DNA of 64,000 bases from an uncultured Acidobacteriota bacterium (GTDB lineage: Bacteria > Acidobacteriota > Thermoanaerobaculia > Multivoradales > UBA5704). This document shows positions 1 to 64,000 of this stretch, piece after piece; position 1 is the stretch's first letter, and each line of letters starts with the position of its first letter. The DNA is taken from the NCBI GenBank assembly GCA_963770895.1, contig CAVYRF010000002.1:2880001-2944000 (forward strand), given 5' to 3'. The position numbers and the translations under genes were made by a program. The notes under the pieces are model-generated. The model did no database searches, had not been told where the DNA came from, and worked only from the letters and a program-made list of their open reading frames with translations.

Positions 1-857
1 TCGCCGGGAGCGGCTGGCAGGTCGTAGAGCAGCCGCGCTTCGTACAGCCGCTCGCGCGCCGCATCCCGGCTGCCCAGCGCCGCTTCGCAGATCGCCAGAC
101 TGAGCAGCAGCCGCGCGGCCAGCGACGGCCATGCCGCCAGGTCGATCGCCTCCAGGGCAGCCCGCAGCTGCGGGCGCGCCTGCGCATAGTCGGCGTTCTC
201 CTGCAGCAGGATGCCGGCCTGTGCGCGGCAGGCGGCCGCCGGCTCGGCATCCTCCAGCTGGCAGAACTGCTGCACGGCCTGGGTGAACAGTGCCACGGCC
301 TCGTCGCGCGCCCCCTGGTCCACCCGCACCTGCGCCAGCCCCGCCGCCGCCAGGCCGCGTTCGCCGCTGGCCCCCGGCGGCACGAACGCCGCCATGGCCG
401 CGAAGGACTCCTCCGCCGCCAGCCAGCGCTCGTCGTGCAGGTGGCACTTGCCGAGCAGCCAGCAGGCCAACGCCGCGGTGCGCCCGGCCGCCGTCCCCGG
501 TTCCGCATCCAGCGCCAGCGCCACCGCCGCCGCCATCTCGGCCGCCTCCAAGTCCGGCACGCCTTCCAACAGCGCGCTCTCCGCCCGGTAGGCAAACAGC
601 CGGGCCAGTGTTTCGCGCTGGAAGACCGGGTCCCGCCGCACCGCCTGCTGGCGCAGCCCGCGCGGCAGCCGCATCAGTTCTTCTCCCAACTCCCGGTCAA
701 GCCCGCACGCCCTCACCATCGCCACCAACGACCGCAGCTCATAACCCTCGGGTCCGGCGGGGTGCCGCCGTGCCCGAAGTCCACCCGCATCCGGCAGTCG
801 AGCCGGTGACAACCGGATGTCGCCATCGCCTCCCTCGCCAAGCTCGGAGTAGTCCAT
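1..857 (-). CDS. TPR-like helical repeat protein, divergent paralog of the neighbouring HTH-TPR regulators, no obvious HTH; runs off the window edge
   Basis: Not in the ORF track. Manual translation from ATG 857 gives MDYSELGEGG...EELMRLPRGLRQQAVRRDPVFQRETLARLFAYRAESALL...AALACWLLGKCHL...LAQVRVDQGARDEAVALF, open to position 1. The segment LMRLPRGLRQQAVRRDPVFQRETLA aligns with LLQRSAQERRALVEEATDFQSEALA of 1621-3030. Start could also be 719 or 674. Confidence 0.75.
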   Translation of the reverse strand, partial: MDYSELGEGGDGDIRLSPARLPDAGGLRARRHPAGPEGYELRSLVAMVRACGLDRELGEELMRLPRGLRQQAVRRDPVFQRETLARLFAYRAESALLEGVPDLEAAEMAAAVALALDAEPGTAAGRTAALACWLLGKCHLHDERWLAAEESFAAMAAFVPPGASGERGLAAAGLAQVRVDQGARDEAVALFTQAVQQFCQLEDAEPAAACRAQAGILLQENADYAQARPQLRAALEAIDLAAWPSLAARLLLSLAICEAALGSRDAARERLYEARLLYDLPAAPG

Positions 858-1021
858 CAAACTCAGCGTACGGGGTAACCTTCTGTCTGCCAAGCGTTTG
901 CCGCAAATCCAGAACCTTGGTGAGGCTTCTTCGCCAGTTTCCCGGAGATTGCCGCCTCCGGTAACGCCGCGCCGCCTCGCGGCAGTTGTCACGATCTCGC
1001 CATTTTGGTGGCATGGAACAG

Positions 1022-1062
1022 CCTCAGGTGTGTCAATATCCGCTGTATTGGCACTATTGAGG
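1022..1062. promoter_or_regulatory. Imperfect inverted repeat, candidate operator between the divergent TPR and peptide genes
   Basis: CCTCAggtGTGTCAATA-tccgctg-TATTGGCACtatTGAGG. Inner arms match 8/9 and full arms 13/17. The region is AT-rich and contains TTGACA on the minus strand (1031-1036). Confidence 0.45.
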
Positions 1063-1211
1063 TCAAAAAGCACGACCAAAGAGTCGGGATTCACGAACTC
1101 GCGACTCCGCAATTGCGTCAATCGTGCGCGACCGTGCCTGCAGTGTCCCTGGGGAGGGTCTCCCGAGCCTGCCGCTGATGGCAGGATCTCGTGGTCCGAG
1201 GAAGGAGTGTT

Positions 1212-1553
1212 ATGCCCCGCATCCTCTGCTTTCTGGTTCTGTGCGTTCTGATTCTGGCTGTCCCGATGACCGCGTCCGCCGCTCAGGCGGGCCGGACAAC
1301 CGTCACATCGCATGGCAGCGGTGTGACCGCCTTCTGGTGGGCGATGCTTGAGCAGGTTTGGCACAATGCCACAACATTTAGCCCGTTCTGGCAACCGGCG
1401 CGAGGTGCCGGCGCTCAGCAGACCGGCAGCCGAGTGCGTCACTCCACGGTGACCACGCGGTCCACACCTCCGCTTACCGGCGGAGCCCATCTGGTGGATA
1501 ACAACTGCGACGGCGGATCGATGTTGGATCCCAACGGCCACTGCGGGGGCTGA
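1212..1553 (+). CDS. Secreted pro-peptide (113 aa) with C-terminal CDGGSMLDPNGHCGG motif; candidate signalling peptide precursor
   Basis: AAGGAG RBS before ATG 1212. Sec-type signal peptide MPRILCFLVLCVLILAVPMTASA, a Trp-rich helix (AFWWAMLEQVW), a Ser/Thr-rich linker and a two-Cys C-terminal loop. Confidence 0.8.
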   Translation: MPRILCFLVLCVLILAVPMTASAAQAGRTTVTSHGSGVTAFWWAMLEQVWHNATTFSPFWQPARGAGAQQTGSRVRHSTVTTRSTPPLTGGAHLVDNNCDGGSMLDPNGHCGG

Positions 1554-1620
1554 GCTATCTCCTTGCAGGTTACAGACGATCGCTCGGTCGGGTGCCGAGG
1601 CGAAGCTGGCGAGCGGGCTG

Positions 1621-3030
1621 TTATCCGGCGGCTTGCCGCAGCAGCTCGAAGGCGGCGAGAGCTTCGCGGTGTGTGCGCTGAGCACAAAACACCGCGGCGC
1701 TCTCGCGCGCCAAGGCTTGAGCCTCTGCCACCCGGCCGGCGGGAGCAAGAAGCGTCGCAAGCTCCAAGGACGCCAGAGCCGCGTCGTAGTTCACGTCGCA
1801 AGCGACAAACCGATTGCGCACTTCGGACAAGCTCGCGATGGCTTCGTCGACACGTCCCAGGCTGGCTGCCACTCGTCCTTTCAGCCACTGGACTCGGACC
1901 AGGTCCAAATCGCAGCCCAAGGGTTCGACCAGGCGGCGGGCCTCGTTCGCTACCGTGTCCGCCTCAGCGTAGCGTCGTAGCTCGCAAAGGCAATGCGCGA
2001 CCAGCAACCGGTGGATGAACAGGAGACGAGGTTGCGCAGTGCCGTCGATCAGCGTCGCCGCCTCTTCGACGGCGGCCATTGCACGCTCGCAGTGGCCGTC
2101 GTCGCAGTGGCCGAAGTCCAATAGGGCGCGCGCCTTGTTGAGCAGGATCCGCACCGGATCGGCGCCGCTCTCCAATGCCCGGTCAAGCAGGGCCAGCGCC
2201 TGGTTGGGGCGGCCCTGGTCGATGCGGAGAGAGGCTTCCAGCTCCAGCAGCAGGCTGCCGTGAAGCGAGCCGATGCCAGTGCTCCCCTGCCATAGCTCTG
2301 CCGCGCGGTTGAACGACTGATCAGCGCCCGGCAAGTCCGACGACACCCGCAAGGCGTTGCCGAGGTGAGCCCAGGTGTAGCCCTGGAGGCATTCACGACG
2401 GCGCCGATCCCCAGGTACAGCTTCGGCAATGTCCACGGCCAACTGCGCCAGCTCGATCGCTTCGCCAGGCGCCCGCGGCGTCAATTCAAGGCTCTTGGCA
2501 CAGAGCAGCACCGCCAGCGCTTCGCTCTGGAAGTCCGTGGCTTCTTCGACCAGGGCGCGGCGTTCCTGAGCGGATCTCTGGAGCAGCTTGGCGAGCAGCA
2601 GGGCAGCCCGATCGCCTGCGGAATTTGGCTTCGACGGCTCCGGCGGCTGGAGCGCCGGACGCAGGTGGGCGCGCAACAACTGCTGCAGATCATGCATCCA
2701 GTCCGAGGTGTCGGTGCGGCCGTGGCTGGAATCGGGTTTCTTGGCTGGCGAGCCCAACGTCTCCTTGCGCAGCTCGCGAATGCCCGCCAGGGCAACGCGC
2801 AGCGCGGCAGGGGTAAAGCCAAGCACCGAGCTGATGCGCTCCAGGGTTTCGGAGCTGGGCGTCTTACGTCCGGCTTCGATCGATGCCAGGTAACTGGTCC
2901 CTGTCCAGCCTAATGCGCGTGCGAGATCCTGCTGTTGCCATCCGCGACTCTGACGCAAAAGCCGTACTGCCAGGCCGAGCTCTGGAGGAGGCGGAGTGGT
3001 CATGGGATGTGGTGGCCGCAGGGATCTCAC
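1621..3030 (-). CDS. XRE-family HTH + TPR transcriptional regulator
   Basis: N-terminal HTH_3 (VRLLRQSRGWQQQDLARALG...YLASIEAGRKTPS) followed by TPR-like repeats (AWAHLGNALRV-type). Start may be ATG 3003. Confidence 0.85.
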   Translation of the reverse strand: MRSLRPPHPMTTPPPPELGLAVRLLRQSRGWQQQDLARALGWTGTSYLASIEAGRKTPSSETLERISSVLGFTPAALRVALAGIRELRKETLGSPAKKPDSSHGRTDTSDWMHDLQQLLRAHLRPALQPPEPSKPNSAGDRAALLLAKLLQRSAQERRALVEEATDFQSEALAVLLCAKSLELTPRAPGEAIELAQLAVDIAEAVPGDRRRRECLQGYTWAHLGNALRVSSDLPGADQSFNRAAELWQGSTGIGSLHGSLLLELEASLRIDQGRPNQALALLDRALESGADPVRILLNKARALLDFGHCDDGHCERAMAAVEEAATLIDGTAQPRLLFIHRLLVAHCLCELRRYAEADTVANEARRLVEPLGCDLDLVRVQWLKGRVAASLGRVDEAIASLSEVRNRFVACDVNYDAALASLELATLLAPAGRVAEAQALARESAAVFCAQRTHREALAAFELLRQAAG

Positions 3031-3051
3031 GCCGTCAGGATTGCCCAGCGA

Positions 3052-4521
3052 TCACGACGTGCTCCTGAAGCACAGCCCCGGATTGTGATGGGCGCTGCAA
3101 AGATAGGTCACCAGCTGGCGGCAGAGCTCGGCCGTCGCGGTCTCCTTCTCGGCCGCTTGCCGGAACAGCTCCAACGCCGCCTGCGCTTCGCGGTGGACCT
3201 GCTGGGCGCGAAAGATCGCGGCGCTCTGCCGAGCCAAGGTTTTGACTGCGCCGGTGCGGTTTTCGGAGGCTAGGATGGTGGCCAGCTCAAGAGACACCAG
3301 GGCGGCGTCCCATGCGTTGTCGCGAACGATGAAGTCGCTGCGCACCTGGTGGAAGGTCGCAATGGCTTCTTCGCTACGGCCGAGGCCCGCGGCCAGCTTG
3401 CCCTCCAACCAGAGAATGCGGACGAGGTCGATCTCATTGCCGAGTCGTTCCGCCAGCATCCGCACCTGGCCGATGATCCCCTGGGCCGCAGGATAGTTTT
3501 CGGCGTAGCACCAAGCGTGAGCGAGGTACTGCAGCTGGATGAGAAACAGCCTTGGCTCACGCTCCGCATTGATCAAGGGCGCAGTATCTTGTAGCAGGTC
3601 GATCGCGCGCTCGTACTCGGCGACGTCGATCAGGGCCTTGGCCTTGTTGAGCAGCAGTCTGGGCGGCGCATTGCTGCTCACCAGGGCTTGGTCCAGCACG
3701 GCCAGCGCTTGCCAGGGTTGCCCTTGGTGCAGTCGCAAGGACGCCTCCAGGTCGAGCAGACGGCTGCCATCGAGCAGGCCGGATTCGTCGCCGGAGTGCC
3801 AGAGCTTTTTGGCCTGGCGGAAGGCATCTTCGGCTGCGGGAAGGTCGGAGGAGACGCGCAGGGCGTTGCCGAGATGGGCCCAGGCGTAGCCCTGGACACG
3901 GCGAGGCCAGGGATCGGCGCCGGGGACCTGAGCGGCGATCTCAAGGGCCATGTGAGCCAGCTCGACGGCTTCCTTGGGCTTGCGGGGCGCGGCTTCCAGG
4001 CTGCGCTCGCAGAGCAGCTCGCAGAGGCCCCAGGTCTGGAATTCGGGGGCGTCTTCGATCAGGACGCGGCGCTCCTGGGGCGAGCGGCGCTGCAGGCGTG
4101 CCCAGAGGCCGTGGGCGGCGCGGCGCTCTTCGAGGACGCGGGCGTCGGACAGGACGCGGTCCAGGGTTTCGCGGGCGAAGTCGCGGACGCGGGCGGCGAT
4201 CTGGTCGGCGATGGCGTCGATGGGGAGCTTTTCGGTGTCGGTGGCGACGGCTTCGGTTCCCTGGGAGGCCTTGACCACCGACTGCACCCGGTCGAAGAAG
4301 GTGGCGGAGTAGCCGAGGGCGGCGAGCAGCTGGCGCTGGGTCTTGGCGGAGGGGGCGCGGACGGCTCGCTCGTAGTCGGAGACGCTGCCAGGTTTGAGCC
4401 CGGCTGCTTCGTCAAGGCGCTGTTGCGAGACGCCGCGCAGCACGCGCAGAACCATCAGGGTACCGGCGAGGGTGGTTCGCGGAGGTCCCCATTGAGACCG
4501 GACGCGCACGGTGGAAGCCAT
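3052..4521 (-). CDS. XRE-family HTH + TPR transcriptional regulator (paralog of 1621-3030)
   Basis: GGAGG RBS. HTH LRVLRGVSQQRLDEAAGLKPGSVSDYERAVRAPS. TPR block QGYAWAHLGNALRVSSDLPAAEDAF is nearly identical to the neighbour's. Confidence 0.88.
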   Translation of the reverse strand: MASTVRVRSQWGPPRTTLAGTLMVLRVLRGVSQQRLDEAAGLKPGSVSDYERAVRAPSAKTQRQLLAALGYSATFFDRVQSVVKASQGTEAVATDTEKLPIDAIADQIAARVRDFARETLDRVLSDARVLEERRAAHGLWARLQRRSPQERRVLIEDAPEFQTWGLCELLCERSLEAAPRKPKEAVELAHMALEIAAQVPGADPWPRRVQGYAWAHLGNALRVSSDLPAAEDAFRQAKKLWHSGDESGLLDGSRLLDLEASLRLHQGQPWQALAVLDQALVSSNAPPRLLLNKAKALIDVAEYERAIDLLQDTAPLINAEREPRLFLIQLQYLAHAWCYAENYPAAQGIIGQVRMLAERLGNEIDLVRILWLEGKLAAGLGRSEEAIATFHQVRSDFIVRDNAWDAALVSLELATILASENRTGAVKTLARQSAAIFRAQQVHREAQAALELFRQAAEKETATAELCRQLVTYLCSAHHNPGLCFRSTS

Positions 4522-4725
4522 CGGTGATCCTCCCGAGACAGAGTCGCCATTTAAGAAACACGGTGCGCTCCAGCCCTGTGTGCGATCCGCGGAGCGCCTG
4601 CCGATCTGTTATTTCCCGGTAGAGATCTTAAGTGAGCGTGGCAAACCTGTCACGCCGGCCGGCGGCAAATCGTTGATTGTGGCGGCGCGGCGCGGCGAGA
4701 TGATTACTTTTTGAGCCGTGCTTTG

Positions 4726-5520
4726 CTAGAACTGCACATTGGAGATAAAAAATGTCGCGGGGTCGACCTTCTTTGCCACCAGGTCGGCGGCGTTCTCGGC
4801 CGTCAGTACGAACTGTCCCGCCTTTTCGTGAGTCGGCGTTTTCATCAGCAGCTCGACCAGCTGCACCTGCTGGGGGAACCGCTCGCGCGCGCGCAGCAGG
4901 GCGTTGGCGCTGGCGTTGAGGGTCTGGAAGACCGACCCTTCCGATCCGGTGGTGAATTCCAGCAGCAGCCGGTCGGGCTGCGAACCGGTGAACATCTCGA
5001 CGTCGTCCATCCCCTGGGAGTGGAAGAAGTCGCGCAGGTCGGCGGTGACGTCGGCGTGGGCATAGGGGGCGTGCGGCAGCGCCGCGAAGTCGACGTTGCC
5101 GGCATAGGTTCGCGCCGCCGCTCCCGGCTTGGTGTCGGTGGTCCGCTTGGCGGTCGGCAGCTCGCGGGAGGACGGCCGGTGGGTGGCGATGAGGTCGCTC
5201 AGGTTCTTGTCCTGCGCCGCCGGCAGCTCGTGGCCGGGAACGACCTTGGTGGTCCCCAGGTCGGTCGTGCCGTAATCCTTGGTGCGATTGGCGGCTTCGG
5301 TGCGCGGCACGTCGATCTGCTTGGCGTCGATGAAGGTCTGGATGCCGTTGGGCAGGGTGATGATGGCGTGCCCGTCCTTGACCTCATACTTGTCCTTTGC
5401 CGCGATCCGGGAGCCGTCCTTGAGCCAGATGACGTAGGCGGCGAGCGGTGTGACGCCGACCAGCGTCAGCAGCGCCAGGGCGCAGCAGAGAACCGGCATG
5501 GAAAGTCGGGACGAGCGCAT
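4726..5520 (-). CDS. Exported hypothetical protein
   Basis: GGAG RBS, signal peptide, YVIWLKDGSRI beta-rich N-terminus, strong GC3 bias. Confidence 0.8.
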   Translation of the reverse strand: MRSSRLSMPVLCCALALLTLVGVTPLAAYVIWLKDGSRIAAKDKYEVKDGHAIITLPNGIQTFIDAKQIDVPRTEAANRTKDYGTTDLGTTKVVPGHELPAAQDKNLSDLIATHRPSSRELPTAKRTTDTKPGAAARTYAGNVDFAALPHAPYAHADVTADLRDFFHSQGMDDVEMFTGSQPDRLLLEFTTGSEGSVFQTLNASANALLRARERFPQQVQLVELLMKTPTHEKAGQFVLTAENAADLVAKKVDPATFFISNVQF

Positions 5521-5552
5521 TGCGATCTCCTTTGGGCTGCGCCGATTCTAGA

Positions 5553-6449
5553 CTAGTGATCTGAGTCGGGGAAATCGATAGCGGGCGGCGCCGCAGGACG
5601 CAGCCGCCGCCACGCCGGGCCCAGGCCGCGGGGGAACAGCAGCAGGAAGTAGAGACCGGCGAGGATGCCGGTCGCCGCTCCCGGGATCTGGTCGAAGGCC
5701 TGCTGGCGCAGGTTGAAACCCATCGGGCGGGCCTGCCACTTGACCAGCACGCCCAGCGCCGACGCCAGCGCCGGCAGGTACCAGACCAGGATGGCGAGCC
5801 CCAGGAAGCGCAAGGCGGGAAGCTGCCAGGCAAGGCTCCGGTCGCGGGGTTCGCCGGGTTCGTCGCGGTCGCCCGGGTCGCGGCGGTCGCCGCGGCCGGC
5901 GGCCGCCGCGGCCGGCGACGGGCCGAGCAGGGCCGCGGCGACCGGCAGGCGCCGCGACAGCAGCCACAGGCCGGCGACCACCAGCAGCAGGTCGACCGCG
6001 ACGCCGGCGGCGGTGTAGCCGAACAGGTCGCCCTGGCTGTTGCGGGTGAACAGCAGCCAGGTGGAGTAGCTGGCGGCGGTCACGATGCGCGACAGCAGCA
6101 GGATGGCAAGGGCGCAGACGCCGGCCACGGCCACGCCCAACGCCGGCCCCGTCGCCGCGGCCCCCTCCGCCGTTGCCGTCGTGGGGGCGCCGGCCGCCTC
6201 TTCCGCGGGGGCGACCAGCCAGCCCGCCAGCGCCCGCCGCCCGGCGAGCAGGGCCAGGCCGAAGGTGGCGTGCAGCAGCAGGCTGACCACGCCGCCGACC
6301 AGCGCCGCCTGGATCTGCAGCTGGCCGCCGATCATCTGGCCGCTGCGCGGCAGCGCCGGCAGCAGCTGCGACAGACCGATCAGCGCCAGGAGCAACGAAT
6401 ACAGGCCGGCCAGGCCGAACACCAGCGCTCCCAGATCGCGGCTCTTCAT
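5553..6449 (-). CDS. Multi-pass membrane protein, unknown function
   Basis: Real start is MKSRDLGALVFG at ATG 6449; about six hydrophobic segments. The upstream extension in the ORF track is the antisense shadow of aroF. Confidence 0.75.
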   Translation of the reverse strand: MKSRDLGALVFGLAGLYSLLLALIGLSQLLPALPRSGQMIGGQLQIQAALVGGVVSLLLHATFGLALLAGRRALAGWLVAPAEEAAGAPTTATAEGAAATGPALGVAVAGVCALAILLLSRIVTAASYSTWLLFTRNSQGDLFGYTAAGVAVDLLLVVAGLWLLSRRLPVAAALLGPSPAAAAAGRGDRRDPGDRDEPGEPRDRSLAWQLPALRFLGLAILVWYLPALASALGVLVKWQARPMGFNLRQQAFDQIPGAATGILAGLYFLLLFPRGLGPAWRRLRPAAPPAIDFPDSDH

Positions 6450-6569
6450 CGACGCTTGCCTCCCCCGTTCCCCCGCCGCCGCCAGGCCGGCGGACGCCCG
6501 ATGGGGCTCTGGTATCATAGCGTCCCGCCTCAAGCCGCCGGCGGGCGGCAGACCCGGAGAGTCGACGCC

Positions 6570-7601
6570 ATGTTGATCGTGATGAAGATGGATGCAGCGC
6601 CGGAGCAGGTCACCGGCGTGGTGCGCAAGATCGAGTCGCACGGCCTCAAGGCCCACCCCATCGCCGGCGCCCAGCGCACCGCCATCGGCATCACCGGCAA
6701 CATCGGCGTCGTGGACCGCGCGCTGTTCGCTTCCCTGCCGGGGGTGCTCGAAGTCATCCGGGTCAGCCACCCCTACAAGCTGGTGTCGCGCGAATTCCGG
6801 CCGCAGGACACGGTGGTGGAGATCGGCGGCGTGCGGATCGGCGGTCCGGAATTTGTCGTCATCGGCGGCCCCTGCTCGGTGGAAAGCTACGAGCAGACCC
6901 TGCGCATCGCCCAGAGCGTCAAGGCGGCGGGTGCGCGCCTGCTGCGCGGCGGCGCCTACAAGCCGCGCACCAGCCCCTACAGCTTTCAGGGGCTGGGTGA
7001 AGAGGGCTTGCGCATCCTGGCGCGCGTGCGCGCTGAAACCGGCCTGCCGGTGGTGACGGAAGCGACCGACATCGACGTGCTGGACCAGGTGGTCGAATAC
7101 GCCGACGCGGTGCAGATCGGCGCCCGCAACATGCAGAACTACACCCTGCTCAAACGCGTCGGGCGCTGCGCCCGGCCGGTGCTGCTCAAACGCGGCATGA
7201 CGGCGACGGTGACCGAGCTGCTGCTGGCCGCCGAATACATCCTGGACCAGGGCAACCCCAACGTGGTGCTGTGCGAACGCGGCATCCGCACCTTCGCCGA
7301 CCACAGCCGCAACACCCTGGACCTGACGGCGGTGCCGGTGGTCAAGCGCATCAGCCACCTGCCGATCATCACCGATCCCAGCCACGCCAGCGGCGACCGC
7401 GCGCGGGTGCTGCCGCTCGCCCGCGCTTCGGTGGCGGTGGGGGCGGACGGGGTGATGATCGAGGTCCACGATCATCCCGACCAGGCGCTCTCCGACGGCG
7501 ACCAGGCCCTGCTCCCCGAAGAGTTCGAGCGCCTGATGGCCGCGGTGCGCCTGCTGGCGCCGGCGGTGGACCGCAGCGTCCCGACCTATGCTGCCCGCTG
7601 A
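6570..7601 (+). CDS. aroF: 3-deoxy-7-phosphoheptulonate (DAHP) synthase, type I-beta with N-terminal regulatory domain
   Basis: Motifs [41 protein letters not shown] and DPSH; GGAG RBS; TGnTATCAT -10 near 6510. Confidence 0.95.
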
Positions 7602-8796
7602 GCGCGAGCGTTCCGGGCTGCTGGTCCTCGAAGACGGCAGCGTCTTCGAAGGCGCGGCCGCGGTCGCCGGCACGCGCTTCGGCGAGGTCGTCTTCAACAC
7701 CTCGATGACCGGCTATCAGGAGGTGCTGACCGACCCCTCCTACCGCGGCCAGATCGTCGTCATGACGCAGCCCCACATCGGCAACTACGGCACCGCGGCC
7801 GCCGTCGCCGAATCGGCGCGGCCCTGGGTGGAGGGCTTCGTCGCCCGCCAGTTCACCGGCCGCCCCTCCAACTTTGCCAGCGACGAAGGCCTGCTGCCGT
7901 ACCTGGGCCGCTGGCAGGTGCCGGCGCTGCACGGCATCGACACCCGCGCCCTGGTGCGGCGGCTGCGCGATCGCGGGGCGCTGCGCGGCGTGATCACCTC
8001 GGAGCGCTCGACCGTCCAGCCCTTGCTGGCCGAGCTGGCCGACTTTCCCCTGATGGCCGGCCGCGCCCTGGTGGACGAAGTGACCACGGCGCGCCCCTAC
8101 CAGGTGCCGGCCGACGCGATCGCCGGGGCGGACCTGGCGAGCGGCGCGGCGGCGGCCCGCTGCCATCTGGCGGTCTACGACTTCGGCGTCAAGTCCAACA
8201 TCCTGCGGGCGCTGGCGCGGCGCGGCGCGCGCCTGACGGTGCTGCCGGCCCACACCCCGGCGCGCGACTGCCTGGCGCTCGGCGTCGACGGGGTGGTGCT
8301 GTCCAACGGCCCCGGCGACCCCGAGCCGCTGGTCGACATCGTCGCCGCGGTGCAGGAGCTGCTGGCGGCGCGCACGCCGGTGCTCGGCATCTGCCTGGGC
8401 CACCAGCTGCTGGGGCTGGCGCTGGGGGGGACGACGTTCAAGCTCAAGTTCGGCCACCACGGCGGCAACCAGCCGGTGCGCGACGTGCGCACGGGGCAGG
8501 TGGCGATCACCAGCCAGAACCACGGCTTCGCGGTGCGCGCCGAAACGCTGCCGGCCAGCTGCCAGGTGACCCAGCTGAACCTCAACGACGGCACCGTCGA
8601 AGGCTTCGACGTGGCCGGCTTCCCGGTCTACTCGGTGCAGTACCACCCCGAAGCGGCGCCCGGGCCGCACGACGCGGCCAGTCTGTTCGACCGCTTCTTG
8701 CACGCGGTCACTCCCGGCGCCGGCGGCGCCACGACCGCGCCCCACGCGCCAGATACCGCCGGCTCGCCCGGCGACCCGTCGCCGCACCCTTCATGA
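7588..8796 (+). CDS. carA: Carbamoyl-phosphate synthase small subunit
   Basis: [61 protein letters not shown]. Confidence 0.96.
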
Positions 8797-10052
8797 GCGC
8801 CGGCGCGCCGGACCGCGGCGTGCCGCTCGCCAGGTCGCTGGTCTGGACGGTCGCCTGGCGCTTCCTGCGCGGTCGCGGCGCCGGCCGCAGCCGGCTGCTC
8901 GGCGGCACGGCGCGCGCCGCGCTGGCCGCCACGGCGCTGGGGGTGACGGCGATGGTGATCGCCATGGCGCTGATGACCGGCTATCGCGAGGACCTGCAGA
9001 GCAAGCTGATCCGCGGCAACGCCGCCGTCGTGGCCTATCCGCTGGAGTCCGGTGCCGCCGGCAGGCTGGACGCGGCGCATTGGAACCGCCTGCAGCGCAT
9101 CCCCGGCGTGCGCAAGGTCGGGCGGGTGGCCTACGGGCAGGGGTCGCTGGCCAGCGCCCGGCGCGGCGACGGCGTCGACGTGGTGCTGCGCGGCGTCGAA
9201 CCGGAAGGCGGCCAGCTGGGCGCCGGCGCGGCGGACCTGGCGCCGTCGGCGCAGGGCCTGCCGGGGGTGGTCATCGGCGCCGACCTGGCAAGCCGTCTGG
9301 ACGTGCATCCCGGGGAAGTGATGCGCCTGGTGGCGCTCGGCTTCGAGGAGGGGCGCCCGCGCTTCCGCTTCCTGAGCGTCGAGCTGCGCCGCACGTTCAG
9401 CACCGGCTTTGCCGAGTTCGACCGCAGCTGGGTGCTGCTCGATCGCTCGCGGGTGGAGCACGCCATGGGGCTGCGGGAATCGTCCGACCTGCTGGAGTTC
9501 ACCGTCGCCGACCCGGCGACGGCGCCGGCGATTGCCGAAAAGGTCTCGCGCGTGCTCGATTCGGGCTACGCGGTCACCGACTGGCAGCAGCTCAACCGCG
9601 AGCTGTTCACCGCCTTGCGCGTGCAGCAGGCGGCGCTCTTCGTGGTGCTCGGCCTGATCGTGCTGGTGTCGACCTTCAACGTCGCCTCGACCCTGGTGGT
9701 GCTGGTGCGCGAGCGGATGCGCGACATCGGCGTGCTGGGGGCGCTGGGCCTGGCGCCGGGACGCCTGCGCCTGGTCTTTCTGGCGTACGGCGGCATCCTG
9801 GGGAGCGCCGGCACCCTGCTCGGCGTCGCCGTGGGCTCGGCGGCGGCCTGGGTGCTGACGACGTTCCACCTCATCCACTTCGATTCGGACGTCGCGGCAA
9901 TCTACTTCATCAGCTTCGTGCCGTTCCGCGTCTCCGGCGGCGACCTGGCCGCCGTGGTGGGTTTCGCGCTCGCCGTCACCCTGCTCGCCTGCTGCGTGCC
10001 GGCCTGGCGCGCGGCGCGGGTGGACCCCTCGGCAGCCCTGCGCTACGAGTAG
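8793..10052 (+). CDS. LolC/E-family (FtsX/MacB-like) ABC permease
   Basis: N-terminal TM, periplasmic domain, [27 protein letters not shown]-terminal [17 protein letters not shown]. Confidence 0.88.
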
Positions 10053-10174
10053 CGCCCGGCGGCCGCCCGCCGCCCGCCGCCCCCCGCCGTCGCCGGCCGG
10101 TCGGCTCCGGCCGCCCCGCTCCAGCCGCCTGGATGCCGATCCAAACACTTGATTCGCTTGCTGCGTATACCAAT

Positions 10175-10248
10175 ATGGAGCAGGCGAAAAAGACAATCTC
10201 CTCTCCACCTCCCTCCTCCAAGCCCCGCCCGACGCGGGGCCTTTTTTT
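10175..10248 (+). ncRNA. Candidate small RNA with C/U-rich (CCUCC) tract ending in an intrinsic terminator
   Basis: AT-rich promoter-like stretch (TTGATT 10149, CAATAT 10171), then TCTCCTCTCCACCTCCCTCCTCC and a GC hairpin with T7. The 5' end is approximate. Confidence 0.45.
10222..10248 (+). terminator. Rho-independent terminator
   Basis: GCCCCGC-CCGAC-GCGGGGC-C-TTTTTTT. Confidence 0.85.
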
Positions 10249-10333
10249 GCTCGCCGCGGTCCACCGCGGCAGCCGGAGCGTGGCTCGGCAGCCCGCAGGG
10301 GTTCCCCGAGGAGGTCGTGCCGGTTGAGCGGGT

Positions 10334-10939
10334 CTAGTGAGATTGCGGGTTGGTGGAGGGCGCGGCCGGCGGTGTCGAGCGGTCGTTGTCGAGCGGCGAG
10401 AGCGGCGCGACGGCGGGCGGCTGCGGCGGGTGGAGGCGCCACCACCAGGGCCACTGCGCGGGCTTGAGCCTGCCCATCTGCCCCGGACCTTCCAGGGCCA
10501 GCCGGGACACCAGGTCGACGTAGCGCTGATCCTGGTCGGGAGTCAGCAGCGCCCGGCTGTCCAGCACGTTGGACACCACGGACTGTTCGAGGCCGAGGTA
10601 GATGCCGGCGCCCTCGCGCAGCAACTCGTCGAGGCGCGCCTGGTCGGGGTGCGGGCGGATCAGCTCGGCGCGCACCTCTTTGCGGATCTCGGGCAGGCGG
10701 ACGCGCGGCGCGGCGGTTTCGCTGAAGAACTGGCGCTGGCGCTCGATGAAGCGCCGCCGCGCGGGCCCTTCAAGCCCCAGGCGATCAGCCAGCTGCTGCA
10801 GCCGTCCGGCGGCCGCGGGGCGCAGCGCTTCCTGCTGGGTGCGGGCGACCGCCGGGCTGCTCAGCGCGAGGTCGATCAGCAGCCCCAGGTTGAGGCCGAC
10901 CGACAGCAGGAGCGCAAGCAGCGGCCACCAGCGCCTCAC
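10334..10939 (-). CDS. Spy/CpxP-like periplasmic helical protein (periplasmic heavy-metal sensor family)
   Basis: N-terminal TM LLLSVGLNLGLL, then helical LADRLGL...LLTPDQ (LTxxQ motif); third gene of the ECF operon. Confidence 0.75.
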   Translation of the reverse strand: MRRWWPLLALLLSVGLNLGLLIDLALSSPAVARTQQEALRPAAAGRLQQLADRLGLEGPARRRFIERQRQFFSETAAPRVRLPEIRKEVRAELIRPHPDQARLDELLREGAGIYLGLEQSVVSNVLDSRALLTPDQDQRYVDLVSRLALEGPGQMGRLKPAQWPWWWRLHPPQPPAVAPLSPLDNDRSTPPAAPSTNPQSH

Positions 10940-11106
10940 CTAGTGCCCCGCACGGTTACTTCGTTTGCCATTCGCTTGCCCTCCACGCCCCTGGCTTCGT
11001 TGCGCCTCCTCGACATACGTTTCGACTATGCCTGCGTCGGCGGCGCCTCGCCAGGAACGGGGATGGCGGCGCGACTGACAAGCGGATTAACCGTGCGGGA
11101 CACTAG
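10940..11106. mobile_element. MITE-like palindromic insertion (163 bp plus duplicated CTAG)
   Basis: CTAG at 10940-10943 and 11103-11106. Terminal inverted repeats CTAGTGCCCCGCACGGTTA / TAACCGTGCGGGACACTAG match 18/19 and extend to 26/31. No transposase. Confidence 0.8.
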
Positions 11107-11602
11107 TCGCCTCGGCGGGCGGCGCTGGCGGCGGATCGCCAGGGGCCGTGTCGAGCAGCGCCCAGTAGCTTTCGGCCAGCGCCGGCAACCCTGCCGCCTG
11201 GCCGCGGTCGTCTAGCGGCGGCCGCACTCCCAGGCCGGCGCCCAGCAGCAGGCCGGCGACGAGCGCCGCGGCGCCGGTGGCGCGCACCCACTTGGGGATG
11301 GCCGCCCAGCTGATCGGCGCGGTGCGGGACGCCGCGGCAGCCGCGTTTGCCGCCCGGATGTTGGCGGGGGGCAGGGGCGAGGGCACGGTGGCGCGGACGT
11401 GGGCCATCAGCCGGCCGCCGAAGCCCAGCGGCACCGGTGCCGCCGGCGGCTCCGTCAACCGCGTCCAGGTCGCCTCAAGCCGCCGGTAGCGGACCGCCAG
11501 GCCAGGATCGCGCCCGAGGCGGTCGCGCAACGCGCGCTCCCGCTCCGCCGGCAGTTCGCCGTGGAGCAGCCGCATCAGGTCCAAATCCGGGTCGTGCGTC
11601 AT
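11087..11602 (-). CDS. Putative transmembrane anti-sigma factor
   Basis: Directly downstream of the ECF sigma. ASD-like N-terminus (LMRLLHGELPAERERALRDRL) and one TM. The last residues and stop codon come from the MITE. Confidence 0.75.
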   Translation of the reverse strand: MTHDPDLDLMRLLHGELPAERERALRDRLGRDPGLAVRYRRLEATWTRLTEPPAAPVPLGFGGRLMAHVRATVPSPLPPANIRAANAAAAASRTAPISWAAIPKWVRATGAAALVAGLLLGAGLGVRPPLDDRGQAAGLPALAESYWALLDTAPGDPPPAPPAEATSVPHG

Positions 11603-11620
11603 GCCAGCCTTCTCTCCCGA

Positions 11621-12238
11621 TCATGAAACCCGCGGGGCGGCGGATTCCTGCGCCGCCTCGACGCGGCGCATGGCGCGGAACAGGCGGCTCTCCACCGCCC
11701 CCTCGGAGATCCCCAGGACTTCGGCGATCTGCCGGTAGGACATCCCTTCGAAGCGTGCCAGGACCAGCACCGCGCGCTGGTTGGGTGGCAGCTTGGCGAT
11801 GGCGCGCCGGGTGTCCTGCCAGCGCTGGCGCGCGGCGAGCACGGCGGCGGCGTCGGGGCTGCCGTCGGGCGGATCGAACGGCGCCGCGTCGCGCTCGTCC
11901 GCCGTCTCCCAGGGGACGAAACGCACCAGGCGCCGGCGGCGCAGCTTGTTGAGGCAGTGGTTGGTGGCGATGCGGTAGAGCCAGGTGTAGACCTGCCCCT
12001 GCGGGCGGAAGTCGGCGGCCTTGCGATAGGCCTTCAGGAACACCTCCTGCGCGGCGTCGCGGGCCTCCTCGGCATCGCCCAGCAGGCGCTCGCACAGCCG
12101 CAGCAGCCGTTCCTGGTGGGTTTCGACCAGCGAGGTGAATGCCTCGGTGTCGCCGGCCGCGACGCGGGCCAGGGCCTCCCAGCCCGGATCGGCCACCGGT
12201 TCCGGTCGCAGGTCGCTCACCATGTCAGCGCGGCCCAT
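11621..12238 (-). CDS. ECF RNA polymerase sigma factor
   Basis: Region 2 DAAQEVFLKAY...TWLYRIATNHCLN and region 4 LPPNQRAVLVLARFEGMSYRQIAEVLGISEGAVESRLFRA. Confidence 0.93.
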   Translation of the reverse strand: MGRADMVSDLRPEPVADPGWEALARVAAGDTEAFTSLVETHQERLLRLCERLLGDAEEARDAAQEVFLKAYRKAADFRPQGQVYTWLYRIATNHCLNKLRRRRLVRFVPWETADERDAAPFDPPDGSPDAAAVLAARQRWQDTRRAIAKLPPNQRAVLVLARFEGMSYRQIAEVLGISEGAVESRLFRAMRRVEAAQESAAPRVS

Positions 12239-12273
12239 CCCATCGGCGGGCGGTTGATGGCAGAATCCCGCCT

Positions 12274-13461
12274 GTGATCGAACGCATCCAACGCTACCTC
12301 ACCGATCCGGCCAGCGCCTCGTTCGAGGAGCTGGCGCTCGCAGTCTTCGCCTACCAGTACGCCAACGTCGAACCCTACCGGCGCATGTGCGACAGCCGCG
12401 GCGCCACCCCCGGCACGATCGCCGACTGGCGCCAGGTGCCGCTGGTGCCGGCGGAAGCGTTCAAGCGGGTGCGGCTGGCTGCCGCGCCGCCGCAGGAGAT
12501 CTTCCGCAGCAGCGGCACGGCCGGCAGCCTTGCGGCTGGCGCCGCGCCGGTCGCTACCGGCGCCCCCGGCGACGGCGCGGCAGAGGCTGGTGACGGCTCG
12601 GGTGCCGCCAGCGCGCCGTCCGCCGATGCGCCGCCGGACGGCGGCCGCAGCGTCCACTACCATCCGTTCCCCGACCTCTACCGGCGCACCATCGACGCCA
12701 GTTTTCCGATGTACTGCCTCCCCCGCACGGGCGGCGACCTGCGCTTCCCGATGCTGTCGCTGGTGCCGTCGCGCGCGCAGCTGCCGGACTCCAGCCTGTC
12801 GTTCATGATCGATCATGTGCTGACCCGATTCGGTGCCTCCGGCAGCGTCGTGGCCTGCGGCAAGCGCGGCGTCGAAGCCGTGCCGGCCCGTTCGTGGGCC
12901 GCGGTGCAGCAGCGGGCCGGCGCCCCGGCGGTGGTGCTGACCACCTCCCTGGCGCTGTCGCAGTGGCTCGACGCACTCGAACGGCAGGATTTGCGCTTCC
13001 GCCTGCCAGCCGGCAGCGCGGTGTTCGAGACCGGCGGTTTCAAAGGTCGTGCCGGGGAGGTCTCGGTGGCGCGCGAGCGGGTGCGCCTGGCGCAGCGGCT
13101 GGGGGTGCCGTCGCACGCCGTGGTGCGCGAATACGGCATGACCGAGCTGACCAGCCAGTGCTACACGCGCGTCCTGCAGGGGAGCGATCCCGACCACTTC
13201 GTGGCGCCGCACTGGGTGCGCGTGCGGGTCCTCGACCCCGCCACGCTGACCGAAGCAAAGCACGGCGCGCCGGGCCTCCTCGCGATCTTCGACCTGGCCA
13301 ACCTGGGTTCGGCGGCGCACCTGCTGACCGCCGACATGGGCGAGGCGGAGGGGGAGGGCTTCCGGCTGCTCGGCCGCGCCGCCGGCGCCGAGCTGCGCGG
13401 CTGCTCGCTCACCGCCGAAGAGCTGTTTGCCGCCGGCGACCCCGGCGCCGCCGCCGGCTGA
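12274..13461 (+). CDS. LuxE-like acyl-protein synthetase
   Basis: FRSSGT, ETGGFKGR, EYGMTELTSQCY, DLANLGS, LLGRAAGAELRGCS. GTG start 7 nt after TGgCAGAAT. Confidence 0.85.
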   Translation: MIERIQRYLTDPASASFEELALAVFAYQYANVEPYRRMCDSRGATPGTIADWRQVPLVPAEAFKRVRLAAAPPQEIFRSSGTAGSLAAGAAPVATGAPGDGAAEAGDGSGAASAPSADAPPDGGRSVHYHPFPDLYRRTIDASFPMYCLPRTGGDLRFPMLSLVPSRAQLPDSSLSFMIDHVLTRFGASGSVVACGKRGVEAVPARSWAAVQQRAGAPAVVLTTSLALSQWLDALERQDLRFRLPAGSAVFETGGFKGRAGEVSVARERVRLAQRLGVPSHAVVREYGMTELTSQCYTRVLQGSDPDHFVAPHWVRVRVLDPATLTEAKHGAPGLLAIFDLANLGSAAHLLTADMGEAEGEGFRLLGRAAGAELRGCSLTAEELFAAGDPGAAAG

Positions 13462-13478
13462 AGCCCGCCGGCGGCCGC

Positions 13479-15455
13479 TCAAGCCGCCGGACCCGACGCG
13501 ATCGGGGCGGCCAGACAGGCCTCGGGGATGCCCCAGGCGTCCACCAGAGGCAACGCCAGCGTCCTTAGCTGGCCGCACAGGCGATCCACCTGGCGGCGCA
13601 CCGCCTTGGCCTGCACCGGCTCCATGTGGCCGCTCTCCAGAAACCAGGCGGCGTCGGCTTCGATGCGCGACAGGGCAAAGAGGTCGCGCAGCGCGGTCAG
13701 CGCCGGCCCGCAGCCGTCCGCCGCGGGCGGCTGCCCGCCGTCGGCCGGCGCCCCGTTCGCGGCATCGGCAGCGGTGGCGTCGGCGGCATCGGCGATGCCT
13801 TCGGCGACGATCCGCTCGGCGTAGGCATGGCCCAGGGCCAGCAGATGGGTCTGGCACTGGTTGAAGGCGGCCAGCGGGGTGGCGCCCTGGGCGATGGCGT
13901 GCTGCAGCCGCCGCGCCACGCTCGCCAGCAGGTGCTCCTCGCGCAGCCGCAGCAGGCCCGCCTGGAACTGCGGGTCGCACAGGTGCTCGGGATCGGTGCG
14001 GCGGTTGGCGATCGGGTTGCGCTCGGCGAGCGCGGCGGCGGCGCGCTCGGCGGCGTAAAGGCCGAGCGAGATGAAATTCATGTGGCCCAGGTGCTCGCGG
14101 TGGGAGCTGAGCAGGCCCTTGGCCACCTGTTGCAGCAGCACCGTGTTGTCGCCCTCGAAGGTGGTGTAGATGTCGGCGTCGCCCCGCAGCAGCGGCAACC
14201 GGTTGGCGGTCAGGTACCCCTGGCCGCCGCAGCACTCGCGGCAGGTCTGCAGGGTGGCGACCGCATGCCACGAAGCGTACGCCTTGAGCGCCGCGGCCAG
14301 CCCCTCGACCTCGCGCGTCTCCGTCTCGCCGGCCTCGCTGCGGGCGAGGAAGCGGGCGACCAGCCGCTTGTGGGCGAAGTCGAGCGCGTAGGTGACGGCG
14401 AGCGGCGGCAGCAGGCGGCGCTGGTGGGACGGGTAGTCGAGCAGCGCCAGCTCCGCCTCGCCCGGCGGCCCGAACTGGTGGCGGCTGCTGCCGTAGCGCA
14501 GGGCGATGGCCAGCCCCGACTTGGCCGCCGAGACCGCGGCGGCGGCGACGCTGATGCGGCCGCCGATCAGCGTCCCCAGCATGGTGAAGAAGCGCCGGGC
14601 CGGGCTGGCGATGGGGCTGGTGTAGGTGCCGTCCGGCGCCACCGCGGCAAAGCGGTCAAGCAGGTTGTCGCGCGGCACCCGCACCCGCGCAAAGCTGATG
14701 CGGCCGTTGTCGACGCCGTTGAGACCCCCCTTGTCGCCGCAGTCGGCCAGGGTGACGCCGGGCGCCGGGGTGCCGGCGTCGTCGCGGATCGGCACCACGA
14801 AGGCGTGCACGCCGTGCGACGCGCCGCCGGTCTCGAGCTGCGCGAAGACCGTCGCCAGGCGGCCGTGGCGCGCCGCGTTGCCGATCCAGTCCTTGCGGTC
14901 CAGCGGCCGCGGGGTGTCGATCTCGAACTCGCCCGCCGCGGCGTCGTAGCGCGCGACGGTGCCGATGTCCGCCACGTTCGAGCCGTGCAGCGTCTCCGAC
15001 ATGGCAAAGCAGCCCGGCAGCTCGAGCGTCCCCGCCGCGGGCAGGTAGGCCCGGTGGTGGCGCTCGGTTCCCAGCTGCAAAATGCTGCCGGCGAACAGGC
15101 CGAACTGCACGCCGAACTTCACCAGCAGGCTGCCGTCGTGCAGCGCCAGCGTCTCGAACGCGGCGATGAACGACCCCAGGTCGTCCTCGCCGCCCGCCTG
15201 GCGCGGCAGCGACAGCGCCCCGAAGCCGCGCCGCGCCAGCTCCCTGCACCAAGCCAGCACCTGCTCCCGATAGCGCTCGCGGTCGGCGAGCACGCCTTCG
15301 TCCACGTGGCGGAACCCCGGCTCGGCCAGCGTCGCCCGCATCCGCGCCCGCACCGCCCCGTAGGGCGCATCCAGCCGCTCGCGCAGCGCCGCCACGTCCA
15401 CCCGTATCACCCCCTCGGGCCGCGCCGCCGCCCCTGCCGCCTGGTCTGAAGACAT
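13479..15455 (-). CDS. Acyl-CoA oxidase / dehydrogenase
   Basis: GCFAMSETLHGSNV, KDWIGN, GLNGVDNG, CRECCGGQGY, TTFEGDNTVL and a C-terminal ACOX domain. Confidence 0.92.
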   Translation of the reverse strand: MSSDQAAGAAARPEGVIRVDVAALRERLDAPYGAVRARMRATLAEPGFRHVDEGVLADRERYREQVLAWCRELARRGFGALSLPRQAGGEDDLGSFIAAFETLALHDGSLLVKFGVQFGLFAGSILQLGTERHHRAYLPAAGTLELPGCFAMSETLHGSNVADIGTVARYDAAAGEFEIDTPRPLDRKDWIGNAARHGRLATVFAQLETGGASHGVHAFVVPIRDDAGTPAPGVTLADCGDKGGLNGVDNGRISFARVRVPRDNLLDRFAAVAPDGTYTSPIASPARRFFTMLGTLIGGRISVAAAAVSAAKSGLAIALRYGSSRHQFGPPGEAELALLDYPSHQRRLLPPLAVTYALDFAHKRLVARFLARSEAGETETREVEGLAAALKAYASWHAVATLQTCRECCGGQGYLTANRLPLLRGDADIYTTFEGDNTVLLQQVAKGLLSSHREHLGHMNFISLGLYAAERAAAALAERNPIANRRTDPEHLCDPQFQAGLLRLREEHLLASVARRLQHAIAQGATPLAAFNQCQTHLLALGHAYAERIVAEGIADAADATAADAANGAPADGGQPPAADGCGPALTALRDLFALSRIEADAAWFLESGHMEPVQAKAVRRQVDRLCGQLRTLALPLVDAWGIPEACLAAPIASGPAA

Positions 15456-15656
15456 GCTCCCCCCGCGCCGTGCCGCGCCGTCCACCGGCCGGATGCCGGA
15501 TGCCCCGCCTCCACCCACCCGCGCTGTCGCTCGTCCGCTGCGATCAGTCTACTCCCGCGCGCCGTCGGCGATCGTCGCCGCCATCCGCGATCGGCCGCGA
15601 CCGTCTGCCCCTCTGGATGGCGGGCAGTTTTATTCTGAGGGCATAATCGCGGTCGC

Positions 15657-17147
15657 ATGGAGCGAGCCTTGGGAAGCGCCCTGCGCGACTACCAGCTGCC
15701 GGCGGCGGTCCGCCGGCCTGTGCTGTACCAGGCCGCGGCCGGCGGCGGCGCCTCCTACGTCGCCGCGCGTTGGAACGCGGCTGCGCTGGCGAATGTGGCG
15801 GCGGTGCTCGCCAGGGGTGCCGGCGCCCTGCAATCGGTGTCGGATCAGGAACTGCTGGATGCGTGGGCGGATACCGTGGAGGCGTTCCTGGACCCGCGTT
15901 CGCCCGAGCGGCGCGACCTGGCGCCGGCGCTGGCGGCGACCAGCAACCTGTCGCCGGCGGGTCTGGCGGCGGCCCTCGCGGCGGTGGTGGGAGGCGTGCG
16001 CCGCGAAGCCGCCGGTGCCGTGCTGCGCCGCGGCGCGGCCTTGCGCCAGGCGCCGCCCCGAGCGGCGGCCGCGGCGCGGCCGGGCTTTGCCGGCGGAGCG
16101 CCGGCGCTCGACGGTCCAAGGGCGGGCGCTGACGCCGACGCTCCCGTTCTGGTGATCCTGGCTTCCAACCTGCCGGGCCTGGCGGTGCAGCCGCTGCTGG
16201 CGGCGCTGGCGCTGCGGCGGCCGGTGCTGCTCAAGTCGTCTTCGGCGGAACCGCTGTTCGCGCCGGCATTTGTCGCCGCCCTGGCGCGGCGTGAGCCCTG
16301 CCTGGGCGAAGCCATCGCGGCGGTGACCTGGCGCGGCGGCGACGCGGACCTGGAAGCGCCGCTGCTGGCCGCGGTGGGTACGGTTGTCGCCTACGGCGAA
16401 GCCGCGACCGTGGCGGACCTGCGGCGGCGCGCGGCGGCACCGGTGGTCGCCTATGGCCCCAAGATGAGCCTGGCGGTGGTGGCGCCCGGCGGCGACGTCG
16501 ACCTGGCCGCGGTGGCGGCGGGTCTGGCACGTGACGTGGCCCTGCTGGACCAGCGCGGCTGCCTTTCGGTCGTCGCCGTCTACGTGAGTGGAGGCGCAGG
16601 TGCGGCATCTGCAACCGGTGTGGCCGCCGCAGGCAGCTCCCATGCCGCCGCCTCCGATCGTGATCGCGCTGGCGAAGCTGCGCTCCGGCTTGCCGCGGCG
16701 CTGCATGCGGCGCTGGCCGATCTGGCGGAGCTCTGGCCGCCGGGGGCGGCGCCGGTCGGCGCGCTGGCGGCGGTGCAGCACGCTCGCCTTAGCGGTGAGA
16801 TGGAGGGCGCGTGGAGCGTCCCGCCGGCAGGGTCACCGCTAGCGGCGCCGGCGGCCGGCACTGTCCTGGTGGAGCCGGACCCGCGGTTGCGACCGTCCCC
16901 CGGCTTGCGGACCGTGCGCGTCCATCCGCTGGCGGACCTGAACCACCTGCCTGGCATCCTGGCGCCGTGGACCGGCCGGCTGCAGGGCGCCGCGCTGGCC
17001 GGCGCCGCCGCCTGGGACCTGGTGCCCCGCCTGACTGAGCTGGGCCTGTCGCGGTTTGCCGCGCCCGGCGACCTGCAGGCCGCCGACGCTTCATGGCAGA
17101 ACGGCGGTGTCGACCTGCTCGCCGCGCTGGCCGCCCCGCAGCCCTGA
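15657..17147 (+). CDS. LuxC-like acyl-CoA reductase
   Basis: ILASNLPG, LLKSSSAEP, VAYGPKMS, catalytic DQRGCLS. Confidence 0.85.
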   Translation: MERALGSALRDYQLPAAVRRPVLYQAAAGGGASYVAARWNAAALANVAAVLARGAGALQSVSDQELLDAWADTVEAFLDPRSPERRDLAPALAATSNLSPAGLAAALAAVVGGVRREAAGAVLRRGAALRQAPPRAAAAARPGFAGGAPALDGPRAGADADAPVLVILASNLPGLAVQPLLAALALRRPVLLKSSSAEPLFAPAFVAALARREPCLGEAIAAVTWRGGDADLEAPLLAAVGTVVAYGEAATVADLRRRAAAPVVAYGPKMSLAVVAPGGDVDLAAVAAGLARDVALLDQRGCLSVVAVYVSGGAGAASATGVAAAGSSHAAASDRDRAGEAALRLAAALHAALADLAELWPPGAAPVGALAAVQHARLSGEMEGAWSVPPAGSPLAAPAAGTVLVEPDPRLRPSPGLRTVRVHPLADLNHLPGILAPWTGRLQGAALAGAAAWDLVPRLTELGLSRFAAPGDLQAADASWQNGGVDLLAALAAPQP

Positions 17148-17193
17148 CCGCAAGCCCGGCCGACCGGCTTTGGATCATGCCGCGTTGCACCCG

Positions 17194-17266
17194 GCCGGGA
17201 GTGCCGGCCCAGGCGACAGCCCCGGCCGGCTTGCCGGGACTGCCAGGAAGGGCGGACAGCCCCGGC
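17194..17266. repeat. REP-like intergenic repeat, copy 1 (plus a degenerate tandem copy at 17233-17266)
   Basis: GCCGGGAGTGCCGGCCCAGGCGACAGCCCCGGCCG (17194-17228) is 34/35 identical to 33345-33379. Confidence 0.7.
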
Positions 17267-17274
17267 AGCGTCCT

Positions 17275-18114
17275 CTAGCTGTGCGTGCCCTTGAGGATCT
17301 GGACCAGCATGGTTTCGGGGGAGTTCCAGGACAGGCCGGTGATGCGGCCGATCTCTTTGTCGCCCAGGTAGACGATGCCGGTGGGCACGCCCGAAATGGC
17401 GTTTTCCTTGGCGATCGGTTCGGTGCCGAAGTGCGGCGGCAGGCCGAAGTATTCGATGTGGATGTTGGAACCCTTCAGCTGCTGTTCGACCTTGATGGCG
17501 TGCGGCACCATTTCCCGGCAGTGCGGGCACCAGCTGCCGAAATAGATGCGCAGGCGCACCGCGCGCGGCTCCTTGCGCAGCGCGGCGACCGCCGCGGCGT
17601 TGGTCTGGTAGGCGGCGGCGCGCGTTCCGTATTCGGGGTTGTGCTCGACGACTTCTTCGGCGCGGTGCAGACCGACCAGCGGCGGCGTCGGCCGCAGCTC
17701 GACGGGCTTGCCGTCCACCTTGAAGTGGACCACCTCTTCGATGAAATCGATCCCGCCCTGCTGCGCCAGCACGGCGCCGGGAAGCAGGTCGATCGAGCCG
17801 TCCGGTTTCTTGTCCACCTTCATCAGGTTCACCGTCTGGGCGGAGTTGGAAGAGGGCAGCAGCAACACCGGCGAGGTCAGCGACGACGAGATGATGAGCA
17901 TGCCGCCCACCCGCTGGCTCATGTAGATCTCGGCCGGCACCTGCTTGCCCGCGAGCACCACCACGTAGTCGCTGGTGCGGGTAAAGTCCCGCATGGCGCC
18001 GTCTCCGGGACCGGGGGAAGCGGCCTGAGCCGCGGCCAAGGTGGCAGGGCCGCCGGCGGCAAGCAAGCAGATGGCCAAGATCGCTGCGACGGTCGAGAGC
18101 TGGCGGTGGGTCAT
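17275..18114 (-). CDS. Exported thioredoxin-family protein
   Basis: Signal peptide, C-terminal FGSWCPHC and GVPT cis-Pro motif. Confidence 0.85.
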   Translation of the reverse strand: MTHRQLSTVAAILAICLLAAGGPATLAAAQAASPGPGDGAMRDFTRTSDYVVVLAGKQVPAEIYMSQRVGGMLIISSSLTSPVLLLPSSNSAQTVNLMKVDKKPDGSIDLLPGAVLAQQGGIDFIEEVVHFKVDGKPVELRPTPPLVGLHRAEEVVEHNPEYGTRAAAYQTNAAAVAALRKEPRAVRLRIYFGSWCPHCREMVPHAIKVEQQLKGSNIHIEYFGLPPHFGTEPIAKENAISGVPTGIVYLGDKEIGRITGLSWNSPETMLVQILKGTHS

Positions 18115-18124
18115 CGATTGGGCC

Positions 18125-19324
18125 TCATGAACGGTGGTGATCGGCGGCGGCGGCGCTTGCGGTCGGCAGCGGCGGCAGGCCGGAGAAAGTGGCCGTCACG
18201 CGCCCGTCCTGCACGGCGAACGAGCGGGGAAGCCGGCGATACAAAGGGCGCAGCAGCTCGGCGGGTGCTTCGGCGACGCGGAAGGCGGGACCCCATTTCC
18301 AGAAGAACGTGCGCTGGCGCGCCTCATCCGAGGCGGTCAGCACCCACACCGCCGCGGCGCCGGGCGAGCCCGCATAGGCGTTGAGCGCCGGCACCGCCTT
18401 GGCGAGCGCGTCGTCGTCGATGTCGTCGAGCACCACCATGTGATTGCCGTGGTCCAGGTCGGGCACGATGGTGTTGAGGCAGGCGCCGCCGCCGCGCGGA
18501 TCGCCGGCGCAGAGCTGGTCGACCGACGCGCCCGGCTTGAGGCGGGTGGCAAGGTCGTCGAGCGGCAGCGCCGGCGCCCGCCAGGCGAACACCACGACCG
18601 CCGCCGTGAACACCGCGACGACCAGGGTGCGCGCGGTGGGCGCCGTCCGGCGCGGCGCCGGGGCGCGGCCTCGCCAGGCCAGGAGCAGCGCCGGCACCAG
18701 CAGCAGCAGGTCCTGCCAGAAGGCCGCCGCCGGTGTGCGCTGGACCAGATTGCCAAAGCAGCCGCACGAGGCGCCGGCCGCGGTCTGGCCGTGCGCCGCC
18801 AGCCACCAGCTGCGGCCGTTGAGCGCCACGAAGAGCGCCACCAGCAGCGTCACCGGCACCAGCACCCACAGCCGCCGCAGTCCCAGCAGCAGCGCCATGC
18901 CCAGCGCCGCTTCCACCGCCAGGGCGGCAAGTGCAAAGATCTCAAAGGTTTCGGGGATCGCCGGGGCCTGTCCGCCCGGCGCTGCGCCAACGCCGCCAGC
19001 GCCGCCGGTCCCCGCGCCGCCCGCAACGGTTGCGGGCATCGCCCACGACAGCAGCCCTTCGTCCTGCAGCAGCTGGGCAAACGCATGCGGATCCAGCGCC
19101 TTGCCCCAGACCGCCACCAGCAGCACGGCGCCCAGCAGGCAGCCGCCGGCCGTGCCGAGCCATCGCCAGAGCCGCCCCGCGCCGGCACCGGCCGGCGCCG
19201 CCAGCGGGCGCAGCGCCCAATCGCGCTCGGCGCGCCGGGTGACGGACTGCGGGCGCTGGGCGGTGGCTGGGGAGGTGGCGTCCGGTGGGTTCATGGAGTC
19301 CATGCGCGGCATCTGGCGGCTCAT
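18125..19324 (-). CDS. MauE/DoxX-family membrane protein with C-terminal thioredoxin-like region
   Basis: ATG overlaps the uvrA stop (ATGA). Motifs AVWGKALDP, VEAALGMALLLG, SCGCFG, FWQDLLLL. Start may be 19294. Confidence 0.8.
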   Translation of the reverse strand: MSRQMPRMDSMNPPDATSPATAQRPQSVTRRAERDWALRPLAAPAGAGAGRLWRWLGTAGGCLLGAVLLVAVWGKALDPHAFAQLLQDEGLLSWAMPATVAGGAGTGGAGGVGAAPGGQAPAIPETFEIFALAALAVEAALGMALLLGLRRLWVLVPVTLLVALFVALNGRSWWLAAHGQTAAGASCGCFGNLVQRTPAAAFWQDLLLLVPALLLAWRGRAPAPRRTAPTARTLVVAVFTAAVVVFAWRAPALPLDDLATRLKPGASVDQLCAGDPRGGGACLNTIVPDLDHGNHMVVLDDIDDDALAKAVPALNAYAGSPGAAAVWVLTASDEARQRTFFWKWGPAFRVAEAPAELLRPLYRRLPRSFAVQDGRVTATFSGLPPLPTASAAAADHHRS

Positions 19325-22212
19325 TCTACAGCCGCCGCCATCACGATCGGGCTTTCGGGTGCCGCCCAGCCCAGGTGACGCCGCAGCTCGTCGGCGGTGG
19401 GGCTCACCACGCGGTCCAGAAACGTTTCCAGCGGGCCGCAGAAAAGCAGCGCGCCGCCGTGGACGCCGCCGCCGGGTCCCAGGTCGACGATCCAGTCGCA
19501 GCGGGCCAGCAGGTCGGGGCTGTGCTCGACCACGATCACCCCGTCGCCGCGCTGCACCAGGCGGCGCAGGGTGTGGCAGAGCAGGTCGATGTCGGCCAGG
19601 TGCAGCCCGGTCGTCGGCTCGTCGAACAGGAACAGGCGCTTGCCTTCGGCCGCCGGGCGGTCCAGAAAGCTGGCCAGCTTGAGCCGCTGCGCTTCGCCGC
19701 CCGACAGGGTCGACGTCGGCTGGCCGAGCCGCAGGTAGCCCAGCCCGGCGTCGGCCAGCAGGCGCAGGCGGCGGCACAGCCGCTTCTGCTCGGCAAAGGC
19801 TTCGATCGCCTGGTCGACGGTCAGCTCCAGCGTCTCCGCGATGTTGCGCCGCAGGTAGCGGACGGCCAGCACCTCGGGGCGGAAGCGGCGCCCCTGGCAG
19901 GTTTCGCACGCCACCGTCACCGGCGCCATGAACTGCATGTCCACCTCGGTCACGCCGGTGCCCTCGCAGGCGGGACAGCGACCGCTTTCGACGTTGAAGG
20001 AGAAGTGGGCGGCGCTGATGCCGCGGGCGCGCGCTTCGGGCGTCGCGGCGTACAGCTTGCGGATCTCGTCGTAGGCCTTGATGTAGGTGATCGGGTTGGA
20101 GCGCGCCGAGCGGCCGAGCGGCCGCTGGTCGACCAGCGTCACGTCGGCCAGGCCCTCCAGGCCGGCCAGCTGGTCGCACTCTCCCGGTTCGACGTCCACC
20201 ACGCCGCGCGCCCGCTGGTAGGTGCCGTACAGCACGTTTTCGACCAGCGTCGACTTGCCCGAGCCCGACACGCCGGTGACCGCCACCAGGGCGCCCAGCG
20301 GCACCTCGACGTCGATGCCGCGCAGGTTGTGGGCGCGGGCGCCGCGGATCGCGACGCGCGGCATCGCCGACAGCTCCTCGCCGAGCGAATCCCAGCCCTG
20401 TTCGCGGCGGAAGCGGGCGACGTGCTGGCGGGCGGGGGTGCGCGGGCGCTGGCGCAGGTAGCGGCCGGTGAGCGATTCCTCGCAGGCCAGGATGTCGGCC
20501 AGCGGGCCCTCCACCACCACCTGGCCGCCGCGCTCGCCGGCCGCCGGCCCCAGGTCGATCACGTGGTCGGCGCCGCGGATCAGCGTGCGGTCGTGCTCCA
20601 CCACCAGCACGGTGTTGCCGCGCTTCGCCAGGTCGCGCAACAGCTCCAGCAGGCGGCCGCTGTCCTGAGGATGCAGCCCGATGGTCGGTTCGTCCAGGAC
20701 GTAGAGCGTGCTGGTCAGCCCCGAGCCGAGCGCCGCCGACAGGTGGATGCGCTGCGTCTCGCCGCCCGAAACCGTGCGCGCCTGGCGGCTCAGGGTCAGG
20801 TAGTCGAGCCCCACCCGGTGCAGCACCTCGATGCGCTCGCCCAGCTCGTCGAGCAGGTGCCCGGCGATCTCGCGCTCGCGCGGCGTGAAGCGCTCCGCCG
20901 CCAGCCAGGCGCGCAGCTGCTCGACGCTCATGTCGCTCAGGCCGGGCAGCGTCTGGCCGTGCAGGCGCACCGCCACCGCCTCGGGGCGCAGCCGCCGGCC
21001 GCCGCAGGCGGTGCACGGCGTGTAGGAGCGGTAGCGGGCCAGCAGCACGCGCACGTGCACCTTGTAGGTGCGCTGCTCGAGCCAGGCGAAAAAGTCGGTC
21101 AGGTTGACGAAGCTGCCCTGCCCGCTCCACACCCATTCGCGCTCGGCTTCCGGCAGCTCCGCCCAGGGCAGGTCGACCGCGATGCGGCGCCGCCGCGCCG
21201 CCCGCAGCAGCCCGTCGTACAGCTCCTCGTAGGCCGGCGTGTTCCAGGGCGCGATCGGCCGTTCGGCCAGCGACCGCCGCGGGTCGGGGATCACCCGCTC
21301 GCGGTCGATGCCGATCACCCGGCCGAACCCCTGGCAGGTGGGGCAGGCGCCCAGCGGCGAATTGAACGAAAAGAGCGGCGGCGTCGGCCGCCGCACCGTT
21401 TCGCCGCACACCGGGCACCCCAGCTCGCGCGCGAAATACCGCACCCCCGCGGACCCCAGCGCTTCGATGCGCCCGCCGCCCAGCCGGTAGCCCTCTTCGA
21501 TCGTCGACACCACCCGCGCCGCCGCTTCGGCGTGCGCCGGGAAGCGCCCCAGCGCCAGCGGCAGCGGGTCGAGCGCCGCCGGCCACCGCTCGCCGGGCTC
21601 CATGCGCACGATCGCCGCCCGCGCCAGGGCATCGGCGCCGCCACCAGAGCCGGCGTCGTCGCCGTGCAGCCGCCGGTTGAAACCCTGGCGGATCAGCTCC
21701 GCCAGCGCCTCGTCGGCGCCGCGCTGCGGCCGCCGCACCTTGGCCACCAGCACAAAGGGGTCGCCCACCGACCCGGCGGCCAGGTCCAGCGCCGCCTCCT
21801 CGGGTGTGAACGCGCGCGCCTGCCCATGCCCGTGCGGGCACCCCACCTCACCCAGGTGGGTGAACAGCAGCCGCATCACGTCGTGGATCTCGGTGATCGT
21901 GCCCACCGTCGAGCGCGCGTTGCGGACGCCGTTGCGGGCCTCCAGCGCCACCGCCGGCAAAATGTTGTGGATCGCGTCCACCGGCGGCCGCTCCATCTGG
22001 TCCAGGAACTGCCGCGCATACGTCGACATCGATTCGACAAAACGCCGCTGCCCTTCGGCAAACACCGTATCGAACGCCAGCGACGACTTGCCGGCGCCCG
22101 AAGGCCCCGTCACCACCGTCACCGCGCGATGCGGCACCCGGCAGCTGATTGCCTTTAAATTGTGTGTCCGGGCCCGTTCGACCCTGATCGCGGCTCGCTC
22201 GTCCATCGACAT
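19321..22212 (-). CDS. uvrA: Excinuclease ABC subunit A (UvrA)
   Basis: ARTHNLK, GPSGAGKSSLAFDT, FSFNSPLGACPTC, SGGETQRI, GVSGSGKST, LSGGEAQRLKLA; two ABC modules with Zn fingers. Confidence 0.92.
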   Translation of the reverse strand: MSMDERAAIRVERARTHNLKAISCRVPHRAVTVVTGPSGAGKSSLAFDTVFAEGQRRFVESMSTYARQFLDQMERPPVDAIHNILPAVALEARNGVRNARSTVGTITEIHDVMRLLFTHLGEVGCPHGHGQARAFTPEEAALDLAAGSVGDPFVLVAKVRRPQRGADEALAELIRQGFNRRLHGDDAGSGGGADALARAAIVRMEPGERWPAALDPLPLALGRFPAHAEAAARVVSTIEEGYRLGGGRIEALGSAGVRYFARELGCPVCGETVRRPTPPLFSFNSPLGACPTCQGFGRVIGIDRERVIPDPRRSLAERPIAPWNTPAYEELYDGLLRAARRRRIAVDLPWAELPEAEREWVWSGQGSFVNLTDFFAWLEQRTYKVHVRVLLARYRSYTPCTACGGRRLRPEAVAVRLHGQTLPGLSDMSVEQLRAWLAAERFTPREREIAGHLLDELGERIEVLHRVGLDYLTLSRQARTVSGGETQRIHLSAALGSGLTSTLYVLDEPTIGLHPQDSGRLLELLRDLAKRGNTVLVVEHDRTLIRGADHVIDLGPAAGERGGQVVVEGPLADILACEESLTGRYLRQRPRTPARQHVARFRREQGWDSLGEELSAMPRVAIRGARAHNLRGIDVEVPLGALVAVTGVSGSGKSTLVENVLYGTYQRARGVVDVEPGECDQLAGLEGLADVTLVDQRPLGRSARSNPITYIKAYDEIRKLYAATPEARARGISAAHFSFNVESGRCPACEGTGVTEVDMQFMAPVTVACETCQGRRFRPEVLAVRYLRRNIAETLELTVDQAIEAFAEQKRLCRRLRLLADAGLGYLRLGQPTSTLSGGEAQRLKLASFLDRPAAEGKRLFLFDEPTTGLHLADIDLLCHTLRRLVQRGDGVIVVEHSPDLLARCDWIVDLGPGGGVHGGALLFCGPLETFLDRVVSPTADELRRHLGWAAPESPIVMAAAVE

Positions 22213-22446
22213 CCCGCAGCGCCCCCGCCCGCTCACCGCCCCAACCCCACCGCCCCGCCCGGCGCCAGCCCGCGCAAGAGCCGGCGCCCCAGCGCCCCCG
22301 TCGCAGGCGAAGCGCTCATGATACTCCGACTTCGCAACCGGTTCCCCGCGTAACGGGCCAGTGACGAAAAGCCCATCCGCATCCCGTACCATTCCCCCGA
22401 TCGCGCCGCGGCCGGCTGCTATGCTTGGTGCGAGGAGGGCACACGG

Positions 22447-22977
22447 TTGGATTTCGGCGCAGTGCTGGGCACCGTTGCGGTGTTTCTGACCAGCAGGAAT
22501 TGCCGTTTTGCTCTCATCGGAGGCGTGGCGCTCGCAGCCTATGGCCTGGCGCGCACGACCCTCGACCTGGATCTGCTCGTCGAGGCGGATGCTCAGGATG
22601 GCCTGATTTCCTTCCTGGAATCGCTGGGTTTTGCGACGCTCTACCGATCGACGGGTTACTCGAACCACCTTCATCCTGATCCAGCATGGGGGCGACTCGA
22701 CTGCGTGTATGTTCGCGGAGCAACCAGCGATCAGCTGTTTGCCGCCTGCCGCACCGCCGCGGTGCCCGGCGGCTTGCAGCTCCCCTTGCCGAAGCCCGAG
22801 CACCTGGCTGCGCTGAAAGTGCTGGCGATGAAAAACGATCCCGGTCGTACCTTGCAAGACATGGCCGACATCCGCTTTCTCCTCCAACTGCCGCAGGTCG
22901 ATCGTGGGGAGGTGCGGGCCTATTTCGAGAAGCACGGCCTGGTGGAGCGCTTTGATGAGATCGAACGGTTCCTCTGA
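22447..22977 (+). CDS. AbiEii-like nucleotidyltransferase
   Basis: IGGVALAAYGLARTTLDLD (GG-x-A...R-x-T-x-D-x-D) and LKVLA...QDMADI; GGAGG RBS with TTG start. Confidence 0.8.
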   Translation: MDFGAVLGTVAVFLTSRNCRFALIGGVALAAYGLARTTLDLDLLVEADAQDGLISFLESLGFATLYRSTGYSNHLHPDPAWGRLDCVYVRGATSDQLFAACRTAAVPGGLQLPLPKPEHLAALKVLAMKNDPGRTLQDMADIRFLLQLPQVDRGEVRAYFEKHGLVERFDEIERFL

Positions 22978-23167
22978 TTTGCTGGGTGTTGGCGATCTGC
23001 CGACCACGGAGGAAGACGTCCTGGCGCTGCGCAGGTTGCACCCGGCGGCAGGCGGCGACTGGCTCGCTCAGCTTACGTCTCTGGCGGCACAGGTGCCGCA
23101 GGCGCCGCCGGGTGGCGCGGTCCGCCAGCGGCGGACGTTCGCCGGACTGGCCCCCTTCGAACTGTAG
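22955..23167 (+). CDS. Small hypothetical protein (70 aa), possible antitoxin
   Basis: ATG overlaps the 3' end of the nucleotidyltransferase, GGAG upstream; MRSNGSS...DLPTTEEDVLALRRL...APFEL. Confidence 0.6.
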   Translation: MRSNGSSDLLGVGDLPTTEEDVLALRRLHPAAGGDWLAQLTSLAAQVPQAPPGGAVRQRRTFAGLAPFEL

Positions 23168-23190
23168 GGCAGGGCGCTCGGCTGCTGCGG

Positions 23191-25839
23191 CTAGCGCGGC
23201 ACGTGGGGCTGGTTGCTGCGCGGGGGCGGCGGGGTGTCCTGGTCGCCGCCTCGATCGTCGCGGTCGTCGCGGTCGGTGCGGTCGGCGGCGCTGGAGCGGG
23301 GGTGGGGCGGGGGCGTTGCGGGGTGGGCGTTGGGGTCGTCTTTGGGCTTGCCGTCGGATTTGCCGTCTTGCTCTTCGTCGTGGCCGCCGAAGATGCGGTG
23401 GAGCCAGCGGCGGAAGGGGTGGCTGACGGGCTGCTTGTCGTCGGGACGGCCGTTGGCGGATTGGCCTGGGGCGGCGCCGGGCTCGCCTTCCGGGTGCTGA
23501 CCTCCGGGAGCGCCTGGAGTGCCGGGCGGCTGGGGACCGATGGCGGCGTCGGCGGCCAGGTCGGGGTGGAGGCTGCACTGTTCGGAGGGGACTTCGCCGT
23601 TCCAGAAGACCTCGGTCAGGGTCTCCGGGCAGCTTTCGGTGGCGAGCAGGCCGCTTTCGGGGTCGATGAGGGCGGAGTCGATGCCGCTGGGCTGCGGGAA
23701 GGTGGAGTAGCCGCCGGGCGGAGTGACGGCGACGGTGAAGCGGCTCCAGATGGGCAGCGCCGCGCGTGCGCCCGACAGGCGGGTCACGGCGTTGTCGTCG
23801 TAGCCCACCCAGACGACGGTGGAGCGCTCGGGCGCGAAGCCGCCGAACCAGCTGTCGCGGCGGTCGTTGGTGGTGCCGGTCTTGCCGGCCAGCTTGCCGT
23901 GCAGGTGCCAGTCGGAGCCGGCGCCGGTGCCGCGCTCCAGGACTCCGATCATCAGCGAGGTGACCAGGTAGTTGGCCTGGGGTGTGAGCACGCGCACCCT
24001 GACGGGCAGCGGCTTGCCTTCGATGCGCTTGCCGTGGCTGTCGACGACCGCCTCCAGGCCGTGCACCGGCGGGCGGATGCCGCCGGCGGCCAGGCTGGCA
24101 TAGACGGTCGCCAGCTCGATCGGCGCCACGGCGGTGGCACCCAGGGCGACGGCGGGGAAGGGCTCCATGCGCGTGGTGATGCCGAGCGCGTGGGCCAGCG
24201 AGACGATGCGCGGAATGCCGACTTCCATCGCCAGGCGGGCGGTGGCGGGGTTGTAGCTGTGCTCGAGCGCGGTGCGGACGGTCACCCAGCCGTGAAATTC
24301 GCCGTCGTCGTTCTTGGGGCTCCAGGTGCGGCCGCCGGATTCGATCTCCAGCGGCTCGTCTTCGAGAAAGGTGGCGGGGGTGGCGCGGTGCTCTTCGAAG
24401 GCTGCGGCGTAGACGATGGGCTTGAAGGCGCTGCCGGTCTGGCGGTTGGCCTGGCTGACGCGATCGAACTGGCTCTGGTCGTAACGCCGGCCGCCGATGT
24501 AGGCCAGGATTTCGCCGGTGGCCGGCTGGATGGAGACGAGCGCCACCTGCAGCGCCGACGCCTTGCCCTTTTCGTAGCCTTTTTCGGCGGTGGCCAGGCC
24601 GGCGTCGATCGCCGCCTGCGCCGCCTGTTCGTCATCCCAGCTGAGGGTCGAGTACAGCGAGTAGCCGCCGTCTTCCAGGTCGTCGACGTCGAAGCGCCTG
24701 GCGGCCTCGGCGGTGACGGCGTCGGCGAAGTAGGGGGCGCGCCGCCGCACCAGCGGTTCCGGCGCCACGGCGACCGGCGTGGCCAGCGCCGCCGCGACGT
24801 GTTCCTTGTCGGCGAGGCCGAGCGCCTGCATGCGGTGGAGCACCCAGTCGCGGCGCTCCCTGGCGCGATCGGGGTGGAACAGCGGCGAATACGCCGCCGG
24901 CGCCGGGATGATGCCGGCCAGCGTCGCCGCCTCGGCCAGGTTGAGCTGGCTGGCGTCCTTGCCGAAGTAGGCGCGGGAGGCGGCCCCCATGCCCATGACG
25001 TTGACGCCGCCGCTGCGCCCCAGGTAGATCTCGTTGAGGTAGGCGGTCAGGATCTCGCGCTTGCTGTAGCGCATCTCCAGCATCACCGCCAGGACCGCCT
25101 CCTGGATCTTGCGGGTCAGCTTGCGTTCCTGGCTGAGATAGATGTTCTTGACCACCTGCTGGGTCAGGGTGCTGCCGCCCTGGCGCAGCTGGCCGCCGCG
25201 CACGTTCACCCACAGGGCGCGCAGAATGCTGCTGGGCGCCACTCCGGAATGGCTGAAGAAGCTGTCGTCTTCGGCGGCGATGACGGCGTTGATCAGGTTT
25301 TCGGCCACTTCGTCGACGGTGACCGGCCGGCGCTCCAGCTGGTCGGGGCCGTAGTAGGAGGCGAGCAGCGGCGGCTCCAGCTCCGCCTTGGCCACCGGCT
25401 GGCCGTTGAGCGTCATGGCCGCCACGCGGGCGCCGTGCCAGGCTACCTCCAGCAGGCCGCCGCCCTGGCGCCCGTCCGGCAGAAAGAAGCTGCGCAGGTG
25501 CACCGACAGGCTGTCGGGAGCGGTGCGATAGCGGCCCGGCGGCAGGACCGCGGCGCCGGGCTCCTCGCGGTAGCCCTCGCCCGTCAGGTCCTTGACCAGG
25601 CGCTCGACCGGCACGGCGCGCCCCTCTTCCAGCTGGGTCGGCCGGGCGTACAGGCGCGACGGCTGGCGGAAGGTGATCTGCTCGAAGCGGCTGGACAGCC
25701 GCCAGAACGGCCGCAGCACAAAAAACCCGACGGCGCCGCCGACCAGCAGGATGGCGCCGGCGGCGACGAACCACCAGGGATGGCGCCGCCAGACCGGCGG
25801 GCCGCCTGCGCCGCGGGCGCTACCGTTTGCTGACGTCAT
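23191..25839 (-). CDS. mrcB: Bifunctional penicillin-binding protein 1B
   Basis: TM, UB2H-like domain, glycosyltransferase motifs EDxxFxxHxG, GGSTLTQQ, RKIQE, YLNEIYLG; transpeptidase SAFK, SYN, KTG. Confidence 0.9.
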   Translation of the reverse strand: MTSANGSARGAGGPPVWRRHPWWFVAAGAILLVGGAVGFFVLRPFWRLSSRFEQITFRQPSRLYARPTQLEEGRAVPVERLVKDLTGEGYREEPGAAVLPPGRYRTAPDSLSVHLRSFFLPDGRQGGGLLEVAWHGARVAAMTLNGQPVAKAELEPPLLASYYGPDQLERRPVTVDEVAENLINAVIAAEDDSFFSHSGVAPSSILRALWVNVRGGQLRQGGSTLTQQVVKNIYLSQERKLTRKIQEAVLAVMLEMRYSKREILTAYLNEIYLGRSGGVNVMGMGAASRAYFGKDASQLNLAEAATLAGIIPAPAAYSPLFHPDRARERRDWVLHRMQALGLADKEHVAAALATPVAVAPEPLVRRRAPYFADAVTAEAARRFDVDDLEDGGYSLYSTLSWDDEQAAQAAIDAGLATAEKGYEKGKASALQVALVSIQPATGEILAYIGGRRYDQSQFDRVSQANRQTGSAFKPIVYAAAFEEHRATPATFLEDEPLEIESGGRTWSPKNDDGEFHGWVTVRTALEHSYNPATARLAMEVGIPRIVSLAHALGITTRMEPFPAVALGATAVAPIELATVYASLAAGGIRPPVHGLEAVVDSHGKRIEGKPLPVRVRVLTPQANYLVTSLMIGVLERGTGAGSDWHLHGKLAGKTGTTNDRRDSWFGGFAPERSTVVWVGYDDNAVTRLSGARAALPIWSRFTVAVTPPGGYSTFPQPSGIDSALIDPESGLLATESCPETLTEVFWNGEVPSEQCSLHPDLAADAAIGPQPPGTPGAPGGQHPEGEPGAAPGQSANGRPDDKQPVSHPFRRWLHRIFGGHDEEQDGKSDGKPKDDPNAHPATPPPHPRSSAADRTDRDDRDDRGGDQDTPPPPRSNQPHVPR

Positions 25840-25861
25840 CAGGGGTTGCTCTCGACGGGCG

Positions 25862-26239
25862 TCAGGCGATCCTGGCGCGGCGCGCCGCGACGAACGAGCG
25901 GATGCACAGGACCAGGAAGACGCCGCACAGCACCAACATCGCCATCTGGTCGATCACCGCGGCGCGGTGCGCCAGCGGCTGGCCGGCGAGCAGCGCCGGC
26001 AGCTGGGGCAGCGCCCGCATCGGCCCCAGAAAGCCGATCAGCGCGAGCACCGCCGCGGCGTGCATGGCGTGCCTGCGCAACGCTTCGCGGCGCGCCAGCC
26101 AGCCGCAGACCAGCAGGAGCAGGCCGATGGCCGCCGGGATCAGGGCGGTAGGGCTGGTGCGGCCGGTCGCAAAGTAGCCGCCGAACCCCAGCGCGGTGAG
26201 CGCCAGCCCGAATCCAAGGGTCACGTTCGCCATCGTCAT
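25862..26239 (-). CDS. Small four-TM membrane protein (TMEM14-like)
   Basis: GGAGG RBS; GFGGYFATGRTSPTALIPA...RRHAMHAAAVLALIG...CIRSFVAAR. Confidence 0.75.
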   Translation of the reverse strand: MTMANVTLGFGLALTALGFGGYFATGRTSPTALIPAAIGLLLLVCGWLARREALRRHAMHAAAVLALIGFLGPMRALPQLPALLAGQPLAHRAAVIDQMAMLVLCGVFLVLCIRSFVAARRARIA

Positions 26240-26461
26240 CCGCCTCCAGCCGGACAAGGGTAACACGCAGGCCCCCTGCCTCCAGCCGCGGTGCCCGTAC
26301 CCGTGTGCCGGGCGCGGCAGCGTGCCGGCCGCCGTCGCCGGGGACGAGCACCCCGCCGCCGCGCCGGGTGCTCTGAGTGGCCATGGGGGCGAGACCGGGT
26401 GGCGGGGGTGGCGGGGGGCCGGGAAGGCGGAGGCGGGCGAGGGTGTTATGATCCACGGCCC

Positions 26462-28417
26462 ATGATCGCGGTATCCGACCTCGCCAAATCTTTCGGCCCC
26501 CAGACGCTGTTCGAGGGGGTCTCGATGCAGTTCAACCCCGGCAACCGGTACGGCCTGGTGGGGGCGAACGGCTCGGGCAAATCCACGTTCCTCAAAATCC
26601 TCACCGGCGAAGAGCAGTTGAGCGCCGGCACGCTCGCCATCCCCAAGCGGCTGAAGCTGGGCGTCCTCAAGCAGGACCACTATCGCTACGAATCGATGCC
26701 CATCCTGGAAGTGGCGATGATGGGCAATCACGACGTGTGGGAAGCCATGGTGGAAAAGGAGCGGATGCTGGCGCACGATCCGCAGCATCCTGAGGGGGAC
26801 CCCCAGGCCGAATTCGACGCCGATCGCTACGCCGAGCTCGAAGAGCTGATCCTGCATCACGACGGCTACACGCTGGAATCGCGCGCCGGCGAAGTGCTGG
26901 AGGGGCTCGGCATCCCCACGGCGGTGCACCGCCAGGCGCTGTCGACGCTGTCGGGCGGCTTCAAGCTGCGCGTGCTGCTCGGGCAGGTGCTGGCCGCCGA
27001 CCCCGACGCCCTGCTGCTCGACGAGCCCACCAACCATCTGGACATCCTGTCGATCCGCTGGCTGGAAAAGTTCCTGGAGAGCTACAAGGGGACGGCGATC
27101 GTGATCTCGCACGATCACCGCTTCCTGGACAACATCTGCACCCACATCGTGGACGTCGACTACGAAACGATCCTGCTCTATCCGGGCAACTACACGGCCT
27201 TCGCCGCCGCCAAGGTCGCCGAGCGCGACCGCAAGGAAGCAGAGATCGGCAAGCGCGAAAAGCAGATCGCCGACCACCAGGCGTTCGTCGACCGTTTCCG
27301 CGCCAAGGCCACCAAGGCGCGCCAGGCGCAGAGCAAGATCAAGATGATCGAAAAGATCGTCATCGATCGCCTGCCGCAGAGCTCGCGCCGCTATCCGACG
27401 TTCAAGTTCCAGCAGGTGCGGCCGAGCGGCCGCCAGACGCTGGAGATCACCGGCGTATCCAAGGCCTACGCCGGCAAGCCGGTGCTGTCGGACGTGTCGC
27501 TCACCGTGCAGCGCGGCGACCGCCTGGCGATCATCGGCCCCAACGGCATCGGCAAGTCCACCCTGCTCAAGATCGCCATGGGCGAAGTCGAAGCCGACGC
27601 CGGCAAGATCGACTGGGGCTACGAGACCCACCGCGGCTACTTCTCGCAGGAGCACACCGAGATCAAGGCCGGCGGCAAGCAGAGCGTCGAGGCGTGGCTG
27701 TGGGAGTCGGTGCCCACCGAGCCGATCGGGTTCGTGCGCGGCAACCTGGGGCAGGTGCTGTTTTCGGGCGACGACGTCAAGAAGCAGGTGGGCAGCCTGT
27801 CGGGCGGCGAGGCGGCGCGCCTGGTGTTCTGCCGCCTGTCGGTGACCAAGCCCAACGTGCTGATCCTGGACGAACCCACCAACCACCTGGACCTGGAGGC
27901 CATCGAGGCGCTGGTCGAAGGGCTGAAGGCCTACGACGGCACGCTCATCTTCGTCTCCCACGACCGCTGGTTCGTGTCGCAGCTGGCCAACCGCGTGCTG
28001 GAGATCTCGCCGCGCGGCATCCAGGACTTCCCCGGCACCTACGAGGAGTACCTGGAGCGGCTGGGCGACGACCACCTGGACGCCGAAGCGGTGCTGCGCA
28101 TGCGCCGCGAGCAGAAAAAGAAGTCGGCGGCGCGCGCCGCGGCCCCGGCGCTCGACGACCGCGAGCGGCGCCAGCGCCGGCGCGACCTGGGCCGCCGCCG
28201 CGACGACATCACCACCGCCGTCGAGCAGGCCGAAGCGCGCGTCCACACCATCAACGAGATGTTCTGCGATCCCACCTTCTTCGACCGCACCTCGCGCGAC
28301 CAGGTGCGCAAGCTGGAAGACGAGCAGAAGCGGCTCAACGCCAAGGTCGTGGAGCTGATGGCCACCTGGGAAGAGATCGAAACCGAGATGGCCAGCCTGT
28401 CCGAAGACTCCGCCTAG
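26462..28417 (+). CDS. ABC-F family ribosome-associated ATPase
   Basis: Two ABC domains ([22 protein letters not shown] twice), interdomain linker, C-terminal coiled coil, no TM. Confidence 0.95.
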   Translation: MIAVSDLAKSFGPQTLFEGVSMQFNPGNRYGLVGANGSGKSTFLKILTGEEQLSAGTLAIPKRLKLGVLKQDHYRYESMPILEVAMMGNHDVWEAMVEKERMLAHDPQHPEGDPQAEFDADRYAELEELILHHDGYTLESRAGEVLEGLGIPTAVHRQALSTLSGGFKLRVLLGQVLAADPDALLLDEPTNHLDILSIRWLEKFLESYKGTAIVISHDHRFLDNICTHIVDVDYETILLYPGNYTAFAAAKVAERDRKEAEIGKREKQIADHQAFVDRFRAKATKARQAQSKIKMIEKIVIDRLPQSSRRYPTFKFQQVRPSGRQTLEITGVSKAYAGKPVLSDVSLTVQRGDRLAIIGPNGIGKSTLLKIAMGEVEADAGKIDWGYETHRGYFSQEHTEIKAGGKQSVEAWLWESVPTEPIGFVRGNLGQVLFSGDDVKKQVGSLSGGEAARLVFCRLSVTKPNVLILDEPTNHLDLEAIEALVEGLKAYDGTLIFVSHDRWFVSQLANRVLEISPRGIQDFPGTYEEYLERLGDDHLDAEAVLRMRREQKKKSAARAAAPALDDRERRQRRRDLGRRRDDITTAVEQAEARVHTINEMFCDPTFFDRTSRDQVRKLEDEQKRLNAKVVELMATWEEIETEMASLSEDSA

Positions 28418-28601
28418 CCCGCCGCCGGCGCTCCGCCGGCTGGCGGCTCCGGCCCCCCCTTCCCCCTCCTCCTGCCGGACCCATGGTCCGCCGGCGGTGA
28501 CATCTGTCAGCGCAAAGTGGTGACGCGGGGTACCTGTGGCGGCGGGGGCCCGGTGCGAGACTGCCTGCACGATGACCGGCGACGGTCGGGGGAGGCAGAC
28601 G

Positions 28602-29540
28602 ATGGACAGACGACACGACGTGGTGGCCGAGCTGGAGTGGGCGAGCAAGGGGTTCGGCGCGGTCAAGGCGGTTGCGGAGCTCGACTTCGAAGTGCGGGCG
28701 GGCGAGGTGGTGGCGCTGCTGGGACCGAACGGCGCCGGCAAGACGACGACGGTGCGGCTGTTGATGGGCCTGGTGCGGCCGAGCGCCGGTGCGGCGCGGG
28801 CGTTCGGGCTGGACCCGTCAAAGCCGGCGGCGCGGATGCGGATGGGCGCCATGCTGCAGGTATCCAAGGTGCCCGAAACGCTCAAGGTGCGCGAGCACAT
28901 CGAGCTGTTTTCCAGCTACTACCCGCGGCCGCTGCCGTTTGCCGAGGTGGTGGCGGCGGCCGGCCTGGGCGGTCTCGAAGAGCGCTACTTTGGCAAGCTG
29001 TCCGGCGGCCAGCGCCAGCGGGTGCTGTTCGCGCTGGCGATCTGCGGCGATCCGCAGCTGCTGTTCCTGGACGAGCCGAGCGCGGCGCTCGACGTCGAAG
29101 CGCGGCGTTCGCTCTGGGACCGCATCGAGGCGCGGCGGCGGGCCGGCGGTTCGGTGCTGCTGACCACCCACAACCTGGAAGAGGCGGACCGCCTGGCGGA
29201 CCGCATCGTGCTGCTCGACCGCGGCCGCGTGCTGGCCGAGGGGACGCCGGCGCAGATCAAGGCGCGGGTGGCCGGCCGCACGGTGCGGGCGCGTACGACG
29301 CTCGGCAGGGCCGACCTGGAACGGCTGCCCGGCCTGCTGGCGGTGCGTCACGAGGCGGAGGAACACGTCGAGCTGCTGGCCGCCGAACCGGAGCGGCTGG
29401 TGGCGGCGCTGCTCGCCGCCGATCCGGCGCTGAGCGAGCTGGAAGTGCGCGGTGTCGGCCTGGAGGAAGCCTTTCTGGCCCTGACCTGCGGCCTGGCCGC
29501 GGGGGATGAAGCGCGGCGCGACAAGGAGGTGGCGGCATGA
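28602..29540 (+). CDS. ABC-2 exporter ATP-binding subunit (YvfR-like)
   Basis: GPNGAGKTT, LSGGQRQR, LFLDEP; GGAGG RBS. Confidence 0.92.
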   Translation: MDRRHDVVAELEWASKGFGAVKAVAELDFEVRAGEVVALLGPNGAGKTTTVRLLMGLVRPSAGAARAFGLDPSKPAARMRMGAMLQVSKVPETLKVREHIELFSSYYPRPLPFAEVVAAAGLGGLEERYFGKLSGGQRQRVLFALAICGDPQLLFLDEPSAALDVEARRSLWDRIEARRRAGGSVLLTTHNLEEADRLADRIVLLDRGRVLAEGTPAQIKARVAGRTVRARTTLGRADLERLPGLLAVRHEAEEHVELLAAEPERLVAALLAADPALSELEVRGVGLEEAFLALTCGLAAGDEARRDKEVAA

Positions 29541-30364
29541 GCTCTCAGACGGTGGTGATGAACGCCGGCGGCGTTGCCCCGGGGCCGGCCCCGGCGAGCC
29601 GGCGGCTGGCCCGGATCTACTGGCTGGAGGCGAAGTCGGAGGCGCTCAAGACGTTGCGCCTGCCGGCGTACCTGGCGCCGATGTTCGCCTTTCCGATCAT
29701 GTTCTACCTGCTGTTCGGCGTGGCGATGAACCCCGGCGCCGGGGTCGGTGGCGTGCCCATCGCCGTGTACCTGCTGGCGACCTATGGGGTGTGGGGCGTG
29801 CTGAACGTGTCGCTGTTCGGGTTCGGCGTCGGCGTCGCGGCCGAGCGCGGGCAGGGGTGGCTGCTGCTCAAGCGCTCGACCCCCATGCCGCCGCTGGCCA
29901 ACCTGGTAGGACGCTTGGCAAGCTGCGCCGTGTTCTGTGCCGCGGTGGTGGCGGTGCTGTTCGCGGTCGGCGTGACGGTAGGGCACGTGCGGCTGCCGGC
30001 GCCGACGATGCTGGCGCTGGGCGCGGTGCTGGTGAGCGGCACGCTGCCGTTTGCCGCCTTCGGTCTGGCGGTGGGCTATTGGGCGGGGCCCAACTCGGCG
30101 TCGATGGTGTGCAACCTGCTGGCACTGCCGATCTCCTTCGCCTCGGGCCTGTGGATTCCGTTCCGCATGCTGCCGCGGGCCATGCAGAGCGTGGCGCACG
30201 CCCTGCCGGCCTATCACTTCGCGCAGCTGGCGCTGGGGGTGGTGGGCGCCGCCAACAGCCAGCCCATCGCGTGGAGCCTGCTCTACCTGGGCGGCTTCAC
30301 CGTCGGGATGCTGCTCCTGGCGCGGCTGGGCTATCAGCGCGACGAAGGGCGCACGTTCGGCTGA
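29537..30364 (+). CDS. ABC-2 exporter permease (YvfS-like)
   Basis: Six TMs, ERGQGW, SGLWIP; ATGA overlap with the ATPase. Confidence 0.9.
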   Translation: MSSQTVVMNAGGVAPGPAPASRRLARIYWLEAKSEALKTLRLPAYLAPMFAFPIMFYLLFGVAMNPGAGVGGVPIAVYLLATYGVWGVLNVSLFGFGVGVAAERGQGWLLLKRSTPMPPLANLVGRLASCAVFCAAVVAVLFAVGVTVGHVRLPAPTMLALGAVLVSGTLPFAAFGLAVGYWAGPNSASMVCNLLALPISFASGLWIPFRMLPRAMQSVAHALPAYHFAQLALGVVGAANSQPIAWSLLYLGGFTVGMLLLARLGYQRDEGRTFG

Positions 30365-30396
30365 GCGGCGCGGTACCGCGGTACCATGGAGAAGCC

Positions 30397-31599
30397 ATGC
30401 GACGACTGCTGCCTTGCGACCCGCACATCGCCTGGACGCCCTACGTCTGGCTGGCCTACCTGGGTCTCTTCCTGCTGGTGCCGGCGATGCGCCACGCCGG
30501 CCCGCTGGAATGGACGCTGGACCTGATCGCGGTGGCGGTGTTTCTGGTGCTGTACTTCACCGGCTACTGGGTGTCGGGGGGGCGGCTGGTGCTGATCGCG
30601 GCGGCGATCTTCGCGATCGGCGCCGCGTTCGCTCCCAGCAATGCCAACGCCTCGGTGTTTTGCGTCTACGCCGCCGCCTTTGCCGGCCGGTTCGCGCCGG
30701 CGCGCCGCGCGCTCCAGGCCATCGGGGTGCTGGTGGCGCTGGAGGCGATCGAAAGCCTGGCGCTGCACCTGCCGGCCGACTTCTGGGTGTCCGCAATGGC
30801 CTTCACCATGCTGATCGGCGGCCTGTGCATGCACCAGGCCGAGCTGCGGCGGGCGGCCCAGCGGCTTGCCGAGTCGCAGGCCGAGGTGCAGCAGCTGGTG
30901 CGCATCGCCGAGCGCGAACGCATCGCCCGCGACCTGCACGATCTGCTGGGCCACACCCTGTCGCTGATCGCGCTCAAGGCCGAGCTGGCGGGCAAGCTGC
31001 TGGCGATCTCGCCGGAGCGTGCCGCGGCGGAGATCCGCGACGTCGAAACCGTCACCCGCGACGCCCTGCGCGAGGTGCGCGCCGCCATCGGCGGTTACCG
31101 CTCCGAGGGGCTGCCGGCCGAGCTCGCGCGGGCGCGCCTGGTCCTGGAAGCGGCCGGGGTGCGGCCCGAATATTTCATCATGCCGCTCGCCCTTCCGGCC
31201 GCGGCTGAAGCCGCGCTGGCCCTGGCGGTGCAGGAAGCGGTGACCAACGTCGTCCGCCACGCCGGCGCCGCGGTGTGCAGCATTACGCTCGAGCGCCGCG
31301 AGGGCGCCGTGCGGCTGGAGATCGCCGACGACGGCCGCGGCGGCGCCGCCGCCGCGGTGGCCGGTGCGGCCGGCGCGGGGATGGGTCTGCGCGCCATGCG
31401 CGAGCGCCTGGCGGGGCTCGGCGGCCAGTTTGAGATCAGCGCGGTCGGCGAGGCCGGCGGCACCCGTCTGGTTATCACCTTGCCATACCGCGACCCGGCG
31501 GCGGGGGTGGGCGTAAAGGCGGCGGCGGCCGAGGCCGCGGTGCGCCTGGCGGAGGCGGGAGCGGTGGCGCCTCGCCTGGCGCCGGAGCGCGCCCGGTGA
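30397..31599 (+). CDS. DesK-like membrane sensor histidine kinase (HisKA_3)
   Basis: TMs, ERERIARDLHDLLGHTLS, EAVTNVVRH, DDGRG, GMGLRAMRERL. Confidence 0.93.
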   Translation: MRRLLPCDPHIAWTPYVWLAYLGLFLLVPAMRHAGPLEWTLDLIAVAVFLVLYFTGYWVSGGRLVLIAAAIFAIGAAFAPSNANASVFCVYAAAFAGRFAPARRALQAIGVLVALEAIESLALHLPADFWVSAMAFTMLIGGLCMHQAELRRAAQRLAESQAEVQQLVRIAERERIARDLHDLLGHTLSLIALKAELAGKLLAISPERAAAEIRDVETVTRDALREVRAAIGGYRSEGLPAELARARLVLEAAGVRPEYFIMPLALPAAAEAALALAVQEAVTNVVRHAGAAVCSITLERREGAVRLEIADDGRGGAAAAVAGAAGAGMGLRAMRERLAGLGGQFEISAVGEAGGTRLVITLPYRDPAAGVGVKAAAAEAAVRLAEAGAVAPRLAPERAR

Positions 31600-32198
31600 T
31601 CCGGGTGCTGCTCGCCGAGGATCAGTCGCTGGTCCTCGGCGCCCTGGCGGCGCTCCTCGACCTGGAAGCGGACATCGAAGTGGTGGCGCGGGCGCGCGAC
31701 GGCCGCGAGGCGCTGCGCCTGGCCGAGGAGTCGGCGCCCGACGTGGTGCTCACCGACATCGAGATGCCCGAGATGAGCGGCCTGGACCTGGCCGCCGAGC
31801 TGCGGCGCCGCGGCAACCCGGCGCGCGTCGTGATCGTCACCACCTTCGCGCGCAGCGGCTACCTGCAGCGCGCGCTGGCCGCCGGCGTCGCCGGCTACCT
31901 GCTCAAGGATTCGCCCGCCGAGCGTCTGGCCGACGCGGTGCGGCGCGTGCACGCCGGTTTGCGGGCCATCGACCCGGAGCTTGCCACCTCGGCCTGGGAG
32001 GAGCCCGACCCGCTCACCGAGCGCGAGCGCCAGGTCCTCCGCCTGGCGGGCGTCGGGCTCTCCACCGCCGCCGTGGCGGGCCAGCTCCACCTGTCCGAAG
32101 GGACCGTGCGCAACTACCTGTCCGAAGCCATCGGCAAGCTGCACGCCACCAACCGCGTCGACGCCGCGCGCATCGCCCGCGACCGGGGCTGGCTCTGA
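31596..32198 (+). CDS. DesR-like NarL/LuxR response regulator
   Basis: REC domain (LAEDQ, DIEMP) and LuxR HTH (LTERERQVL...GTVRNYLS). Confidence 0.95.
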   Translation: MIRVLLAEDQSLVLGALAALLDLEADIEVVARARDGREALRLAEESAPDVVLTDIEMPEMSGLDLAAELRRRGNPARVVIVTTFARSGYLQRALAAGVAGYLLKDSPAERLADAVRRVHAGLRAIDPELATSAWEEPDPLTERERQVLRLAGVGLSTAAVAGQLHLSEGTVRNYLSEAIGKLHATNRVDAARIARDRGWL

Positions 32199-33328
32199 CC
32201 GCTGCAGAGGGCGCGTGCCTGCGGGTCTGGCGGGCCGACCGCGGCGACGCCCGGCAGCGGCTCGACCTGGCCCTGGTGCGCCACCTGGCTGGCGTGGAGG
32301 AGGCCTCCCGCAGCCGGCTGCAAGGTTGGATCGGCGCCGGGCAGGTGCGGGTCAACGGTCGGGTCGCGCGGCGGGCGGCCGAGAGGCTGGCGGTGGGGGA
32401 CCAGGTGGAGGTGGTGCTGCCGGCGCCGCCGCCGGCGCGCCAGCCGCCGGTGGCGCAGCCGCTGCCGCTCGCCATCCTCTACGAAGACCAGCACCTTTTG
32501 GTGTTGGACAAGCCGGCGGGCCTGGTCGTGCATCCCGCCTGCGGCCATCGCGACGGCACGCTGGTCAACGCCGTCGCCTGGCATCTGCTCGCCGGCGCTG
32601 GCGACGGCAGCAATGGTGACGGCAGCAATGGTGACGGCAGCAATGGCGACGCCGGCGGCGGCAGCGCCAGCGACCCGGAAGAGGGCGCGTCGGCGGCCGA
32701 GATGCGGCCGGGCCTGGTCAGCCGCCTGGACCGCGACACCTCGGGAGTCCTGCTGGTGGCCAAGACCCGAGCCGCCCACGCCGGCCTGGCGCGGGCGGTG
32801 GCGGTGCGCACGCTGCGCAAGGACTACCTGGCCGTGGTCTACGGCCGGGCGCCGCTCAGCAAGGGCCGCATCGAGCTGCGGTTGCAGCGCGATCCCGGCG
32901 ACCGCCGCCGCATGGTGGCGACGCGCGGCGAGGGGCTGACCGCGGTCACCCTCTACGAGCTGCTGGCCGAAGCGGGTTCGCCGGGCGACGGCGGCTGGCT
33001 GTCGCTGCTCGCGTGCCGGCTGGTGACCGGCCGCACCCACCAGATCCGCGTGCACCTGGCGGCCAGCGGCCTGCCGATCGTCGGCGACCGCATCTACGGC
33101 GAGCCGCGCCACCGCGGTATCGGCGATCCGGCGCTCGCCGCCCTCTGCCGCGACTTTCCGCGCCAGGCCCTGCACGCCTGGCGGCTCACCCTGCGCCACC
33201 CCGTCGGCGGTCAGACGCTCGCTTTCGAGGCCCCCCTGCCGGCCGATCTGCGCCGCCTGTGCGCCGGCGCCAGCGCCGCTGCGGACGGCGGCGCGCGGGA
33301 TGCCTGGATGCCTGCCCTCGACGGCTGA
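32195..33328 (+). CDS. rluD: RluA/RluD-family pseudouridine synthase with S4 domain
   Basis: S4 motif RLDLALVRHL...SRSRLQGWI, DKPAGLVVHP, SRLDRDTSG, TGRTHQIRVH, RQALHA. The first standard start (GTG 32276) falls inside the S4 motif, so CTG 32195 is proposed. Confidence 0.85.
   Translation: MTAAEGACLRVWRADRGDARQRLDLALVRHLAGVEEASRSRLQGWIGAGQVRVNGRVARRAAERLAVGDQVEVVLPAPPPARQPPVAQPLPLAILYEDQHLLVLDKPAGLVVHPACGHRDGTLVNAVAWHLLAGAGDGSNGDGSNGDGSNGDAGGGSASDPEEGASAAEMRPGLVSRLDRDTSGVLLVAKTRAAHAGLARAVAVRTLRKDYLAVVYGRAPLSKGRIELRLQRDPGDRRRMVATRGEGLTAVTLYELLAEAGSPGDGGWLSLLACRLVTGRTHQIRVHLAASGLPIVGDRIYGEPRHRGIGDPALAALCRDFPRQALHAWRLTLRHPVGGQTLAFEAPLPADLRRLCAGASAAADGGARDAWMPALDG
32600..32650 (+). repeat. In-frame 15-bp tandem repeat, about three copies (GDGSN)
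   Basis: GGCGACGGCAGCAAT GGTGACGGCAGCAAT GGTGACGGCAGCAAT GGCGAC. Confidence 0.9.
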
Positions 33329-33344
33329 GGCGGCGGTGCTCCCT

Positions 33345-33379
33345 GCCGGGAGTGCCGGGCCAGGCGACAGCCCCGGCCG
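33345..33379. repeat. REP-like intergenic repeat, copy 2
   Basis: GCCGGGAGTGCCGGGCCAGGCGACAGCCCCGGCCG, matching 17194-17228. Confidence 0.7.
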
Positions 33380-33491
33380 ATCTGCCGGTTGGCAACGCCG
33401 CGCTTCAGCGTGGAGCCTGGCATGGCTTGCCTGTTTGCCGGATGCGGACCGGCTGCGGCGGGCGCCGGCAGCGCGTGAGAGAATTACGCCG

Positions 33492-34202
33492 ATGCAGAAC
33501 CCGCCTTTTGAGGTCCGCCTGTCTCTGGCCGGCTGGAGTCTTCTTTGGGTGCGGCTCCGCCTGGCGCCGGCGGCCGACGGCGTAGAGGCGCCGGCGGCAG
33601 GCGGAGCGAGCGGCGCCGATCGGCTGGCCGACGGCTTGGTGTCGGTGCGGGCGCAGGTGGCGGCGCGGGCGCGCCAGCGGTTGGGTGGCGACGCAGGACG
33701 CCTGGCGCAGGAGCCCGTGCCGGCGGCGGTGCGGGCGCTGTTCCGGGCTGCCGGATGCGATCCGACGCGCTACCGCCCATCGTCCGAGGCGCTGCTGCGG
33801 CGGCTGCTGAAGGGCGAGGAGCTGCCGGTCATCCAACCCCTGGTGGACCTGAACAACTGCCTGTCGGTGCAGCTGGCCGTGCCGTGCGGCATGGTGGCCG
33901 GCGACATCCTGGCCCCCCCGGTCGAGCTGCGCGCCGGCACGCCGGGGGAGGAATTCGCGTCGCTGCGCGGCCCCTTCAACCTGGCCGGCAAGCCGCTGCT
34001 GGCGGACGCCGGAGGCCCGCTCGGCACGCCGATCACCGACGGCGAGCGCGGCCAGATCCGCGCCGCAACCCGGCACGCCTGGCTGATCGCCTACCTGCCG
34101 GCCGCCCTCATCCCGCCTGAGGCGGCCCTCACCTGCCTGCAAACGCTGCTCGCCGCCGCCCCTGTGGCAACCGTGGAGCTGGCCGCCGCCTCGCCGGGCT
34201 GA
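33492..34202 (+). CDS. Stand-alone B3/4 (PheT editing-like) domain protein
   Basis: LFRAAGCDPTRYRPSSEALLRR, LVDLNNCLS, LADAGGPLGTPITD. Confidence 0.85.
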   Translation: MQNPPFEVRLSLAGWSLLWVRLRLAPAADGVEAPAAGGASGADRLADGLVSVRAQVAARARQRLGGDAGRLAQEPVPAAVRALFRAAGCDPTRYRPSSEALLRRLLKGEELPVIQPLVDLNNCLSVQLAVPCGMVAGDILAPPVELRAGTPGEEFASLRGPFNLAGKPLLADAGGPLGTPITDGERGQIRAATRHAWLIAYLPAALIPPEAALTCLQTLLAAAPVATVELAAASPG

Positions 34203-34208
34203 TCCGCC

Positions 34209-34463
34209 GTGCCTTTCGTCTACCTGCTGCGTTGCAGCGACGGCACCTTCTATGCCGGTGCTGCCGTCGACGTGGCGCGGCGGCTGGCAGCGCACCTCGC
34301 GGGGCGGGCCTCGCGCTACACGCGCGGCCGGCTCCCGGTCGAGCTGGCCTGGTGCCAGGAGGTCGACAGCTGGGGCGCCGCGCTGCGCCTGGAGCGGCGC
34401 ATCAAGCGCCTGCAACGCCCCGCCAAGGAACGGCTGGTCGCCGCCGGCCACCCGGTGGTCTAG
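34209..34463 (+). CDS. Small GIY-YIG nuclease (UPF0213-like)
   Basis: FVYLLRCSDGTFYAG...RRLAAH..GRASRYTRGRLPVEL...ALRLERRIKRL. Confidence 0.88.
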   Translation: MPFVYLLRCSDGTFYAGAAVDVARRLAAHLAGRASRYTRGRLPVELAWCQEVDSWGAALRLERRIKRLQRPAKERLVAAGHPVV

Positions 34464-35527
34464 CGGGCGGTGGTCTGGCCGGGCTCGTACTTCCAGGCGG
34501 TCAGGGTGCTGGCGCCGTCGGCGAAGCGGGTGTCGACGTAATCGGCAAAGTCGATGCGGCGGTCCAGGACGCCGGCCTGGATCATGAGGTCGCGCACCAG
34601 GTCGAAGTCGCCCTTACGCGGTGCCAGGCGGGTGTAGACGACGCGTTGCAGGTCGCGGGTGAGGGCCCAGCGCAGCAGGTCCGGCGGCTGGCTGTAGTAG
34701 TAGCGGCCGACAAAATCGGCGGCGTCGTCGCGGTGGGGGCGCCCCTGGTCCAGCCACAGGCCGGAGCGGGCGATACCGTCCACCAGCACCTGCACGGCCT
34801 GCGGGCGGCGATCGATCAGGTCGTCGCGCACCACCAGCACGCACGACATGTAGTCGGGCCAGTACTCCTGGGCCTTGAACAGCGTGCGGCCGAAGCCCGC
34901 GATCTCGGCTTGCGAGGGGAATGGCTCGCCCATCGAGAAGGCGTCGATGGCCGCCACGGCGAGCGCGCCCACCACGTCGGGCGGCGCCATCTCGACGATG
35001 TGCACGTCCTTGCGGCTCAGGCCGTGCTGCGCCAGGGCGCGCAGCAGGATGAGGTATTCGTCCGAGAAGCGGCTGGGGATGGCGATGGTCTTGCCGGCCA
35101 GGTCGGCGACCGCATGCACCGGGCCGTCCTTGCGCACCACCACCGCGCTGCCGTAGCGGTGGCCCAGGTAGACCACCTTGATCGGCACCCCCTGGGCGCG
35201 CAGCGCGATGGCGAGCGGCGCCACCAGGAAGCCGGCCTGGATGCGATCGGCGATCAGCGCCTCCTTGATTTCGGGGAAGCCCTGAAACTTCTTCGGGATG
35301 AAAAGGTTCCCATCCAGCGAATAGTGCGAAATGTAATCGGTCACCGGACAGGTGAGGTGGCAGGTGACCGGGATGTAGGCGACGTTGAGCTTGCGCTGCC
35401 CGGCCGGCCGCCATTCGTTGAGCAGTGCCGACCAGTTGACGTTCAGCCACAGGTGCGCCGCGGTGACGGCCACCAGCCACACGGCAATCAGGGCGAACAC
35501 CACCCGCCGCGGCCGGCGCGCGCTCAC
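34460..35527 (-). CDS. ABC substrate-binding protein, NrtA/CmpA/SsuA-like
   Basis: N-terminal anchor, DLAGKTIAIP, MAPPD, GEPF; GTG overlaps the permease stop. Confidence 0.88.
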   Translation of the reverse strand: MSARRPRRVVFALIAVWLVAVTAAHLWLNVNWSALLNEWRPAGQRKLNVAYIPVTCHLTCPVTDYISHYSLDGNLFIPKKFQGFPEIKEALIADRIQAGFLVAPLAIALRAQGVPIKVVYLGHRYGSAVVVRKDGPVHAVADLAGKTIAIPSRFSDEYLILLRALAQHGLSRKDVHIVEMAPPDVVGALAVAAIDAFSMGEPFPSQAEIAGFGRTLFKAQEYWPDYMSCVLVVRDDLIDRRPQAVQVLVDGIARSGLWLDQGRPHRDDAADFVGRYYYSQPPDLLRWALTRDLQRVVYTRLAPRKGDFDLVRDLMIQAGVLDRRIDFADYVDTRFADGASTLTAWKYEPGQTTAR

Positions 35528-36321
35528 CGCCGCCCCTCCGCCAGGAAACCCCAGCGCACCGGCCGCAGGCGCTCGACGCGGCGCGCCGCCAGGTCCAGCA
35601 GCAGGCCGATGGCGCCGATCAGCAGGATCGCCGCCAGGACCAGGTCGTAGCGCTTGCCGGCGTTGCGCGCGTCGATGATCAGGTAGCCCAGGCCGGAGTC
35701 GATGGCGATCATCTCCGCCGCCACCACCACCAGCCATGCCACGCCGAGCGCCACGCGCAGCCCCACCAGCACCCGCGGCAGCGCCGCCGGCAGCACCACG
35801 CGCGCCAGCACGGCGGCGGGCGACAGGCCGAAATTGCGCGCCGCCTGCACGTACACCCGCGGCACGCTCTGCACGCCGGCCATCGCCGCGACCACGATCG
35901 GGAAGACGGCGGCCAGAAAGATCAGGAACACCGCGGCAACGTTGCTGATGCCGAACAGCACGATGGCGACCGGGATCCAGGCCAGCGGGCTGATCGGCCG
36001 CAGCAGCTGTACCAGCGGATTGCAAACCTTTTCCAGCCGCGCCCACCAACCCATGGCGAGGCCCGCCGGCAGGCCGACCGCGAGCGCCGCGCCGTAGCCG
36101 CCGGCGACCCGCAGCAGCGAGTCCAGCACGTACCTGCCCAGCACGCCGCGGCGGCGCAGCTCGCCGAAGGCGCGCACCACCGCGAGCGGCGGCGGGAACA
36201 CCTTGTGCTGCGCGTGCTCCGCGGCCAGCTGCCAGAGCGCCACCACCGCCGCCGCCGCCGCGACCGGCAGCGCCACGGCCAACAGGCGATCCTGCCAGGG
36301 CGTGCGGTCGGGGTCGGTCAT
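35524..36321 (-). CDS. ABC permease, SsuC/NrtB-like
   Basis: LRPISPLAWIP, EAA-loop QAARNFG, WLVVVAAEMIA..SGLG. Confidence 0.92.
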   Translation of the reverse strand: MTDPDRTPWQDRLLAVALPVAAAAAVVALWQLAAEHAQHKVFPPPLAVVRAFGELRRRGVLGRYVLDSLLRVAGGYGAALAVGLPAGLAMGWWARLEKVCNPLVQLLRPISPLAWIPVAIVLFGISNVAAVFLIFLAAVFPIVVAAMAGVQSVPRVYVQAARNFGLSPAAVLARVVLPAALPRVLVGLRVALGVAWLVVVAAEMIAIDSGLGYLIIDARNAGKRYDLVLAAILLIGAIGLLLDLAARRVERLRPVRWGFLAEGRR

Positions 36322-36345
36322 GTCCGGTCGGTCCTGGCTGCCGCG

Positions 36346-37191
36346 TCAGACCCGGTGCGACAAGCCGATTTCGGCGAAGATGCCGTCGCGCAGCTCCAGG
36401 TAGCGGCGCGAGCTCAGGTCGCGCGGGTGGGGGATGTCGATCTCGACGATCCGCCGCACGCGCGACGGCCGCTGCGACAACACCACCACCCGGTCGGCCA
36501 GCTGCACCGCCTCTTCGATGTCGTGGGTGACAAACAGAATCGTCTTGCGCGCGGCCTCCTGCCAGATCCGCAGCAGCTCCCGCCGCATCGTCAGGCGCGT
36601 GATCGAGTCCAGGGCGCCGAAAGGCTCGTCCATGAACAGCATGTCGGGGTCCACCGCCAGCGCCCGCGCCACTTCGACGCGCTGCTTCATGCCGCCCGAC
36701 AGCTCGTGCGGATAGGCCTCCTGGAACCCTTCCAGGCCGACCAGGCGCACCAGGCGCCCCACCGTCTCTTCCCGCTCCGCCACCGGCCGCCCCGCCAGGC
36801 CGAACGCGATGTTGCCGGCGACCGTCAGCCAGGGAAAGATCCCCTGCTCCTGGAACACCCGGATGCGTCGCGGGTCCGGCCCGCGCACCTGCTCGCCGTC
36901 GATCCGCACGCTGCCGGCGTCGGGCCGCAAGAAGCCGCCGATCACGTTGAGCAACGTCGTCTTGCCGCACCCCGACGCCCCCACCAGGCAGACCAGCTGG
37001 CCCGCGGCCACGGCCAAGTCGACGCCGTCGAGCACCGGCGTCACCGCCCCCCGCGTGCCGAAGGAGACGCGCACCCCGGCGACCTCCAGCTTGACCCGCG
37101 CCGCGTCCGCCGCGCCCGCAACGCCCGGCGCGTCCGCAACGCCCGGCGCGTCCGGCAGGCCCTGCGCCCCGGGACCGGCGGCGCCGCTCAT
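36346..37191 (-). CDS. ABC ATP-binding protein, SsuB/NrtD-like
   Basis: GASGCGKTT, YPHELSGGMKQR, MDEPFGALD, FVTHD. Confidence 0.93.
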   Translation of the reverse strand: MSGAAGPGAQGLPDAPGVADAPGVAGAADAARVKLEVAGVRVSFGTRGAVTPVLDGVDLAVAAGQLVCLVGASGCGKTTLLNVIGGFLRPDAGSVRIDGEQVRGPDPRRIRVFQEQGIFPWLTVAGNIAFGLAGRPVAEREETVGRLVRLVGLEGFQEAYPHELSGGMKQRVEVARALAVDPDMLFMDEPFGALDSITRLTMRRELLRIWQEAARKTILFVTHDIEEAVQLADRVVVLSQRPSRVRRIVEIDIPHPRDLSSRRYLELRDGIFAEIGLSHRV

Positions 37192-37985
37192 CGCGTCCCC
37201 CCTTGCCAGCCCGAATGGCCCCACTGCAGCGCCGGCAGGCGTTCCAGGCGGCGGACCCCCAGGTCGAGCAGCAGCCCCGCCGCACCGATCAGCACCATGC
37301 CCGCCACCACCAGGTCGTAGCGATTGCCGGCGTTGCGGGCATCCACGATCAGGAACCCCAGCCCCGAGCTGACCGCGATCATCTCCGCCGCCACCACCAC
37401 CAGCCAGGCGATGCCGAGCGTCAGCCGCATGCCCAGCACCAGGTCGGGCATCAGTGCCGGCAGGATCACCGCCCGCACCAGCCGCCCCCCCTGCAACCCG
37501 AAGTTGCGCCCCGCCTGGAGATAGACCGGCGGAATCCGCCGCACGCCGTTGCGCACCGCCAGCGTCAGCGGCAGGAACGACGCGACAAAGATGATCGCGA
37601 TCGCCGCCAGGTCGCCCACCCCCAGCCACAGGATCGAAAACGGGATCCACGCCAGCGGCGACACCGGCCGCAGCAGCTCCAGAAGAGGTGTGGCAGCCAT
37701 CTCCCCATATCTGTGCCGCCCCAGCCAGATTCCGACCGGCACCGCCAGCGCCACCGCCGGCACATACCCCCACGTCACCCGGAACAGCGACGCCACCAGG
37801 TGCCGCACCAGCGCCCCCGACCGCGCCAGCTGCACGATCGCCCGCCCCACCTCCAGCGGCCCCGGCAGCAGCCCCCCGGGCGCCGCCCGCACCGCCAGCC
37901 ACCACACCGCCAGCATGCCGCCCAGCCCAGCACACCCCAACACCCAGCCAGGCAGCGAACGCATTCGGGCGGCAGAGGTTTCCAT
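37188..37985 (-). CDS. ABC permease, SsuC/NrtB-like (second paralog)
   Basis: LRPVSPLAWIP, WLVVVAAEMIAVSSGLG. Confidence 0.92.
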   Translation of the reverse strand: METSAARMRSLPGWVLGCAGLGGMLAVWWLAVRAAPGGLLPGPLEVGRAIVQLARSGALVRHLVASLFRVTWGYVPAVALAVPVGIWLGRHRYGEMAATPLLELLRPVSPLAWIPFSILWLGVGDLAAIAIIFVASFLPLTLAVRNGVRRIPPVYLQAGRNFGLQGGRLVRAVILPALMPDLVLGMRLTLGIAWLVVVAAEMIAVSSGLGFLIVDARNAGNRYDLVVAGMVLIGAAGLLLDLGVRRLERLPALQWGHSGWQGGTR

Positions 37986-38297
37986 GGACGGGGCCTAGAG
38001 AAGGGGATGGTATCGCTCGCTGAGCGTCGCCGCCCGCGGCAACGAGAGCGCCCGGATCAGCGGATTGTCTGGCACAGTGTCGCGATGCGCGCCCATTTGA
38101 CGGAATGCTAACACCTTTGGGCAGGTGTTCGCAGGCGCTGGAGCGGGTCACACCCTCCCCCCGTCGGCCAGGGTCGCCGGCGACCCGCAGACCGGCGTTG
38201 GCCGCCGCACGAGCGGGCCATGAAGCCGTTCAGCCTCGGCGATGGCCTGGCCGTCGTCTGCAATATCTGCATTCCTGCCGTGCGGTAAAATAGCCGC

Positions 38298-41200
38298 ATG
38301 CCAGACCACGGCGGGAGGCTCGCGATCGTTGTGCGGGGGACCGAGATCGTGGGCACCGACCCGCCTCGGCTTGCCCGGCAGAAGCTGGCGCGGATCACCT
38401 TGGATTCGATGGTTCAATTCGTCGGGCTGTTGGATGCGCAGGGTACGGTGCTGGAGATCAACAAGGTGGCGCTCGACGCCGTGGGGGTCGAACTCGCCGA
38501 GGTCGAGGGGAAGCCGTTTTGGACCACCTTCTGGTGGCAGGTGTCGGATGAGATCCGGGCGATCCTGCGGGAGTCGATCGCGCGCGCGGCGCAGGGCGAG
38601 TTCGTGCGCTGGGATACGGAGATCTACGGGCGCGCTGGCGGCAAGGAGACGATCGTCATCGACGCCTCGCTTTGCCCGGTGGCGGATGACGATGGCAATG
38701 TCGTGTTCATCTGTGCCGAGGGCCGCGACATCACGGCGAAAAAGGCGCAGGAGCGGGAGATCGCCGCGAAAAACGTCGAGCTGCAGGGGCTGCTCGAGCG
38801 CATTCGCGAGCTCGACGAGATCAAGACGCAGTTCTTTGCCAACGTGAGCCACGAGCTGCGCACGCCGCTGGCGCTCATCCTCGGCCCCGCGCAGCGGCTG
38901 AGTGACGACGACGGCACGATGGATCGCGCGCAGCGGCGCGAGTCGGCGCAGGTCGTGACGCGCAACGCGCGGATGCTGCTCAAGCACGTCAACGATCTGC
39001 TCGACATGTCGAAGCTCGAGGCCGGCAAGCTGAAGATCGAGCTGCAAGACGTCGACGTCGCCGCGCTGACGCGCTTCCTGGCGTCGCATTTCGCCGTCCT
39101 GGCCGACGAGCGCGGCATCGCTCTCACGGTCGACGCCGGCGAACCCTGCCCGGCGGCCGTCGATCCCGACAAGCTGCAGCGGGTGTTCATGAACCTGCTG
39201 GCGAACGCGTTCAAGTTCACCCCTGCGGGGGGCAGCGTGCGCTGCGCGCTGCAACGCTCCGCGCACGAGCTGCGCGTCACGGTCGACGATTCCGGTCCCG
39301 GGGTCGAGCCAAGTCTCCGCAAGGCCATTTTCGAGCGCTTCCGCCAGGGCGACGGCGGCAGCAATCGCAAAGTGGGCGGCACCGGGCTCGGTCTGGCGAT
39401 CGCGAAGGAGTTCGTCGAGATGCACCAGGGCCGGATCGAGGTGACGGACTCGGACCTGGGCGGCGCTCGCTTTGAGGTCATGTTGCCGCTGCACCGCACG
39501 ACTGCCGGTGCGCTGGCAGGCGCGGCCGGGCCTGAAGCCGGTGTCGCTCGCGATGTGCTCGACGGCTTGATTGCCGAGCTGCAGCCGAGCGATCCGCCTC
39601 GCGTGACCGCGCTCGCGGCCGCGGCCGCGAGCGCGACACCGGGCGCGGGCGTCCGGCCGCGCATCCTGGTGGTGGAAGACAACGCGGATATGAACCGCTT
39701 CGTCACCCAGTGCCTGGCCGCCGACTACGAGGTGATCTCCGCCTTCGACGGCGGCGAGGGGCTGGAGATGGCGCTGCGCTTCCTCCCTGCGCTCGTCGTC
39801 TCCGACATCATGATGCCGAAGGTTAGCGGCGACGAGATGGTCGCCAGGATGCGCCAGCAGCCGGAGCTGCGGCAGACGCCGATCCTGCTGCTCTCCGCCA
39901 AGGCCGACGAGGCTTTGATGGTGAAGCTGCTTGACAGCGGCGCCCAGGACTTCATTGTGAAGCCGTTTTCCGAAAGGGATCTGGCGGTGCGCGTTCGCAA
40001 CCTTGTCCTGGCCCAGCAAGCGCGGAGCGAAACTGAGCTGCAAAAGCGGCTGCTGCATTCGCTTTTCATGCAGGCGCCGGCGCTGATCGCGGTGCTGCGT
40101 GGCCCGCAGCACCGGATCGAGCTGGCCAATCCGCCGATCTGCCAGGTTTGGGGCCACACCGAGCGCGAGGTAATGGGGCGGCCGTTTTTCGAGGTGATGG
40201 CCGAGCTGGGCGACCTGGAGTTCCCATCCCTGCTCGACAAGGTGTACCGCGAGGGCACCCCGTATGTCGGCAAGGAGACCCGCGTTACCTTCGACCGCGG
40301 CGAGGCCGGCACCGAGACGCTATTCTTGAACTTCGTCTATTCCCCGTTGCGCAACGCGGGCGGCCAGATCGACGGCATCTTTGTCATCGCGTCCGACGTT
40401 ACGGAGCAGGTGGTGGCGCGCCAGCAGGTCGACGGCCTGCGCCAGGCCGCGGAAGCCGCCAGCCGCGCCAAGGACGAGTTCCTGGCGATGCTCGGTCACG
40501 AGCTGCGCAATCCGTTGTCGCCGGTGGTGACGGCGTTGGAGCTGATGAAACTGCAAGATCCGCACGGGTCGGAGCGGGCGCGGACCATCATCGAGCGCCA
40601 GGTGCACAACCTCATCCGCCTGGTGGACGACCTTCTCGACGTGTCGCGGATCGCCCGCGGCAAGGTGGAGCTGAAGACGGAAACGGTGGAGATCGCTGAG
40701 GTGCTGGCGGAGGCCATCGAGACCGCGAGCCCGCTGGTCGAGCAGCGCGCTCACACTTTGCGCGTCGAGGTGGCGGCGAGCGGCCTGAGCGTCAACGCCG
40801 ACACGACGCGGTTGAGCCAGGTGATCTCGAACCTGCTGACGAATGCGGCGAAGTACACCCCGCCGGGAGGCGAGATCGCGGTCGCGGCGGCGCGGCTCGG
40901 CGACGAAGTCGTGCTGCGCGTTCGCGACACGGGCATCGGCATCGCGCCGGAGATTTTGCCGCACATCTTCGATCTCTTCGTGCAGGATCGCCAGACCGTC
41001 GAGCGTGCGCAGGGCGGGCTGGGCATTGGGTTGACGATCGTGCGCAATCTCGTCGAGCGGCACGGTGGCTCGGTGTCTGCGCATAGCGCCGGGCCGGGGC
41101 TAGGCAGCGAGTTCGTCGTGCGCCTGCCGGCGTCCGTCGCGACCGCCGATCCAGCCGGTGCGCTCCAGGCGCCGACGGGTCCGCCAGACGCGGTCTTGCG

Positions 41201-41573
41201 CGCGGGGGCGCCGCGCGTCCTGGTCGTCGACGACAACGAGGACGCCGCGACGACGCTCGCCCAGCTGCTCGCCCACCTGGGCCACGACACGCGGGTGGCG
41301 CACGACGCGCCTGCCGCCCTGCGAATCGCCGCGGATTTTCTGCCGGATGTCGCCGTGGTCGACATCGGTTTGCCGGTGATGGACGGCTACGAGCTGGCCG
41401 CCCATTTGCGGGAGATGCCGGGCCTCGCGGACCTCCACCTGATCGCGCTCACCGGCTATAGCCAGGAGTCGGATCGTCGCAAGTCGCAGGCGGCCGGCTT
41501 TGATCACCACCTGGTAAAGCCCGTCGGCGTCGACGCCCTGGAAGCGGCGATGAGCGCCGCCAGTCGGCGCTAG
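38298..41573 (+). CDS. Cytoplasmic hybrid histidine kinase: PAS-HK-REC-PAS-HK-REC
   Basis: Two H-boxes (NVSHELRTPL, MLGHELRNPL), two HATPase domains, two REC domains (VVEDN/DIMMP, VVDDN/DIGLP), no TM. Confidence 0.93.
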   Translation: MPDHGGRLAIVVRGTEIVGTDPPRLARQKLARITLDSMVQFVGLLDAQGTVLEINKVALDAVGVELAEVEGKPFWTTFWWQVSDEIRAILRESIARAAQGEFVRWDTEIYGRAGGKETIVIDASLCPVADDDGNVVFICAEGRDITAKKAQEREIAAKNVELQGLLERIRELDEIKTQFFANVSHELRTPLALILGPAQRLSDDDGTMDRAQRRESAQVVTRNARMLLKHVNDLLDMSKLEAGKLKIELQDVDVAALTRFLASHFAVLADERGIALTVDAGEPCPAAVDPDKLQRVFMNLLANAFKFTPAGGSVRCALQRSAHELRVTVDDSGPGVEPSLRKAIFERFRQGDGGSNRKVGGTGLGLAIAKEFVEMHQGRIEVTDSDLGGARFEVMLPLHRTTAGALAGAAGPEAGVARDVLDGLIAELQPSDPPRVTALAAAAASATPGAGVRPRILVVEDNADMNRFVTQCLAADYEVISAFDGGEGLEMALRFLPALVVSDIMMPKVSGDEMVARMRQQPELRQTPILLLSAKADEALMVKLLDSGAQDFIVKPFSERDLAVRVRNLVLAQQARSETELQKRLLHSLFMQAPALIAVLRGPQHRIELANPPICQVWGHTEREVMGRPFFEVMAELGDLEFPSLLDKVYREGTPYVGKETRVTFDRGEAGTETLFLNFVYSPLRNAGGQIDGIFVIASDVTEQVVARQQVDGLRQAAEAASRAKDEFLAMLGHELRNPLSPVVTALELMKLQDPHGSERARTIIERQVHNLIRLVDDLLDVSRIARGKVELKTETVEIAEVLAEAIETASPLVEQRAHTLRVEVAASGLSVNADTTRLSQVISNLLTNAAKYTPPGGEIAVAAARLGDEVVLRVRDTGIGIAPEILPHIFDLFVQDRQTVERAQGGLGIGLTIVRNLVERHGGSVSAHSAGPGLGSEFVVRLPASVATADPAGALQAPTGPPDAVLRAGAPRVLVVDDNEDAATTLAQLLAHLGHDTRVAHDAPAALRIAADFLPDVAVVDIGLPVMDGYELAAHLREMPGLADLHLIALTGYSQESDRRKSQAAGFDHHLVKPVGVDALEAAMSAASRR

Positions 41574-41733
41574 CCCGGCTCGGCCAGGTTTTGGCAAGAC
41601 GCTTCGCCGTGGGCCCCCCGGCCCGATCGCGGTCGCGCCGCAGGCGCGCCGCGGTCGGGGCAACTCGTGCGCGGGCCGAGCCGGTTTTTCCCCTAGCGCC
41701 GCCGCAGTTTTCTCAAGCGCAGCCGTCCTCGGT

Positions 41734-41742
41734 TGCTATACT
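41734..41742 (+). promoter_or_regulatory. Extended -10 promoter element of the RiPP precursor gene
   Basis: TGcTATACT, 36 nt upstream of ATG 41779; AAGGGGG RBS-like sequence. Confidence 0.6.
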
Positions 41743-41778
41743 GCGATCTTCCGTTCACTTTCTTTAAGGGGGATTTCC

Positions 41779-41934
41779 ATGAAGAAGGAACTGCGTCCGC
41801 AGGCCCGGAAGATCACGATTGCCAAGGAGACTCTGCGCCGGATGGCAGAGGGCCAGCTGCGCGAGGTCGCGGGTGGCATCTTCACCGCGGGTGGCACGTC
41901 CTGCGGCCCGAACAACCCCTGCTACGTAGACTGA
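41779..41934 (+). CDS. Double-glycine leader RiPP precursor (lanthipeptide-like), 51 aa
   Basis: Not in the ORF track. MKKELRPQARKITIAKETLRRMAEGQLREVAGG / IFTAGGTSCGPNNPCYVD, with its own promoter, RBS and terminator. Confidence 0.8.
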   Translation: MKKELRPQARKITIAKETLRRMAEGQLREVAGGIFTAGGTSCGPNNPCYVD

Positions 41935-41978
41935 TCGGGTAGTACGGTACCAGCCCGGCACTGCCGGGTGCAGGTACG

Positions 41979-42012
41979 ACGGCGGCGCCTCTGCGCCGCC
42001 GTTTTCCATTTT
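41979..42012 (+). terminator. Intrinsic terminator after the RiPP precursor
   Basis: ACGGCGGCGC-CTCT-GCGCCGCCGT-TTTCCATTTT. Confidence 0.75.
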
Positions 42013-42038
42013 GCGCCCGGTTGGCGGCCTAGCTATAG

Positions 42039-42680
42039 CTAGAGCGCGCTGGCTTCCCGTCGCACGAAAGCAAGAAGCCCTTGTCTAAAAGCCTGGAAGC
42101 TGCCTGACCGGTTTCTTTCCGGGTCCATATGGACGGAAATATCGTGGGCAGCCTGGATCTTGGCGAGGCCTCCGGGGTGATAGCCCGCCTTGTTCAGAAC
42201 CCGTTCCAACGCCTCGGCTGTGCCACCGGCGATGGCGTCTGGGTCTCTGTAAGGTGCCCGCTGGCATAGACTCGCCGGAACTCCAGGATAGGCAGTGCAG
42301 AGCGCGGCGTTGTCGCCGAAGAACCAGGCTTCCAACTCTTCGATCGCCAGTCGATTGAGGACCTGTGGCAAGTTCATTTTCCCGGCTTGGGAGACCGTCA
42401 GGAGGCCGGCCTGGCCGGCTGCCGCTTCCAGATCGCTCTTCAAGCGTCGACAGTCCGCCTGGTCGCGATCGACGAGCACCACGACGCCCCAGCCCTCGGG
42501 GAGCCAGCGCCGATATCCACGCAACCTCGCGCCGAGATTTCGCAGAAGGTTGCTCTTGCCGGCGTGCTGGTAAATCTTGAAGGTGACTTCAGCACCCAGG
42601 ATGCGAGGCAGGAGCTGGTCCAAAGCTGTCTCGGCGGAAGGTTCCTCGACCAGGACCTCGAGGTGGGAGAGGGACGGCAT
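42039..42680 (-). CDS. DUF4276-family (TOPRIM-like) protein
   Basis: LEVLVEEPSAE, HAGKSNLL, VLVDRD, IEELEAWFFGD, NRSGSF. Confidence 0.85.
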   Translation of the reverse strand: MPSLSHLEVLVEEPSAETALDQLLPRILGAEVTFKIYQHAGKSNLLRNLGARLRGYRRWLPEGWGVVVLVDRDQADCRRLKSDLEAAAGQAGLLTVSQAGKMNLPQVLNRLAIEELEAWFFGDNAALCTAYPGVPASLCQRAPYRDPDAIAGGTAEALERVLNKAGYHPGGLAKIQAAHDISVHMDPERNRSGSFQAFRQGLLAFVRREASAL

Positions 42681-43897
42681 CAGTGGCCAGGCAGAGTCTG
42701 GCCTCCGCTGGCGCGGAGAGGATCGCCGACTTCAAAATGACCCTCCAGCCATAAGTCGCCCAGCGCGGCGCCCTGACTCATGAACGCTTCGATGCCCTTC
42801 ATGTCCGCCGCACGCCTGGCCTGCGTGAAGCCAGCTTCGTCGCGGAACAGCATCCACACCTCGGACGATTTCAGCGCGTTCACGAAAAACGGCGAGTGAG
42901 AGCTGACCAGGAGCTGCGAGCGACTCGTTGCCTTACGGCACTCCTCAGCCAACGCGGGCAGGAGTCGAGGGTGTAGATAGTTCTCCGGCTCTTCCAGCCC
43001 AATCAGCTGCGGCGGGTCGGGGTCGTTGAGAATGGTCAGGTAGGCCAGCATCTTGAGCGTGCCGTCCGAGACGTAGCGCGCAAGAATCGGCCGCTCGAAC
43101 GGGGTATCCTTGATCTGTAGCAGGAGACGCCCGTCGTCCATCACGTCGGCATTCACCGACTCAAGCCGAGGGACCCGCTGGGCGAGCGTCCTGAGGATCT
43201 GACTCAGCCGGTCCGGGTACTGTTCCTTCAGGTGCTGCACCACGTTCGGGAGGTTGTCGCCACTTGCAGAGAGGCGCTCCTGCGGGCCCGCTTCGGCCAG
43301 CCCACGAGCGCTATCGGCACTCAGGTAGGAGAGATACCAACCGGTGACGAACTTCCGCAAGGCGCTGACCCGCGGATGTTTGGCAAATTGGCCCAAGGTG
43401 CTGACGGCAATCGCTTCAGGCGAGACCAGGCGTTCGTCGACACGCTCTGCCTCCTGGTCCGGCTCCTCCCCGGATATCACCCGGCCAGCGCCCAGGTGAA
43501 AATCCAGGAACTTGAAGGGGGCGCCGAAGCTGCCCCGCTTCCATCGCAGCCATTCCTCGGCCACAACCGGGCCTTTGGAGCTCTCGTCAATGGCAAGGTG
43601 GTAGGTGATTTTGGGCCTGCCCGGTTCGCGGTATCCGAGCTCGATGATGATGGGGCCGTCAGTTCCGCGCGTGCGCAATTCCTTAAATCTCCCGCGCCGG
43701 TCCCAGGCTTTCCTCAATCCTTGGGTGAAGCATTCGGAGAGAAATGCAAACACATCGAACAGCGTGGACTTTCCGCTGCCGTTAGGGCCCAGAAATACCG
43801 TGAGGGGCGTCAGGTCCTTCAGCGTCAGGTCCCGGAGGGCTCGGTACCGCTCGACGCGCAATGATTCGATACGCGGCACCTGTTGCGAGTCAGCCAT
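42680..43897 (-). CDS. AAA_21 / ABC-type ATPase
   Basis: [12 protein letters not shown], signature VSDGTLK, Walker [17 protein letters not shown]; TGATG overlap with DUF4276. Confidence 0.9.
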
Positions 43898-44184
43898 TGC
43901 CCTCTAGCCTATCTCGTCTCGCGACGACCCGGTGGGTGCAGTGTCTCAGCGGTTGCCCCGACCTCGGCGCGCCTGCGGCGCGTCGCGATCGGGCCGGGGG
44001 GCGATGGCGGAGCGTCTTGCCGAGTGCGGACGGCGAGCTGCCGTTTGACAGCGGCGGCGGGTTCGGCTTGAATACGGGGCGCACTTGCGGACACGGCGGT
44101 ACGGCGCGCTCCGCCGATGGCTGGCACGCTGGGGCTGGGGGCGAGCGGCGATGGCTGGGCGCCGGCCAGGGGAGGGCTGAGGTC

Positions 44185-44985
44185 ATGGGCCAGGTAGTGG
44201 CTCTGGGACGGCGGGGGTTTGGCGCCACGGCGCGGCGGGACGCGTGGTGGCTGCAGCCCCTGGCCGTGCTGCTGGGGCTGGGAACGTTCATCGTGTATTC
44301 GACCTGGGCGGCGTTCCAGGGCGCTCACTACACGTGGGGGCCGTATCTGTCGCCGTTCTATTCGCCGGAGCTGTTCGGCAGCTCGCCGCATGCGTGGTTC
44401 GGCCCCAAGCCGGGGTGGTTTCCGGGTTGGCTGCCGTTTTCGCCGGCGCTGTTGATCCTGTGGATGCCGGGCGGCTTCCGGCTGACCTGCTACTACTACC
44501 GGGGCGCCTACTACAAGGCGTTTTGGGCCGACCCGCCGGCGTGCACGGTGGGCGAGCCGCGCAAATCGTACCTGGGCGAAAAGTCGTTCCCGCTGATCCT
44601 GCAGAACGCCCACCGCTACTTCCTGTACCTGGCGCTGCTGTTCCTGGTGGTTTTGGCGCACGACCTGTGGGAAGCGATGTGGTTTGCCGATCCGGCGACC
44701 GGCCAGACGCACTTCGGCATCGGCGTCGGCACGCTGGTACTGGCGACCAACCTGGTGATGCTTTCGGGCTACAGCTTCGGCTGCCACTCGCTGCGTCACC
44801 TGATCGGCGGCGGCCGCGACCTGCTGGCGGGCAGGAAGGTGACGCTGGCCGCGTATCGCTGCGCCGGGTGCTTCAACCGCCGCCACATGCTGTGGGCGTG
44901 GATGAGCCTGTGCACGGTGGGCTTCTCCGACCTGTACATCCGGCTCTGCTCGATGGGGATCTGGACCGACTGGAGGATCTTTTGA
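44185..44985 (+). CDS. Succinate dehydrogenase membrane anchor (Rv0249c/Sdh1-type)
   Basis: Five TMs, YLSPFYSP, FRLTCYYYRGAYY, QNAHRYF, GCHSLRHLIGG, HMLWAW. Confidence 0.85.
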   Translation: MGQVVALGRRGFGATARRDAWWLQPLAVLLGLGTFIVYSTWAAFQGAHYTWGPYLSPFYSPELFGSSPHAWFGPKPGWFPGWLPFSPALLILWMPGGFRLTCYYYRGAYYKAFWADPPACTVGEPRKSYLGEKSFPLILQNAHRYFLYLALLFLVVLAHDLWEAMWFADPATGQTHFGIGVGTLVLATNLVMLSGYSFGCHSLRHLIGGGRDLLAGRKVTLAAYRCAGCFNRRHMLWAWMSLCTVGFSDLYIRLCSMGIWTDWRIF

Positions 44986-46865
44986 CGGCTGAGCACCGCA
45001 GGTTCGAGTACGACGTGCTGGTGATCGGGGCCGGCGGCGCCGGGCTGCGCGCGGCGATCGAGGCATCGGCCGCCGGGGCGAAGGTGGCGGTGCTGTCCAA
45101 GTCGCTGCTGGGCAAGGCGCACACGGTGATGGCGGAGGGCGGCGTGGCGGCGGCGATGGGCAACGTCGACGACCGCGACAACTGGAAGGTGCATTTTGCC
45201 GACACCATGCGCGGCGGCCAGTATCTGAACAACCCGCGCATGGCGGAGATCCATGCCCGCGAGGCGCCGGCGCGGGTGCGCGAGCTGGAGGCGTGGGGGG
45301 CGCTGTTCGACCGCACCGCCGACGGCCGCATCCTGCAGCGCAACTTCGGCGGCCATCGCTATCCGCGCCTGGCGCACGTCGGCGACCGCACCGGCCTGGA
45401 GATGATCCGCACCCTGCAGGACCACGGCATCCACCAGGGGATCGACTTCCACATGGAGACGACGGTCGCCACCCTGCTGCGCGGCGGCCGCAACGGCGAG
45501 GGCGGCGTGGTGGGGGTGGTCGCCTACGACCGCGAGCGCGGCGGGGCGATGGTGTTCACCGCCGGCGCGGTGGTGCTGGCGACCGGCGGCATCGGCCGCG
45601 CCTTTGAGATCACCAGCAACAGCTGGGAGTACACCGGCGACGGCCTGGCGCTGGCCTACGAGGCGGGCGCCGACCTGATCGACATGGAGTTCGTGCAGTT
45701 CCACCCCACCGGCATGGTGTGGCCGCCCAGCGTGCGCGGCATCCTGGTGACCGAAGGGGTGCGCGGCGAAGGGGGCGTGCTGCGCAACCGCGAAGGGCGC
45801 CGCTTCATGTTCGACGACATCCCCGAGAACTACCGCAACCAGACCGCCGACAACGAAGACGAAGGGTGGCGCTACTGCCAGGGCGACAAGACGGCGCGCC
45901 GCCCCCCCGAGCTGCTGACCCGCGACCACGTGGCGCGCTGCATCGTGCGCGAGATCCGCGAGGGGCGGGGGAGCCCGCACGGCGGGGTGTTCCTCGACAT
46001 CTCGTGGATCGCGAGCCGCATCGCCGACGCTCCGGCCCACATCAAGAAAAAGCTCCCCAGCATGTACCACCAGTTCAAGGAGCTGGCGGGCATCGACATC
46101 ACCAAGGAGCCGATGGAGATCGGCCCCACCACCCACTACATGATGGGCGGCGTGCGCGTCGACGCCGAAACCCAGATGTCGACCGTGCCGGGGCTGTTCG
46201 CCGCCGGCGAGTGCGCGGCGGGGCTGCACGGCGCCAACCGCCTGGGCGGCAACTCGCTGTCGGACCTGCTGGTGTTCGGCAAGCTGGCGGGCGAGCACGC
46301 CGCGGCGTTCGCCCGCCGCCGCAAGGCCGCCGCCCCCACCGACACCGCGGCCGGCGCCGCCCCCGTTCCCGCTCCCTCTCCCTCTGACAGTGCGCAGGTC
46401 GAGGCGGCGGTCGCGGCGCTCTACGCGCCGTTCGACCGCCCGCCGGCGGTGGCCGGCGACGGGCCCTACCAGATCCAGCGCAAGCTGCAGACCATGATGC
46501 AGGCCCAGGTCGGCATCGTGCGCCGCCACGACGACATGGCCAACGCCCTGGCCGGCATCGCCGCGCTGCGCGCCGAAGCGGCGGCGGTCGGCGCCACCGG
46601 CAACCGCCAGTACAACCCCGGCTGGCACACGGTGCTGGACCTGCAGAGCATGCTGATCGTCTCCGAAGCGGTGACGCGCGCCGCGATCGAGCGCCAGGAG
46701 AGCCGCGGCGCGCAGTTCCGCGACGACCATCCGGCCAAGGACGACGAGTTCGGCAAGGTCAACCTGGTGGTGCGCAAGGGCGCCGGCGGCGCCATGACGG
46801 TGACGCCCGAACCGGTGGTGCCGATGAGCGACGAGCAACGTGCGATCGTCGAGGAGATGAAGTGA
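44982..46865 (+). CDS. sdhA: Succinate dehydrogenase / fumarate reductase flavoprotein
   Basis: GAGGAG, AHTVMAEGG (FAD His), QFHPT, HYMMGG, HGANRLGGNSL; TTG start overlaps the upstream TGA. Confidence 0.95.
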   Translation: MTAEHRRFEYDVLVIGAGGAGLRAAIEASAAGAKVAVLSKSLLGKAHTVMAEGGVAAAMGNVDDRDNWKVHFADTMRGGQYLNNPRMAEIHAREAPARVRELEAWGALFDRTADGRILQRNFGGHRYPRLAHVGDRTGLEMIRTLQDHGIHQGIDFHMETTVATLLRGGRNGEGGVVGVVAYDRERGGAMVFTAGAVVLATGGIGRAFEITSNSWEYTGDGLALAYEAGADLIDMEFVQFHPTGMVWPPSVRGILVTEGVRGEGGVLRNREGRRFMFDDIPENYRNQTADNEDEGWRYCQGDKTARRPPELLTRDHVARCIVREIREGRGSPHGGVFLDISWIASRIADAPAHIKKKLPSMYHQFKELAGIDITKEPMEIGPTTHYMMGGVRVDAETQMSTVPGLFAAGECAAGLHGANRLGGNSLSDLLVFGKLAGEHAAAFARRRKAAAPTDTAAGAAPVPAPSPSDSAQVEAAVAALYAPFDRPPAVAGDGPYQIQRKLQTMMQAQVGIVRRHDDMANALAGIAALRAEAAAVGATGNRQYNPGWHTVLDLQSMLIVSEAVTRAAIERQESRGAQFRDDHPAKDDEFGKVNLVVRKGAGGAMTVTPEPVVPMSDEQRAIVEEMK

Positions 46866-47605
46866 TGGCGCGAGCGACCTTCAAGATCTGGCGCGGCGAC
46901 GCGGCGGGCGGCGAGCTGCGCGACTACGCGACCGAGGTGACCGAGGGCATGGTGGTGCTCGACGCCGTGCACCAGATCCAGGCCGAGTCGGCCGGCGACC
47001 TGGCGGTGCGCTGGAACTGCAAGGCCGGCAAGTGCGGCTCCTGCTCGGCCGAGGTGAACGGCAACCCGCGCCTGATGTGCATGACGCGGCTGTCCGACCT
47101 GCCGCTGGACCAGCCGGTGACGATCGAGCCGATGCGCAGCTTTCCGCCGCTGCGCGACCTGGTGACCGACGTGTCGTTCAACTTTGCCGCCAAGCGCAAG
47201 ATCAAGCAGTTCAAGCCGCGGCCGGCGGACGCCCCCGACGGCACCTGGCGCATCGCGCAGGACGACGTGGAGCGGGTGCAGGAGTTCCGCAAGTGCATCG
47301 AATGCTTCCTCTGCCAGGACGTCTGCCACGTGCTGCGCGAGCATCACCTGCACGACCGCTTCATCGGGCCGCGCCTGCTGGTGTACACGGCGGCGCTCGA
47401 AATGCACCCGCTGGACGTGGAAGACCGTCTGGCCGACCTGCGCCACGAACAGGGGATCGGCTACTGCAACATCACCAAGTGCTGTACCAAGGTGTGCCCC
47501 GAAGGGATTACCATCACGGACAACGCCATCATTCCGCTCAAGGAGCGGGTGGTGGACGAGTTCTTCGATCCCCTGGGCAAGCTGCTGCGCGTCTTCCGCC
47601 GCTGA
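46862..47605 (+). CDS. sdhB: Succinate dehydrogenase iron-sulfur subunit
   Basis: CKAGKCGSC...C, CIECFLCQDVC, CNITKCCTKVCP. Confidence 0.95.
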   Translation: MMARATFKIWRGDAAGGELRDYATEVTEGMVVLDAVHQIQAESAGDLAVRWNCKAGKCGSCSAEVNGNPRLMCMTRLSDLPLDQPVTIEPMRSFPPLRDLVTDVSFNFAAKRKIKQFKPRPADAPDGTWRIAQDDVERVQEFRKCIECFLCQDVCHVLREHHLHDRFIGPRLLVYTAALEMHPLDVEDRLADLRHEQGIGYCNITKCCTKVCPEGITITDNAIIPLKERVVDEFFDPLGKLLRVFRR

Positions 47606-47633
47606 CCCACCGGGGTCCGGCAGGAGGCCAACC

Positions 47634-48134
47634 ATGTTCGAGCTCAAGCCGCTCTCCCGCGAAGCCGTCGCCGGCGCCCTGGACAAGGCGCATCGCTACC
47701 GTCTGCTGAGCGAGCCGGTCGAGGCGGAGAGCATCTGCCGCGACATCCTGGAGATCGACCCCGACAACCAGGAGGCGCTGGTCACCCTGGTCCTGGCGCT
47801 GTCCGACCAGTTCGAGGACCACCTGGGGCTGGCATCGGCGGAGGCCAAGGCGGTGCTGTCGCGCATCCGCGACGAATACAGCCGCGTCTACCACGCCGGC
47901 ATCCTGTGCGAGCGGCGCGCCAAGGCTCACATCAAGCGCGGCGGCCCGCGCGCCGGTCACATCGCCTACGAATGGCTGCGCGAAGCGATGGACCACTTCG
48001 AGAAGGCGATCGCCCTGCGCCCGCACGGCAACGACGATTCCATCCTGCGCTGGAACACCTGCGTCCGCACCCTGCGCGCCCATCCGACCCTGGCGCCCGA
48101 CCTGCAGGAAAGCGTCCACCACTGGCTGGAGTGA
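47634..48134 (+). CDS. Hypothetical TPR-like protein downstream of sdhB
   Basis: AGGAGG RBS; KAHRYRLLSEPVEAESICRDIL...GILCERRAKA...LRWNTCVR; strong GC3 bias. Confidence 0.8.
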   Translation: MFELKPLSREAVAGALDKAHRYRLLSEPVEAESICRDILEIDPDNQEALVTLVLALSDQFEDHLGLASAEAKAVLSRIRDEYSRVYHAGILCERRAKAHIKRGGPRAGHIAYEWLREAMDHFEKAIALRPHGNDDSILRWNTCVRTLRAHPTLAPDLQESVHHWLE

Positions 48135-48146
48135 GCGGGCGCGTTA

Positions 48147-48169
48147 AATCCGACCGACCGTGCTATTCT
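48147..48169 (+). promoter_or_regulatory. tetR promoter (TGcTATTCT) overlapped by a candidate TetR operator
   Basis: AATCCGACCGACCGTGCTATT; its reverse complement matches 48836-48856 at 15/21. Confidence 0.5.
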
Positions 48170-48175
48170 AGGGCC

Positions 48176-48775
48176 GTGACCAAGGGCGAACAGACGCGGC
48201 GCGAGATCGTCGACCGGGCGCTGGTGATGGCCGGCGAAGTCGGCCTGGAACGGCTGTCGCTGGGCAACCTGGCGGCCGACGTGCAGCTTTCCAAGAGCGG
48301 CCTGTTCGCCCACTTCAAGTCCAAGGAAGCGCTGCAGCTGGCGGTGCTGCAGCAGGCGATCGACAGTTTCGTGCGCGAGGTGGTGCAGCCGGCCCTGGGC
48401 CTGCCGCGCGGCGAGCCGCGGGTGCTCATGCTGTTCGACCGGTTCCTGACCTGGATCATCGGCGGCGGCCGGCGCGGCAGCTGCATCTTCATGGCGCTCA
48501 ATCACGAATACGACGACCGGCCGGGCGCGGTGCGCGACCTGCTGGTCGAATCGCAGCGCGAGTGGCAGCGCACGCTGGCGCGCGCGGCGCAGATCGCCGT
48601 CGAGGAAGGGCACTTTCGCGCCGGGCTGGACGCCGAGCAGTTCGCCTACGAAGTCGAGGGGATCGGCATGGCCTATCAGCAGGCCCACAAGCTCCTCGCC
48701 GATCCCAAAGCCGAAACCAAGGCCCACGCCGCCTTTGCGGCGCTCCTGGCGCGAAGCAGCCAGGGCGTGCAGTAG
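48176..48775 (+). CDS. TetR/AcrR family regulator
   Basis: TKGEQTRREI...LSLGNLAADVQLSKSGLFAHFKSKEALQ; GTG 6 nt after the -10, probably leaderless. Confidence 0.92.
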   Translation: MTKGEQTRREIVDRALVMAGEVGLERLSLGNLAADVQLSKSGLFAHFKSKEALQLAVLQQAIDSFVREVVQPALGLPRGEPRVLMLFDRFLTWIIGGGRRGSCIFMALNHEYDDRPGAVRDLLVESQREWQRTLARAAQIAVEEGHFRAGLDAEQFAYEVEGIGMAYQQAHKLLADPKAETKAHAAFAALLARSSQGVQ

Positions 48776-48793
48776 AGGCCGGGAGGAACGCCA

Positions 48794-49687
48794 ATGCTGG
48801 ACGCGACGTCAGGCAGCTCCTTCGTTCCGCCACAAAAAAGCACGACCGATCGTCCTAAGGCGCTTCTGGTGCCCGGCTGGATGCGGACCGGCTTCCGCGT
48901 CACCGGGGCGGTGGCGCCGGGCGCCGCGGCCCTGCTCGCGCGGCAGGTCTTTTTCACCCCGCCGCGGACGCCGCTGCGCGTGGCCGAGAGCGCGGTGCTG
49001 GCGCGCGGCGAGCGCTTTTCGCTGGTGGCGGCGGGCGGCCAGGTGGTCGGCCACAGCTGGGGCGAAGGGCCGACGGTGCTGCTGGTCCATGGCTGGGGCG
49101 GCCATGCCGGGCACATGACGGCGCTGGTCGATCCGCTGCTCGCCGCCGGATTCCGCGCCGTCGCGCTCGACCTGCCGGCGCACGGCGAGTCGGCGGGGCG
49201 GCTGTCGTCGCTGGTGCATTTCGGCGCCGCCCTGGCGCGGGCGGCGGCGCTGTTCGGGCCGGTGCACGGCCTGGTGGCGCACTCCTTCGGCGCCGCCGGC
49301 AGCACCTACCAGATGTCGCGCGGCCTGGCGGTGGGGCGCGCCGTGTTCGTCGCCCCGCCGGCGCGCTTCGACGGCGTCTGGTCGCGCTTCCGCGAGTCCT
49401 TCGGCGTCGGCGACGAGGTGTGGCGGCGCATGGTCGCCGACGTCGAGCGGTGGCTCGCGGTGAGCTTCGCCGACATCGCGCCGGTCGACCTGGCGCCGGC
49501 GATGACCACGCCGCTGCTCATCCTGCACGACCAGGGCGACCGCGAGGTGCCGATCGCCGAGGGCGCCGAGCTGGCCAGCCGCTGGCCGGGCGCCGTGCTG
49601 GTGCGGCGGGAGGGGCTGGGCCACTTGCGCATCCTGCGCGACGGCTCCGCGGTCGCCCAGGCGGTGGCCTTCCTGGCCGCCGCGTAG
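48794..49687 (+). CDS. Alpha/beta hydrolase
   Basis: LLVHGWGG, DLPAHGES, nucleophile AHSFG, HDQGDREVP, GLGH. Confidence 0.9.
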   Translation: MLDATSGSSFVPPQKSTTDRPKALLVPGWMRTGFRVTGAVAPGAAALLARQVFFTPPRTPLRVAESAVLARGERFSLVAAGGQVVGHSWGEGPTVLLVHGWGGHAGHMTALVDPLLAAGFRAVALDLPAHGESAGRLSSLVHFGAALARAAALFGPVHGLVAHSFGAAGSTYQMSRGLAVGRAVFVAPPARFDGVWSRFRESFGVGDEVWRRMVADVERWLAVSFADIAPVDLAPAMTTPLLILHDQGDREVPIAEGAELASRWPGAVLVRREGLGHLRILRDGSAVAQAVAFLAAA

Positions 49688-49759
49688 CGGCCTGGTCCCT
49701 GGCTGCCACGGCTTCCTGCTAGGATGATCGAGCCCGGCAGGGCGTCAAGGAGGATCTGG

Positions 49760-50896
49760 ATGAGCCCGAATCCGTTGCAGCAGCTGACCGCGCTGGGCCA
49801 GAGCGTCTGGTACGACTACATTCGCCGCGACCTCTACCAGGGGCCGGAGCTGCGCCAGCTGATCGCCGGCGACAGCTTGCGCGGCATGACCTCCAATCCG
49901 ACCATCTTCCAGCAGGCGATCGCCGCCACCCAGCTGTACGACGAAGACATCCGCCGGCTGGGCGAACAGGGGCTGCCGGCGGCGGAGATCTTCGAGCGCC
50001 TGGAGGTGGAAGACGTGAGCGCCGCCGCCGATGCGTTCCGCGGCGTCTACGACGCGTCCAATGGCGCGGACGGCTACGTTTCGATCGAGGTGGCCCCCCA
50101 TCTGGCGCTCGACGGCCCAGGCTCCATCGCGGAAGCGCGGCGGTTGTGGCGGGAGTGCGGGCGGCCCAACGTGATGGTCAAGATCCCGGGCACGGTGCCG
50201 GGGCTGGCCGCCATCCAGGACTGCCTGGCGCAAGGGATCAACATCAACATCACGCTGCTGTTTTCGGTCGAGCGGCACCGCCAGGTCATGGAGGCCTACC
50301 TGGCGGCGCTGGAAGCGCGCGTCGCCGCCGGGCAGCCGATCGACCGCATCCATTCGGTGGCCAGCTTCTTTGTCAGCAGGGTGGACACCAACGTCGACAA
50401 GAAGCTGGACGCGATCGCCGGCGACGCCGGCCGCCCCGACGCCGATCGCCAGCTGGCGCGCCAGCTGCGCGGCAAGACCGCCATCGCCAACGCACGGCTG
50501 GCCTATCGCGCCTTCGAAGAGGTGTTCGGCGGCGAGCGCTTTGCGCGGCTCAAGGAGCACGGCGCCAACCGCCAGCGGCCGCTGTGGGCATCCACCTCGA
50601 CCAAGGACAAGGCCTATCCCGACCTGTATTACGTCGAGGAGCTGATCGCCCCCGACAGCGTTGACACGGTGCCGCGCGAAACCTTTGACGCCTATCGCGA
50701 TCACGGCAAGCCGCAGGTGCGCATCCACGACGACCTGGCGGGCGCCGAGGCGACGTTCGCCGGCCTGGCCAAGCTGGGCATCGACGAGCAGCAGGTCTAC
50801 AAGGAGCTGGAGGACGAAGGCATCCGCAAGTTCGGCGAGTCGTACGACACCTTGCTGGCGGCGCTGGCCGAAAAGGAGAAGGCTGTTCGCGTGTGA
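49760..50896 (+). CDS. tal: Transaldolase
   Basis: GMTSNPTIF, VSIEV, VMVKIP, NINITLLF, VASFFVSRVD, RPLWASTSTK. Confidence 0.95.
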   Translation: MSPNPLQQLTALGQSVWYDYIRRDLYQGPELRQLIAGDSLRGMTSNPTIFQQAIAATQLYDEDIRRLGEQGLPAAEIFERLEVEDVSAAADAFRGVYDASNGADGYVSIEVAPHLALDGPGSIAEARRLWRECGRPNVMVKIPGTVPGLAAIQDCLAQGININITLLFSVERHRQVMEAYLAALEARVAAGQPIDRIHSVASFFVSRVDTNVDKKLDAIAGDAGRPDADRQLARQLRGKTAIANARLAYRAFEEVFGGERFARLKEHGANRQRPLWASTSTKDKAYPDLYYVEELIAPDSVDTVPRETFDAYRDHGKPQVRIHDDLAGAEATFAGLAKLGIDEQQVYKELEDEGIRKFGESYDTLLAALAEKEKAVRV

Positions 50897-51056
50897 TGGC
50901 TGGCCGGTGTCGGCCCAGCCGGCCGCACCGGGCGGCTCCTGGCTGCTCCGAGCGGCTCCTGGCGGCTCCGGATAGACGAGTGGGGAGCGCGGCGCGTACT
51001 AGATCTGAAGCCGCCTCCCACCGCCCGTCCTCGTCTGGGAGAGGGTCATCCCCACG

Positions 51057-51872
51057 ATGTACGACGCCTTCTACGGCTTTCAGGAACCGCCCTTCAACAT
51101 CACGCCCGATCCGCGCTTCCTCTTCTTCAGCGACCGGCACCGGGAAGCGTTCAACCACGTCCTGTTCGGCATCCGCGAGCGCAAGGGGTTCATCCAGCTG
51201 ACCGGCGAGGTGGGCGCCGGCAAGACCACGGTGTGCCGCGCCATCCTTGAGGAGCTGGGGCCGGGCGTGCGCACGGCGCTGATCCTGAATCCCTGCCTGA
51301 CCAGCACCCAGCTGCTGCGCGCCATCCTCATCGAATACGGTCTCCGGGCGCCGTCCAAGGCCGATCGCGTCACGCTGCTCGGCACCCTCAACCAGTTCCT
51401 GCTCGACCAGGTGGCGGCCGGCAACGACGTGGTGCTGCTGATCGACGAAGCGCAGGACCTGGACAGCGAGCTGCTCGAGCAGGTGCGGCTGCTGTCCAAC
51501 CTCGAAACCGACCAGCGCAAGCTGCTGCAGATCGTGCTCATCGGCCAGCCCGAGCTGCGCGACATGCTGGAGGAGAAGCGGCTGCGCCAGCTGCGCCAGC
51601 GCATCACCATCCGCTACCACCTGGCGCCGCTCACCCGCGAGGAGACGGAGTTCTACATCCAGCACCGGCTGCACGTCGCCGGCGGCAACGGCCGGCCGAG
51701 CTTCAGCCGCTGGGCGATCCGCGCCGTGCACCGCTATTCGCGCGGCGTGCCGCGCCTGATCAACGCGGTGTGCGACAAGACCTTGCTGTGCGGTTACGTG
51801 GCCGGCACCGACGAGCTGCTGGTGCGCCACGTGCGCCGCGCCGTGCGCGAGCTGGAGGGGAAGGCATCATGA
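51057..51872 (+). CDS. ExeA/GspA-like AAA ATPase, short form
   Basis: FYGFQEPPFNITPDPRF, TGEVGAGKTT, LIDEAQ, IGQPEL, GVPRLIN. Confidence 0.9.
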   Translation: MYDAFYGFQEPPFNITPDPRFLFFSDRHREAFNHVLFGIRERKGFIQLTGEVGAGKTTVCRAILEELGPGVRTALILNPCLTSTQLLRAILIEYGLRAPSKADRVTLLGTLNQFLLDQVAAGNDVVLLIDEAQDLDSELLEQVRLLSNLETDQRKLLQIVLIGQPELRDMLEEKRLRQLRQRITIRYHLAPLTREETEFYIQHRLHVAGGNGRPSFSRWAIRAVHRYSRGVPRLINAVCDKTLLCGYVAGTDELLVRHVRRAVRELEGKAS

Positions 51873-52930
51873 GCCTGATCGACGAGGCGCTCAAGCGGGC
51901 GCGGCTGGACGCGGCACGCCAGGATGCGGCGCGCCAGGGCGGCGCCCAGGGCGGCGGTTTCGCCACCCCCTGGACGCACATGCCGCAGGGGCGCCGCCGT
52001 GCCGCCGCTCCCCCTCACCTGGCGCTGATCGCCGGCATGGCCCTGTCGGTGCTGATCGGCGCCGTCGGCGTCATGCTGTTCATCCGCTCCTCGCGTGCCG
52101 CCGGCCCCGCCGCCGGCAACCTCGCCGCCGCGGCGGCGCCGGACGCGGCCGGCGCGGTGGCCGCCGGTGGCCAGGCCGGCAGCGTCGGCGACGGCGGTAC
52201 GGACGCCGTTGCCACCACCACCGGAGCCGGTGCCGGGCGCCTGGATCGCGCCGCTCGCGCCGCGGCGCGCGCCGCGGCCGGCCGCACCGGCATCGCCAGT
52301 GGCGTCAACAGCGCCGGCGGCGAACGGGATGAGCCAGCCGCCGGCAGGGCCGAGCCGACCGAGCGGCGGGCTGGCCTCCGGGGCGGTGCCGCCGGTGCCG
52401 GTGCCGCGGCTGCGGACGCCGCGCCTTCCGGCGGCGTGCCGGCATCCGCGTACGCCGCCGCCCCTGCCGCCGCCCCTGCCGCCGCCGTCCCCGGCGTCGG
52501 CATCACCAGCGCTGCGCCCGGCCTGGCGGCCGGCGCGGGGGGCGCGGCCGGCGGCGCAACGCCGGCGCAGGGGGCGGCGCAGGAGCCGGCTGCCACCACC
52601 GTGATCCCCAGGTTGCCCGCCCCACCGCGGGCCGCGGCCGTGGCGGCGGTCCCCCTGGCCGCCGCGCCGCCTGCTCCGGCCGCCCCCAAGGCCGCCGTGC
52701 ACATGGTGGAGGACGGCGGCAGCTACGCCGGCGAGGTGAAGCTGGACGACGGCAGCACCGTCAAGCTGTCGGGCATCGCCTATACCGAGGCCAGCCCGGC
52801 GGCGGTGATCAACGGCAAGGTGCTGGGGCCCGGCCAGAGCGTCGACGACGTGACGGTGGACCGCATCGAGCCCGACCGGGTGACCCTGCGTCACCGCTCG
52901 GGCATCGTGTTCTACCTGCGCCCGAACTGA
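51869..52930 (+). CDS. GspB/ExeB-like bitopic protein
   Basis: MSLIDEALKRA N-terminus, TM, Ala/Pro linker, C-terminal LSGIAY...AVING...GQSV...VDRIEPDRV. Confidence 0.8.
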   Translation: MSLIDEALKRARLDAARQDAARQGGAQGGGFATPWTHMPQGRRRAAAPPHLALIAGMALSVLIGAVGVMLFIRSSRAAGPAAGNLAAAAAPDAAGAVAAGGQAGSVGDGGTDAVATTTGAGAGRLDRAARAAARAAAGRTGIASGVNSAGGERDEPAAGRAEPTERRAGLRGGAAGAGAAAADAAPSGGVPASAYAAAPAAAPAAAVPGVGITSAAPGLAAGAGGAAGGATPAQGAAQEPAATTVIPRLPAPPRAAAVAAVPLAAAPPAPAAPKAAVHMVEDGGSYAGEVKLDDGSTVKLSGIAYTEASPAAVINGKVLGPGQSVDDVTVDRIEPDRVTLRHRSGIVFYLRPN

Positions 52931-53059
52931 AACGCTGGCGGTGGTTGCCACCGGACGGCGCTTTCTGCTGAGATGGGCTGCGGCCGTCGCGGCTGCGCCG
53001 ACCGGAGTCAGGCCGGCGCGCGCGCAGCCCCGCACCGGGCGGCGGCCAAAAGGGAGGTC

Positions 53060-53692
53060 ATGAGCGCGAGCACAGAACCGATCACGCACCTGTTCACCGA
53101 CGTGGGAGGGGTCCTGGCGACCAACGGCTGGGACCACGAGCTGCGCTACCGCACCGCCGACCACTTCGCCGTCGACCGCGCCGAGATGGATGACCGGCAC
53201 CACCTCACCTACGACGTCTACGAGTCGGGCAAGATGTCGCTGGCGGCCTACCTGGACAGCATCATCTTCTACAAGCCGCGCTCCTTCAGCCGCGACGACG
53301 TGATCGCCTACATCCTCGGCCAGGGGCGTGCCTTCCCCGACATGCTCGACCTGGTGGGGCGGGTCAAGCGCCGCCACGGCCTCAAGGTGGCGGTGGTGAG
53401 CAACGAAGGGCGCGAGCTGACCGTCGACCGTATCGCCCGCTTCGGGCTCGACAGGATCGCGGATTTCTTCATCGTCTCGGGCTTCGTGCACCTGCGCAAG
53501 CCCGACCAGGACATCTTCCGCCTGGCCCTGGACATCGCCCAGGTTTCGCCGCGGCGGGTCGTCTACCTGGAAGACCGGCCGCTCTTCGTGGACGTGGCGG
53601 CGGGTCTGGGGCTGCACGCCATCCGGCACCAGGATTGTGAATCCACACGCCAACGCCTGGCCGAGCTGGGCCTGGGCGATCAGGAGAGCTAG
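53060..53692 (+). CDS. HAD-superfamily phosphatase
   Basis: FTDVGGVL, VVSNE, RKPD, YLEDR. Confidence 0.88.
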   Translation: MSASTEPITHLFTDVGGVLATNGWDHELRYRTADHFAVDRAEMDDRHHLTYDVYESGKMSLAAYLDSIIFYKPRSFSRDDVIAYILGQGRAFPDMLDLVGRVKRRHGLKVAVVSNEGRELTVDRIARFGLDRIADFFIVSGFVHLRKPDQDIFRLALDIAQVSPRRVVYLEDRPLFVDVAAGLGLHAIRHQDCESTRQRLAELGLGDQES

Positions 53693-53694
53693 CA

Positions 53695-55212
<1,518 letters not shown>

Positions 55213-55258
55213 CACCGAACATCGCGGCATCGCGGCACTGCAAACCTGGAGGGTTGCC

Positions 55259-56716
55259 ATGGCAAGGCGCGGCGATCACCTGGAGCGCTGGCGGGGGTGG
55301 GAGAGCGGTCCCTGGCCGAAGCTGCTGGTGGTGGCCGCGGTGGCCGCGCTGACCGGCGGCGGTTGGTGCGCCAGGGTGGCGGCGCTGCCGGCGACGTCGG
55401 TGCTGTCGGCGATGTCGGCGACATCGGCCGGTGAGGGGCCGGCGCCGCGCGGCTGCATCCTGATCTCGATCGACACGCTGCGCTACGACCACCTGGGCTG
55501 TGACGGGTACGCCCTCCCCACCAGCCCGCGGATCGACCGCTTCCGCCAGGACGCCGTGCTGTTCCTCGCCGCCATCGCCCAGGCGCCGTCGACGCTCGCC
55601 TCGCACGCTTCGATGCTGACGTCGCTGCTGCCGCCGCAGCACGGCGCATCGTTCAAGAACGGCACGGCGCTCGCCCCCGGCGTGCTGACGCTGGCCGAGC
55701 TGCTGCGGCGCCGCGGCATCGCCACCGCCTCCTTCAACGACGGCGGCCAGATCTCCCCCGAGTTCGGCCTGGGGCGCGGCTTCGACCGCTACCGCTCGCA
55801 GCAGGTCGGGCCGCGCACCGCGCACCTTGCCACACAGGTCGCCCAGACGATCGCCTGGCTGCGGCAGCACCCGGCGCGGCCGTTCTTCCTCTTCCTGCAC
55901 ACCTACGAGGTGCACCACCCCTACACGCCGGACGCCGCGCACCTGGCGCTGTTCGAGCCGGGACCCTACCGCGGCCCGCTGCCGGCGACGGAGACGTCCT
56001 TTGAGACGCTGGCGCGGATCAACGACGGGTTCCTGCGCCTGGGCGCAGGCGACCTGCGCCACGTCACGGACACCTACGACGGCGAGATCCGCGAGATGGA
56101 CGACGCCTTCGGCACCCTGATCGAGTTTCTCGTCGCCAGCGGCCTGTACGACCAGACGGCGATCCTCTTCACCTCCGACCATGGCGAAGAGTTTGGCGAG
56201 CACGGCAAGGTCGGGTGGCACTCCCACACTCTGTACGACGAGCTGCTGCGGGTGCCGCTGTTGATCAAGTATCCGGGTTCGGCGCACGCCGGCGGCTCGG
56301 TGACGCGCCAGGTGCGCAGCATCGACCTGGCGCCGACCGTCCTGCGCCTGATGGAGCTGCCGGCGGCCGCGGCCTTTCAGGGCCGCGACCTGACGCCGCT
56401 GGTGCAAGGCCACGTGGAGCCGGCGCGACTGGCGGTGGGCAACCTGGACGGCGGCGGCGTGCCCGCCATCCGCACCCAGGGTTGGAAGCTGATCGCCAAT
56501 CACCTGTTCGACCTGGTCCACGACCCCGGCGAGACGCTCGACGTCTCGGCGCGCTACCCCGACATCGCCGCCTTCCTGGCGGCGCGCCGGGACGCCCTGC
56601 TGGCCGGCGCGCCGCCCGCGCGCGGCCCCGTCGCGCACCTGAGCGCCCGCGCCAGCGCCGAGCTGGCCAGCCTCGGCTACATCGACGCCGGCGGCCCCGT
56701 CCTCGACCCCGACTGA
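55259..56716 (+). CDS. Sulfatase-like hydrolase (alkaline phosphatase superfamily)
   Basis: ISIDTLRYD, APSTLASHASMLTS, HTYEVHHPY, TSDHGEEFGEHG, VPLLIK. It lacks the C/S-x-P-x-R formylglycine motif. Confidence 0.88.
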   Translation: MARRGDHLERWRGWESGPWPKLLVVAAVAALTGGGWCARVAALPATSVLSAMSATSAGEGPAPRGCILISIDTLRYDHLGCDGYALPTSPRIDRFRQDAVLFLAAIAQAPSTLASHASMLTSLLPPQHGASFKNGTALAPGVLTLAELLRRRGIATASFNDGGQISPEFGLGRGFDRYRSQQVGPRTAHLATQVAQTIAWLRQHPARPFFLFLHTYEVHHPYTPDAAHLALFEPGPYRGPLPATETSFETLARINDGFLRLGAGDLRHVTDTYDGEIREMDDAFGTLIEFLVASGLYDQTAILFTSDHGEEFGEHGKVGWHSHTLYDELLRVPLLIKYPGSAHAGGSVTRQVRSIDLAPTVLRLMELPAAAAFQGRDLTPLVQGHVEPARLAVGNLDGGGVPAIRTQGWKLIANHLFDLVHDPGETLDVSARYPDIAAFLAARRDALLAGAPPARGPVAHLSARASAELASLGYIDAGGPVLDPD

Positions 56717-56776
56717 GCCGCTCAGGCCGCGGCGGCGGAGCGGCGCCAGGGAGGCGTGCGCTATCATGCTAGATCG

Positions 56777-57991
56777 ATGACAGCGCCACCCGTCTACACC
56801 AATGAAGAGCTGGAGCGGATGCTGGCTGACCTTGAGTCCGACCTGGTCGAGCGCAAGGAATCTTTCAAGGGTGACATCCCGGGAAAAGTTCGCGAGGCCG
56901 TCTGTGCATTTTCAAATGATCTCCCTGATCATCGGCGCCCTGGCGTCATAATAATCGGTGTTCGCGATGACGGTTCGCCGTCAGGGCTGCCCATCACGGA
57001 TGAGCTGCTGTTGCAGTTGGCGGACATGAAAACAGATGGCAACATATTGCCGCCGCCCTCGCTCACCGTTGCCAAGAAGGTCTTAAGGGGCAGCGACGTC
57101 GCCGTTGTGACAGTGCAGCCAGCGGACTCTCCGCCGGTTCGATTCAAAGGTCGTGTCTTCATTCGCATCAGCTCGCGGCGAGGCATTGCATCCCTGCAAG
57201 ATGAAAGGATCTTGAATGAGAAGCGCCGCTATGGCGACCGGCCCTTCGACGTACATGGTGTTCCAGCAGCCATCTTGACTGACCTTGATCACCGGAGATT
57301 CGAGGAGGAATATCTTCCGTCGGCCGTCGCCCGCGATGTCTTGGCTGCCAACGAGCGGACTCTTGAGCAGCGCCTTGCCGCCGCCAAGATGGTGGTTTCG
57401 GCGGACGAGCCGATACCGACGGTGCTCGGCATCCTGGTCCTGGGCACCCGCACGCGGGACTTCCTGCCAGGTGCCTATATCCAGTTCTTGCGGATAGCAG
57501 GTCGCGATCTTGCCGACCCTATCGTCGACGCTCAGCAGATCGACGGCGCGCTGACGGACCTGTTGCGGCTCATCGATACCAAGCTCTTGGCGCACAATCG
57601 AACGAGTGTGGAGATCAACCCCGATTCGCAAGAGCGCAGGCGATCGCTATATCCGCTTGCTGCGATTCAGCAGCTTGTGCGCAACGCTGTTATGCATCGG
57701 ACCTACGAGGCGACCAATGCCCCGATCCGAGTCCATTGGTATGACGATCGAATCGAGATCCTGAGCCCTGGGGGGCCTTTCGGCTCTGTTACAGTCAAGA
57801 ACTTTGGGCAGCCCGGTATCGCCGACTATCGAAACCCCAATCTGGCGGAAGCTTTGCGAGTCCTAGGGTATGTGCAGCGATTCGGTGTCGGTATTGCGAT
57901 CGCAAGAAGAGCGCTGGTAGAAAACAGCAATCCACTTCCGGAATTTGTAGTGGAGCAGTCGCATGTGGGCGTCATTCTAAGGATGTCATGA
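56777..57991 (+). CDS. AlbA_2 (Schlafen-like) domain plus HATPase_c_4 protein
   Basis: ESDLVERKES...VCAFSND...GVIIIGVRDDG; LVRNAVMHRTY, IEILSPGG, YRNPNLA, YVQRFGVGI; lower GC than flanks. Confidence 0.85.
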   Translation: MTAPPVYTNEELERMLADLESDLVERKESFKGDIPGKVREAVCAFSNDLPDHRRPGVIIIGVRDDGSPSGLPITDELLLQLADMKTDGNILPPPSLTVAKKVLRGSDVAVVTVQPADSPPVRFKGRVFIRISSRRGIASLQDERILNEKRRYGDRPFDVHGVPAAILTDLDHRRFEEEYLPSAVARDVLAANERTLEQRLAAAKMVVSADEPIPTVLGILVLGTRTRDFLPGAYIQFLRIAGRDLADPIVDAQQIDGALTDLLRLIDTKLLAHNRTSVEINPDSQERRRSLYPLAAIQQLVRNAVMHRTYEATNAPIRVHWYDDRIEILSPGGPFGSVTVKNFGQPGIADYRNPNLAEALRVLGYVQRFGVGIAIARRALVENSNPLPEFVVEQSHVGVILRMS

Positions 57992-58983
57992 TGAATACGA
58001 TAGCATTCTTCAATAATAAGGGTGGTGTCGGCAAAACCACTCTTGTTTATCATCTGTCATGGATGTTTGCTGATTTGGGAATCAAGGTGTTGGCGGTCGA
58101 TCTTGATCCGCAGGCTAACCTGAGTGGCATGTTCCTGCCCGACGAGAAAATCGAGGCATTGTGGCCTGAGGGCGAACACCCCAATACGGTGTATGGCGCG
58201 ATCCGGCCACTGTTCGACGGGACCGGCGACGTGGCTTCGCCGCATGTCGAATCGATTTCCGACAAGCTGTACCTCCTCGTTGGTGATCTCGATCTGGCGG
58301 ACTCGGAAGATGAGTTGGGAAGCCAATGGCCGGAATGCCTGGACCGGAAGCCGCGGGCCTTTCGAGTTCTTTCGACGTTCTGGCGCGCTATCGAGGCGGC
58401 TGCCGTAGCTCGCCAGGCGAATCTGGTGCTTATCGACGTCGGCCCCAACCTGGGAGCTATCAATCGCGCCGCGCTGATTTGCGCGCGGCATGTCGTGATC
58501 CCCTTGGCCCCGGATATCTTCTCTCTGCAGGGCTTGAAGAACCTTGGGCCGGCGCTGCGGCGCTGGCGAGAGCAGTGGCGGGAGAGGCGCGACCGTAATC
58601 CTCTGCCGGCTTTATCTATCCCGCCGGGTGAGATGACACCTGCCGGATACATAGTACTGCAGCATGCCGTGCGGTTGGATCGGCCAGTGAAGGCCTATCT
58701 CCGCTGGATGGGGCGAATCCCGGGTATCTATCATCGGGCTGTGCTCGACCAGATGGACACGCCTTCCGATCTGCGCGTGCAGGACGATCCACATCGCCTC
58801 GCTGCGCTCAAGCACTATCGGAGCCTGATGCCTCTGGCCCAGGAGGCTCGTAAGCCGATGTTTTTTCTCACTTCAGCCGATGGTGCCATCGGTGGACATG
58901 CCAAAGCCGTACAGGATTGCTATCGCGACTTCAGCGACCTCGCCCATAGTATCGCCAAGCGTTGTGGTGTGGCCTTGCCTTGA
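57988..58983 (+). CDS. Orphan ParA/Soj-family ATPase
   Basis: FFNNKGGVGKTT, VDLDPQANLS, LIDVGPNLGAINR; ATGA overlap; lower GC. Confidence 0.9.
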   Translation: MMNTIAFFNNKGGVGKTTLVYHLSWMFADLGIKVLAVDLDPQANLSGMFLPDEKIEALWPEGEHPNTVYGAIRPLFDGTGDVASPHVESISDKLYLLVGDLDLADSEDELGSQWPECLDRKPRAFRVLSTFWRAIEAAAVARQANLVLIDVGPNLGAINRAALICARHVVIPLAPDIFSLQGLKNLGPALRRWREQWRERRDRNPLPALSIPPGEMTPAGYIVLQHAVRLDRPVKAYLRWMGRIPGIYHRAVLDQMDTPSDLRVQDDPHRLAALKHYRSLMPLAQEARKPMFFLTSADGAIGGHAKAVQDCYRDFSDLAHSIAKRCGVALP

Positions 58984-59070
58984 GTGACTGTTCGCCGGCT
59001 GCTGATTGACCGGCGCCCGGATCGCGCGGAGTCCCGTGCCCGACGGATTGCTGATCGTCGCCGGCGCCGC

Positions 59071-61479
59071 TCAGGCGGCGGTGCGGCGCAGGACGTCGAA
59101 CAGGCGGTCGATGTCCTGCTGGTCGTTGTACAGGTGCGGCGCGATGCGGATGGAGTCGCCGCGGATGCTGACGTGGACCCTGGCGTCGCGCAGCGCCTGG
59201 GGCAGGGCGGCGGCAAGGCCGCCGCGCGGGCGGACGCCGATCATGTGGGCGGAGCGCTCCGCCGCCGGCAGGATGCCGTAGCCCAGGTCGGCGGCGTGCT
59301 GCGCGGCGCGGTCGGTGAGCGGCTTGAGCGCCGCTTCGATGGCGGGCACGCCCCAGGCGAGCAGCTGGCGCAGGGCGGCGATCGCCATCGGCGCCAGGAC
59401 GAACTGGGGGAACTCGCCCATGTCGAAGCGGCGGGCGCCGGGGCGGTAGGCGTCGGTGTACAGCGTGAGGCTGGAGAAGTCTTCGCTGCCGGCGCGCGCC
59501 AGCCACGAATGCTCCAGCGGCACGCCGGCGTTGCGCCACCTGGGGGCGGCGTACAGGTAGCCCAGGCCGTAGGGGCCGAGCAGCCATTTGTAGCCGACGG
59601 CGACCAGGAAGTCGGGTTGCACGGCGGCCAGGTCCAGGACGCCGGCGCCGAGAAACTGGCTGGCGTCGACCACCAAGGCGGCGCCGACGGCGCGGGCGCG
59701 GGCGCCGACCGCGGCGAGATCGACCCTGCTGCCGTCGGTCCAGTGGCAGGGAGGCACGGCGACGATCGCCGTCCTGTCGTCGATGGCGCGCAGCAGGGCG
59801 GCGGTCCAGCTCTCGCCGTCCTGGCGGAGCGCCGTCACCACCTGCCCCTGGCGCTTCTGGGCCAGCTCGCGCCACGCGTACACGTTGGACGGGAACTGTT
59901 GATCCAGCACGACGATGGTCTGGCCGGCGGCGCAAGGCAGGTTGGCGGCGGCGACCGCGATGCCGTAGCTGGCGGCGGGCACCAGTGCCACGCCGTCGGC
60001 GTCTGCCCCCATGACCTGCGCCGCCAGGCCGCGCAGCTCTTCGGCGCCGGTGAACCACTCCGCCGACGACAGGCGCCAGGGCGCCGCCTTGGCCCTGACC
60101 GCATCCAGGCCCGCGGCGGTCACCGCCCGCAGCTGCGGCGCCATGTTGGCGCAGTTGAGGAACGTCACGCCGTCGGGGATCTCAAACAGGCCGCGGGCGG
60201 GAGCCAGGACCGCCGACGCCGACGCCCGCGCCGACGAGGCGGGCGGCCCAGCCGCGCCGGACGCCGCGCCGTCGGCAGCGACGGTTGCGCCGGGTGCGGC
60301 GGTGCCGGCCGGCACGGCGACGCGGGCCGGCTGGGTGATCGCCTGGTTGATGGCGGCCAGGCAGCGGTCGATCTCGTCTTCGGTGTTGTAGAAATGCGGT
60401 GCGATGCGCAGGCGGCCGGCGCGCGCGGCGGTGACGATGCGCTGCTCCAGGAGCCGGTCGACCAGGGTCTGGGCGGCGATCGTGGGATGGGTGGCGGTGA
60501 CGATGCCCGACGTTTCGCCGGCACGGCGCGGGGCGGCCAGCCGCAGGCCGCAGGCGGTCAAGCCGGCGGCGGCGCGCTCGGCCAGGGCCAGCACGCGTGC
60601 TTCGATGGCGGCGGCGCCGGCGGCCAGCAGCAGGTCGAGCGAGCCGCCCAGGCCGTGCACGCCGTAGGTGTTGAGGGTGCCGCTTTCCAGCCGCTTGGCG
60701 CCGTCCGCCCAATCGACGTCGAATTCGGTCCACGCCAGCATGTCGCGCATCGAGCGCCAGCCGCTGCGGGTCGGGCGCAAGCGCTCGATCACGCGGTCGG
60801 ACACATAGAGCAGGGCGATGCCCTCGGGGCCGAGCAGCCATTTGTGGGCGGAGGCCGCGGCGACGTCCACCAGGTCGCGCTCCACGTCGAAGGCCAGGGC
60901 GCCCAGCCCCTGGATGGCGTCCACCACGAACAGCGCATCCGCCGCGCGGCAGGCGGCGCCGATGCGCGCCAGGTCGTGGCGGAAGCCGGTCGCGTACTGC
61001 ACCCACGACAGGGCCACCGCGCGGGTGCGTCCGTCGATGGCGGCGACGACCTCCGCCGGGTCGATGCGCCCCTCCCGCTCCGCCACGACGCGGTATTCCA
61101 CGCCGCGGTCGGCCAGGTGCATCCACGGATAGACGTTGGATGGAAAGTCGCCGGCGGCGCCGACCACGTTGTCGCCCGGCCGCCAATCCAGCCCCTCGGC
61201 CACCGCCGACAGCGCGGTGGAGGTGTTTTCTACGAACGCCACCTCCTGCGGCCGCCGCGCGCCCAGCAGGCGCGCCCCGAGCGCCCGCACGCGCTCCGCC
61301 TCGTCGTTGCGCTGCGGCCACTGGCGATCGCCGGACGCCGCGACCGACGCCGCCAGGGCGCCCATCCTTTGGGCGGCGCGCCCGGCGAGCGGACCGATGC
61401 CGGCGTGGTTCAGGTAGAACCACTGGCGGGTGACCGGGAACTCATCTCTCCAGGAGGCGATCGCGTCGGTTGGCATCAT
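59071..61479 (-). CDS. Tandem fusion of two class-V PLP aminotransferase (NifS/SufS/kynureninase-like) domains
   Basis: Domain 1: YLNHAG, VDAIQG, SAHKWLLGP, RIAPHFYN. Ala-rich linker. Domain 2: FLNCAN, VDASQ, GYKWLLGP, RIAPHLYN. Confidence 0.88.
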   Translation of the reverse strand: MMPTDAIASWRDEFPVTRQWFYLNHAGIGPLAGRAAQRMGALAASVAASGDRQWPQRNDEAERVRALGARLLGARRPQEVAFVENTSTALSAVAEGLDWRPGDNVVGAAGDFPSNVYPWMHLADRGVEYRVVAEREGRIDPAEVVAAIDGRTRAVALSWVQYATGFRHDLARIGAACRAADALFVVDAIQGLGALAFDVERDLVDVAAASAHKWLLGPEGIALLYVSDRVIERLRPTRSGWRSMRDMLAWTEFDVDWADGAKRLESGTLNTYGVHGLGGSLDLLLAAGAAAIEARVLALAERAAAGLTACGLRLAAPRRAGETSGIVTATHPTIAAQTLVDRLLEQRIVTAARAGRLRIAPHFYNTEDEIDRCLAAINQAITQPARVAVPAGTAAPGATVAADGAASGAAGPPASSARASASAVLAPARGLFEIPDGVTFLNCANMAPQLRAVTAAGLDAVRAKAAPWRLSSAEWFTGAEELRGLAAQVMGADADGVALVPAASYGIAVAAANLPCAAGQTIVVLDQQFPSNVYAWRELAQKRQGQVVTALRQDGESWTAALLRAIDDRTAIVAVPPCHWTDGSRVDLAAVGARARAVGAALVVDASQFLGAGVLDLAAVQPDFLVAVGYKWLLGPYGLGYLYAAPRWRNAGVPLEHSWLARAGSEDFSSLTLYTDAYRPGARRFDMGEFPQFVLAPMAIAALRQLLAWGVPAIEAALKPLTDRAAQHAADLGYGILPAAERSAHMIGVRPRGGLAAALPQALRDARVHVSIRGDSIRIAPHLYNDQQDIDRLFDVLRRTAA

Positions 61480-61627
61480 CCCTCTCGCTCTCGATCAGGC
61501 ATCAGGCCCGGGAATAAACCACTCGCTTCGCAGTCTGACACAGTGACATGAAGACCACCTCGCGCAGCGCGCAGCGCACGCTCGTCACCGACCGGCGCCC
61601 GCGCCCTTGTGTTAGCATCCGCTTGTA

Positions 61628-61969
61628 ATGTCCCGACTGCGCGCTGTCCTGCTGCTTTCGCTGCTGGTGCTGCCGCTGGCGCGGGGCAACGCGTTTGGCG
61701 GACGGACCTCCGGCGACACCGGCGACGGCTGCACCATGAGCTGCTGCCGCGCCGGCGCGCACATGCCGGCGGCGTCGGCGTGCGCGGTCCGGCATGCCAG
61801 CTGCCTGCCGCGCCCGGCGGCGGCGTCCCTGTCGGCTTTGCCGCCGTTGGTGGCGCCCGCCGCAACGCGGCTGGTTGCGCCGGCCGCCAGCGGCACCCTC
61901 GACCGCGGCACCGTGGGCTGCCCGCTGCCCGCCTTTGCCGGTCCCCCCGACCAGCCGCCTCGCGGCTGA
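61628..61969 (+). CDS. Cys-rich exported leader ORF with Pro-rich C-terminus (CutF/CruR/DUF2946-like)
   Basis: Signal-like N-terminus, GCTMSCCRAGAHMPAASACAVRHASC, C-terminal GPPDQPPRG; TGtTAGCAT -10 upstream. Confidence 0.65.
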   Translation: MSRLRAVLLLSLLVLPLARGNAFGGRTSGDTGDGCTMSCCRAGAHMPAASACAVRHASCLPRPAAASLSALPPLVAPAATRLVAPAASGTLDRGTVGCPLPAFAGPPDQPPRG

Positions 61970-62017
61970 CCGCCAGCTCCCACAGACCGAAGCGTTCCTG
62001 CTGCCCGGTGGCCGGCC

Positions 62018-62071
62018 GGCGCGATCTCCATCGCGTCCCTGCCAGGCGCGACGTCCATCGTGTCCATGCCA
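62018..62071. repeat. 27-bp tandem duplication in the leader/OMP intergenic region
   Basis: GGCGCGATCTCCATCGCGTCCCTGCCA / GGCGCGACGTCCATCGTGTCCATGCCA (23/27). Confidence 0.75.
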
Positions 62072-62127
62072 TGCGGGTGCCTGCTCAACTGTCTGGCGGC
62101 CTCCCTGGGGGAGGCGGGGGATCGATC

Positions 62128-63207
62128 ATGTTTTCCATCGTGTGCGTTGCACGCTTGCGTTCGTTTGTTCGCCGCCGCCGAACGCTGGCTACGGCCGGCG
62201 CGGCCGGCGCGGCAGGCCTGGCCCGCCTGGCCGTGGCGGCATGTGCCGCGGCGCTTCTGGCGGCGCCGGGCGCGGCCTGGGGCTGTGCCTGCGGCTGCGG
62301 CATCTTCGACGTCGGCGCCAGCACCTACATGGCGTCCGACTCCGACAGCGGCTGGTCGATTTCGCTGCAGTACAGCTACATGAACCAGAACCACAACGGC
62401 GAGGGTGCGTCGCGCGGTGCCGCGGCGGACAACCAGGACAAGGACCTCAAGAGCAGCTTTTACTTTCTCGGCGTGCAATACATGTTCAATCGCAGCTGGA
62501 GCATGATGCTGGAGCTGCCGGTCGTCAACCGGTCGCTCACCACGACGGACGACGGCACCGTGTTCGGGCCCGCCGGCAGCATCTATACCGGCCGCATCAC
62601 GGACCTGGGCGACCTGCAGATCATGGGCCTGTATTCGGGCCTTTCAGCCGACCTGTCGACGGTGTTGCTGTTCGGCGTGCAGCTGCCCACCGGCAACTAC
62701 ACCGGTCCCACCGGGCCGCTCGGCGGCCAGGAGATCGACCGCGATTCGCTGCCCGGATCGGGTGCCACCGAACCGCTCCTGGGCTTCTACCACGTCGGCG
62801 GCCTGAGCGCCGACAACAGCCTGGCCTGGTACGTACAGGGCCGCTACGAATTCGCCGTGGCCACGCGCAACGACTACCGTCCGGGCAACGAGTTTGACGG
62901 CGCGCTGGGGCTTACCTACAACTTTGGCAAGGTGGGACCCCTCACCAAGCTGGCGCCGGTGCTCAGCCTGCTGGGCAGCCAGCGGGCGCACGACAGCGGC
63001 CTGAATGCCGATCCGCCCAACTCCGGCTACGGCCGCCTGCTGATCGCGCCCGGCATCGACCTGCGCGTCAACAAGATCAGGATCTACGGCGACGTGGAGC
63101 TGCCGATCTATCAGAACGTCAACGCCGCCGACTTTGCGATCACCGGCAACTCAGGCCAGCTGGAAACCTCGGTGGCGTTCAAGCTCCAGGTTGCCTACGA
63201 TTTTTGA
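62128..63207 (+). CDS. Outer-membrane beta-barrel with N-terminal CACGC motif (MetA-pathway/SphA-like transporter)
   Basis: Signal peptide, mature N-terminus CACGCG, GDL and LPTG motifs, amphipathic strands, C-terminal VAYDF. Confidence 0.78.
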   Translation: MFSIVCVARLRSFVRRRRTLATAGAAGAAGLARLAVAACAAALLAAPGAAWGCACGCGIFDVGASTYMASDSDSGWSISLQYSYMNQNHNGEGASRGAAADNQDKDLKSSFYFLGVQYMFNRSWSMMLELPVVNRSLTTTDDGTVFGPAGSIYTGRITDLGDLQIMGLYSGLSADLSTVLLFGVQLPTGNYTGPTGPLGGQEIDRDSLPGSGATEPLLGFYHVGGLSADNSLAWYVQGRYEFAVATRNDYRPGNEFDGALGLTYNFGKVGPLTKLAPVLSLLGSQRAHDSGLNADPPNSGYGRLLIAPGIDLRVNKIRIYGDVELPIYQNVNAADFAITGNSGQLETSVAFKLQVAYDF

Positions 63208-63249
63208 ACGCATCCGGCCGCGCCGCGGATCACGACCTTGGAGAACCTC

Positions 63250-63780
63250 ATGCGTACACCTGTTCGCGTCTTCGTCGTCGCTGCCGCGATGGCGGCCGCC
63301 GCGTTGCTGACGGCGCCGGCATTCGGTCCCGTTGCAGCGCGGGCGGCTGCCGGCCCCCAGCCCCCCGAGCTTGTCGTGGCGACCGTGCATGGTGACACCT
63401 TCGATCTGGCGGCGCTGCGCGGCCGGGTGGTGCTGGTCAACTTCTGGGCCACATGGTGCGCGCCCTGCCGCCAGGAGATGCCGGCACTCGACGCCTTTTA
63501 CAAGAGCTATCACGCGCGGGGCGTCGAGCTGATCGGCGTCAGCGCCGACAAGAAGCGGGATGCCGCCGAGGTGCGCAAGGTGGCGGCGGGGGTCGGTTAC
63601 CCGGTGGCCATGGCCAGCGAAGCGACCAAGAACAGCTTCGGCGCGCCGAGCGCGCTCCCGGTCACCTACCTCATCGACCGCACCGGCGCCGTGCGCGCCG
63701 AGCTGCGGCCCAAGTCCGCGCCGCTCACCGCGGACGACCTGGCCGCAGCGGTTTCGCCGCTGCTGTCCGCAACCCCCTGA
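63250..63780 (+). CDS. TlpA-family disulfide reductase
   Basis: GGAG RBS, signal peptide, VNFWATWCAPCRQEMP, LPVTYLIDRTG. Confidence 0.92.
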   Translation: MRTPVRVFVVAAAMAAAALLTAPAFGPVAARAAAGPQPPELVVATVHGDTFDLAALRGRVVLVNFWATWCAPCRQEMPALDAFYKSYHARGVELIGVSADKKRDAAEVRKVAAGVGYPVAMASEATKNSFGAPSALPVTYLIDRTGAVRAELRPKSAPLTADDLAAAVSPLLSATP

Positions 63781-63855
63781 CCCGCCGCGGCGCGCCGCCG
63801 CCGCGCGGCGGTGGATCGGGCGCGGCAACGGCGGGTGAGCTGGCGGCCGGGTCGG

Positions 63856-64000
63856 TCAGGTCAGGACGCGCTTTTCGAAAAAGCGCAGGCCGACCGCGAG
63901 CAGCGCGGCCAGGCCGGCGGTGAGCAGGCCGAAGACCGCGATCACCGGCATGTGCGGCACTTGCGGCGCCAGGGCCGCGCGCAGCCCTTCGCTCATGTAG
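63856..64000 (-). CDS. ABC-2 permease, C-terminal fragment (gene starts beyond the window)
   Basis: YMSEGLRAALAPQVPHMPVIAVFGLLTAGLAALLAVGLRFFEKRVLT-stop. Confidence 0.7.
   Translation of the reverse strand, partial: YMSEGLRAALAPQVPHMPVIAVFGLLTAGLAALLAVGLRFFEKRVLT

Follow-up and report, generated by a model that had tools for sequence, protein, structure and literature searches.

A lone small gene for a plausible double-glycine RiPP precursor with a conserved, lanthipeptide-like core

A small open reading frame (ORF) in the stretch of DNA analysed here (64 kb, hereafter the window) encodes a 51-residue peptide precursor made up of a leader ending in Gly-Gly and a short core containing Thr, Ser and Cys. 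The reading that we favor, held tentatively and at slightly less than an even chance, is that this is a functional monocistronic precursor gene for a secreted and modified peptide, most likely a small lanthipeptide with a conserved core, which is matured and exported in trans. An initial annotation of the same DNA had taken the ORF for one member of a dispersed library of precursors. Its view of a real gene with a double-glycine leader and no maturation genes nearby is borne out below, but its view of a library member with a variable core is not. The features of the gene and its immediate surroundings are as follows.

38298-41573, upstream of the peptide gene: PAS-rich hybrid histidine kinase gene, with PAS domains from about residue 24 of the protein.
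41575-41689, forward strand: compound hairpin followed by U5, found by folding, a likely terminator of the upstream kinase gene.
41734-41742, forward strand: possible extended -10 element, TGcTATACT, by our own reading of the sequence.
41766-41773, forward strand: Shine-Dalgarno-like site, AAGGGGGA, 5 nt upstream of the ATG, read from the sequence.
41779-41934, forward strand: small ORF, 51 amino acids, MKKELRPQARKITIAKETLRRMAEGQLREVAGG followed by IFTAGGTSCGPNNPCYVD.
41779-41877, forward strand: leader, 33 codons, MKKELRPQARKITIAKETLRRMAEGQLREVAGG, with IxIxKx5M and then L-15, M-12, Q-8, L-7, V-4 and GG.
41878-41934, forward strand: core, 18 codons and the stop, IFTAGGTSCGPNNPCYVD.
41947-42013, forward strand: intrinsic terminator with hairpins at 41947-41977 and 41978-42003, one directly after the other, and then a T-rich tail, from a terminator scan and folding.
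42039-43897, reverse strand: candidate anti-phage defence pair HEC-01, downstream of and convergent with the peptide gene.

The small ORF is a real, self-contained gene, since its coding score is positive in this frame only, it has a Shine-Dalgarno site and a terminator, and homologues of the same length exist. With a codon-usage score trained on 12 long window genes, the frame reaches +9.9, and the values for the remaining five frames of that stretch range from -12 to -60. Its GC3 is 0.84. The per-codon score was reached by two of the 145 window ORFs of 40-70 codons, the ORF itself being one of those counted, and at 0.19 it is below the 0.33-0.56 of five long genes used for comparison. The ORF, the Shine-Dalgarno-like site and the terminator together confirm the complete small unit that had been described initially, with its 33-residue leader and an 18-residue core holding two Thr, one Ser and two Cys.

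Folding of the 3′ region of the ORF gave z = -3.3, with none of 200 shuffled sequences folding as well. The second hairpin (41978-42003), which has an 11-bp GC-rich stem and is followed by TTTTCCATTTT, was the only terminator-like site found by a simple scan of 41400-42400. That scan did not list the hairpin between the kinase gene and the peptide gene (41575-41689), which has a minimum free energy of -73.9 kcal/mol and z = -2.0, with four of 200 shuffles as good. This hairpin likely ends the kinase transcript and keeps it apart from the peptide unit. As the kinase gene has its own hairpin and U5, the small gene is probably transcribed separately, which makes it plausible as a transcription unit of its own. 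A scan for sigma-70 consensus promoters in the region around the ORF found no sites, and by eye no good -35 hexamer was seen 16-18 nt upstream of TGcTATACT. A start of transcription is proposed near 41749. Two imperfect repeats bracket the peptide unit, a 37-nt direct repeat with 70% identity (41565-41601 and 41945-41981) and a 23-nt inverted repeat with 83% identity (41635-41657 and 41977-41999). Both lie in GC-rich hairpin regions, so they may have arisen by chance.

The ORF belongs to a very small family. A search of 1.84 billion representative proteins without a length limit returned seven matches at E <= 1e-3, five of which were small proteins of 49-56 residues aligned from end to end (E 8e-26 to 4.8e-4). 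The other two were long, repetitive proteins of 1350 and 629 residues (E 2.2e-5 and 6.1e-5) in which the leader-like stretch was matched many times over; these were judged spurious, and no credible fused or longer form of the family was found in that search. Profile searches of a 5.8 billion-cluster collection returned 11 clusters besides the protein of the window, which gives a family of 12 members, all 49-65 residues long. The homologues share the MKKEL start and the same length, and the start is M-[KEQ]-K throughout when a probably mis-called N-terminal extension in P0010 is set aside. The closest relative (P0001) is 96% identical, with two conservative changes in the leader and none in the core. 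Across the 12 members M1, K3, K16-E-T-L-R20, L27, T36, G39 and C48 are invariant, and G32, G38, S41 and C42 are present in at least 90%. Every source that gives these proteins a name calls them hypothetical.

Among 185,579 species genomes, two sequence patterns (MKKEL[RG][LPS]Q[ANV] and [IV][ATS]KETLRRM), which are blind to relatives with KETLRRL, KETLRQL or KETLREL such as P0013, matched 61 stretches, one of which passed tblastn. This was ribosomal protein L10 of a Gracilibacteria metagenome-assembled genome, a chance match and no true relative. P0013 itself sits on an NCBI record of 8,777,251 bases, and the longest contigs listed for P0004, P0012 and P0007 measure 124,491, 85,414 and 37,813 bases. 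A tblastn search of plasmids returned four records (best E 0.4), none of them credible, and among the papers listed in non-exhaustive literature searches none printed KETLRRM, KETLRRL, KETLRQL or KETLREL.

The leader carries I12-x-I14-x-K16-x5-M22 and ends in G32-G33. IxIxKx5M is a conservative form of LxLxKx5L in which Ile and Met replace Leu, and P0003 has LxLxKx5L exactly; with these substitutions the window leader follows the LxLxKx5L motif through to its closing Gly-Gly. Passages of Walker 2020 (PMC7268733) describe the LxLxKx5L leader for class I LanAs of Bacteroidetes, where it often ends in GG and a C39 protease is encoded in the cluster. Counted back from the first Gly-Gly, 11 of the 12 members have Leu at -15, Leu or Met at -12, Leu at -7 and Val, Ile or Ala at -4, followed by GG (nine members), AG (one) or GA (one) at -2/-1. 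Position -8 in these members is Glu (five), Gln (four) or Gly (two). The twelfth member, P0013, has a two-residue insertion and is off this register. In excerpts of PMC6363468, C39 domains are described as having a Leu-12/Glu-8/Leu-7 consensus, together with a hydrophobic residue at -4 and GG, GA or GS at -2/-1, with Val-4 as well as Leu-7 and Leu-12 making contacts in the groove. With M-12, Q-8, L-7, V-4 and GG the window leader conforms to the double-glycine pattern of C39 and PCAT proteins, and, judged from its residues, the leader pattern is the recognition pattern of C39 peptidase domains. A structure predicted by AF2 from the 12-sequence alignment has helices at residues 16-21 and 24-30 at low confidence (pLDDT 60.8); the model is compatible with a helical leader, and nothing further is drawn from it.

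Profile models place the leader close to those of class I lanthipeptides. The only NCBIfam match was NF038153 (lant_leader_L1a, "class I lanthipeptide"; E 5.9e-4), in which residues 9-33 aligned with profile positions 8-32 of 32; at 19.9 bits against a curated cut-off of 22 this is a near miss, the mark of a relative that is not filed as a member. Of the eight family members tested, five also matched this model at E <= 1, the lowest E being 4.3e-4, and none of the eight was shown above its 22-bit cut-off. TIGR01847, the general model of bacteriocin Gly-Gly signals, did not match at E <= 10, and neither did any other RiPP leader or precursor model in NCBIfam or Pfam; searches of both collections gave no match to leader models of the Nif11 or NHLP type, and Pfam returned nothing at all for the precursor at E <= 10. 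In a language-model search of the ESM Atlas the top match was an unnamed cluster of 56 members (score 0.90, 176 shared features), whose commonest phylum is Myxococcota, on three records. The next two clusters, both "class I lanthipeptide leader" (PF28317, Lant_leader_dom), scored 0.89 and 0.88, and among the matches listed for the 30 nearest clusters just one further Pfam family appeared, the type-A lantibiotics (PF04604, 0.82); matches to named clusters below 0.9 serve as leads only. These leads and near misses are consistent among themselves and with what the motifs show, which suggests that the leader is related to the class I lanthipeptide leaders of Gram-negative bacteria and would work like them.

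The core is as conserved as the leader: over 66 pairs its mean pairwise identity is 0.51, against 0.53 in the leader. Its common scaffold is x-x-T-x-G-G-x-S-C-x(2-5)-C-x-x-x, where exactly three residues follow the last Cys in 11 of the 12 members and the conserved Cys are spaced by three to five residues in the members that have two. The core thus contains Ser/Thr donors together with Cys acceptors, and P0007, which has the fewest hydroxyl residues, retains just two Ser/Thr and two Cys, all at conserved positions. To form two thioether rings, a core requires two donors and two acceptors. The lanthipeptide-type set of Ser, Thr and Cys that had been pointed out in the core is therefore present and conserved in the family, but the cores are not variable in the way that had been proposed, given an identity of 0.51 against 0.53.

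A second Gly-Gly (G38-G39) follows six residues after the first, within an invariant T-x-G-G, perhaps a ring hinge or else a further site of processing. As a C39 site the second Gly-Gly was rejected, with Thr36 at -4 and Gly33 at -7, neither of which is hydrophobic, and with TG in one member. At the DNA level, an exact 11-nt direct repeat within the ORF, CGCGGGTGGCA (41868-41878 and 41886-41896, forward strand), encodes both Ala-Gly-Gly runs, six codons apart, of which the second Gly-Gly is conserved in the family. It could be either an old 18-nt duplication or mere codon choice.

No candidate for a maturation or export gene was found within the window. Codon scoring called 51 genes; 52 proteins were scanned against Pfam and 20 of them against NCBIfam, and a further 128 open stretches of at least 170 residues in six frames were scanned against Pfam, for a total of 180 open frames. 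At E <= 1e-5 none of the 180 frames in the 64 kb matched Pfam families for LanB, LanC, LanM, radical SAM, YcaO, DUF692 or peptidase C39. For LanB and LanC this means no match to PF04738, PF14028 or PF05147, and for the C39 exporter no match to PF03412. The 20 proteins run against NCBIfam gave no match of a maturation type, and the 128 remaining open stretches contained no Pfam family at all. This agrees with the earlier statement that the 64 kb hold no LanB/C/M, radical SAM or C39 gene. The ABC genes of the window encode an ABC-F protein, an ABC-2 exporter, an NMT1-type importer and a LolCE-like permease, the last of which points to a diderm cell. The ABC-2 exporter (ATPase and permease) is part of a four-gene module at 28620-32195 on the forward strand together with genes for a histidine kinase (HisKA_3) and a response regulator of the LuxR type. 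This module is generic and lies about 10 kb from the peptide gene with unrelated genes between, and no link to it was found.

Relatives of the gene were also searched for within the window. The leader pattern given with the initial annotation and a looser one, both run on the window only, recovered the ORF itself and no paralogue, and a leader HMM run over 967 six-frame segments of the window recovered the ORF alone (E 6.9e-20, next E 0.1). A stretch at 43964-44041 (forward strand), before succinate dehydrogenase-like genes, matched the full-length family HMM at E 0.009 and was rejected as a chance match; this GC-rich intergenic frame lacks both a start codon and KETLR, and its DNA aligns with that of the peptide gene at a score of 21, no better than shuffled sequence (mean 21.0). 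The proposal of a dispersed library with variable cores is therefore not supported, as the window has a single copy of the gene and the core is as conserved as the leader, the reverse of what prochlorosins show. We regard a library of the prochlorosin kind, with many paralogous leaders and hypervariable cores served by one promiscuous enzyme, as highly improbable. It would account for a peptide gene that stands alone, and prochlorosin precursors are known far from their LanM according to part of the text of PMC7268733; for P0002 and for P0010 alike the longest contig listed has 4,809 bases, and the two may share one contig. The core conservation contradicts it, as nearly equal identities (0.51 and 0.53) and a fixed Thr/Gly-Gly/Ser-Cys/Cys scaffold are not those of a variable-core library, nor does one expect from a library one copy in 64 kb, a tiny family (11 clusters among 5.8 billion) or a leader outside the Nif11 and NHLP types.

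Under the favored reading of a small lanthipeptide matured in trans, the helical leader would dock a LanB-type dehydratase and a LanC cyclase encoded beyond the 64-kb window. Thr36 and Ser41 would be dehydrated, and perhaps Thr40 as well, after which Cys42 and Cys48 would add to the dehydrated residues, forming two thioether rings, from 36 to 42 and from 41 to 48, that interlock. Export would be through a C39-peptidase ABC exporter together with a membrane-fusion protein and an outer-membrane factor, as fits a diderm cell, and the exporter would cut after Gly33 and release the 18-residue product. Several observations stand against a lanthipeptide, namely an NF038153 score under the cut-off, the empty Pfam result, Atlas scores below 0.9 and the lack of enzymes in the 64 kb, and the conserved Cys pair could simply form a disulfide. 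Since Thr36 and Ser41 are conserved too, a plain disulfide is not a sufficient explanation.

That disulfide is central to an alternative in which the peptide is not modified at all and acts like a class II bacteriocin or a signal, its leader serving C39 cleavage and export only and its 18-mer closed into a loop by Cys42-Cys48. The full C39 recognition pattern of the leader, the two conserved Cys with a short spacer of variable length and the absence of modification enzymes from the 64 kb all suit such a peptide, and the bacteroidetocins are described in parts of PMC10352776 and PMC6671954 as unmodified Gly-Gly leader peptides of Gram-negative bacteria. We nevertheless consider it unlikely, as it leaves unexplained the invariance of Thr36, the near-invariant Ser41 directly before Cys42 and the specific likeness of the leader to lanthipeptide leader models. 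TIGR01847 gave no match at E <= 10, an exporter is absent nearby just as the enzymes are, and the adjacent kinase would be an unlikely receptor for a peptide signal. A modified product need not be a lanthipeptide, however. Sections of PMC10352776 report that Gly-Gly leaders in Bacteroidales also serve radical SAM, YcaO and LanM enzymes as well as unmodified peptides, and therefore the chemistry cannot be read from the leader alone. Another RiPP chemistry on the same type of leader, such as a radical-SAM thioether or the work of YcaO or of an iron oxidase that modifies Cys, with the genes for these enzymes at other loci, would sit well with those clusters, with the NF038153 match below the cut-off and with an unnamed cluster as the top Atlas match (0.90). 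It is quite unlikely in our estimate, given that models for other RiPP leaders or precursors gave no match at E <= 10, that the named look-alikes among the Atlas matches listed are lanthipeptide leader families only, and that no radical SAM, YcaO or DUF692 domain was found within the window.

A more skeptical account is that the ORF is an orphan relic left after the loss of its cluster, or is spurious or not expressed. Partner genes are absent nearby, the ORF lies at the edge of a defence island of lower G+C, its per-codon score falls short of those of the five long genes (0.19 versus 0.33-0.56) and a consensus promoter was not found. Against this, the ORF, its Shine-Dalgarno site and its terminator are intact, the 96% identical P0001 differs by two conservative leader changes and by none in the core, and start, length and key residues are preserved throughout the 12 members, so we rate this account as very unlikely. 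The boldest reading, which we consider distinctly improbable, is that this family would be the first class I-type lanthipeptide system to encode a conserved-core precursor routinely as a unit of its own, far from LanB, LanC and the exporter, in a high-G+C diderm outside Bacteroidota, or else that its leader recruits a kind of enzyme not yet described. If such an enzyme were involved, T-x-G-G could be a second processing site, yielding a 12-residue product, TSCGPNNPCYVD.

The genes around the precursor offer no evident partner. By a reading of its sequence, the upstream hybrid kinase was judged to have no N-terminal membrane segment, which makes it an unlikely peptide sensor or receptor. Downstream, the convergent HEC-01 candidate pair consists of genes for an ATPase of the AAA_21/AAA_15 type (PDLC04182, E 1.4e-162) and for a protein with DUF4276 (PDLC04202, E 4.9e-86). 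The G+C content of this pair (0.60-0.64) is lower than that of the window (0.707), which suggests that it is probably an acquired island with the peptide gene at its border. Other defence-like or mobile element-like genes include a Schlafen AlbA_2/HATPase_c_4 protein followed by a ParA-like ATPase (56756-58980, forward strand) and a short AbiEii-like fragment (22447-22974, forward strand). In searches for RNA genes the window gave neither an Rfam family at the gathering score nor a tRNA.

Three further loci in the window encode enzymes or redox proteins. At 12274-17144, a gene for an acyl-CoA oxidase lies on the opposite strand between those for a LuxE-like acyl-protein synthetase and a LuxC-like acyl-CoA reductase, an arrangement that looks like a pathway of the fatty-aldehyde or alcohol type. 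A thioredoxin-like protein adjoins a MauE/DoxX-like membrane protein assigned to the BT_3928 family at E 2.1e-15 (17278-19324) on the reverse strand, and the two may be a thiol-oxidoreductase pair. On the same strand at 59074-61479, an 802-residue protein contains two class-V aminotransferase (cysteine desulfurase-like) stretches and a kynureninase-like match at residues 423-659, an unusual fusion.

As it stands, the ORF is a plausible but ordinary orphan RiPP precursor gene. If the peptide is matured in trans, the gene would exemplify class I-type precursors of Gram-negative bacteria that are unlinked from their enzymes; non-exhaustive literature searches turned up no report of an unlinked class I precursor. 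Mining based on clusters, covering a few genes around LanC, would then miss this peptide family; the span used by Walker 2020 is given in passages of that paper as seven genes on either side of LanC (PMC7268733). The small conserved core, with two donors, two Cys and a Gly-Gly hinge, is also a compact scaffold.

Three groups of known systems invite comparison. With the double-glycine peptides cut by C39 domains, such as ComC/ComA, the substrates of LahT and class II bacteriocins, the family shares residues that are hydrophobic at -4, -7, -12 and -15, a Glu or Gln at -8 (9 of 11 members), GG, GA or AG at -2/-1 and a leader predicted, with low confidence, to be helical; it differs from them in that TIGR01847 is not matched at E <= 10 and a transporter gene is absent nearby. 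Prochlorosins and cyanotins, which are dispersed class II precursors with leaders of the Nif11 type that depend on ProcM, likewise have precursors unlinked from the modifying enzyme, but the window gene has a leader of another family, is present in the window as a single copy and has a core as conserved as its leader. The nearest likeness is to the class I lanthipeptide precursors of Gram-negative bacteria, which include the pinensin family, Ped15 of Pedobacter, thalassomonasin of Thalassomonas and viridisin. Class I lanthipeptides with double-glycine leaders are established in Bacteroidota and Gammaproteobacteria, and according to parts of PMC9680876 the viridisin precursors were shown to be modified by LanBC enzymes. 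Their leader motif and Gly-Gly end are shared by the window precursor, as is a short core with Ser/Thr upstream of Cys, and the relevant models are NF038153 and PF28317. In the excerpts available of these descriptions the precursors are clustered with their enzymes, whereas the window gene stands alone, scores below the NF038153 cut-off, lies in DNA of 70.7% G+C, unlike those named systems, and belongs to a family with an xxTxGGxSC..C core that goes unnamed in all sources that give names.
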